Positions 1-21,649 of a DNA stretch of 21,649 nt are shown piece by piece. The position numbers and the translations under genes were made by a program. The stretch spans positions 1 through 21,649 of the forward strand of contig JADJJK010000031.1 of assembly GCA_016706545.1 (NCBI GenBank). Reading direction: 5' to 3'. The DNA comes from Myxococcales bacterium (lineage in GTDB: Bacteria; Myxococcota_A; Polyangia; Haliangiales; Haliangiaceae). Each line of letters begins with the position of its first letter. The first letter of the stretch is position 1. The notes under the pieces were generated by a model, which had not been told where the DNA came from, did not search any database, and saw nothing but the letters and a program-made list of their open reading frames with translations.

Positions 1-425
1 GTCGCCCCGATCTGGCGCGCGCCATGGTCGCCAGCGGCACCGCCAGCTCGTTTCGCGACGCCTTTCGCAGGCACCTGTTCGACAACGGCCCCGTGGACGT
101 GGCGCACCGCGAGTTGCCGCTGCCCGAAGCGCTGGCGCTGGGCCGCGCGTGCGGCGCCGGGATGGCGCTGGCCCATCCGCACTTGTACGGCGATCATGGA
201 GAGCTGCTGCTGCGCCGCCACCGCGATGACGGCTTGACCGCCGTCGAGGCCTTCTACGGCGCGTACGACCATCAGGAGCGCAACCACTGGGTGGAGGTGG
301 CGCGCCACCTGGGCCTGGTGTGCACCGCGGGCTCGGACTACCACAAGCCCGGAGATCCCCTGCCTGGCGTCGAGCTGCCTGCCAAGTACGTGGACCCGCT
401 CCTCGCCTGGCTGAGCGCTGCCTGA
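1..425 (+). CDS. PHP-domain phosphoesterase (TrpH/YciV-like), C-terminal part; 5' end lies outside the window
   Basis: The reading frame is open from the window edge to the TGA at 423-425. It shows the C-terminal PHP signature ...LVCTAGSDYHKPGDP..., similar to the ...GGSDFHG end of TrpH/RNase AM-like proteins. Codon third positions are strongly G/C. Confidence 0.6.
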   Translation, partial: RPDLARAMVASGTASSFRDAFRRHLFDNGPVDVAHRELPLPEALALGRACGAGMALAHPHLYGDHGELLLRRHRDDGLTAVEAFYGAYDHQERNHWVEVARHLGLVCTAGSDYHKPGDPLPGVELPAKYVDPLLAWLSAA

Positions 426-507
426 GCTGCCTGCGCGACCTGAGCTGCCTGAGCTGCCTGAGCGACCTGAGCGCGCGTGGCCTGAGCTGCCTGCGCGCGC
501 GTGGCGC
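421..507. repeat. Imperfect tandem 9-mer array (CCTGAGCTG / CCTGCGCGA / CCTGAGCGC...), about 9 copies
   Basis: Read directly: cctgagctg cctgcgcga cctgagctg cctgagctg cctgagcga cctgagcgc ... cctgagctg cctgcgcgc. It begins at the PHP gene stop codon and lies in the convergent gap before the peptide gene. Confidence 0.8.
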
Positions 508-534
508 CCGTGGCGAGCCGGATCTCGGAGCGCG

Positions 535-762
535 TCACTTCGGAAACGGGAAGGTCGGCAGCGGCAGCGGCTGCTGCGGCGGCAGCTTGACGTCGGGGTT
601 GATCGACGTGGTGCAGCCCGCCTGCGAAGGGGTCGGGGTGGCGTTGGGCCGGCGATCCTCCACGTTGGTGGACTGGCAGTCCGTCGGCGAGTAGCGCATG
701 CCGCCGCTGATGCCGGAGAGGTCGGTGAGGTCGAGGGTCTGGAGCGAGCTGGCGTTGGACAT
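535..762 (-). CDS. Small 75-aa peptide with a double-glycine (GG) leader: MSNASSLQTLDLTDLSGISGG | MRYSPTDCQSTNVEDRRPNATPTPSQAGCTTSINPDVKLPPQQPLPLPTFPFPK
   Basis: The internal ATG at 762 to 760 (minus strand) lies within the longer 535..828 ORF. Almost every codon ends in G or C, so it is strongly coding-like. Its N-terminus matches the class II bacteriocin/PCAT double-glycine leader consensus position by position: L-15, L-12, D-8, L-7, I-4, G-2, G-1. The 54-aa core is polar and Pro-rich with 2 Cys. Confidence 0.5.
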   Translation of the reverse strand: MSNASSLQTLDLTDLSGISGGMRYSPTDCQSTNVEDRRPNATPTPSQAGCTTSINPDVKLPPQQPLPLPTFPFPK

Positions 763-930
763 GCTCGCCTCGTATTGCAACGCGCGTGCCCTGCGCTGTG
801 GTGGCGCAACTGGCCGAGGTCGCGTCATCGGTGCGCGGCGCTGGGGCGGTGACCCGCGAGCGATCCTGGGATTTGCCGACCACGGTCGACAGCTCGCGAC
901 ACAGCCGGCCTGGCCAGCGGTCCGCTCACG

Positions 931-978
931 GCCTGGTCGCCTGGTCGCCTGGTCGCGTGGTCGCCTGGTCGCCTGGGT
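931..978. repeat. Tandem 8-mer array CCTGGTCG x6 (one variant CGTGGTCG)
   Basis: cctggtcg cctggtcg cctggtcg cgtggtcg cctggtcg cctgggtc. It sits between the TPR-like gene stop (991) and the presumed promoter of the peptide gene. Confidence 0.85.
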
Positions 979-990
979 CCGCGGTCCGGT

Positions 991-1632
991 TCAAGGTCCG
1001 CGCGGCGCGGCGGTCTGCAGGAGCTCCTGGTAGTACTCCCCGAGCGCGCGCTCGAACCCATCGAGCGGGTGCCCGGCAGCGCCGGGGTGGCCCGTCGCTC
1101 GCTCCGCCAGGTCCAGCACGCAGCCGAGCATGGTGGCGAGCGCGGCAGCCGCGTGCCCCGCAGAGTGCAAGGCCAGCGACAGGAACGCGGTGTACGCCGC
1201 GTACCCCGGATCTCGCGCCAGCTCCTCGGTGAGCAAGACCACCGCCTCGTCGGCGCGGCCCACGTTGCGCAAGGTCGAGCCGTAGCCGACGACGAAGCGG
1301 CGACGCAGCGGCTCGGGCACGCCGAGCTGCCAGGCCGCGTCGTAGTGGCGCACGGCGGCGGCCTCGTCGCCGGCGCGGTCGAGCCCGAACGCCGCCTCGA
1401 TGCGCGCCTCCACGTCCGAGGGCGCGCGCGCCGCCAGCGCCAGCGCGGCCGGCAGGTGGTCCTGATGGTCGCCACGTTGACGGAGCGCGCGCAGGCGCGA
1501 AGCCTCCGCGCGGAGCTTCGCGCTGTCCGCGTCATCCGCGCTGTCCGCGCCGTCCGCGTCATCCGCGCCGTCCGCGCCCGCGCTGTCCGCGCCATCCGCG
1601 GCGCCCAGCGGAGGTGCGCGCCGCTGCGTCAT
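991..1632 (-). CDS. Hypothetical protein with an Asp/Ala low-complexity N-terminus (DGADSAGADGADDADGADSADDADSA) and a C-terminal TPR-like helical domain (TPR_5-like)
   Basis: 213-aa ORF with coding-like G/C third-position bias. Its ATG at 1632 to 1630 overlaps the TGA of the upstream EVE gene (ATGA overlap), which implies an operon. The C-terminal half has TPR-like helices (RHYDAAWQLG...VVGYGSTLRNVGRADEAVVLL...). Confidence 0.6.
   Translation of the reverse strand: MTQRRAPPLGAADGADSAGADGADDADGADSADDADSAKLRAEASRLRALRQRGDHQDHLPAALALAARAPSDVEARIEAAFGLDRAGDEAAAVRHYDAAWQLGVPEPLRRRFVVGYGSTLRNVGRADEAVVLLTEELARDPGYAAYTAFLSLALHSAGHAAAALATMLGCVLDLAERATGHPGAAGHPLDGFERALGEYYQELLQTAAPRGP
1530..1610. repeat. 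In-frame tandem 9-nt coding repeat (RTCCGCGYC) encoding the (D-G/S-A)n N-terminal tail of the 991..1632 protein
   Basis: gtccgcgtc atccgcgct gtccgcgcc gtccgcgtc atccgcgcc ...; it encodes ADGADSAGADGADDADGADSADDADSA on the minus strand. Confidence 0.8.
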
Positions 1633-2264
1633 CGCGTGGTCCCCCGCGCGGGCTTGGCAGGCTTGGCCTTGGCCTTGGCGACAGGCTTGGCCTTGGCGGC
1701 AGGCTTGGCCTTGGCGACAGGCTTGGCCTTGGCGGCAGGCTTGGCCTTGGCGGCAGGCTTGGCCTTGGCGGCAGGCTTGGCGCCAGCGCCGCTCCCCGCA
1801 GCGCTTCGGCTGAGCTCCTGGATCACGGCCACGTGCGCTGCGCTCGCCGGCTGCACCGAGAGCCTCATGCCACGGCGCAGCACCAGCATGTCCGCCAGCC
1901 GCGGCTCGGCGTGCAGCTCCTCCAGGCTCACCAGGCGCGGCAACGTCGCCACGTACGAGACGTCCACGCAGATCCAGGTGGGCGCGTCGCGCCGCGCTTT
2001 GGGATCGTAGTAGGGGCTCTCGGGATCGAACTGCGTTTCATCGACCACGTTGGTCCGATGCACCCGGGCCATCCCGGCGACTCCAGAGGGGTGCGCGTTG
2101 GAGTGGTAGAACAGGACCTCGTCACCCACCTGCATCTCGTCGCGCATGAGGTTGCGGGCCTGGAAGTTGCGGACCCCGGTCCACGGTTCGATCTTGACGC
2201 GGGCGAGATCATCGATCCCGAAGGACTCAGGCTCGGTCTTCATGAGCCAAACGCGCGGTGCCAT
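1629..2264 (-). CDS. EVE (PUA-like) domain protein fused to a histone H1-like Lys/Ala/Pro repeat tail (AKPAAK x about 7)
   Basis: N-terminus MAPRVWLMKTEPESFGIDDL...VGDEVLFYHSNAHPSGVAGMARV is a typical EVE-domain start and core. The C-terminus is encoded by a tandem 18-nt DNA repeat at about 1651-1790 and is extremely basic (AKPAAKAKPVAK...). Confidence 0.8.
   Translation of the reverse strand: MAPRVWLMKTEPESFGIDDLARVKIEPWTGVRNFQARNLMRDEMQVGDEVLFYHSNAHPSGVAGMARVHRTNVVDETQFDPESPYYDPKARRDAPTWICVDVSYVATLPRLVSLEELHAEPRLADMLVLRRGMRLSVQPASAAHVAVIQELSRSAAGSGAGAKPAAKAKPAAKAKPAAKAKPVAKAKPAAKAKPVAKAKAKPAKPARGTTR
1651..1790. repeat. In-frame tandem 18-nt coding repeat (GCAGGCTTGGCCTTGGCG) encoding the AKPAAK histone H1-like tail of the EVE protein
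   Basis: About 7 near-identical 18-mers alternating GCGACAG and GCGGCAG variants. Confidence 0.85.
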
Positions 2265-2390
2265 GGCGGGAATCTACTCGATCATCGGCCGATCTCGATC
2301 CACCGCAGGCCGCGGCGCGCACCGGACGCACTTTGCTGGTCCCGTCACCTGCTGGACGAGGACTCTCGCGCTACAACACCTGCACCGAAC

Positions 2391-2406
2391 TGGCCCACGT
2401 GGGCCA
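2391..2406. promoter_or_regulatory. Perfect 16-bp palindrome TGGCCCACGTGGGCCA (CACGTG core) 21 nt upstream of the sodB ATG; candidate operator
   Basis: The sequence is self-complementary over all 16 positions. It sits immediately 5' of the GGAG ribosome-binding site (about 2414-2417), in the expected -10/+1/5'UTR zone of sodB and inside the sodB/EVE divergent region. Confidence 0.45.
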
Positions 2407-2426
2407 CCACCTTGGAGCAAGCAATC

Positions 2427-3020
<594 letters not shown>

Positions 3021-3040
3021 TCGGGGCTCCGCGCGGCCCG

Positions 3041-4030
3041 CTACAGGGCCTGCGCCTCGTGCAGCACCACCAGCTCCCAGCCGCGCGCGGTGCGGCGGAA
3101 CACGGCGCCCACGAGCACCGGCGCCGGCTCGCCTTTGGGGGTCATCCGGTTCGCCGTACACGCGACGAACGCCAGCGCGTCGTCGGCGGTGACCACGCTC
3201 ATCGGATCCGAGGTCAGCTCGTAGCGGCGCTCCGCGAGCTGCTTGCCAAGCGCGGCGAGCTTGCGCTTGCCGGACGTGAGCGCGCCGTCGGTGCCGATCG
3301 CCAGGCCGTCCGCTTGCTCGAGCGCGGCGGCGAGCTGCGCGGGAGCGGCCAGCGCGCGCCGGAGCGCGTCCTCTGCCTCGGCTGCGTTCTTGACGCCGCC
3401 GGCGGCCTTGTCGAGCGCCGGCGTCGCGAGCCCGGGGGCGCGGAGCTTCTTCCCTGCCTTCTTGGCCGCGCCAGCGGACACCGGGAACGAGAGCTGCAAC
3501 ACCCCGATGCGCCAGATGCCGTCGTGTCCGTCGAGCAGGGCGGTCGCCCACAGCGGGCGTCGGCTGAGCTGCAGGCGCTCCACGGCGTAGGCAGAGCGTC
3601 CCCCGGGCGCCGCCAGGACCGTGGCTCCGGGACCCGACAGCCGCGGCTTTCTCCTCGCGTCGATGAGCTCGCGCAGCGCCAGCACCGCGTCGGTGCGCGA
3701 GCCATAGGCGTCCGCGGGGCGCGGGCCCAGCACCAGCAAGGACTCGGTCGCCAGGGACAGCACGTCGTCTGAATCGCCGCTTCGCACCGAGCGCAGCGCC
3801 TCCACGAGCACCAGCTTGGTCTCGCGCTCTGCCTGGCCCTGGGGCGCCTTGGCGGTCGCGGCCGGGCCGGCCTTCGCGCCGCAGCCGGCCAGCGGGAGCA
3901 GCGCCAGCGAGATCAGCGCCAGCAGCGCCAGCAGCTCGGCGGTGACGGCTTGTCGACCGCGCGTGGACCGCCGCCGCGCGAGATCCGGCGGCGGCACGAG
4001 GAGCGTGAGGGTGCGGTGCATCGCGCCCAT
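3041..4030 (-). CDS. Predicted lipoprotein with an Ala-rich linker and a C-terminal NTF2/SnoaL-like (DUF4440-type) domain
   Basis: The N-terminus has a hydrophobic signal sequence ending in the lipobox LLPLAGCG. The C-terminal roughly 120 aa (...DALAFVACTANRMTPKGEPAPVLVGAVFRRTARGWELVVLHEAQAL) looks NTF2-like. The exact start is uncertain (ATG at 4030 or 4021). Confidence 0.55.
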   Translation of the reverse strand: MGAMHRTLTLLVPPPDLARRRSTRGRQAVTAELLALLALISLALLPLAGCGAKAGPAATAKAPQGQAERETKLVLVEALRSVRSGDSDDVLSLATESLLVLGPRPADAYGSRTDAVLALRELIDARRKPRLSGPGATVLAAPGGRSAYAVERLQLSRRPLWATALLDGHDGIWRIGVLQLSFPVSAGAAKKAGKKLRAPGLATPALDKAAGGVKNAAEAEDALRRALAAPAQLAAALEQADGLAIGTDGALTSGKRKLAALGKQLAERRYELTSDPMSVVTADDALAFVACTANRMTPKGEPAPVLVGAVFRRTARGWELVVLHEAQAL

Positions 4031-4170
4031 CCTACATGGAAGTGTCCGCCAAGCGACGTGCTACCGCGTGGGCCAAGCGGCACCAGGCGCCGTGCGAGCG
4101 CCGAAGTCCTCCCCGGAGCCCGCGCCGATGCCCGCGTCGGAGCCCGCGTCGATGTCCGCGCCCGCGCCGC

Positions 4171-4190
4171 GTCGCTGGTGCACCAGCGAC
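4171..4190 (-). terminator. 20-bp perfect palindrome GTCGCTGGTGCACCAGCGAC 4 nt downstream of the AAA-HEAT gene stop codon; candidate intrinsic terminator hairpin (8-bp stem, TGCA loop)
   Basis: Read directly. There is no U-tract, which is common in high-GC genomes. It lies between two same-strand genes (the AAA-HEAT stop at 4194 and the lipoprotein start at 4030). Confidence 0.4.
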
Positions 4191-4193
4191 GCC

Positions 4194-7100
4194 TCAGGGC
4201 ACGAGCTTCTGCAGAAACGCCAGGCCATCGGCGTTGCTGTCGAGCAACCCGATCACCAGCTTGGCGGTGGCGCGCGCCATCGGTCCGCCGCCGTCGGCTT
4301 CCTTCTTGAGCGCCTCGACGGCCGCCTTGGCTCCGGGCGGCGTGCGCGCGAGCACGATGAACGCCGCCGCCACCACCAGCCGGCGCATGGCGTTCTGCTC
4401 GGCGCCACCGAGCAAGGCGCGCAGGCGGTCGGGGGCCTGGGTCTTGGCGTAGGCGGCGGCCAGCGACGGCAACATGGCTACCCGCACGTCGTGCGAGGGG
4501 TCAAGGAGCAGCGGCTCGAGGAGCTGCTCGGTCAGCGCGGCGTCGCGATCGACGAGGCCGATGGCCGCCGCCGCCGCTTGCGCGCGCTCGCGCTCGGTGC
4601 GGGACGCCAGCGCTCGTCCAAGCCGGGTCGCCACCGCCTCCTTCGCGGCCAGCCTGGCCACCGTGGTCAGCGCGAGCTGGCTGATGTCAGGATCGGTGTC
4701 CCGCACCGTGACCGCGAGCGCCTTCTCGATGCTCTGGACCGGGAGCTTGTCGCGGTGGAGCGTGAGCTGCTCGAGCGCCGCGCGGCGGACCTCGGCTTCT
4801 GGATCGGCCAGCGCGGTCGCGAGCGTGGCCTCGGCGGCGATGCCCGCGCTCAGCGAGGCCTCGACCGTGGCCACGCGCACCTCGGCGACCTTGTCGGCCA
4901 TGCCGCGCGTCATCAGCTCCACCACCCCGAGCTGCTTGGCCGCGCGCAAGAGCGCGAGCTTCTCGCCCTCGTCGCCGCGACCGAAGCCGCGCAGCAGCGC
5001 CGGCGCCGCCGCCTCGCTGGCCGCGTTGCCGAACGAGCCGAGGCCGCGGATCGCGACCATGCGGACCTCTCGGACCGCGTCGTCGGCCAGCGCCACCAGC
5101 GCGTCTGCGGCGGACTTGTTGCCGTTCTTGGCGGCGTCGGAGAGGATGCGCGCGGCCGTGGTGCGGATGCCTGCGTCTGGATCTCGCACCAGGCGCAGCG
5201 CGATGGCCGATCCGTTCTTGCCGGGCTCGGGGCCCTCCGCCACGCACTCGATGGCGATGCGACGCACCTCCACGGACGGGTCGTCAGTGGCCCGCACCAG
5301 CGAGCGCCGCGCGTCCTGCGAGCCGCCGCCGATGGCGTTGCACAGGCCCTGGACGCCGAGCGGGTGCAGGGCCGGATCATCGGTCGCGCGCGCGGCGGCC
5401 TCGAGGAAGTTGAGCACGTTGGCCGGACGCTTGCGCGCCAGCTTGGCGTAGATGCGGACGGCCTCTCTCCGCGGGCGTCCCTTCTGCTTCCAGAGCTGCG
5501 CGATGCCGTCCACCGCGACCGCGGTGGACGCGCCCTCTTCGGCGCCGGCGGCGAGCCCAAAGCCCGCGCCCACCGCGACGTCGAAGCGCTCGTTCTTGAC
5601 CATCTTGATGAGCTGCTCTTGCGCCGGTCGTCCGATGCGACCGTAGGCGGTCGCCGCGGCGGCGCGGACGTCCGGAGCGTCGTCACGCAGCAAGGTCTCG
5701 AGCGCGGGCCGCGCGACGTCCGCCTTGATCAGCACCAGGAGCCCCCAGGCCTTGGCGGCGGCGACCTTGAGCGGGCGGCTCGTCTTCTTGTCGCTGGTCA
5801 GCGCGCCAAGCGCGGGCACCGCGCGGTCCACCGCCACCCTGGCGTAGAGGGGCAGGGCGGCGGCGCGGAGGGCCTCCGACTTGTTGTCGAAGGCATCCTG
5901 GGCGATCGTCACCAGGTCGATGGCGGGCGGCAGCGGATCTAGCTCGGTGAGCATCTCCAGCGCGAAGATCCGCGACTCGTTGGGGGCGTCCTTGGCCAGC
6001 ACCGCGAGCGCCTCCACGGTGGCCGCGCGCGCGGCCGCCAGCGAGGAGCGGAGCATGGCGCGGGCCGCGTCTCGTTGCCCAGCCGAGGTGTTGGGCTCGG
6101 TCAGGATCGCGACCGCGGCCGACGGCGGCGGCCGATCTTCTGTGCCGGTGTCCACGATGGCCAGCGCCTGGAGCTCGCTGCGCGCCTTGGCGTCGATGTC
6201 GCCGGCGAGCGCGCCAGCGATGAGGCGGTTGGCTCGCTCCTCCGGCATGGTGCGCAGCTCGGTGAGCGCGCTCTTGCGCAGCTCGGGGTTGCCCGAGGCC
6301 AGCGCCTTGGTGAGCGCCTCGGTGTAGGGCTCCGGGCGGCGCCGCGCCGCCGCCGAGGCCACCGCCACCGCGGCGCGCTGCACCGCGGGGGAGGGCGAGG
6401 CGATGGCCCCTTCGATGAGCGCGGTCTCCGCGCGCCCGCCGCGGGCGATGGGGCGCAGGAGGTCCAGCATCTCGACGACCTCTTCAGGCTCCTTGGCCAG
6501 CTTCTTGAGCTTGTCGAGGGCTTCCTCGGAGCCGGTCGCGCCATAGGCGACCGCGGCGGCGAGGCTCGGCGCCATGACGGAGGCGACCCGGGGCTCCATG
6601 CGTCCGGCGTCGTCGCCGAGATCGTGGTTCTCGATGCGCTTCCACGCCTCGGGGGCGACCATGCTGCGGGTCAACCCGGTCTCGGCGACGATGTCGCCGA
6701 AGCCGAGCCAGTGGAACATGGACAGGCCGGCGCGGCCGTCGCGCAGCACCACCTGATCGCCGCCGGCGCGCGTCTGGACGTCGAAGTACACACGGCCGCT
6801 CATCGCGATGTACGCGATGAGCAGCAGCACCAGCGGGAGCGCGGCGATGGCGATGGCGATGGCGCCGTAGTAGCGCCGCGAGCGCGCGACCAGCGCCTTC
6901 TCCTGCGGGGTGACCGGCGCGATGCCCTCGCGCACGAGCGTGTAGAGCTCGACGAGCCGCAGCCGCGAGGCGGTGTCGGCCTTGGAGCCGAGCAGCTCGT
7001 GGGCGCGCCTGGCCGCGGCGCGGGTGGGCGCGGTCAGCTCGCGCAGCCTGGACACCAGGATCTCATGGCGCAGGCTCCACATGGTGCCGGCGATGTCCCA

Positions 7101-8186
7101 GCGCATGACGATGCCGCGCGCCTCGAGCGTGTCGAGGATGTGGCGGCCGCTCTCGGGCTCCAGGGTGATGCGGCGGGCCAGGGCCAGGCCGTCGTACGGA
7201 CCAAAGGGGCCGTCCGCCAGCTCGGCGAGGAGCCGCAGGCCGTTGCGCTGGCTCCCTGCGGCCACGCAGGCGTCGGTGATCCACGAGGCCGCCAGCTCGC
7301 GCGCGCCGCCGCCGCGGGTCAGCGCCTCGAGCGTGGTCACGTTGCGCAGGCCCAGCGCCAGCGCGCTGATCTGGAGGTCGGCGGGCAAGACGCCGTCTCC
7401 GTCCTTGCCGAGATAGGCGATCACCTCATCGACCACCGGCCGCATCGCGCCGGGCGGCGCGCCGGAGGCGATCATCGCCTCGAGCACCGCGCTGGCCTCG
7501 GCGGGCGCAAAGCGGCGGAGCTCGTAGCGGTTGGACGGCGGAAACAACGAGCCGGTGCGCCGCTCGAGCTGCGCCAGCGTGTGCATGCGCTCCGAGGCAC
7601 AGGCAAAGAGGAACCGCGCCCTGCCGCCGGCGCGCCCGGCGACCTTGGCGAACAGATCCGCGAGATCTGCGGTGCCGCGCTCGGTGCGACAGGTTCGATC
7701 GACGTCGTCGATGACGAACACGAACTGCTGGCCGGGGATCGCGTTGGCGACCGCCCGCGCCAGGAACACGGGCGGAGACTCCCCTGGTTGCTGCTGCAGC
7801 CCAAAGGCGCTCATCCCCGCCGCCAGCGAGGCGGAGGGCTCGTCTGGATCGTCGCTGATGAGCGCGACGATGCCTTGATCTCGGAGCTGCGGGATGAGTG
7901 CCGCGCGCAGGAGCGAGGTCTTGCCGACGCCTGGCTCGCCATAGAGCAGGCCAGCGCGAAACACGTCGGTGGTGACGAGCTGGACCAGCTCGTCGCGTTG
8001 TCGCTCTCGGCCCAGCAGCGCCTCACGTTCGGCTTCACCGAAGGCGTCGAGGCCACGCAAGGGCGATACCGTACCTGGATGCGTCGCGATCGCCACGGCG
8101 AGACTATACAGATCCGGCGCCTGAAATGTCGTTGTCGGGGCGGGCGTTTTGCCTGCGGCGGACGCGCGGACAAGGCGCGGGCGCAT
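4194..8186 (-). CDS. Large (1330-aa) multidomain protein: N-terminal AAA+ (AAA_16/STAND-like) P-loop ATPase, one central transmembrane helix, and a C-terminal array of about 850 aa of HEAT (PBS-lyase type) repeats
   Basis: Walker [14 protein letters not shown] and Walker [11 protein letters not shown] predicted TM segment [26 protein letters not shown] lies at about aa 455-480. After it come many approximately 31-aa HEAT_2/PBS-lyase-like repeats (e.g. [69 protein letters not shown]). The frame is long and clean with coding G/C third-position bias. The start codon is embedded in a 13-bp x3 direct repeat. Confidence 0.8.
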
Positions 8187-8219
8187 CGGTCAGGCGCATC
8201 GGTCGGGCGCATCGGTCTG
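8181..8219. repeat. Three tandem 13-bp direct repeats GCGCATCGGTCNG overlapping the AAA-HEAT start codon, inside the 96-bp divergent promoter region
   Basis: gcgcatcggtcag gcgcatcggtcgg gcgcatcggtctg. The CAT of the first copy is the reverse-complement ATG start of the 4194..8186 gene. Confidence 0.8.
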
Positions 8220-8282
8220 GCCAAGCGGGCTCGACAGCTCGCGGGGCCTGCGATAGACCAAGGAACAACTCGGGGGGCAATC

Positions 8283-9017
8283 GTGGCAGCGTCTGTCTGC
8301 GAAGTTCGAAATCTCACGGTCCAGTACGGCAAGCGCGTCGCGGTGGATGGCCTGGAGCTGGACCTGCACGCCGGCGACGTGACGTTGCTGCTGGGGCCCA
8401 ACGGCGCGGGCAAGTCCACCGCGCTGTCGGCGATCTCGGGCGCGCTGGTGCCCACCAGCGGCACCATCCGCATCGCCGGCTGCGATCTCGCCACGGATCC
8501 CCTCCGCGCCAAGGCCAAGCTTGGCTTCGCCGATCAGCCGCCTGCGCTGTACGAGTTCCTGACGGTGGTCGAGCACCTGGAGTTCGTGGCCGCCGCGCGC
8601 AGCGCCGAGCGCGGCGAGGTGGACCGCGTGATGACGCGCCTGCAGCTAACCGGGATCGCGCAGCGGCCGTGCCGCGAGCTGTCGTATGGCATGCGGCAGC
8701 GGGTCGGGCTGGCCGCGGCGCTGGTGGGCGACGTGGCGCTGGTGCTGCTCGACGAGACGCTCAACGGGCTCGATCCGTACGCGGCGCGCAGCGCTCGCGG
8801 CGCGGTGGAGGAGGTCGCGGCGCGCGGCGCGGCGGTGCTCATGTCCACCCACTTGCTCGGCGGCGCAGAGCGGATGTGCCAGCGCGCGATCATCATGGAC
8901 GGCGGGCGGGTGGTCGCCGACAAGAGCGGCGAGGAGCTGGCCACGCTCGTCGCTGGCGGGGCCGGAGCGCTGGAGGAGCTGTACGTCTCGGTGGTGCCGG
9001 ACCGAGGTCCGACGTGA
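8283..9017 (+). CDS. ABC transporter ATP-binding protein
   Basis: Proposed GTG start at 8283, preceded by GGGGGG about 5 nt upstream. It has Walker A GPNGAGKST, the ABC signature LSYGMRQR, Walker B LVLLDETLNGLD and an H-loop STHLL. It is divergent from the AAA-HEAT gene across only about 96 bp. Confidence 0.85.
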   Translation: MAASVCEVRNLTVQYGKRVAVDGLELDLHAGDVTLLLGPNGAGKSTALSAISGALVPTSGTIRIAGCDLATDPLRAKAKLGFADQPPALYEFLTVVEHLEFVAAARSAERGEVDRVMTRLQLTGIAQRPCRELSYGMRQRVGLAAALVGDVALVLLDETLNGLDPYAARSARGAVEEVAARGAAVLMSTHLLGGAERMCQRAIIMDGGRVVADKSGEELATLVAGGAGALEELYVSVVPDRGPT

Positions 9018-10261
9018 TCGACGCGGCCAAGCTCCGTCACGTGCAGCGAGAGGTCGGGCGGCGCAGCGGCGGCCGCCGGCGGACGTGGCTCGCGATGCTG
9101 GTCACCGGCGCGGCGGCGGCCGCCTGGGTGGCCACCGCGCCTGATGGCTCCGCGGCCAGCACGCGCTGGCTCTGGACCGCGGTGGCGCTGTACGCGGTCG
9201 CGATGTTGCGGGTGCCGTTCGTGCTGTTCTGGCGCGCCGACGCGGCGCTGCTCGCCAGGCTGCCCATCGAGGGCCGGCCGCTGTGGGGCGCGGCGCAGTG
9301 GGCAACTGGCGAGCTGGCCGCTCAGGCGCTGGCCGCCAGCTCGCTGGCCGCGCTGCCGCTGGCGGTGCTCGCGGGGCCTGACGCTGTCGCGGTGCTCGGC
9401 CGGCACGCGGCGCTGGCGGTGGCGCTGGCGTTCGCCGCGGCGGCGCTGGTCCCTGCGGTCGCGGTCGCCGCCGGGGCGCTGGTGGTCTCTGGCAAGGCCG
9501 ATCAGCTCCTGGCCGGGCTCGGCGGAGAGGTGAAGGCGCCTCCGACCGCCTGGCTGGGGGTGCTCCCAGGGCTGGCCTCGGCCGTGGCGGTGCTCCTGGC
9601 CATCGACGTCGGCGGCTGGCTGCGCGGCGGGCACGCCGAGGTCGGCGACGCCGTCTTGCTCCTGGCCGGGATGAGCGCCGCCTCCGTGGTGGCCGCGCTG
9701 CTGGCCCGCGCCGCGGCGGACCGGGTCATGCCGGCCATGCTGCGCGACGTCTCGGCGCTGGATCGGCAGCAGCTCGCGACCATCGAGCTGACCGCGGCGC
9801 CCGCCACCCTGCGCGCGCTGGGGCGACAGTTGACGCCGGGCGCGCGGCTGCTACTGGACAAGCACGCGCGGCTGCTGGCGCGACGTCACCCGATGTCCGC
9901 GGTGCTGGGCGCGGTGGCGTTTGCGATCCTGGCGGTCAGCGCGCTGGCGTCGTCGCACGCCGCCGTGCTGCAGGTGACCACGCTGGCGGTGACGTTTGCA
10001 TACGCCATGGTATTGCGCGGCCGCATGGCGCAGCCGCCGGTGGAGCTGCCGAGGCTGCGCGACAGCCTGCCGCTGACGCCAGGTGACGCGCAGGCCGCGG
10101 CGCGCACGTATGTGCTGTGGTGGTGGGGATGGTTCGCGCTGCTGCCAGGGGCGCTGGTCCTGGCGCGCACGGCGCAGCTCTGGCAAGTGGCGCCGGCGCT
10201 GGCGGCCGGGACGCTGCTGCTGGTCCTTGGCGGCGGCGGTGGCCGCGCGACCGCGCGCTGA
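9014..10261 (+). CDS. Polytopic membrane protein, probable ABC-2-type permease partner
   Basis: The GTG at 9014 overlaps the TGA of the ABC ATPase (GTGA), which indicates coupling. The roughly 415-aa product is very hydrophobic and Ala/Leu-rich, with at least 6 predicted TM helices. The exact start is uncertain; an alternative ATG (MLVTGAAAA...) lies about 30 codons downstream. Confidence 0.6.
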   Translation: MIDAAKLRHVQREVGRRSGGRRRTWLAMLVTGAAAAAWVATAPDGSAASTRWLWTAVALYAVAMLRVPFVLFWRADAALLARLPIEGRPLWGAAQWATGELAAQALAASSLAALPLAVLAGPDAVAVLGRHAALAVALAFAAAALVPAVAVAAGALVVSGKADQLLAGLGGEVKAPPTAWLGVLPGLASAVAVLLAIDVGGWLRGGHAEVGDAVLLLAGMSAASVVAALLARAAADRVMPAMLRDVSALDRQQLATIELTAAPATLRALGRQLTPGARLLLDKHARLLARRHPMSAVLGAVAFAILAVSALASSHAAVLQVTTLAVTFAYAMVLRGRMAQPPVELPRLRDSLPLTPGDAQAAARTYVLWWWGWFALLPGALVLARTAQLWQVAPALAAGTLLLVLGGGGGRATAR

Positions 10262-10353
10262 CCGCGAGGCGCTGACGGCCGACGCTGCATCGTGTCAGCG
10301 GCCTTGCGCTGGGGCGCGCCTGCCATGCTGCATTTTTTCGCTGCGCCCGAGGC

Positions 10354-10464
10354 CGCGCATGGGCGCCGCCCGGGGCCGCGCATGGGCGCCGCTGCGCAGC
10401 CGAGGCTTTGCGGTGACGAGATCGCGACTTGGACGCAGCGGTCGCAGTGGTCGCAGCGGTCCTT
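10354..10464. repeat. Two short direct-repeat motifs in the spacer: CCGCGCATGGGCGCCGC x2 (about 10354-10393) and GCAGYGGTC x3 (about 10438-10464)
   Basis: Read directly: ccgcgcatgggcgccgcccggggccgcgcatgggcgccgc and gcagcggtcgcagtggtcgcagcggtc. Confidence 0.7.
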
Positions 10465-10565
10465 GGGACCTGTGGTCATCAGGTTTTCACGTTCCCGGCT
10501 CCGCTTTGGATGCGCGCGGCGGCAAGAGCCTGTACGCTCAGCGGGCTCATGGGCGAGCCGCGGTC

Positions 10566-10678
10566 GAACTCATCGGCGAACTCATCGGCGAGTTCATCGG
10601 CGAACTCATCGGCGAGTTCAGCGGCGAGCGGCGAGTTCATCGGCGAACTCATCCGCGAGTTCATCGGCGAACTCATCG
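10566..10678. repeat. Tandem 12-mer array alternating GAACTCATCGGC and GAGTTCATCGGC, about 9 copies (a 24-mer unit)
   Basis: cgaactcatcggcgaactcatcggcgagttcatcggcgaactcatcggcgagttca...gagttcatcggcgaactcatccgcgagttcatcggcgaactcatcg. It would encode ELIGEFIG in one frame, or RTHRRV in the giant-ORF frame. Confidence 0.85.
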
Positions 10679-10756
10679 ATAGGTCCTGCGATAGAGCCTT
10701 TGCCAGACTCCGCCACGGACGCCAGGGACGACGGCGGACCGCGTGCCGGCTCGTCA

Positions 10757-10822
10757 TCTCCATCGCTGCCGTCGCTGCCGTCGTCGCCGTCGTCGCCGTC
10801 GCCATCGTCGCCGTCGCCATCG
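10757..10822. repeat. Tandem GCCGTCGYC / CCGTCG microsatellite, about 10 units
   Basis: ccatcgctgccgtcgctgccgtcgtcgccgtcgtcgccgtcgccatcgtcgccgtcgccatcg. It would encode SPSLPSLPSSPSSPSPSSPSPS in the giant-ORF frame. It lies immediately upstream of the proposed ATG at 10847. Confidence 0.8.
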
Positions 10823-10846
10823 CGCGGCGGCAAGATCGTCGAGGAG

Positions 10847-13800
10847 ATGCTCGAGGTGGCGCGCGCCGAGGCTGACGCGGCGATGTCTGCGGCGGAGCGC
10901 GAGGTCGCTGGCGACCTGGCGGCGCGGGCGGTGCTCCTTGCCTGGGACAGCCAAAGCCTGGTGCCGGCGAGCATCGCGAGCCGCGCCGGTGACGGGACCG
11001 GGCCGCACGAGCCGTCGGGGACAGGCGCCGGGGGGCTCGCCTCCGATCCAGCGTGGGCAGAGCGGACGCTGTTCTTGCCGGCCACCCACCCGCTGAGCGC
11101 GCGGCTCCAGCTCGCCGCGGCGCTGGCTGGGTCGGTGGGGCGCGCGGACGCCGATTCGAGCTTGCTGTGGGCCGAGCGCGCCGTTCACCACGCCGATCCG
11201 CAACACCGCGGTGATCTTGCGCTCTGGCTGGCCGAAGCCTGGCAGCTCGGTGGCGGACGCCCGCCGGCCACCGTGCTCGAGCTGGTGGTGGCTGGCGAGT
11301 CGCCGCACGCGCGGGCGCTGGCGCAGCTCGTGGGGTTCGCGCCGCGGCGCGTGGCGGAGCTGTCCGCGGCGGCGGTGGGGCGGCACGGCGGCGGCGACGA
11401 GCGCGCCGAGGCGGCCAGCCTGCTCCTCGACTCCGGCGCGGACCCGCGTGAGGCCGCCGCGCTGTGCGCGCGCGTCGCCAGCAACGCGCTGGAGGTCCGG
11501 CTGCGGTGCCTGGAGCTCGCCATCGAGGCCAGGCTGCGCGGCGACAGCCAGGAGGACCTGACGCAGCTCTGGCTCGAGCGCGCCGCGCTGGTGGGGGACC
11601 TGTCCAATGGGGCGCTCGATGCGGCGGTGTCTCGTGTGCTGGCGGTGGAGAGCGATGATTCCGGACGCGATTCCGCGCGCGATTCCAGCCGGGACCTTGG
11701 CCCGCGCCGCACCCCGTCCGAGCCCAACCTCCGCGTCCTGGCTCGGATCCCCAGAGCGAGCAAGAGCCCGATGGCTGGCGACGACGCCGAGCCCGTCGCT
11801 GGCCACGCCGCGGGAGCTGCCGCGCCGCGACCGCCGCGTCACGCGCAGCTCACCCCGCTGGCGGAGTCTCCGGCGGTGCGAGATCCGTACTTCGGTCCGC
11901 TGTACCTGCGCATGCGCAGCCTGACCTACGCCATCGCCGCCGGCGATCGCGCGGCGGCCACCGAGCTCCGGCGCCGGCTCGCGTTCGAGTCGCCCTGTCC
12001 GGTGGTGGCGGCGTGCCACGCGGCGCGCGCGGCCACCAGCCTCGAGGTCGCGATGGCCAGCGCGCCGGAGGCGGCGGTCGTCGACGCGCGCGACACCCGC
12101 GGCTCCGCGCTGGAGCTGGCGGAGGTGGCCTGCGAGCGCGTGCCGAGCCCGACCTTGCTGGCGTTGCTCGACCGCGCCTGGCTGCGCCGATCGCCCATCC
12201 CCGCGCAGGCGGTGGAGCGGCTGTCGCAGCGCGGCGGCGTGGCGCTGCGCTGGGCCGCTCACCTGGCGGAGCGCCGGCTCCTCGATCTGCCGCGCGCGAC
12301 GCGGCTGTGGTCGCAGGCCGCCGAGCTGGCGACGGCGGACAGCGGCTTCGCGCTGGATCACCTGGCGTCGTGTCACCGGCGGCTGGGCGACCACGAGGCG
12401 CTCGCCAAGATCTACGTCGCGCTGGCTGGACGCGAGGACACGCCCCGCGGGGTGGCGGTGTGGCGGTGCGCCGCCGCGGCGCTGGCCCTGTCGCGCGACG
12501 GGGAGGGCGCCCGGAGCGCGCTGGAGCGCGCCGTGGAAGCTGCGCCGCGTGACCCGGTCAGCCGGATCGGCCTCTTGCGGGTGGTCCTGGCCGCGTCGGA
12601 GTGGAGCACCGCGGTCAAGCTGCTGGAGGACATGATCCCCAAGCTGGCGGTGCGCGCGCTGCGGCAGCGATACTCGCGCGAGCGCGCGTGCTTGCTCGAC
12701 GTACACCTGCAGCGCTCCGCGGAAGCCGAGGACGCCTTCGAGCAGATCCTGGCCGAAGACCCGCTGGACGCCGACACGCTGGTGGCGCTGGGCGAGCTGT
12801 ACGAGCGGCGGCAAAAGCCGATGCTCGCCATCGCCGCGCGGCGACGCGCCTGCGATCTCTTGCCCCCGGCAGCCAGGGTTTCCCAGCTCGTGATCGTGGC
12901 GGAGCTGTGCCGCAACCACTCCGAGCTGGAAGACGGCCTCTCCGCGCTGGAGGAGGCGCAGCGGCTGGATCCCGAGAACTCGGACGTCCACCGCATGCTG
13001 GCCGACCTCTACGAGCAGCTCGGCAAGCCCGAGTACGCGGTGGTCGCGCTGCGCATGGAGCTGGCGCGCAACCCGGAGCCACCCCGGCGCATGGTCGCGC
13101 AGCTTCGGCTCGCCGGGCTGCTGGCCCGCCTCGGCACCGAGCCTGAGTCCGTGGTCGCGTTGTATCTCGATGTGTTGTCGATGGATCCCAGCAGCAGCGA
13201 GGCGCTCGCCGGCATCCAGGCGCCGGCGCGTGCGCTGGGTTGGTGGGACGCGCTGACGCGCGCCTTCCGCGCGGCGCCGCCCACTGCCGACAACCTGGTC
13301 GTGCTGGCCGACGCGCTGGAGAAGATGTCGAGCTTCGCGGAGCTAGCGCGGGTGCGCCGAGCGCAGCTCGAGGCCGCCACCTTGCCGGCGGAGCGCGCTC
13401 GCCGCGCCTCGGAGCTGGCGGTGCTGCACGAGACGCGGCTCGGTGATCCCGACGCCGCGATCGCGGCGCTGCGGCAGGCGGTGGGGGTGGCGCCCGAGCT
13501 CGAGCGCACAGGCCTTCTCCAGGACCTCGAGCAGCTCCTGGAACGCCATGGGCGCTGGCCGGAGCTGGCCGAGCTGTTCTCGAGCGAGCTGGCGCGGTGC
13601 GAGCCGGCGCAAGAGGAGGAGCGCGTGCGGCTGCATCTGCGTCGCGCGCGGGTCTGCGCCGAGCGGACCGGAGATCTCGCCAGCGCGGTGGCCGCCTGCG
13701 AGGCCGCGCTCGAGATCTTGCCGGAGCAGGTGGAGACGCAGGAGCTCCTCGCCGCGGTGTACGAGCGGGCGGGGCGGCGGCGAGACGCGATCCGGATCGT

Positions 13801-16800
13801 GCAGGGCCGCGCGCAGGCCGCCAGCGGCAGCGAGCGCGCCGGGCTCCTGGCGCGGGCGGCGCGCCTCCACCTGGCAGAGGACGACCTGGCCGGTGGCCTG
13901 GCGGCGTACCAGGCCGCCATCGAGGCCGACCCAGGCGATCGCGAGACCTTCACCGCCTACGAGCGCGCGTGCTACGCGCACAAGCGCTGGCCGGACGTGC
14001 TGCGCCTGTATGACACCGCCATCGCGCACGTCGAGGCGGGCGCGCACCGCGCCTACCGCCTGTTTGACCTGTACTCGCGCAAGGCGCAGGCGCAGGCGTC
14101 GTACCTGGGAGACCCAGACGGCGCCGCCGAGTCGCTGTGCCGGCTCATCGTCCAGGAGAACAACCCGGACGCATCCCTCAAGCTGATGGAGGAGCTCTGC
14201 GCCTCACGCGGCGACTACGCCGCGCTGGTGGACGCGCTCGAGCGCCGGGCGCAGGCCGCGCGAGATGGCGCGCGCAGCCTGGACGCGCTCCGCCGCGCGG
14301 TGACGGCCGCCGAGACGTACCTGGATGATCCCGCGCGCGTGGCGAAGCTCCGCGCGCAGGTGGTGCGGCTCGATCCTTCCGATGAGGCCAGCGCCAGCGC
14401 GCTCGAGGCCTTCTATCGTGAGCGCAAGGAGGTGACGGCGCTCATCTCGTTTCTGCACACCCAGATCGAGGCCAGCCGAGACTCCGCGCGCACGGTCGAG
14501 CTCCTGCAGCGGGTGGCCGAGGTCAGCGAGGACGACGCGCGGGACGTCGAGGGCGCCATCTTGCACTACACCAAGATCCTCGAGATCGAGCCCCGACACG
14601 TGGAGTCGCTGGAGGCGCTCAGCCGCATCTACGAGTCCACCGAGCGCTGGACGGAGCTCATCGAGATCACCCGCCGGCAGATCAAGGGCATGGCGGACCG
14701 CAGCAGCAAGGCGCTCTTGTACTTCCGCTGCGGCTCGGTGATGGAGGCCAAGTTCGGACGCGAGGAAGACGCGATCCGGTACTACCAGGCGGCGATCACG
14801 GTCTCGACGGCGTGCATGCCCGCCGTCCACGGCCTGCGCGATCTGTACCGTCGGCGACAGGAGTGGGCGCGCGTCGTCGAGACGCTGGAGCTCGAGCTCA
14901 AGCTCTGGCAGGACGACAAGGAGCGCGCCGGCGTGCTGGCCCAGATCGGGCAGGTCTACGCGGAGCGGATCGGCGACGGTCGCAGCGCGCGGCAGTACTT
15001 TCACGAGGCGCTGGCGGTGGACCCCGAGTGCGTCCCCGCCAACTGGGCGCTGTTCGAGGATTACTTCGCCGCTGGAAACTGGGAGCAGGCCCGGCCGCTG
15101 GCCAGCTCGCTGACCCAGCGGGCCATGCACGATGGCGATCCGGCGACGCGCAGCGAGTTCTATCGCAAGCGAGCGATGGTCTCGCTGCACACCGGCGATC
15201 CGCGAGACGCCGCCGAGAGCTTCGTGGTGGCGCTGGAGATCCGGCCCACCAACCTGGACGCGCTGGAGGCGCTCGGGAGGGTGGCGCGGAACCACCCCAC
15301 GGTCTACGACTTCGAGAGCACGTACCGCGAGCTGGAGCGGATCTATCGCCGGCGAGACGACGCGGCGCCGCTGCTGGCGCGCGTGTGGATGGGGTTGGCG
15401 ACGCTGGCGGAGCGCGCCGGCGATCTCGATCACGCCGCGGATCTGTCCAGCGCGGCCACCTCGCTGGCGCCCACGGATCTCATCGTGCTGATGGCGGTGG
15501 TGGACTTCCACTGCGACATGCGGCGCTGGGCCGCGGCGGTGGACGCCATCCTGGCGTTCTTGCCGCAGGCAAACCCGGCGGACGTCACCGCGGCGCGGCT
15601 GCGGCTAGCAGAGCTCCACGCCGATGGCCAGCGCGACGCCTCGCGCGCGATCGCCGTGCTCGGGGACGTCGTTCGCGATGAGCCCACCTGCCACGAGGCG
15701 CACTACCTGCTCGCCCAGCAGCACTACCTGCACGGTCGCCTCGCGGAGGCGCGCGCCGCCATGGACGCCGCGCTGGAGCTGGCGGAGTCACTGCCCGCGG
15801 CGACCGCGGACGCCGCGCTGGCGCGCTACCACTACTACCGCGGTCGCGTCCTCGGCGCGCAGGGCGATGGCGCCGCCGCCGAGGCGCAGTACCGCCTCGC
15901 GTGTGACCATGACCGTGGCTATGCGCCGCCGGCCTTGCTGCTGGCGCGGCGCGCCGCCGAGGTGGGGGACCATCGCCAGGCCGAGGCCCTGCTGATCGAA
16001 GCCGCGCGCGCCGCCATCGAGCAGCGCGGGGTGGTGGGGGCGGTGCCGATGCAGCGCGGCCTGGCCCGCATCCTCCTGGCCAATGGAGACCGGGTCGCGG
16101 CCATCGAGGCGTACCGCGGCATCCTCGCGGTCACGCCGGACAACGCGATCGACCGCGTCGCGCTGGCCGAGATCTACGCGGTCGATGATCTGCCGCGCGC
16201 CATCGCCGAGCTGCGCAAGGTGATCGATCGCGACCTTCGTCACGCGCCAGCGTACCGGCTCCTGGCCTGGTACTACGAGCAGCAAGGGGAGCTCGAGCGC
16301 GCGGCGCGGGTGCTGGCCGTGCTGGAGCTGATGGGCTTTGCAGAGGACAGCGACCTGGAGACGGCGCAGCGGCTGCGCGCCGCGCGGGTGGCGCCGCCGA
16401 TCGTGTCCTCGCTGGGCTCCGAGCAACGTCATCACCTGCTGGCGACGCGGGCCACTCGCGACGTCCTGGGCGAGGTCTGGTCCGTGTTCGCGCCGGCGAT
16501 CTCGGCGCTGTTCCCGCCGTTTGCGCTGGGCGAGGACCTGGTGCCCATGGAGGCCTACGGGGACGCCTCGCTGTGCGAGGACTACGCCGAGGTCGCGCGG
16601 ATCTTCGAGACCTCCGCGGAGGTGTTCCTGGGAGATCGGGTGCCGGGGATGACGATGGTGGTGACCCATCCACGACCGGCGATCGTCATCGACCGGGCGC
16701 TGGCGCAAGAGAGCCGCGCCGCCCGGCGCTTCCTCTTTGGCTGGTCGCTCGACGCGATCCGCGGCTCCTACGCGGTGCTGCTGTCCCTCGGCGCCTCGCA

Positions 16801-17185
16801 GTGCAGCGAGCTGAGCGCCATCCTGCGCGAGCTGTTCGCCAGCGAAGGCGACCGCTCGGGCGTGGCCGCGGAGCTGGTGCGCGTGGGAGGGGCCTCGGGG
16901 ACCAAGGTCCTCGACAAGTACGCCGGCCGGATGCGTGAGCTGGACGTCGAGGGGTGGATGGATGGCATGCTGGCCGGCGCCAAGCGCAGCGGTCTTTTGG
17001 CCTGCGACGAGTTCGAGGCCGCGATCTGGATGATCGCGCGCCTCTCCGGGGAGCGCCTCGCCGGGCACGACGACACCGCGGCGCTCGGTGCGGTGCTAGG
17101 CGGCGCGGACCTGGTACGGTACTACCTGAGCGATGACTACCAACGCCTGCGACAGAGCTTGACGGCCGCGAAGGCGGAGTCATGA
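10847..17185 (+). CDS. Giant (about 2110-aa) tetratricopeptide (TPR) repeat protein with a non-TPR C-terminal domain of about 280 aa
   Basis: The continuous frame has strong G/C third-position bias. There are dozens of TPR-like units (e.g. ADTLVALGELYERRQKPMLAIAARRRACDLLP; VHRMLADLYEQLGKPEYAVVALRMELARNPE; VESLEALSRIYESTERWTELIEITRRQIK). The ATG at 10847 is the first start after the repeat-nest spacer, although the long ORF formally opens at 10292 inside non-coding-looking repeats. The C-terminal roughly 280 aa (ELMGFAEDSD...LTAAKAES) is not TPR. Confidence 0.75.
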   Translation: MLEVARAEADAAMSAAEREVAGDLAARAVLLAWDSQSLVPASIASRAGDGTGPHEPSGTGAGGLASDPAWAERTLFLPATHPLSARLQLAAALAGSVGRADADSSLLWAERAVHHADPQHRGDLALWLAEAWQLGGGRPPATVLELVVAGESPHARALAQLVGFAPRRVAELSAAAVGRHGGGDERAEAASLLLDSGADPREAAALCARVASNALEVRLRCLELAIEARLRGDSQEDLTQLWLERAALVGDLSNGALDAAVSRVLAVESDDSGRDSARDSSRDLGPRRTPSEPNLRVLARIPRASKSPMAGDDAEPVAGHAAGAAAPRPPRHAQLTPLAESPAVRDPYFGPLYLRMRSLTYAIAAGDRAAATELRRRLAFESPCPVVAACHAARAATSLEVAMASAPEAAVVDARDTRGSALELAEVACERVPSPTLLALLDRAWLRRSPIPAQAVERLSQRGGVALRWAAHLAERRLLDLPRATRLWSQAAELATADSGFALDHLASCHRRLGDHEALAKIYVALAGREDTPRGVAVWRCAAAALALSRDGEGARSALERAVEAAPRDPVSRIGLLRVVLAASEWSTAVKLLEDMIPKLAVRALRQRYSRERACLLDVHLQRSAEAEDAFEQILAEDPLDADTLVALGELYERRQKPMLAIAARRRACDLLPPAARVSQLVIVAELCRNHSELEDGLSALEEAQRLDPENSDVHRMLADLYEQLGKPEYAVVALRMELARNPEPPRRMVAQLRLAGLLARLGTEPESVVALYLDVLSMDPSSSEALAGIQAPARALGWWDALTRAFRAAPPTADNLVVLADALEKMSSFAELARVRRAQLEAATLPAERARRASELAVLHETRLGDPDAAIAALRQAVGVAPELERTGLLQDLEQLLERHGRWPELAELFSSELARCEPAQEEERVRLHLRRARVCAERTGDLASAVAACEAALEILPEQVETQELLAAVYERAGRRRDAIRIVQGRAQAASGSERAGLLARAARLHLAEDDLAGGLAAYQAAIEADPGDRETFTAYERACYAHKRWPDVLRLYDTAIAHVEAGAHRAYRLFDLYSRKAQAQASYLGDPDGAAESLCRLIVQENNPDASLKLMEELCASRGDYAALVDALERRAQAARDGARSLDALRRAVTAAETYLDDPARVAKLRAQVVRLDPSDEASASALEAFYRERKEVTALISFLHTQIEASRDSARTVELLQRVAEVSEDDARDVEGAILHYTKILEIEPRHVESLEALSRIYESTERWTELIEITRRQIKGMADRSSKALLYFRCGSVMEAKFGREEDAIRYYQAAITVSTACMPAVHGLRDLYRRRQEWARVVETLELELKLWQDDKERAGVLAQIGQVYAERIGDGRSARQYFHEALAVDPECVPANWALFEDYFAAGNWEQARPLASSLTQRAMHDGDPATRSEFYRKRAMVSLHTGDPRDAAESFVVALEIRPTNLDALEALGRVARNHPTVYDFESTYRELERIYRRRDDAAPLLARVWMGLATLAERAGDLDHAADLSSAATSLAPTDLIVLMAVVDFHCDMRRWAAAVDAILAFLPQANPADVTAARLRLAELHADGQRDASRAIAVLGDVVRDEPTCHEAHYLLAQQHYLHGRLAEARAAMDAALELAESLPAATADAALARYHYYRGRVLGAQGDGAAAEAQYRLACDHDRGYAPPALLLARRAAEVGDHRQAEALLIEAARAAIEQRGVVGAVPMQRGLARILLANGDRVAAIEAYRGILAVTPDNAIDRVALAEIYAVDDLPRAIAELRKVIDRDLRHAPAYRLLAWYYEQQGELERAARVLAVLELMGFAEDSDLETAQRLRAARVAPPIVSSLGSEQRHHLLATRATRDVLGEVWSVFAPAISALFPPFALGEDLVPMEAYGDASLCEDYAEVARIFETSAEVFLGDRVPGMTMVVTHPRPAIVIDRALAQESRAARRFLFGWSLDAIRGSYAVLLSLGASQCSELSAILRELFASEGDRSGVAAELVRVGGASGTKVLDKYAGRMRELDVEGWMDGMLAGAKRSGLLACDEFEAAIWMIARLSGERLAGHDDTAALGAVLGGADLVRYYLSDDYQRLRQSLTAAKAES

Positions 17186-17591
17186 GCGAGCGGGGGCGGG
17201 CGCGGGCCGCAGGCGGCGCTGACTCGATGGGACAGAAAGAGCGGAGGAGTCGAGCAAACCGTATGGCAGCTCGCGTCCCTTCGCCCGCTCAAATGCCTGG
17301 TCGCAACCGTGCGTTGCACTGCATTGATGAGCCAGATCTCCTCATGCCGCGGCGCGCCACAGGCGGTTCGAGCGCTCCGTTGCTCCCGAGGTCCTCGTGT
17401 AAAGTGCTTGAATATAAAACGATTGAGCACCCTGCCGACCTCCACCTTCGGGAGTTGGCAATTTCGCAATCACCCAACCAGAAATCCACCGTTGCCATGG
17501 ATCATGGCCCGATCATGACGCTATGCTTGACCGGCATGGTTAGACCCAGGCGATGTAATCGAGGCCACGAGGATTACGTCATGGTGAGACG
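17186..17591 (+). promoter_or_regulatory. An approximately 400-bp intergenic island of markedly lower GC upstream of the STAS gene; probable promoter/leader region
   Basis: It contains stretches such as gtgcttgaatataaaacgattgagcac and ttggcaatttcgcaatcacccaaccagaaatcc that are atypical for this genome. Overlapping ORFs have non-coding codon usage. Palindromic bits CCATGGATCATGG and TCATGA lie near the start. Confidence 0.4.
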
Positions 17592-18554
17592 GTGAGTCAC
17601 AAATTCAACGCGACCATTCAGCATCGAGACGACGTCAGCTACGTAAAGCTGGCGGGCGTCATCGACGAGGACAATGAGCTCGCCAACATCGTAGAGCGGA
17701 TTCCTCGAGGGACAGCCGTGATCGATCTCGGAGAGATCGAGCGGATCAACTCTTGTGGAGTTCGCGACTGGGTGAACTGGCTCAGTCGGCTCGAGGCCCA
17801 AGGTACGCGAGCGATCCTGGTCGAGTGTTCGCCGGCGATCGTCGCCCAGATAAACCTCGTCAACAACTTCACCGGCACGGGCGTGGTGAAGAGCTTCTTC
17901 GTTCCCTATTTCTGCCCCGAGTGCGACGAAGAGAAGGTCTTGCTGGTCGAGACCTCGGACATGGGGCCTCCGCCGCACGAGCCGCCGATGTGCCGGTGCG
18001 ATGAGTGCGATCTGGTCATGGACTTCGATGACATGCCAGACTCGTACTTTGCGTTCCTCTCCAACTCGAGGAAGTACGCAGAGGCGGAGAAGGTCAGCGG
18101 CGCCATCCGCGACATGGGCGGGCCCTCCGAGCCTTCGGACAAGGCGCGGGTTCGCTCGCGCGTCAGCTCGCCAGCCATCGCGCCCTCGCCCAAGGGCGCT
18201 CCGCCCGGTCTGCCGGGGCGGCCGAGCGCACCTAACCGGCTGTCGGCTCCACCTTCCTACGGTGCCCCAGGCGCCGCGGGCGCGCGTCCAGGTCTTCCAA
18301 GCTTTCCGCCCCGTGGCCCCTCGAACCTCGGCGGGCCGAACCCGATGTCAAATGGCGGCGGCCTGGGCCCGCTGCCACCGTCGGGGCCGATGTCGTCAGC
18401 GCCAGCGACCGCTGGCATGGCGCCGCTCGGCATGGGCATGGGGCCGCTGCAAGGCGCCGCCCCGGCCCGGCGCGGCAACGCCACGATCTACACGCTGGTG
18501 GGGGTCCTGGTGGTCGCGATCGGCGTGCTCGGCTACCTGCTGCTGACGCGCTGA
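17592..18554 (+). CDS. Tail-anchored STAS-domain protein (anti-sigma-factor-antagonist-like) with an internal 4-Cys zinc ribbon and a Pro/Gly-rich linker
   Basis: GTG start. The N-terminus is STAS/SpoIIAA-like ([16 protein letters not shown]...[23 protein letters not shown]), with a conserved Ser at the phospho-site position (INSCG). Then comes CPECDEE...(about 25 aa)...CRCDECD (C-x2-C ... C-x-C-x2-C), an approximately 130-aa P/G/S/A low-complexity segment, and a C-terminal TM helix [20 protein letters not shown]. The upstream region is unusually AT-rich. Confidence 0.75.
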
Positions 18555-18682
18555 GCTGGCTTTGGCCGGCGCCCGCCGCGCTTGGCCTGGCGGGTGTCGA
18601 GGCGCGCCGACGCCGGCGGGTGTCGAGGCGCAGCGACGAAGCGTTCCTGGGAGAGCGGCCTGGGAGAGCGGCCTGGGAGCGG

Positions 18683-19234
18683 CTAGACGATCAGCCCCTT
18701 CTTGTAGTCCAGCAGCTCCTTCTGCGTCTTGAGCAGGAGCTGGTTAGTCTCCAGCAGCTCCTTGGTGCGTATGCGGACCTGGTTGGCGAGCCGCTGTCGC
18801 TCCTGGGCCTCGCGCTCCAGGATGTCCTGGTACTTCATCTGCACGTCCGCCTCGTCGGTGACGTTGCGCTGGATCTCGAGCGCGCCCACCGCGACCCCGT
18901 GCTCATCCGTGATGGGCACGGCCGACAAGATGAAGCGCATGGTCGCGCCCTCTGGGCCTCCCAGCACGGCGCCCGAGATCTCGTCGAGCCGGACGTGCCG
19001 GTTGTCGGTCCAGCACTGCTGCGCGATGCACTTCGTGGCGCAGATGTTGAATTCGATCACCTCGTAGCAGCGCCGGCCTCTGAGGCCCCTGGCGACCTGC
19101 CGCGGCATCATGGCGAAGAACGCACGATTGAAATCGACGATCCGCCGCTCGGAGTCGACCACGAAGTAGCTATCCACGATCACGCTCGCGACCCGCTTGA
19201 ACTCCGCAAGGAACTTATCGAGCGCAAGCGACAT
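18683..19234 (-). CDS. Stand-alone PAS-domain sensor protein with a 4-Cys cluster and a C-terminal coiled coil
   Basis: PAS-like core [20 protein letters not shown]...[26 protein letters not shown]...[29 protein letters not shown]. Four Cys are spaced C-x9-C-x3-C-x4-C. The C-terminus is heptad-like ([44 protein letters not shown]). It is divergent from the PP2C gene. Confidence 0.7.
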
Positions 19235-19633
19235 GTGGTCAACGTATCATGGCCTGTCTCGCTCGCGCTGGTGGGCGGAAGCTCGCGCCAGCGAGACCCG
19301 CTGAACGACTGCCGGATCAAGGCCAGCGGGCCCTGGTCCGGATCAAACCGGTTTCAACTACCAGGGTCGCCGAAACGTGTCTTCCAATACCCTACTTGTC
19401 CATCGTTGAAACCACAGCCGAGCCAGCCAGAGCAACCTGGCCGCGCTCTCGAGGATCCTCGTAGGCTATTGAAATTTCTAATTGGTTCCCAGATCGCCGG
19501 GGGCCGCCAGGTCTCTGGTGCGGGGGGCTTGGCCCAGCGGAAGGCGACCTGCTCGCGCTAGATCACCTTGGTAAGCGCAAATGCTCCAGGAGTTTGACCC
19601 ACCGCGGCCGGCGTCATACCATCCGCTTGCAAC
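19235..19633. promoter_or_regulatory. An approximately 400-bp divergent promoter region between the PAS sensor (-) and PP2C phosphatase (+) genes, carrying several perfect palindromes
   Basis: 12-bp palindrome CGAGGATCCTCG (about 19450-19461); 10-bp AAACCGGTTT (about 19345-19354); 8-bp GAAATTTC (19471-19478); direct repeat CCGGATCAA x2 (about 19309 and 19337, read by eye). GC is locally reduced, and the overlapping ORF 19249..19464 has non-coding codon usage. Confidence 0.4.
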
Positions 19634-21334
19634 ATGGCTAAAAGAGGGGGCCTGAGCGTATCGCTCAAGATGATCGCTACCACCACGCTGCTCGTGGTCG
19701 GTATTATCGTGGGCTTTGGCGTCCTGAACGTCATGAACATCCGCAAGGTGTTCGATGACACGACGGCCGCGCAGATCAAGGTGTTCCGGGATGGTCGGGA
19801 GCTGCTGGGTGACTTTGGAACCCCTGCGTTTGCTCGCGCCGTGGAGCCGATGCTCATCAACCGGCAAGACGCGGAGATGATCGCGCTGCTCGACGGCGCC
19901 GTCCGTCAGGACACGCGAGATCTCGGCGGCAAGCGCGACTACGGCCTCAAGCTGGGCGTCATCCTCGACGGCAACCAGGGGCTGGTCGCGCACTGCTTCG
20001 AAGATGCAGGCAGCGCCGGCGTGCGCTGCAAGCCCGGCTCGCACGAGCCGATCTCCGACACGCTCGGCAAGCTCACGTCGGATGCGTGGAAGGCCGCGCT
20101 GGCGGCGTGGACCGCCGCGTCCGCCGGCAAGGGCGACGTGCTGGTCCGCTTCGATCAGAGCGATGGTGGCTCCAAGTATCGCTTCTTCGCGTTCCCGGTG
20201 TTCGTCAACGGCCCCGCCTCGGCGGCTGGCGCCGCAGCGACAGAGCGGCCCGACGCTCGCCAGGGGTACGTGGTCCTGGGCTATGACCTCGCGCCCATCG
20301 ACACCTTCGCGGGGCTCGCCGAGGAGCGGAAGTCGCAAGCCTCGACCGAGGCCGTGGTCTACACCGGCGCGGTCGGCGTGCTGTTCATCTTGATTGGCAC
20401 GCTCCTGGCGATCTTCCAGGGCCTGTCCATCTCGCGCCCCATCAAGCAGCTCGCCAAGCGCGCAGACCAGATCTCGCGCGGCGACCTGGCGGCGCGAGTC
20501 GAGGTCAAGTCGAGCGACGAGATCGGCGTGCTGGGAGAGAACTTCAACTACATGGCGGATCAGATCGTGGTCCTCCTGCAGCAGACCGCGGAGAAGGCGC
20601 GCATCGAGCAGGAGCTCGAGGTGGCGCGCACCATCCAGGAGACCCTGGTCCCGCCGCCGGACATCGTCGACAAGGGGACGCTGCGCTTCTGCGGGTACTT
20701 CCAGCCTGCGTCGCAGACCGGCGGAGACTGGTGGACCTGGCACGATCTCACCGGCGGCAAGGTGCTGCTCGTGATCGGCGACGTCACCGGCCACGGCGTG
20801 CCGTCCGCGATGATCACCGCGGCGGCCAAGGCCGCGTGTGACGTGGCGCGCGCCGTCCACAACGACGACGTCACGGTGAGCCGCCTGCTCGAGATCATGA
20901 ACTACGCGATCTTCGAGAGCGCCAAGCGCAAGTTCGTCATGACCTGCTTTGCCTCCATCATCGACACCCGGCGGCGCACCATCACGTACGCCAACGCCGG
21001 GCACAACTTCCCGTATCTGCTGCGTGGCAACGAGTTCGCCACCATGATGATCCGCGGCAACCGCCTGGGCGATGTCCGCGAGTCGCAGTACGAGGCCAAG
21101 ACCATCGAGCTGTCGCCGGGCGACGTGCTCATCTGGTACACGGACGGCATCGTCGAGTGCGAGAACCGCAGCGGGGAGGAGTGGGGCGAGAAGCGGTTCC
21201 GGGCGGCGGTCAAGCGAGCGGCGAGCCTCGACTCCGCGCAGATGCGCGACGCCATCGTCGCCGATTCTCGAGATTTCTATTCCGATGTTCCGCGCAAGGA
21301 CGACATCACCATGGTTGTCGGGAGGATCTATTGA
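19634..21334 (+). CDS. Membrane sensor Ser/Thr phosphatase: TM1 - periplasmic domain (about 230 aa) - TM2 - HAMP - PP2C/SpoIIE (RsbU-like) phosphatase
   Basis: TM helices MIATTTLLVVGIIVGFGVLNV and AVVYTGAVGVLFILIGTLLAIF. HAMP linker ISRPIKQLAKRADQISRGDLAARVEV...IGVLGENFNYMADQI. PP2C motifs ...FQPASQTGGDWWTW...LLVIGDVTGHGVPSAMITA...ITYANAGHNFPYLL...VLIWYTDGIVE. Coordinates are taken from the ORF track. Confidence 0.9.
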   Translation: MAKRGGLSVSLKMIATTTLLVVGIIVGFGVLNVMNIRKVFDDTTAAQIKVFRDGRELLGDFGTPAFARAVEPMLINRQDAEMIALLDGAVRQDTRDLGGKRDYGLKLGVILDGNQGLVAHCFEDAGSAGVRCKPGSHEPISDTLGKLTSDAWKAALAAWTAASAGKGDVLVRFDQSDGGSKYRFFAFPVFVNGPASAAGAAATERPDARQGYVVLGYDLAPIDTFAGLAEERKSQASTEAVVYTGAVGVLFILIGTLLAIFQGLSISRPIKQLAKRADQISRGDLAARVEVKSSDEIGVLGENFNYMADQIVVLLQQTAEKARIEQELEVARTIQETLVPPPDIVDKGTLRFCGYFQPASQTGGDWWTWHDLTGGKVLLVIGDVTGHGVPSAMITAAAKAACDVARAVHNDDVTVSRLLEIMNYAIFESAKRKFVMTCFASIIDTRRRTITYANAGHNFPYLLRGNEFATMMIRGNRLGDVRESQYEAKTIELSPGDVLIWYTDGIVECENRSGEEWGEKRFRAAVKRAASLDSAQMRDAIVADSRDFYSDVPRKDDITMVVGRIY

Positions 21335-21649
21335 TGTACGAGCTGTCCACGCGACGATTCCACGCGCGGAAGAGCAGTTGGCGCGTGCTGGTGCTGGCCT
21401 GGGTGGCCCTGTGTGGGCTGGCATCCACGGTCCTGGCACAAGCAGAAGACGACTTGCGCGAAGGCGACCGGTACTTCGAGGAGGGCGAGTGGCGCAAGGC
21501 GTCATCTGCGTATGACCGCGCCATCCGGCAGTATCCTCGGCAGGTCGCCGCGGAGGCCTATGCCAAGCGGGCCACCATCTACATCATCCTCAAGGACTAC
21601 AAGAGCGGCCTCGCGTTCGTCAACGACACCGCCAAGACGGTCCACCCGA
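21334..21649 (+). CDS. Secreted or periplasmic TPR-repeat protein, N-terminal part; 3' end lies outside the window
   Basis: Its ATG overlaps the TGA of the PP2C gene (TGATG). The N-terminus MYELSTRRFHARKSSWRVLVLAWVALCGLASTVLAQA looks like a signal peptide. It is followed by a TPR-like sequence (GDRYFEEGEWRKASSAYDRAIRQYPRQVAAEAYAKRATIYIILKDYKSGLAF). The frame stays open to the window end, and the start may be off by 1 nt. Confidence 0.5.
   Translation, partial: MYELSTRRFHARKSSWRVLVLAWVALCGLASTVLAQAEDDLREGDRYFEEGEWRKASSAYDRAIRQYPRQVAAEAYAKRATIYIILKDYKSGLAFVNDTAKTVHP

Follow-up and report, generated by a model that had tools for sequence, protein, structure and literature searches.

An orphan double-glycine-leader peptide gene of Myxococcota with a YpfJ-like core motif and a predicted sigma-54 promoter

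In this study, we analyzed a small gene in a window of 21,649 nucleotides (the whole stretch of DNA under study, contig JADJJK010000031.1 of a Myxococcales bacterium). Our analyses support its reading as an orphan gene for a peptide with a double-glycine (GG) leader, the transporter of which is predicted to be encoded elsewhere. The product is probably an inducible, unmodified peptide of the class II microcin or orphan GG-peptide kind, exported by a C39-peptidase ABC transporter (PCAT); we infer its export and cleavage from the sequence, and likewise all of its target biology. PCAT-exported GG-leader peptides are familiar from Firmicutes and Enterobacteria; to our knowledge, very little has been described of GG-leader peptides in Myxococcota. 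The features of the gene and the peptide are as follows.

535-762, minus strand: gene of the precursor peptide, with 75 codons and a stop (535-537), ATG at 762-760; from the ORF list, GC3 and orthologs
700-762, minus strand: double-glycine leader, residues 1-21 (MSNASSLQTLDLTDLSGISGG), with which the peptide begins, MRYSPTDC... following the GG; conserved family-wide, predicted cleavage after Gly21
538-699, minus strand: residues 22-75, the predicted mature peptide of 54 aa, better conserved among orthologs than the leader; composition and mass computed
640-699, minus strand: YpfJ-N-terminus-like motif, residues 22-41 (MRYSPTDCQSTNVEDRRPNA), from hhalign; NVEDRR at 649-666
676-678, minus strand: codon of Cys29, predicted disulfide partner of Cys50 from the family Cys pattern
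613-615, minus strand: codon of Cys50, invariant in four close orthologs; family Cys pattern

The gene is real, and purifying selection acts on its peptide. GC content at codon positions 1, 2 and 3 of the ORF was 0.55, 0.57 and 0.95, and this periodicity was gone in the in-frame extension up to 828 (0.73, 0.68 and 0.64), so that the upstream ATG at 828 was rejected and the ATG at 762 was taken as the start. A Myxococcales MAG has an annotated protein of identical sequence (IPI49_21840), and three orthologs (P0002-P0004) with 69-75% identity were each exactly 75 aa long, without a single indel. Pairwise dN/dS among the orthologs was 0.23-0.55 for the whole ORF and 0.16-0.50 for the core, which was better conserved than the leader. 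Beyond these, more than 100 relatives with identity down to 30% shared the same protein architecture, AT-rich Bacteroidota genes included. The original prediction that the ORF is truly coding was thus confirmed, and the ORF is conserved in related genomes. It might be argued that the ORF is GC-rich noise, that the conserved element lies on the other strand, or that translation starts at Met22, since high GC leaves several frames open and GC3 periodicity by itself cannot separate strands. However, when frames were compared in 7 relatives, the sense frame alone was open in all of them, and an Rfam scan of the window gave no match. Leader codons were periodic (0.61/0.52/0.88 in 22 members) to the same degree as those of the core, the signal disappearing upstream, and the residue after the GG was Leu, Phe or Tyr in 8% of members, and Met22 was rejected as the start. 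Together with the distant relatives, the absence of indels and dN/dS below 1, these results effectively refute the reading as no gene or a mis-called one, to which we give almost no credence.

The assignment of the leader is supported at the family level. The hallmark residues named in the original prediction (L-15, L-12, D-8, L-7, I-4, G-2 and G-1, the last two being G20 and G21) were all correct for the window peptide, and position statistics over 100 aligned family members, together with one relative encoded within a PCAT operon, bore out its reading as a GG-leader consensus. Gly stood at both -1 and -2 in all 100 members, Leu at -7 in 99%, Leu, Ile or Val at -12 in 99%, Val, Ala, Thr or Ile at -4 in 98%, and one of LIVMF at -15 in 80%; an acidic residue (D/E) at -8 was found in 51%. 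The median leader length was 21, and AF2 placed a short helix at leader residues 12-16. Searches with GG-leader HMMs gave a divided answer: family members matched such models, whereas the window leader fell below all curated cut-offs tried (PF03047, PF10439, PF14406, TIGR01847 and similar). The refuting condition named in the original prediction, a leader failing GG-leader HMMs, is therefore avoided by the family and not by the window peptide alone. The window peptide scored 18.3 bits with PF14406 (cut-off 25; match over residues 2-33) and 11.8 bits with ComC (cut-off 20.4), its sub-threshold leader matches being Bacteroid_pep and ComC, and no NCBIfam model matched it. Within the family, 36 of the 100 members matched ComC, mostly weakly (best E 2.3e-5), two matched leader_Chryseo (E 8.7e-8), and some gave further weak matches to TIGR01847, BlpC and BriC. 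In addition, Bacteroidota members joined a Bacteroidota-style GG leader to the same core.

The small relatives number about 180 (sequence clusters), are 49-157 aa long and belong mostly to Myxococcota. Neither Pfam nor NCBIfam has a model for the family, and a literature search for NVEDRR over 8 million papers returned no match and no published account of the family. The clearest link to export came from one low-GC locus (L036), where HlyD, PCAT, peptide and OEP/TolC genes follow one another in a single operon; the PCAT has 719 aa, the domains Peptidase_C39, ABC_membrane and ABC_tran, and an intact catalytic Cys motif (QHDIKDCGAACL). Domain searches of the large ORFs of the window found no Peptidase_C39, HlyD or modifying-enzyme domain, in agreement with the claim that no C39 transporter or modification enzyme is present there, and no PCAT, HlyD or TolC gene turned up in the window, nor in the 6-10 kb around each Myxococcota member at the long-flank loci examined. 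Since the myxobacterial genes are consistently orphan, a shared exporter is implied. A 607-aa ABC exporter adjoining P0008 was considered as a conserved partner and dismissed, as it did not recur at other loci. In two Bacteroidota lineages only (L028 and L035/L036), the peptide gene is followed on its 3' side by the gene of a homologous ~100-aa protein anchored in the membrane, an arrangement that looks immunity-like; the myxobacterial loci had no immunity-like gene beside the peptide gene, which would be unusual for a toxin.

The predicted mature peptide has an average mass of 5938.6 Da (5936.6 Da with a disulfide), a monoisotopic mass of 5934.91 Da in the reduced form and a pI of 7.8. Its core was hydrophilic (GRAVY -0.9) and Pro-rich (22%), with two Cys (Cys29 and Cys50), just as first described, and Thr, Ser and Cys were plentiful. 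Disorder was predicted, and AF2 gave no fold (mean pLDDT 64.5, pTM 0.24). Family cores contained two Cys in 46 members, none in 47 and one in 6, with the first Cys swapping with Arg at a fixed position of the motif. This two-or-none pattern suggests an oxidizing destination, and a Cys29-Cys50 disulfide is predicted.

The core motif directly follows the GG. Its pattern is M-R/K-W/Y ... S-x-NVEDRR, with S, N, E, D, R and R invariant in the 100 members and the motif invariant across three phyla. In hhalign it aligned with residues 1-20 of E. coli YpfJ, whose true N-terminus is MRWQGRRESDNVEDRR, at a probability of 94.4% and E 9.5e-8, and the residue after the GG, Met in 92% of members, aligned with the start Met of YpfJ. 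The PF04228 model begins at residue 1 of YpfJ, and 35 of the 100 members matched it weakly, at model positions ~1-20 only. The N-terminal motif of PF04228 is M-[RK]-[WIL]-x(5,6)-S-x-N-[VI]-[ED]-D-R-R; it occurs in YpfJ homologs, and the hhalign alignment matches the peptide to it. Furthermore, a ypfJ homolog adjoins the peptide gene at 4 Chryseobacterium loci and at L027/L043, in two distinct gene arrangements; neither the window nor the surroundings of any myxobacterial member contained one. The 75-residue peptide contains no HEXXH, hydrophobic segment or catalytic domain (~230 residues in PF04228) and is therefore not a peptidase.

In YpfJ, the motif stands N-terminal to the single hydrophobic segment of the protein; because of this location it may be cytoplasmic, whereas the exported peptide would be outside. 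In a positive-inside analysis many YpfJ N-tails were neutral or acidic, so that charge does not settle the topology. No PDB relative of YpfJ was found by sequence, and a Foldseek search of its AF2 model (pLDDT 71.5) against the PDB gave nothing significant (best E 0.38); in the AF2 model of a Chryseobacterium YpfJ, residues 11-13 lay in a paired strand with pLDDT of only ~50. Zinc-dependent protease activity of YpfJ was reported in a biochemical paper (PMC3269727), beyond which the literature found on YpfJ held incidental mentions and did not treat the N-terminal motif. The 20-residue similarity could also stem from common ancestry, with no partner in common. Both the YpfJ-like motif and the sigma-54 promoter had been overlooked at the first reading of the sequence. 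The features upstream and around the gene are the following.

777-790, minus strand: sigma-54-type promoter GGCACG-CGCG-TTGC (GGCACGCGCGTTGC), -24 GG at 790-789, -12 GC at 778-777
792-808, no strand: inverted repeat TGCGC-N7-GCGCA, abutting the -24 element upstream; read from the sequence
931-976, no strand: 8-mer tandem array (GCCTGGTC), 5.8 copies by TRF, ~140-190 nt upstream of the promoter
417-515, no strand: 9-mer-based tandem array by TRF, separating the peptide gene from the PHP gene that converges on it

The sigma-54 motif was the sole conserved upstream block among the orthologs. Using a TGGCAC-N5-TTGC-like criterion with -24 GG and -12 GC at exact spacing, we found the relaxed form in 18 of 25 upstream regions (1.7% expected by chance) and the strict form in 13 of 25, plus near-matches (0.3% expected by chance), and three additional loci beyond the 25 agreed. 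In most of the 28 independent Myxococcota upstream regions, the motif lay 13-36 nt 5' of the ATG, mostly at 13-14 nt (14 nt for the window gene). Transcription is accordingly predicted to start near 765, about 3 nt 5' of the ATG, and the 13-14 nt spacing implies a near-leaderless mRNA. By eye, no consensus Shine-Dalgarno sequence was seen in the printed upstream sequences of members with 13-17 nt spacing, and Shine-Dalgarno-like sequences occurred in the two members whose spacing was 31-36 nt. Scans of 300-1100 for sigma-70 promoters and intrinsic terminators returned nothing. The inverted repeat next to the -24 element is a tentative candidate for a regulator site. At one locus (L053), a Sigma54_activat gene lies 5 kb off, which may be coincidence.

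The flanking tandem arrays noted at first reading proved real, TRF reporting period 9 at 417-472, with overlapping rows reaching 515, and period 8 at 931-976. The 9-mer array was arranged differently in near-identical strains; the 8-mer array had 5.8 copies in the window versus 3 in L002-L005 and was absent from the orthologs L001, L010 and L011. Given this absence from orthologs and variation in copy number between strains, the arrays were rejected as regulatory parts and do not belong to the functional unit. The peptide gene does lie downstream of an EVE gene (1629-2264) and its coupled TPR-like partner, a TPR_5 gene (991-1632), and these two genes overlap by start and stop. Nevertheless, the orthologs sit in other neighborhoods, next to GlmU-like, Ser_hydrolase and fasciclin genes, so these neighbors are not part of the unit and a coupling to EVE/TPR_5 was rejected. 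Three ORFs at 17.6-21.5 kb had no Pfam match.

We propose that the gene would be transcribed from the sigma-54 promoter 14 nt 5' of its ATG; this would depend on an enhancer-binding activator and yield an almost leaderless mRNA. The 21-residue leader of the 75-aa precursor would be recognized by a PCAT encoded elsewhere in the genome, which would cut after Gly21 and export the peptide, a membrane-fusion protein and an outer-membrane channel being presumed. The 54-aa product would be hydrophilic, rich in Pro and unmodified, with a single disulfide joining Cys29 to Cys50, and its exposed N-terminus (MRY...S.NVEDRR) would copy the tail of YpfJ-type membrane zinc metallopeptidases. The invariant motif might then be the target-recognition part, engaging the partner of the YpfJ tail or the peptidase itself, and subfamily specificity might come from the variable Pro-rich tail. 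That the YpfJ-like motif functions in target recognition is a tentative suggestion, for which the chances are rather against than for. We incline more to an extracellular effector with an antagonistic or modulatory role than to a pore-former. A more speculative version, to which we assign about a quarter of our belief, is that a PCAT-secreted peptide family captured the YpfJ tail and, as a secreted "microprotein" mimic, binds the partner of that tail or the protease, in neighboring or producing cells, being switched on by sigma-54 through leaderless transcripts in myxobacteria.

Several other explanations were weighed against the exported, unmodified peptide. An orphan GG pheromone like BriC, exported through a shared PCAT, sensed by a receptor and controlled by sigma-54 in starvation or development, is the strongest of them and still improbable at around one chance in five. 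The gene is orphan at every myxobacterial locus and lacks an immunity-like neighbor, its orthologs are under purifying selection, and a few members weakly match the BriC, BlpC and ComC leader models; sigma-54 control also fits the regulated social behavior of myxobacteria. A sensor kinase or receptor gene did not recur nearby, however, and species-specific pheromones do not look like a peptide whose motif stays invariant over three phyla and recurs in a protease, while the operons of Bacteroidota relatives are toxin-like in features such as a PCAT, TolC and a small membrane protein of immunity-like kind. Somewhat less likely again is an intracellular microprotein, unexported in Myxococcota, that competes with the YpfJ tail for a cytoplasmic partner, the GG extension being a relic or having another role. 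The possibly cytoplasmic position of the YpfJ motif, the lack of a transporter near any myxobacterial member, the prevailing Met after the GG in line with the YpfJ initiator and the hydrophilic, disordered nature of the peptide would all suit it. Yet GG and positions -4, -7, -12 and -15 are strongly selected within Myxococcota, the leader is translated, going by codon periodicity, and an internal start is not general because 8% of members have Leu, Phe or Tyr after the GG; paired Cys suggest an oxidizing compartment, and one relative sits within a PCAT operon.

The suggestion that the core is modified, as in a RiPP precursor whose leader serves as both recognition sequence and export signal and whose enzymes are encoded elsewhere, fared worst among the readings that accept the gene, and we regard it as very improbable. 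It could draw on weak matches of 21 of the 100 members to TIGR04497 (putative ATP-grasp target RiPP; best E 1.3e-3), on the weak match of the window leader to PF14406 and on a core rich in Thr, Ser and Cys. These NCBIfam matches, though, stand among matches to other GG-leader families, and outside the motif the Thr, Ser and Cys positions are not conserved between subfamilies. Neither in the window nor recurrently at more than 20 related loci was a modifying enzyme found, radical-SAM, LanM/LanB, YcaO, ATP-grasp and other modifiers included; a GSP_synth gene near L028 was not kept in L029. The exported, unmodified peptide thus remains the reading that we favor.

New here are the YpfJ-like core motif, the ypfJ adjacency and the sigma-54 promoter of standalone Myxococcota genes. 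The invariant motif is common to a widespread protease that also occurs in E. coli, and the link is strengthened by the neighboring position of the two genes in two lineages; the conserved sigma-54 promoter, at a spacing predicting leaderless translation, sets the family apart. If mimicry is true, it would provide the first functional handle on the YpfJ tail and on YpfJ, and if it is functional, simple experiments on an old "y-gene" would become feasible.

Among known systems, class II microcins (MccV/ColV; survey PMC12219008) share with the family a Gram-negative host, a precursor below 10 kDa, a 15-30 residue GG leader with hydrophobic -4, -7, -12 and -15, a lack of modifying enzymes and probably one disulfide bond, and one relative lies with HlyD, PCAT and TolC. 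They differ in that the window gene is orphan, as is every myxobacterial member, and none has a transporter or immunity gene close by; adjacent immunity and dedicated export genes, by which class II microcins are recognized, were absent from the window. The window core is hydrophilic and Pro-rich, carries a protease-shared invariant motif and has predicted sigma-54 control, whereas microcin cores are Gly-rich and hydrophobic. Bacteroidetocins, as relayed by the survey PMC12219008, are Bacteroidota GG-signal peptides of <100 aa encoded near a PCAT, and they target BamA (Coyne 2019, PMC6671954; Matano 2021, PMC8546649). By that description the Chryseobacterium and L036 members resemble them in size, layout, a 40-aa mature part and two Cys, whereas the NVEDRR family is mainly myxobacterial. 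BriC (NCBIfam NF033771) is a pneumococcal orphan GG peptide exported by a shared PCAT; it is alike in having a GG-leader gene apart from its transporter and a dedicated regulator, and unlike in being a short Gram-positive signaling peptide with an unrelated core and other regulation. LsbB-type bacteriocins, whose receptor is the membrane zinc metallopeptidase RseP, are an earlier case of small secreted peptides that depend for their activity on a conserved motif together with such a peptidase, but they are leaderless and Gram-positive with a C-terminal motif. YpfJ/KPN_02809 (PF04228) itself is the closest likeness to the core, peptide residues 22-41 aligning with YpfJ 1-20; in the peptide the motif is preceded by a predicted cleavable leader, whereas in YpfJ it is the translational N-terminus.

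The peptide gene extends on the minus strand from ATG 762 to a stop codon at 535-537, and its product is MSNASSLQTLDLTDLSGISGGMRYSPTDCQSTNVEDRRPNATPTPSQAGCTTSINPDVKLPPQQPLPLPTFPFPK. Within a window of about 72% G+C, the ORF shows G+C of 0.55/0.57/0.95 at codon positions 1/2/3; the in-frame extension up to ATG 828 lacks this periodicity (0.73/0.68/0.64), so ATG 828 was ruled out and the start placed at ATG 762. Among 5.8 billion proteins searched, an exact copy of the product came from a Myxococcales MAG (IPI49_21840) and from assemblies of wastewater and activated sludge; three orthologs of exactly 75 aa each (69-75% identity) were also recovered, and no indels were found among them. Ortholog dN/dS (Nei-Gojobori) was 0.23-0.55, with the core (0.16-0.50) under tighter constraint than the leader (0.27-0.98). 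Of the reading frames, only the sense frame stayed open in each of seven relatives tested. An Rfam scan of the window returned no match. The ORF is a real, conserved gene, as originally predicted; given the purifying selection and intact frame, it is very unlikely that it is not a gene.

The surrounding features are as follows.

Features of the window around the peptide gene
24-425, convergent with the peptide gene: end of a PHP-domain gene (Pfam)
417-472, with overlapping rows to 515: period-9 array (TRF)
535-762, minus: peptide gene
777-790, minus: sigma-54-type promoter GGCACGCGCGTTGC, 11/12 match to TGGCACG-N4-TTGCW
931-976: period-8 array (TRF)
991-1632, minus: TPR_5 gene upstream of the peptide gene, its start overlapping the EVE stop
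1629-2264, minus: EVE gene, upstream of the peptide gene on the same strand
4194-8186, minus: nSTAND1-HEAT protein (nSTAND1 NTPase and HEAT repeats, 1330 aa)
about 8350-9017: ABC ATPase gene, between the nSTAND1-HEAT and TPR genes
10292-17185, plus: TPR protein of 2297 aa, TPR repeats over almost its whole length
17592-18554, 18620-19561 and 19478-21505: three long ORFs with no Pfam match

The window also encodes a Fe/Mn superoxide dismutase and a SnoaL-like protein. The coupled EVE and TPR-like genes upstream and the two bracketing arrays were thus all found as first described, and Pfam detected no C39, HlyD, OEP or RiPP-enzyme domain in the window genes, in agreement with the reported lack of a C39 transporter or modification enzyme. 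Orthologs lie in differing neighborhoods (TPR_5 and PHP in the window, a GlmU-like gene at L001, Ser_hydrolase at L010 and fasciclin at L011-13; L numbers denote loci carrying family members). Membership in an EVE/TPR operon was therefore rejected, and the peptide gene is a self-contained unit. Both arrays resemble hypervariable intergenic microsatellites in their behavior. Among near-identical strains, the 8-mer is repeated 5.8 times in the window and L006 and three times in L002-L005, and L007 has a variant of the unit; the 9-mer/27-mer array likewise varies among near-identical strains and is rearranged in L002, and both arrays are missing from the orthologs. In L007, the sequence 3' of the peptide gene switches abruptly from about 1290 to lower-GC sequence unlike the other strains, which points to a chimeric assembly or to an insertion, specific to this strain, within the 9-mer array. 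Elsewhere, the EVE protein has a Lys/Ala/Pro-rich C-terminal tail (KPAAKA repeats; an 18-nt tandem repeat of 6.3 copies, 1668-1781), a 9-nt repeat (1519-1600) encodes the TPR_5 N-terminus, an ORF at 6075-9017 containing the ABC ATPase gene runs over the 5' end of the oppositely oriented STAND gene, and G+C falls to 0.59-0.70 across 17000-21649.

An exhaustive profile search plus a second, indexed search using an alignment (E<=10) yielded a family of 182 proteins, more than 120 of them below 2.5e-6, all of 49-157 aa and nearly all unnamed. Named sources were Myxococcales, Kofleriaceae, Polyangiales or 'Deltaproteobacteria' bins. Scanning genomes and metagenomes brought in four cultured Chryseobacterium species plus two further low-GC lineages. 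L017/L025 and L045 carry tandem pairs of paralogs. Members share a 15-30-residue leader ending in GG, a core motif, [M/L/F/Y]-[K/R/Q]-[W/Y/F]-x(4-6)-[C/R]-x-S-x-N-[V/I]-E-D-R-R-[P/T/S/G], whose S, N, E, D, R and R are invariant in 100 aligned members, and a subfamily-specific tail.

The proposed double-glycine consensus held across these 100 members: G-1 and G-2 are conserved in 100%, L-7 in 99%, L/I/V-12 in 99%, V/A/T/I at -4 in 98%, LIVMF at -15 in 80% and D/E at -8 in 51%. Leader and core have similar codon-position G+C (0.61/0.52/0.88 and 0.64/0.54/0.89), the 60 nt upstream of the leader lack the coding pattern, and the post-GG residue is L, F or Y rather than Met in 8% of members; therefore the leader is translated, and Met22 was rejected as a general start. 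Matches of the family as a whole pointed to GG-leader models: ComC was the commonest Pfam match (36/100), and NCBIfam models matched by more than one member were mostly GG-leader families (TIGR04497, BlpC, CTB bacteriocin, leader_Chryseo at 8.7e-8, BriC and TIGR01847). The window leader itself, however, stayed below threshold (PF14406, E 0.003, 18.3 bits against a cut-off of 25; ComC, E 0.22; no NCBIfam match). Chryseobacterium and other low-GC members join a Bacteroidota-style leader (...LSKDVMKNIGGG) to the same core, and therefore the leader appears to behave as an exchangeable secretion module. At L036, a metagenome contig of 30% G+C, the peptide gene is flanked on one side by a gene for a 719-aa Peptidase_C39+ABC_membrane+ABC_tran protein (PCAT) retaining the catalytic QHDIKDCGAACL motif, with HlyD ahead of it, and on the other by one for an OEP/TolC protein; a small C39-like protein comes next. 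HamA and DEAD/Helicase_C genes adjoining this operon (8568-11527) resemble a defence pair of the Hachiman type. In the long-flank loci examined, the 6-10 kb around Myxococcota members held no transporter, and the peptide genes of this phylum are consistently orphan. At L015, from one Myxococcota lineage, a 607-aa ABC_membrane+ABC_tran exporter without C39 (10337-12160) follows the P0008 peptide gene after 124 nt and recurs at no other locus.

The distinguishing trait of the peptide is the invariant N-terminal module of its core, common to the zinc metallopeptidase YpfJ (PF04228). The E. coli YpfJ N-terminus, translated from b2475 (NC_000913), is MRWQGRRESDNVEDRR. In a profile-to-sequence comparison with the 100-member alignment, family columns 22-41 aligned with YpfJ residues 1-20 (probability 94.4%, E 9.5e-8), the first residue past GG falling on the initiator Met. 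PF04228, whose model spans YpfJ from residue 1, was the second commonest weak Pfam match (35/100). A ypfJ homolog lies about 35-60 nt upstream on the same strand in 4/4 Chryseobacterium genomes (60 nt in C. lathyri, 35 nt in C. culicis), and in another lineage (L027/L043, 52% G+C) ypfJ and the peptide gene lie side by side in divergent orientation; no ypfJ was found near myxobacterial peptide genes or in the window. Zinc-dependent protease activity of YpfJ orthologs has been shown in vitro (PMC3269727). The literature searched held no work on the N-terminal motif. In an AF2 model of C. lathyri YpfJ (pLDDT 71.5), residues 11-13 form, with low confidence, one strand of a pair; Foldseek of this model against the PDB gave no significant match.

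Upstream of the four close orthologs, conservation is confined to one block, GGCACG-N4-NTGC, located 13-17 nt from the ATG. Among 25 distinct high-GC upstream regions, a relaxed pattern is present in 18 and its strict version in 13 (1.7 and 0.3% expected by chance per 80-nt window), and three further loci agree. Several non-matching regions deviate at one position only; A replaces G at position six of the -24 element in L033 and L037/38, T does so in L045, the spacer is 1 nt longer in L005 and L048 has TTGG at -12. In L052 (position 10001), the annotated GTG start of P0039 falls within the promoter, and its true start is likely the ATG 18 nt downstream (MKFSNP...), restoring 14-nt spacing. We infer RpoN dependence of the peptide gene; low-GC members lack the motif. 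The commonest distance from the -12 GC to ATG, 13-14 nt, predicts a 5' UTR of merely 2-3 nt and hence a near-leaderless mRNA. AGGAGG or AAGGTG precedes the ATG in the two members with 31-36-nt spacing, and by eye no such sequence was seen in short-spacing members. Inverted repeats abut the -24 element, TGCGC-N7-GCGCA here (792-808) and CTGTC-N9-GACAG / GTAGACAG in another subfamily (L023, L037-L039, L042, L050); they may be regulator sites.

AF2 gave the peptide no fold (pLDDT 64.5; short helices at 12-16 and 47-54), and the predicted mature form has 54 aa, 5938.6 Da, pI 7.8, GRAVY -0.9 and 22% Pro. Two core Cys occur in 46% of members and none in 47%, a distribution that suits an exported product with a disulfide. 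The evidence best supports a secreted peptide that is inducible, unmodified and disulfide-bonded, of the class II microcin or orphan GG-peptide kind, whose precursor would be processed and exported by a PCAT encoded elsewhere in the genome. The YpfJ-like module might serve as a recognition element, binding a partner of the YpfJ tail or the peptidase itself. An intracellular mimic instead of an exported peptide is possible but less likely, given the translated, conserved leader; the charge of the YpfJ N-tail gives no decision on cytoplasmic location. Of the earlier alternatives, a signalling peptide or a RiPP core, the latter is unlikely, the window containing no RiPP-enzyme domain.

The secreted peptide may act in antagonism, as suggested by the Bacteroidota operon and an immunity-like arrangement: in two Bacteroidota lineages the peptide gene is directly followed by homologous genes for membrane-anchored proteins of about 100 aa (L028, 10175-10510; L035/L036, 6210-6557 in L036; 38% identity, E 7e-21), with an N-terminal hydrophobic anchor, a conserved KKYYHFG...IIN..C.AIPEL motif and no Pfam or NCBIfam family. 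This gene is missing from L029-31 and all myxobacterial loci. Signalling may equally be its role, to which the orphan status and lack of immunity genes in Myxococcota, the hydrophilic core and the putative sigma-54 control there point. Secreted GG-leader peptides are a known kind; this family, together with its YpfJ-derived core and sigma-54/leaderless expression, is new relative to Pfam, NCBIfam and the searchable literature.

Follow-up and report, generated by a model that had tools for sequence, protein, structure and literature searches.

Proteins of the slow-evolving EVE class, which has been described alongside a defence class (PMC7641849), are conserved from bacteria to humans (PSPTO5229-like proteins, THYN1) and have neither an established ligand nor an established function. 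Stand-alone members of known structure come from P. syringae (PSPTO5229, PDB-code: 2EVE), P. putida (PP5205, PDB-code: 2G2X), Leishmania (PDB-code: 2AR1) and human (THYN1, PDB-codes: 3EOP and 5J3E), and in beta/gamma-proteobacteria the EVE gene stands in a ZapB-ZapA-ssrS-EVE context. The EVE domains of THYN1 and VcaM4I bind DNA containing 5mC/5hmC (PMC7641849, PMC7897488), and the pocket residues and the base-flipping pocket have been described (PMC7897488). VcaM4I, an EVE-HNH modification-dependent endonuclease whose EVE domain has a hydrophobic pocket for flipped 5mC/5hmC, is the sole mechanistic model for EVE and DNA, but it is nuclease-fused and belongs to the fast-evolving defence class.

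In fungi, THYN1-like EVE proteins occur as fusions with AT-hooks (PMC7641849). Basic regions of another kind, with KPAA motifs, K/A/P repeats and predicted disorder, are found in AlgP, PhaF, the C-terminal domain of Anaeromyxobacter CarD and the C-terminal domain of histone H1, where the number of repeats differs from one orthologue to another. Polyanion binding is documented for KPAA tails (PMC12818456, PMC9239181, PMC2919716): AlgP, with ~30 KPAA repeats, localises to polyphosphate granules (PMC9239181, PMC12818456), PhaF, through its KPAA region, binds particular mRNAs and stimulates translation (PMC12818456), and the H1-like tail of CarD binds DNA (PMC2919716). Because such tails serve RNA (PhaF) and polyphosphate granules (AlgP), DNA is one of several candidate targets for a tail of this type.

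The window (the whole stretch of 21,649 nucleotides analysed here) carries a locus of Kofleriaceae/Haliangiales myxobacteria, with a GC content of 72%, in which an EVE domain bears such a tail. New here are the lineage-wide tail, the recurrent EVE-to-TPR_5 gene pair and the strain-level differences in repeats. The features of the locus are as follows.

1629..2264 including the stop codon, minus strand: gene 1, EVE domain plus KPAA/H1-like tail, 211 aa (ORF list, GC3, Pfam)
1815..2252, minus strand: EVE (PUA-like) domain, residues 5-150 (Pfam, PDB sequence matches, AF2/Foldseek)
1632..1814, minus strand: disordered basic tail, residues 151-211 (composition, AF2)
1668..1781, minus strand: 18-nt tandem repeat (GCCAAGCCTG[C/T]CGCCAAG) x6.3, coding AKPAAK/AKPVAK (TRF)
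1629..1632, minus strand: ATGA stop/start overlap, the putative EVE/TPR_5 translational coupling junction (sequence)
991..1632, minus strand: gene 2, acidic TPR_5 protein, 213 aa (Pfam, AF2, Foldseek)
1519..1602, minus strand: acidic (A-D-G/S/D)n repeat, N-terminal in the TPR_5 protein, residues ~11-38 (TRF, period 9/27)
1114..1404, minus strand: TPR_5 profile match, residues 77-173, with the signature RRRFxVGYGSTLRNVGR (Pfam, conserved columns)
2265..2427, no strand: 163-bp spacer from which the EVE gene and a Fe/Mn superoxide dismutase gene diverge (sequence)
931..976, no strand: non-coding 8-nt repeat directly past the TPR_5 stop (TRF, comparison with strains and with locus L082)
535-762, minus strand: small GG-containing ORF (ORF list)

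The GC3 values of the EVE gene (0.87) and the TPR_5 gene (0.91), together with their orthologues, support the view that both are coding. An overlapping ORF at 825-1595 on the minus strand and the ORFs in other frames were rejected as high-GC artefacts by GC3, and they have no homologues. An exact-match look-up of the window EVE protein found no record.

The original prediction of an EVE/PUA-like N-terminal domain is well borne out. Pfam matches PF01878 with E=1.4e-49 (168.3 bits against a cut-off of 23, profile positions 2-144 of 145), there is no second Pfam domain, and the PDB sequence matches are 2AR1, 2G2X, 2EVE and THYN1, with E values from 1e-36 to 1e-26. The AF2 model has a pLDDT of 86 overall and above 90 across residues 1-150, and it shows a PUA-like β-barrel. 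Foldseek puts EVE structures at the top (TM 0.79-0.90, r.m.s.d. ~2 Å; E from 1e-18 to 1e-15 for 2AR1, 2G2X, 2EVE and THYN1), followed by ASCH (5e-4) and then YTH (1e-3 or weaker), so that the barrel is more EVE-like than ASCH- or YTH-like. The barrel retains the conserved aromatic pocket. Residues W28 and Y85 occupy the positions of W26 and Y82 in the EVE structures from Pseudomonas (2EVE numbering; alignment to PP5205) and are invariant across 63 clade sequences, so that fold and pocket are held in common with the stand-alone slow-evolving EVEs. The window protein is 35-47% identical to PSPTO5229, PP5205, the Leishmania protein and THYN1 and shares their sub-cluster. Its 461 homologues are headed by Kofleriaceae, and its EVE domain shows 45-57% identity with housekeeping EVEs of various phyla as well as with Leishmania and human proteins. 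Judged by these sequence relationships, the window EVE is a member of the slow-evolving THYN1/PSPTO5229 cluster, of the housekeeping type.

What sets the window protein apart from the stand-alone EVEs of P. syringae, P. putida, Leishmania and human is its basic tail. Residues 151-211 carry a net charge of +18 (K 25%, A 38%, P 13%, no D or E) and contain four KPAA, two KPVA and one KPAK motifs; in the AF2 model they have no secondary structure and a pLDDT of 53-67. With several KPAA motifs, a K/A/P-rich and acid-free composition and predicted disorder, the tail is of the KPAA/H1-like kind, as had been proposed, and it is indeed repeat-encoded: (AKPAAK)6 spans residues ~163-205. The 18-nt array has 6.3 copies and the highest TRF score in the window (214), but it is not perfect, as first stated, since matches amount to 96% and in two of the six units a C-to-T change yields KPVA in place of KPAA. 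NCBIfam matches of the tail (EntB, DnaX, ValS) fall far under their cut-offs and were set aside as low-complexity noise. The proteins with known KPAA/H1-like regions differ in that their folded domain is unrelated to EVE and that they have 9-30 motifs, as compared with 4-7 here.

Tails of at least 20 aa are present in 100 of the 120 best homologues, with medians of 48 aa, 31% K+R, 46% A+P, 2% D+E and a net charge of +15. Tail length ranges among the 120 from 5 to 112 aa, and 36 tails have different internal repeats of their own. Basic tails are restricted to Haliangiales loci and are missing or non-basic in ~70 orthologues of other phyla; across 159 kb of DNA from Haliangiales, no ORF other than the EVE genes has a K/A/P-rich segment of this kind. 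The disordered polycationic C-terminal tail was gained in this lineage only, and it is kept lineage-wide in composition, not in sequence. The median charge of the EVE core is -2 in tail-bearing and +1 in tail-less orthologues, a weak contrast with overlapping ranges.

The original prediction that the tail length might vary also finds agreement among strain-level metagenome contigs, where the order of AKPAAK (A) and AKPVAK (V) units is A-A-A-V-A-V (6 units) in the window and A-A-A-V-A-V-V (7 units) in contig L101; these contigs are short-read assemblies, in which arrays of 114-132 bp can be mis-resolved, and one contig broke at the array. In the near-identical contig L081 the copy number is unreadable because an adapter chimera truncates it within the 18-nt repeat. 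Within 1.4 kb the locus has four tandem repeats, each of which differs among the strain contigs, and all coding repeats preserve the reading frame. The acidic repeat of the TPR_5 protein is one codon shorter in contig L100; in L101 it is 10 codons shorter while the tail is one unit longer. Tail sequence and length turn over through tandem-repeat slippage, and the composition alone is conserved.

The stop codon of the EVE gene overlaps the start codon of gene 2 in the sequence ATGA, exactly as first read, and this 4-nt overlap is kept in 14 loci at EVE identities of 50-88% (the window, L082, L001, L012, L084-L086, L090-L093, L095, L103 and L104), with a 1-nt overlap in L087. A search seeded with the TPR_5 protein placed an EVE gene directly upstream in 10 of 12 close homologues. 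The conserved arrangement strongly supports the predicted operon, in which the two genes would be translationally coupled. Four tailed Haliangiales EVE loci (L003-L006) have no adjacent TPR_5 gene, in L007 the TPR_5 gene is placed after sodB instead, and close TPR_5 homologues occur without EVE (L088/L089, Nannocystis); the partnership is therefore not obligatory. We found no report of a TPR_5 partner for stand-alone EVEs, and the terms “TPR”, “disordered” and “low complexity” are absent from PMC7641849.

Gene 2 encodes a small acidic all-TPR protein without a catalytic domain. The TPR_5-like character that had been suggested is confirmed by PF12688 (E=1e-15, 58.4 bits against a cut-off of 24.2) and by the GSTxRxxG signature shared with family member BH0479 (PDB-code: 3K9I), its sole solved relative (sequence E=0.003). 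The AF2 model (pLDDT 92) has nine helices, and Foldseek returned generic TPR solenoids only (consensus TPR, MamA, OGT-TPR), which give no functional lead; no enzymatic domain was found with AF2 and Foldseek, and a BTAD match is weak and under its cut-off (E=8e-4). The protein has 381 homologues. TPR_5 homologues are acidic throughout (median -7), and the window protein is the most acidic of its family at -11. Within the TPR_5 family, the pairing with EVE is confined to Haliangiales and the N-terminal acidic repeat to the window species. This repeat, predicted to be disordered (pLDDT ~60), had been described as an acidic (DGA)n tail; an acidic repeat is present, but it lies near the N-terminus and reads (A-D-G/S/D)n. 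It is missing from L082, the relative at 88% identity, and from all further orthologues, and is a recent slippage product outside the conserved design.

The neighbours of the EVE gene are sodB, TPR_5, a PHP-domain gene and a SnoaL-like gene, and synteny with sodB and the PHP gene is stable across the order. The EVE promoter is presumably located in the divergent spacer, where the block TGTTGTAGCGCG is common to the window, L082, L083 and L103; a promoter/terminator consensus scan of 300-2500 gave no match and no sigma-70 site, which is uninformative at 72% GC. The GG-peptide gene had been placed immediately downstream on the same strand. The strand is correct, but the gene lies 229 nt from the TPR_5 gene, an inverted-repeat search between the two gave no convincing hairpin, and as it is missing at the orthologous loci L082 and L103 it is a species-specific neighbour rather than part of the unit.

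On these grounds we consider it fairly probable that the locus is a lineage-characteristic two-gene operon for a tailed slow-evolving EVE reader and a co-translated TPR_5 partner. Gene 1 would be the lineage orthologue of the slow-evolving housekeeping EVE (the cluster of PSPTO5229/PP5205 and THYN1). By comparison with VcaM4I and THYN1, its pocket would hold a flipped modified base, most plausibly of the 5-methylcytosine type, in DNA or RNA. The tail, by analogy with the known KPAA regions a polyanion binder, may serve as a non-specific anchor by which the protein binds the nucleic-acid backbone more tightly or stays on it longer, so that a weak, modification-selective contact of the EVE domain could be effective at low concentration; DNA, RNA and polyphosphate are candidates for the polyanion. 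The fungal EVE-AT-hook proteins likewise join an EVE reader to a short basic appendage that binds nucleic acids non-specifically, but they are eukaryotic and of independent origin, and the AT-hook is not a KPAA/H1-like repeat. The TPR_5 protein would be made in a fixed ratio to EVE and work with it stoichiometrically, serving either to regulate EVE or, as an adaptor, to connect it with another factor. Points against this reading are the arginine-rich conserved TPR_5 signature, which disfavours a simple acidic groove for the basic tail, and the lack of covariation between the charges of tail and TPR_5. If both hold in the lineage, tail and partner give two experimentally tractable handles on an EVE orthologue: the tail indicates that the EVE protein acts on a polyanionic polymer, and the TPR partner could be used in pull-downs to trace the EVE pathway.

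Could the polymer be RNA? A pocket that recognises a modified base in mRNA or a stable RNA, a PhaF-like RNA-binding tail and a TPR protein that links to translation or RNA processing make up an alternative that we regard as possible but doubtful. In its favour, PhaF has an mRNA-binding, translation-activating KPAA region (PMC12818456), slow-evolving EVEs have been inferred to bind tRNA m5C or 6S RNA (Bell et al., PMC7641849), and Foldseek places EVE structurally near YTH. However, Rfam and Pfam reveal neither an RNA gene nor an RNA-modification enzyme in the conserved neighbourhood, and EVE co-crystals exist only with DNA. Rfam found no RNA family across the whole window, and there is hence no link to 6S RNA; ZapA and ZapB are not directly upstream either, so that the beta/gamma-proteobacterial context is missing.

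DNA is the target in two further readings, both unlikely. The original prediction saw a nucleoid-associated protein on modified DNA whose tail the partner's acidic repeat would neutralise or chaperone. DNA binding by the CarD tail (PMC2919716), recognition of 5mC/5hmC DNA by THYN1 and VcaM4I (PMC7641849, PMC7897488), the fungal EVE-AT-hook fusions (PMC7641849) and the -11 charge of the window TPR_5 protein are consistent with it. The pairing of a basic with an acidic tail, however, is not a conserved design, because the acidic repeat is species-specific, absent from L082 and the other orthologues; in L101 the two repeats have changed in opposite directions, the charge of the tail shows no covariation with that of TPR_5 (rho +0.22, n=13 pairs), and the KPAA tail of PhaF binds RNA (PMC12818456). 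The other reading, which we judge equally improbable, is a chromatin-type epigenetic reader, in which the pocket would read genomic methylcytosine, the H1-like tail bind and compact the marked DNA, the TPR protein recruit a further effector and slippage of the 18-nt repeat adjust binding strength from strain to strain. If true, it would give prokaryotes a counterpart both to eukaryotic methyl-DNA readers that carry linker-histone tails and to the EVE-AT-hook proteins of fungi.

It is rather less likely still that the tail is a selectively neutral, functionless low-complexity product of slippage in a genome of 72% GC. The locus is a tandem-repeat hotspot with four polymorphic arrays in 1.4 kb, and tail sequences are not conserved. 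Against this, composition, charge sign and position persist in at least 100 homologues although the sequence turns over, acidic residues are excluded (2%), no other ORF in 159 kb has such a segment, and every coding repeat preserves the frame. Targeting of the tail to polyphosphate granules, as in AlgP with its ~30 KPAA repeats (PMC9239181, PMC12818456), and with an unrelated role for EVE, is very improbable, given a neighbourhood without polyphosphate genes and the nucleic-acid-binding fold of EVE. The original prediction mentioned modification-dependent restriction as a frequent setting of EVE/PUA-like domains. A sensor of type IV (modification-dependent) restriction or another defence system, for which the many nuclease-fused, fast-evolving EVE domains (PMC7897488, PMC7641849) and an nSTAND1 NTPase gene 2 kb away might speak, is close to refuted by the identity to housekeeping EVEs across phyla, the lack of a nuclease fused or adjacent to EVE, the stable sodB/PHP synteny with its housekeeping neighbours and the absence of any defence family in a PADLOC run on four local proteins, among them EVE, TPR_5 and nSTAND1.

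Returning to the tailed EVE reader with its TPR_5 partner, the locus is a clean natural case of a KPAA-type disordered region born and resized by repeat slippage, which bears on present studies of KPAA regions that bind RNA, DNA or polyphosphate. The 8-nt repeat at 931-976 differs among strains as well, and its region is homologous to a stretch of L082 that codes for a C-terminal (PGT)5.

The locus lies in a window of ~72% GC and comprises the following features.

2428–3020, plus strand: Fe/Mn superoxide dismutase (SOD) gene, divergent from the EVE gene
1629–2264, minus strand: EVE gene, 211 aa
1668–1781, minus strand: 18-nt tandem repeat, 6.3 copies, 96% matches, TRF score 214 (the window maximum)
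991–1632, minus strand: TPR_5 gene, 213 aa; Pfam TPR_5 (PF12688), E = 1e-15
1519–1602, minus strand: acidic (A-D-G/S/D)n repeat of the TPR_5 protein, N-terminal (residues ~11–38), period 9/27 nt, predicted to be disordered
931–976: 8-nt array
535–762, minus strand: GG-containing small ORF (peptide gene), 75 aa, GC3 0.89, 229 nt downstream of the TPR_5 gene
417–515: 9-nt array

Third-position GC of the EVE (0.87) and TPR_5 (0.91) ORFs matches what genuine genes of this genome should show. The original prediction of an EVE/PUA-like N-terminal domain is borne out: Pfam EVE (PF01878) covers residues 5–150 of the 211-aa protein (E = 1.4e-49; 168 bits, cut-off 23), a sequence search matched the EVE structures 2AR1, 2G2X, 2EVE and human THYN1 (3EOP, 5J3E) with E-values of 1e-36 to 1e-26, and the AlphaFold2 model, with 63 homologues as input, has a pLDDT >90 throughout the domain. 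Foldseek ranked the same EVE structures first (TM 0.79–0.90, rmsd ~2 Å), ASCH second and YTH third, which settles the proposed comparison with these folds in favour of EVE. Trp-28 and Tyr-85 align to Trp-26 and Tyr-82, the pocket residues stressed for the Pseudomonas EVE structure (PMC7897488), and are invariant in 63 clade members; the pocket is intact.

Both the EVE and the TPR_5 protein have their top homologues in genomes of Kofleriaceae/Haliangiales (Myxococcota) and in soil metagenomes. The EVE core is 45–57% identical to tail-less orthologues of Gammaproteobacteria, Planctomycetota, Acidobacteriota and others, and shares 35–47% identity with proteins of Leishmania and humans. In their census, Bell, Wolf and Koonin separate a large slow-evolving beta/gamma-proteobacterial-plus-metazoan/fungal EVE cluster from a fast-evolving defence-associated class (PMC7641849), and sequence comparison places the window EVE in the slow-evolving cluster, outside the defence-associated class. 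Consistent with this assignment, Pfam revealed no nuclease in the protein or its neighbourhood, PADLOC gave no defence match, and the surrounding genes (divergent Fe/Mn SOD, PHP-domain and SnoaL-like genes) are housekeeping ones that stay in place throughout the order. The suggested link to modification-dependent restriction is thus not supported. The window EVE differs from proteobacterial slow-evolving EVEs in lacking their ZapAB-ssrS-EVE context (no Rfam match in the window), which is also consistent with the assignment. SOD-EVE synteny was found in every Haliangiales locus examined, often with other genes in between, and a spacer block nearer the SOD start, TGTTGTAGCGCG, is conserved (window 2265–3020 region; homologous loci L082, L083 and L103). 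The GC content of the SOD gene, 63%, is far below that of its surroundings.

The EVE domain is followed by a basic tail with six units in the order AKPAAK (three times), AKPVAK, AKPAAK, AKPVAK. It is repeat-encoded, as predicted, but the repeat is not perfect, because AKPVAK units are mixed among the AKPAAK units. Residues 151–211 have a net charge of +18 (Lys 25%, Ala 38%, Pro 13%, no acidic residues) and are without secondary structure in the AlphaFold2 model (pLDDT 53–67). At least 20 residues past the domain are present in 100 of the 120 best homologues, with median tail values of 48 aa, 31% K+R, 46% A+P, 2% D+E and net charge +15; among genome-collection loci, it is the Haliangiales entries (L001, L002, L004–L007 and L012) that have long basic tails. 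About 70 orthologues of other phyla extend no more than a few residues past the domain, the exception being two Pirellulales with mildly basic ends of ~20 aa. Homologue tails cannot be aligned to each other, and 36 of them have their own differing internal repeats of at least three copies (e.g. AAAPAPAKK, RKPAARKPA, PAAKAVAK, SPKPK). In 159 kb of Haliangiales DNA, such a K/A/P-rich segment was found only in the ORFs of EVE genes. The tail is thus a lineage trait, its position, charge and composition kept and its sequence free and repeatedly rebuilt by tandem duplication, which speaks for selection acting on a disordered polycationic appendage of the EVE protein specifically.

The EVE stop and TPR_5 start overlap in the tetranucleotide ATGA (1629–1632), as anticipated for an operon, and the overlap recurs in L082 (the 88%-identical relative), L001, L012, L084, L085, L086, L090, L091, L092, L093 and L095 and, by gene calls, in L103 and L104; in L087 it is one base. 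EVE identity across these loci is 50–88%. TPR_5 lies directly downstream of EVE in the EVE-seeded loci L001 and L012, and a TPR_5-seeded metagenome scan found EVE directly upstream on the same strand in 10 of 12 close homologues; a further dozen EVE and TPR_5 matches, lying on contigs of identical length, may also be paired. This comparative evidence strongly supports a real and conserved operon. The pairing is not obligatory: L003–L006 have tailed or short-tailed EVEs with no TPR_5 nearby, L007 has TPR_5 after sodB, TPR_5 stands without EVE in L088/L089 and Nannocystis punicea, and no tail-less EVE of other phyla was found with a TPR_5 neighbour. Several relatives, such as L084 (2289–2888), encode two proteins between SOD and EVE, on the same strand as EVE: an MBL-fold hydrolase and a low-complexity (GS)n/(NGS)n protein for which a membrane anchor is predicted at the C-terminus. 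In these relatives a longer operon may end with the EVE-TPR_5 pair.

The AlphaFold2 model of the TPR_5 protein has nine helices (pLDDT 92) and matched only generic TPR solenoids in Foldseek. The TPR_5 match and acidic repeat of the original prediction hold, but the repeat is N-terminal and no tail. In L082, which keeps the ATGA junction, the protein begins MSEASRAAELARV... and lacks the repeat, and no other TPR_5 orthologue was found to have it. All TPR_5 homologues are acidic (median −7, range −15 to 0), tail charge shows no covariation with that of TPR_5 (Spearman +0.22, p = 0.46, n = 13), and the most conserved TPR_5 motif, RRRFxVGYGSTLRNVGR, is arginine-rich. The proposed basic/acidic pairing is therefore coincidental and confined to this species, both repeats being products of slippage; the tail and its partner may still be related electrostatically in some more general way, but nothing here supports this. 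In the strain-level contig L101 (193–759; window ~1128–1172) the TPR_5 gene has a 45-nt in-frame deletion that costs a TPR helix 15 residues (FLSLALHSAGHAAAA), possibly because the allele is defective or the contig misassembled. The L082 protein ends in (PGT)5, from a 9-nt repeat (L082 2431–2500); the homologous window stretch (931–990) is an 8-nt repeat, non-coding because it follows the TPR_5 stop.

Strain-level contigs L081 and L100 (both ERZ27280343) and L101 (ERZ28653834) are ~99.7% identical to the window outside the arrays, and all four arrays of the locus differ between the window and L100/L101. As predicted, tail length varies, with six units in the window and seven in L101, where there is a K→Q change as well. 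L100, which is 5′-truncated, has a tail A/V order unlike that of the window. The acidic repeat is one codon shorter in L100 and ten in L101, and the 8-nt array is 16 nt shorter in L100. Copy numbers of all these arrays are provisional, because such arrays challenge short-read assembly. Since the coding-array periods (18 nt; 9/27 nt) are divisible by three, variation resizes the proteins without switching them off. The 9-nt array past the peptide gene is altered in L100, and beyond it L101 (1212–1498; window ~300–470) diverges fully: in place of the 3′ end of a PHP-domain gene, as in the window, it encodes a TetR-like N-terminus (..IYWHFRDKVDLFNAMMDRV..). As the breakpoint lies at that 9-nt repeat, either the DNA was rearranged or the contig is a chimera of assembly. 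The public megahit contig L081, with a 100%-identical EVE gene, stops in the 18-nt repeat and runs into Nextera adapter (CTGTCTCTTATACACATCT..., 7314–7391); its 169-aa protein P0001, ending ...AKLSLIHI, is a false product of this run-in. Window 417–1781 is a tandem-repeat hotspot, with four arrays in 1.4 kb and about seven in the other 20 kb.

Beyond the demonstrated domain identity, intact pocket, disordered polycationic tail, repeat-driven tail turnover and conserved translational coupling to a TPR scaffold, homologues suggest a mechanism. The EVE pocket would hold a flipped modified base, as VcaM4I flips 5mC/5hmC, and a screen-type recovery of THYN1 identified it as reading 5mC/5hmC (PMC7897488, PMC7641849). 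The tail would add non-specific polyanion affinity, and the TPR protein would be a stoichiometric partner. For such tails, the H1-like domain of Anaeromyxobacter CarD can stand in for a DNA-binding HMGA domain (PMC2919716); lysines of the PhaF KPAA region bind particular mRNAs in P. aeruginosa, while the P. putida orthologue is thought to bind DNA (PMC12818456); and AlgP is located on polyphosphate granules (PMC9239181). As the polymer read, RNA is the leading candidate but less likely than not, DNA or the nucleoid is rather unlikely, and polyphosphate is very improbable.

Each component (EVE domain, KPAA/H1-like tail, TPR_5 family) is already known, and fungal AT-hook fusions (PMC7641849) provide a eukaryotic precedent for an EVE joined to a basic appendage. 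We found no published description of a lineage-wide bacterial EVE-KPAA fusion or of a conserved, translationally coupled EVE-TPR_5 pair; ‘TPR’, ‘disordered’ and ‘low complexity’ are absent from the census paper (PMC7641849), and a full-text search on the EVE domain since 2021 returned nothing about housekeeping bacterial EVEs. The locus provides an experimental way into a conserved but functionally uncharacterised protein family.

The peptide ORF, reading MSNASSLQTLDLTDLSGISGG|MRYSPTDCQ..., has a GG-type leader and a Pro-rich C-terminus; its sole family signal is a sub-threshold PF14406 match (E = 0.003). It is on the predicted strand but, at 229 nt, not immediately downstream, and neither a C39 peptidase nor an ABC exporter was found adjoining it. 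The ORF is identical in L100 and L101 and absent at the orthologous loci L082 and L103. Further genes of the window are as follows.

4194–8186, minus strand: nSTAND1 NTPase with HEAT repeats, 1330 aa, without PADLOC match
10292–17185, plus strand: 2297-aa protein, nearly all TPR repeats
18683–19234, minus strand: PAS-domain protein, far end of the window
19634–21334, plus strand: HAMP-SpoIIE/PP2C phosphatase, far end of the window

The last two are unrelated to the EVE-TPR_5 finding. The 2297-aa TPR protein gene has its own 12/24-nt tandem array at 10565–10678.

Follow-up and report, generated by a model that had tools for sequence, protein, structure and literature searches.

In Chlamydia, a periplasm-sensing RsbU phosphatase acts on two RsbV paralogs; the serine of these STAS proteins lies in a Y-M-S-S-A-G-type loop, and the kinase of the system is RsbW (PMC11619594). 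SypA, RbaV and BtrV are precedents for partner switches that operate without a sigma factor and whose outputs are not known, and in SypE and PA3346 a kinase or phosphatase is joined with a receiver domain (PMC8256260). Among myxobacteria, a single group of SpoIIE-like phosphatases, the HAMP-bearing sce8427, MXAN_4562 and Adeh_0917, has been reported to be conserved (PMC2887360); no reported function of this group was found in the literature searched. Here we describe a 21,649-nucleotide stretch of Myxococcales DNA (the window; contig JADJJK010000031.1), for which we examined protein folds and motifs, topology, conservation across the family and the linkage of genes. Judged from these features, the window holds a reduced copy of a signalling cluster conserved in myxobacteria of the Kofleriaceae/Polyangia type. 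We regard as about evenly poised the reading that it specifies partner-switching-like signalling without a sigma factor, in which a PP2C phosphatase would act on Ser54 of a STAS protein that in turn captures a partner at the membrane.

A tail-anchored STAS–zinc-ribbon protein

The four genes that an earlier note had read from this DNA, for a STAS protein, a PAS protein, a PP2C phosphatase and a secreted TPR protein, all exist in the frames it proposed, with a coding-type GC3 of 0.80–0.91. The STAS–zinc-ribbon gene (17592–18554, + strand) encodes 320 aa. Its N-terminal part (17592–18083, + strand, aa 1–164) is the STAS–zinc-ribbon domain, and residues 16–158 are near-invariant among Kofleriaceae orthologs. 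The fold of the STAS N-domain is nearest to that of anti-sigma antagonists, and its top sequence-level match in the PDB is the STAS domain of prestin. Direct matches to the Pfam STAS model (E 0.007, 16.5 bits, cut-off 22.6) and to TIGR00377 (E 1e-4, 22 bits, cut-off 53) are weak, and none of the STAS sequence matches of the protein reaches its curated cut-off. In profile alignments the R-I-N-S54-C-G segment aligns with yMSSaG of 4hyl, yMDSaG of TM1442 and fIDSvG of prestin, which places Ser54 (codon 17751–17753, + strand) at the canonical phospho-position of STAS domains and bears out the phospho-serine context proposed previously. Ser54 is conserved in 123 of the 145 aligned domains of STAS–zinc-ribbon family representatives and absent from 15% of the family. 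Since SLC26 STAS domains also have a serine at the STAS-loop position, Ser54 does not discriminate between anti-sigma antagonists and SLC26 proteins.

The C4 zinc ribbon (17892–18032, + strand, about aa 101–147) is likewise real: each of C108, C111, C136 and C139 is present in some 90% of the family representatives. The first cysteine of the CRC motif that had been included in the ribbon, C134, lacks such conservation, which leaves CPEC...C-x2-C as the ligand set. The domain is followed by a low-complexity linker (18084–18476, + strand, aa 165–295; 21% Pro, 18% Gly, 15% Ala, 12% Ser), recognized by composition, which differs in length and sequence between orthologs, and then by a C-terminal membrane helix that with the stop codon occupies 18480–18554 (+ strand, helix at about aa 297–318). 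This tail anchor is the single hydrophobic segment of the protein (Kyte-Doolittle 19-residue mean 2.4 at aa 299–319), is preceded by a basic RRGN and followed by two residues only, and is conserved in orthologs as well as in the distant family members P0142, P0176, P0236, P0250 and P0270. The previously described spacer and anchor are genuine and conserved, the spacer with varying length and sequence. Because more than 100 full-length homologs retain the start codon, the zinc ribbon and the membrane helix, a wrong frame or start as the source of these features is excluded. The fusion of STAS and zinc ribbon is not rare: the family comprises 3,611 clusters at 50% identity; no model for it above threshold was found in Pfam and NCBIfam.

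The gene lies behind a 406-bp intergenic spacer (17186–17591) in which the AT content of the window peaks, as had been observed; the lowest-GC 150-bp segments, at 17376–17650, have 52–53% GC compared with 71% overall. The spacer presumably holds the STAS gene's own promoter. A consensus scan of its + strand gave no convincing sigma-70-type promoter. An open reading frame that overlaps the spacer (17182–17595) was rejected, its GC3 pattern not being that of coding DNA.

Gene neighbourhood of the STAS gene

The STAS gene has as its invariant neighbour not the phosphatase gene but a gene for a giant cytoplasmic TPR protein (10292–17185, + strand; 2,297-aa open reading frame, with the conserved part starting near 10826), found directly 5' of it in 70 of 71 genomes. 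This constant partner lay outside the coordinates covered by the earlier note and was missed. The ~300 aa at its C-terminus are not TPR; they make up a domain of M48/gluzincin-like fold in which HExxH is absent and neither a histidine nor a cysteine is invariant; the domain is presumably non-catalytic.

Downstream of the STAS gene, a cytoplasmic PAS protein of 183 aa is encoded on the − strand (18683–19234; Pfam PAS_9, E 1.4e-5; PAS_4, 8e-5). Its motif C-x8-C-x3-C-x4-C (C56, C65, C69, C74) is invariant among 45 orthologs, H80 is conserved in 96% of them, and a coiled coil at the C-terminus is also conserved. Over 176 aa the protein is 36% identical (E 6e-24) to the N-terminal part of the PAS-HisKA-HATPase_c kinase of locus L086, a similarity that makes it paralogous to the sensor module in the relatives' histidine kinase. 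Within the cluster, conservation is highest for the STAS N-domain (about 82% identity) and for the PAS protein (about 77%).

The PP2C gene (19634–21334, + strand), which adjoins the PAS gene divergently in 27 of 31 genomes, encodes TM1, a ~200-aa periplasmic domain, TM2, a HAMP domain and a SpoIIE/RsbU-type PP2C domain. Two hydrophobic segments (aa 6–39 and 236–268) and the Pfam matches to HAMP (E 4e-16) and SpoIIE (E 5.5e-40) agree with the earlier description of a transmembrane sensor phosphatase. Among 32 orthologs the motifs GGDWW, GDVTGHG and YTDGIVE show little or no variation and NAGHN and DDIT are retained in most, in contrast to a periplasmic part of low conservation; the enzyme looks catalytically competent from its motifs. 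Its TGA shares one base with the ATG of the secreted TPR gene at 21334 (TGATG), and the product of the latter has a signal-peptide-like N-terminus, both as previously noted. Only the 5' end of this gene (21334–21649, + strand; TPR_2, E 5e-6) precedes the window edge. The secreted TPR protein has about 850 aa in relatives, with full-length orthologs of 812–871 aa after PP2C in L081, L086, L087 and L089. In many relatives the operon continues with a binding-protein-like gene, then a second STAS–zinc-ribbon paralog, which is soluble, and a histidine kinase with its response regulator. Among the fetched loci, 10 have the soluble paralog at the end of the operon (L086, L089 and 8 of the 80 species genomes), and the binding-protein-like gene stands directly 5' of the soluble paralog in 33 of 47 metagenome loci. 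Of the contextual evidence, the presence of this paralog in the PP2C operon speaks most strongly for an action of the phosphatase on the STAS–zinc-ribbon family.

Linkage was surveyed in 80 species genomes, with denominators that differ by comparison. Of 73 genomes, 15 have the PAS gene no more than 1.5 kb downstream of the STAS gene; of 59, 32 have it within 9 kb, and in the remaining 27 neither PAS nor PP2C was found within 9 kb downstream. The distance from STAS to PAS/PP2C ranges from 0.1 to >10 kb, and what lies between is either an inversion or genes of no relation to the cluster (OsmC, glycogen phosphorylase, hydrolases). In the majority of Kofleriaceae, STAS and PP2C do not form an operon and are not co-oriented neighbours. 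The proposal of one tight module was therefore not upheld. STAS and PAS are kept at L090 and twelve metagenome loci, where the fetched DNA showed no PP2C gene between the two or next to them. Co-occurrence of the STAS and PP2C genes was nevertheless confirmed, also in distant relatives: the array of giant TPR, tail-anchored STAS, inverted PAS, PP2C, secreted TPR and binding-protein-like genes recurs in distant Myxococcota and is complete on eight metagenome contigs. STAS N-domain identity to the window's is 61% in L087 and 67% in L089, and spans 61–81% when L086 is included. Part of the synteny within one family may reflect shared ancestry, not function.

A putative switch and its alternatives

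The earlier note reported neither an RsbW-type kinase nor a sigma factor, and for the window this stands: an HMM built from 17 homologs of the RsbW-like gene found nothing better than E 1.5, and no sigma-factor domain was matched among the coding-type open reading frames scanned against Pfam. The system beyond the window does include a candidate kinase: in 45 of 49 relatives an RsbW-like ATPase gene is transcribed away from the giant TPR gene. This gene also adjoins the giant TPR–STAS pair at the Polyangia locus L090 and is absent from the closest relatives of the window, L001 and L003. Its product combines a REC-like N-terminus, with an invariant Asp, and an HATPase_c_2-like domain in which the N-box, D-x-x-G and GxGLG motifs of GHKL proteins are conserved, although its Pfam matches are slightly sub-threshold (25 bits compared with 27.4). 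In the window's own genome, the kinase must lie at another locus.

From these data we infer that the STAS–zinc-ribbon protein is probably switched by the periplasm-sensing phosphatase. A periplasmic cue would be sensed by the TM-HAMP-PP2C protein through its own periplasmic domain, aided by the co-translated secreted TPR protein and the binding-protein-like protein encoded just past the window, and the 4-Cys PAS/coiled-coil protein may add a cytoplasmic redox or metal input. The phosphatase would then remove phosphate from Ser54 of the domain tethered through its ~130-aa flexible linker to the membrane anchor, and given this tether the phosphorylation state would set partner capture at the inner membrane. 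The captured partner may be the giant TPR/pseudo-peptidase protein, the relatives' RsbW-like ATPase, or both.

A constitutive role is doubtful. In that case the STAS–zinc-ribbon protein would be a membrane adaptor for the giant TPR protein, free of phospho-regulation and forming a two-gene unit with it, and the PAS/PP2C/TPR block would be an independent envelope-sensing pathway kept nearby by inherited gene order. The near-constant TPR–STAS adjacency set against the variable distance to PAS/PP2C favours this, as do the lack of a kinase in the window, the generality of the STAS-loop serine (prestin included) and the occurrence of distant family members in unrelated settings, beside ClpX/Era or a ParA-like ATPase. 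Against it, many relatives have the second paralog within the PP2C operon, the RsbW-like gene flanks the TPR–STAS pair in nearly all relatives, and the entire array is retained at a STAS N-domain identity of just 61–67%. The link between PP2C and STAS remains credible.

If the kinases opposed by PP2C were of the Hanks Ser/Thr type, with the STAS–zinc-ribbon domain as their substrate or docking module, the absence of an RsbW-like gene from the window's lineage would be accounted for. The domain is fused directly to a Hanks kinase in P0191, the paralog P0236 lies downstream of a 1,244-aa Pkinase-STAND gene, a Pkinase gene is directly 3' of the ortholog in L082, and STAS–kinase fusions occur in Sorangium (PMC2887360). 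We nonetheless consider this improbable: the window has no Hanks kinase, a kinase neighbours few loci compared with the frequent RsbW-like gene, and myxobacteria have so many such kinases (PMC2887360) that chance adjacency is likely. Very unlikely indeed is an MlaB- or SLC26-type accessory regulating the upstream ABC transporter (ATPase, 8259–9017; polytopic membrane protein, 9014–10261), for despite its conservation in 30–36 loci and the prestin match, the transporter genes stand some 8.5 kb from the STAS gene on the far side of the giant TPR gene, in most relatives with the divergent RsbW-like gene and one of AraC type in between as well, and an SLC26 domain is absent.

Comparison with known systems

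The phosphatase was also considered as SiaA of the Pseudomonas aeruginosa SiaA/SiaB/SiaC/SiaD system; at 109 bits against a cut-off of 700 it is not an ortholog. The locus has no SiaB-type kinase or diguanylate cyclase, and SiaC is a DUF1987 protein whereas the window's protein is STAS–zinc-ribbon. In its architecture the phosphatase matches the described group of sce8427, MXAN_4562 and Adeh_0917. BepA/YfgC-type M48 peptidases with TPR were compared solely with the C-terminus of the giant TPR protein, in which the domain order is reversed; it is cytoplasmic and far larger, with about 2,000 aa of TPR, and lacks HExxH and any invariant His or Cys.

The Chlamydia Rsb system, with two STAS paralogs, a sensor PP2C phosphatase and the RsbW kinase, resembles the relatives of the window, which have two STAS–zinc-ribbon paralogs, a TM-HAMP-PP2C phosphatase and an RsbW-like gene. 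RsbV, however, is a STAS-only protein of ~110 aa with a sigma factor target, whereas here a C4 zinc ribbon is added, one paralog is tail-anchored, the constant partner is a 2,300-aa TPR protein, no sigma factor is linked and the window itself has no kinase. In the STAS-only switches SypE/SypA of Vibrio fischeri, HsbR/HsbA (PA3346/PA3347) of Pseudomonas, BtrU/V/W of Bordetella and RbaV/W, the STAS protein is phosphorylated on a conserved serine and has a non-sigma or unknown target. The receiver domains of SypE and PA3346 are matched by the REC-like N-terminus, with its invariant Asp, of the relatives' RsbW-like protein. None of these switches has a giant TPR partner, and their STAS proteins are small, soluble proteins that, unlike the window's protein, have neither a zinc ribbon nor a membrane anchor. 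Kinase and phosphatase occur fused or side by side in these switches; in the cluster described here each has its own gene, and the distance between the two varies.

Gene order around the STAS gene

The genes of the window were mapped by GC3 and ORF analysis together with Pfam. GC content is 71% overall, and protein matches indicated a member of the Kofleriaceae (Myxococcota), one JGI metagenome protein being 100% identical. The minus strand first carries genes for an EVE-domain protein (1629–2264, E = 1.4e-49), a SnoaL-like protein (3041–4030) and a 1,330-aa nSTAND1 NTPase with C-terminal HEAT repeats (4194–8186). The NTPase is conserved only patchily among related loci (L001, L003, L007 and L048); its presence prompted an anti-phage defence reading, which was rejected as PADLOC matched none of the components. 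A low-GC patch at 2001–3000 (62–63% versus 71%) borders the EVE-domain gene and contains a plus-strand ORF (2146–2904) with no family match. On the plus strand, an ABC ATPase gene (8259–9017; PF00005, E = 1e-28) overlaps the start of a gene for a 415-aa polytopic membrane protein with no Pfam match (9014–10261). This pair, masked in the mechanical ORF list by longer non-coding ORFs, is kept upstream of the cluster in 30–36 related loci. There follow a giant TPR ORF (2,297 aa, 10292–17185, plus strand), the gene for a 320-aa STAS-like protein (17592–18554, plus), that for a 183-aa PAS protein (18683–19234, minus), that for a 566-aa TM-HAMP-PP2C phosphatase (19634–21334, plus; PF07228, E = 5.5e-40) and the 5′ start only of a second TPR gene (21334 to the end of the window, plus).

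An earlier note took the last four genes (17592–21649) for a single membrane-tethered partner-switching module. Its observations were borne out: the four genes, the TGATG overlap between the PP2C and TPR genes and the signal peptide of the TPR protein are all present, and the most AT-rich 150-bp windows of the whole window lie immediately 5′ of the STAS start. Neither this AT-rich spacer nor the rest of the window had an Rfam match at gathering thresholds, and no terminator-like sites were found at 17100–19700. The single module was not borne out. When the proteins were mapped onto 80 species-representative genome loci, all from Kofleriaceae/Haliangiales-type MAGs, the PAS gene lay within 1.5 kb downstream of the STAS gene in only 15 of 73 genomes; with the limit set at 9 kb, the count was 32 of 59. 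PAS and PP2C genes are divergent neighbours in 27 of 31 genomes, and the PAS/PP2C/TPR block remains intact, but its position relative to the STAS gene shifts: in L081, unrelated genes (OsmC, glycogen phosphorylase, hydrolases) intervene between the two, and in L026 and L040 the block is inverted. Because the block floats in this way, the four genes do not make up a single operon-like unit. The neighbour that the STAS gene keeps throughout is the giant TPR gene, which lies outside 17592–21649 and immediately 5′ of the STAS gene in 70 of 71 genomes.

The 5′ part of the giant TPR ORF (10292–10830) contains tandem DNA repeats (10565–10678, period 12/24; 10763–10823, period 6/9) and is without homology in relatives, similarity to L001 beginning only near 10826. 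The true start is therefore probably near 10830, with 10292–10830 a repeat-rich spacer. The HExxH zinc-binding motif, which M48 zinc metallopeptidases carry on the active-site helix, is missing from the C-terminal domain.

The STAS-zinc-ribbon domain and its family

The STAS protein did not reach curated thresholds for this domain (PF01740, 16.5 versus 22.6 bits; PF13466, 16 versus 29.2; TIGR00377, 22.1 versus 53.45). Since the call was weak at the sequence level, 34 diverse homologs were aligned and the structure of residues 1–170 was predicted, and the protein was found to have the STAS alpha/beta fold. No solved chain in the structure library searched covered more than ~106 residues of the 170 in the prediction, which leaves the zinc-ribbon extension without structural precedent in that library. 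In profile-to-PDB alignments, R-I-N-S54-C-G fell on yMSSaG of 4hyl and yMDSaG of TM1442, which is the canonical phospho-Ser position, and Ser54 is placed at the start of helix 2 in a D/S-S-x-G loop as a putative phospho-acceptor. The fIDSvG motif of prestin aligned to the same residues. Because the prestin STAS domain carries the same Ser, Ser54 is not diagnostic and is no proof of phospho-regulation.

Cluster representatives supplied 157 aligned domains, of which 145 have a residue at position 54; in 123 of these it is Ser. C108, C111, C136 and C139 are each ~90% kept and C79 ~95%, and C134 is not conserved. Residues 16–158 are nearly invariant among orthologs with only ~60% overall identity, which indicates unusually strong constraint on the domain. 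Orthologs also have the linker, of greatly varying sequence, and the tail anchor. GC content of the gene is ~60% in the domain-coding part (17592–18100) and ~76% in the linker (18100–18554). A frame or start artefact as the source of the zinc ribbon and the membrane helix, as the note had allowed, was ruled out, both being kept in more than 100 full-length homologs.

Searched against clusters at 50% identity, the N-terminal 170 residues retrieved 3,611 with E ≤ 1e-3, and 2,048 at the stricter limit of E ≤ 1e-10. The family includes stand-alone proteins of 160–180 aa, tandem duplications (P0246, P0257, P0266), tail-anchored proteins with variable linkers (P0142, P0176, P0236, P0250, P0270) and a fusion to a Hanks-type kinase (P0191). 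The STAS-plus-ribbon unit has no model in Pfam or NCBIfam, and no match was above threshold; JGI labels these proteins "anti-anti-sigma regulatory factor". We found no description of a STAS-zinc-ribbon or tail-anchored STAS protein in the literature. Three distant members (P0250, P0266, P0364) have unrelated genomic contexts, so genomic context does not generalise across the family; P0176 and P0223 are on contigs too short for context. Among distant members, a tandem STAS-zinc-ribbon gene lies directly 3′ of a ParA/MinD-like ATPase gene (L093:9086–10966), and a tail-anchored paralog directly 3′ of a 1,244-aa kinase-STAND gene (L088:6143–10747).

Phosphatase, PAS and kinase genes

The phosphatase is a PP2C of the SpoIIE/RsbU type with intact metal-binding motifs: across 32 orthologs, GGDWW, GDVTGHG and YTDGIVE show little or no variation, and NAGHN and DDIT are largely retained. 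The note's partner-switching interpretation is partly supported. The top NCBIfam match was SiaA (NF038263), at 109.4 bits, far below the cut-off of 700; the phosphatase is not a SiaA ortholog. The periplasmic domain diverges fast. In relatives, the phosphatase gene is followed by a gene for an ~850-aa secreted TPR protein and then by one for an ~295-aa protein with weak similarity to periplasmic binding proteins (Phosphonate-bd/NMT1). The next gene, in L066, L070–L072, L075, L077–L079, L086 and the distant L089, encodes a soluble STAS-zinc-ribbon paralog of 148–170 aa that retains RINSCG and all four Cys; in L086 a gene for a PAS-HisKA-HATPase_c kinase comes after it, and then a response-regulator gene.

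When metagenomes were scanned with this short paralog as the seed, the binding-protein-like gene lay immediately 5′ of it in 33 of 47 loci. Eight contigs carried the full array, in which the giant TPR gene is followed by the gene for the tail-anchored STAS protein, the PAS gene on the opposite strand, and then the genes for PP2C, TPR, binding-protein-like protein and short STAS paralog. In twelve contigs the short paralog gene was directly divergent from the PAS gene, with no PP2C gene found between or beside them. The array is also present in two distant loci, L087 (STAS N-domain 61% identical, PP2C 47%) and L089 (67% and 49%). The short paralog in the PP2C operon, together with the arrays in metagenome contigs, L087 and L089, suggests that the phosphatase and the STAS-zinc-ribbon family are linked in function, beyond inherited gene order. 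Linkage of the STAS and PP2C genes, on which the note's proposal was to be judged, gives a mixed picture: it is seen in the distant loci and the paralog operon, and in Kofleriaceae the PAS/PP2C block lies within 9 kb in about half of the genomes. The closest relatives of the window (L001–L003) have the binding-protein-like gene and lack the short paralog; the window lineage therefore carries a reduced set. The main alternative, possible but rather doubtful, is that the tail-anchored protein is a plain adaptor for the giant TPR protein, its near-constant neighbour, with an unrelated phosphatase block lying nearby; the recurrence of the paralog in the PP2C operon is the observation to be set against it.

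The four Cys of the PAS protein are invariant in 45 orthologs and fall within the helical region of the PAS core, spaced C-x8-C-x3-C-x4-C in the window protein and C-x8-C-x3-C-x2-C in the L086 kinase. The spacing differs from that of the Fe-S cluster PAS sensor NreB (C-x2-C-x11-C-x2-C), and sequence comparison of the PAS protein with solved structures gave no similarity. Over 176 aa, the window protein shares 36% identity (E = 6e-24) with the sensor and signalling helix of the L086 histidine kinase (L086:18098–19399), which closes the PP2C operon in relatives and is followed by the response regulator. The small PAS protein thus looks like a paralog of this sensor, a copy without the kinase.

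The note had found no RsbW-type kinase or sigma factor in the window and had proposed a search for the kinase elsewhere. In annotated contigs of relatives, the giant TPR gene has a divergent neighbour that encodes a protein of 277–307 aa, whose HATPase_c_2/HATPase_c matches fall just under the gathering threshold (25.3–25.6 versus 27.4 bits). It is found in 45 of the 49 genomes with enough upstream DNA, and also in a Polyangia contig. With a REC-like N-terminus bearing an invariant Asp and conserved N-box (DELLMNAL), D-x-x-G and GxGLG motifs, the predicted protein is consistent with the RsbW/SpoIIAB type of GHKL protein. All six-frame ORFs of at least 50 aa from the window, L001, L002 and L003 were searched with an HMM built from 17 homologs, and nothing scored better than E = 1.5; the gene is missing from the window, L001 and L003, in which the giant TPR gene directly adjoins the ABC transporter genes. 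The minus-strand ORF 8534–9634 was rejected as a candidate, having no similarity and lying across the plus-strand ABC ATPase/membrane-protein pair. Pfam scans of coding-type ORFs of the window gave no sigma-factor domain, and the annotated flanks of L081, L082, L086, L087, L089 and L090 contained no sigma factor. In L081 (2277–2621) and related loci, a gene for a small AraC-type regulator (114 aa) separates the RsbW-like gene from the ABC transporter genes. Not seen in the window, it could regulate the cluster or act as its transcriptional output.

A variant in which the kinase of the switch is of the Hanks type is suggested by the kinase fusions and neighbouring kinase genes (PMC2887360); set against the presence of the RsbW-like gene in 45 of 49 genomes, we regard it as unlikely. 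A transport-accessory role is very improbable, the STAS protein having neither an SLC26 domain fusion nor an MlaF-type ABC ATPase operon.

A possible sigma-independent switch at the membrane

The best-supported reading, which we put at roughly even chances, is that the cluster encodes a partner-switching-like phospho-switch without a sigma factor. The evidence is comparative genomics and predicted structures; it displays anatomy and gene linkage, from which we infer phosphorylation, substrate relationships and contacts. Periplasmic inputs would be received by the sensor domain of the PP2C together with its partners, the secreted TPR protein and the binding-protein-like protein. Cytoplasmic inputs would come by way of the 4-Cys PAS protein, joined in relatives by the histidine kinase and response regulator. 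The switch would be Ser54 of the STAS-zinc-ribbon domains, and the output a partner captured or released at the membrane, either or both of the giant TPR protein and the RsbW-like ATPase.

More tentatively, STAS-zinc-ribbon proteins may be a large, undescribed switch-domain class, of which a tail-anchored member in Polyangia-type myxobacteria would hold a TPR/pseudo-peptidase scaffold of 2,300 aa reversibly at the inner membrane under control of the periplasm-sensing PP2C, the RsbW-like kinase and the 4-Cys (Fe-S or redox) PAS protein. Partner switching would then set the cell location of the giant scaffold, not transcription. The phospho-switch could in addition be gated by redox state or metal, through the conserved Cys55 beside Ser54, through Cys79 and through the zinc site.

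Partner switching has been described chiefly as a means of freeing or sequestering sigma factors through small soluble STAS proteins. Different here are a STAS domain with an integral zinc ribbon, often membrane-anchored or duplicated, and one widespread myxobacterial lineage in which it is locked to a giant TPR protein, not a sigma factor, with sensor, kinase and phosphatase genes around it. If the phospho-switch model is true, it offers a tractable sigma-independent, membrane-localised partner switch and the first functional handle on the huge TPR proteins common in myxobacteria. It would also supply a likely substrate class for what may be the HAMP-SpoIIE phosphatases, the only SpoIIE-type group reported as conserved among myxobacteria (PMC2887360), for which no functional study was found in the literature.

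In function, the nearest analogue is the Rsb system of Chlamydia, in which RsbU senses the periplasm and RsbV occurs as two paralogs (PMC11619594). SypA, PA3347, BtrV and RbaV are also close, as non-canonical STAS switches with non-sigma or unknown outputs (PMC8256260). Unlike the chlamydial system and these non-canonical switches, the one described here has an integral zinc ribbon, a membrane tether, a giant TPR partner and dispersed genes.
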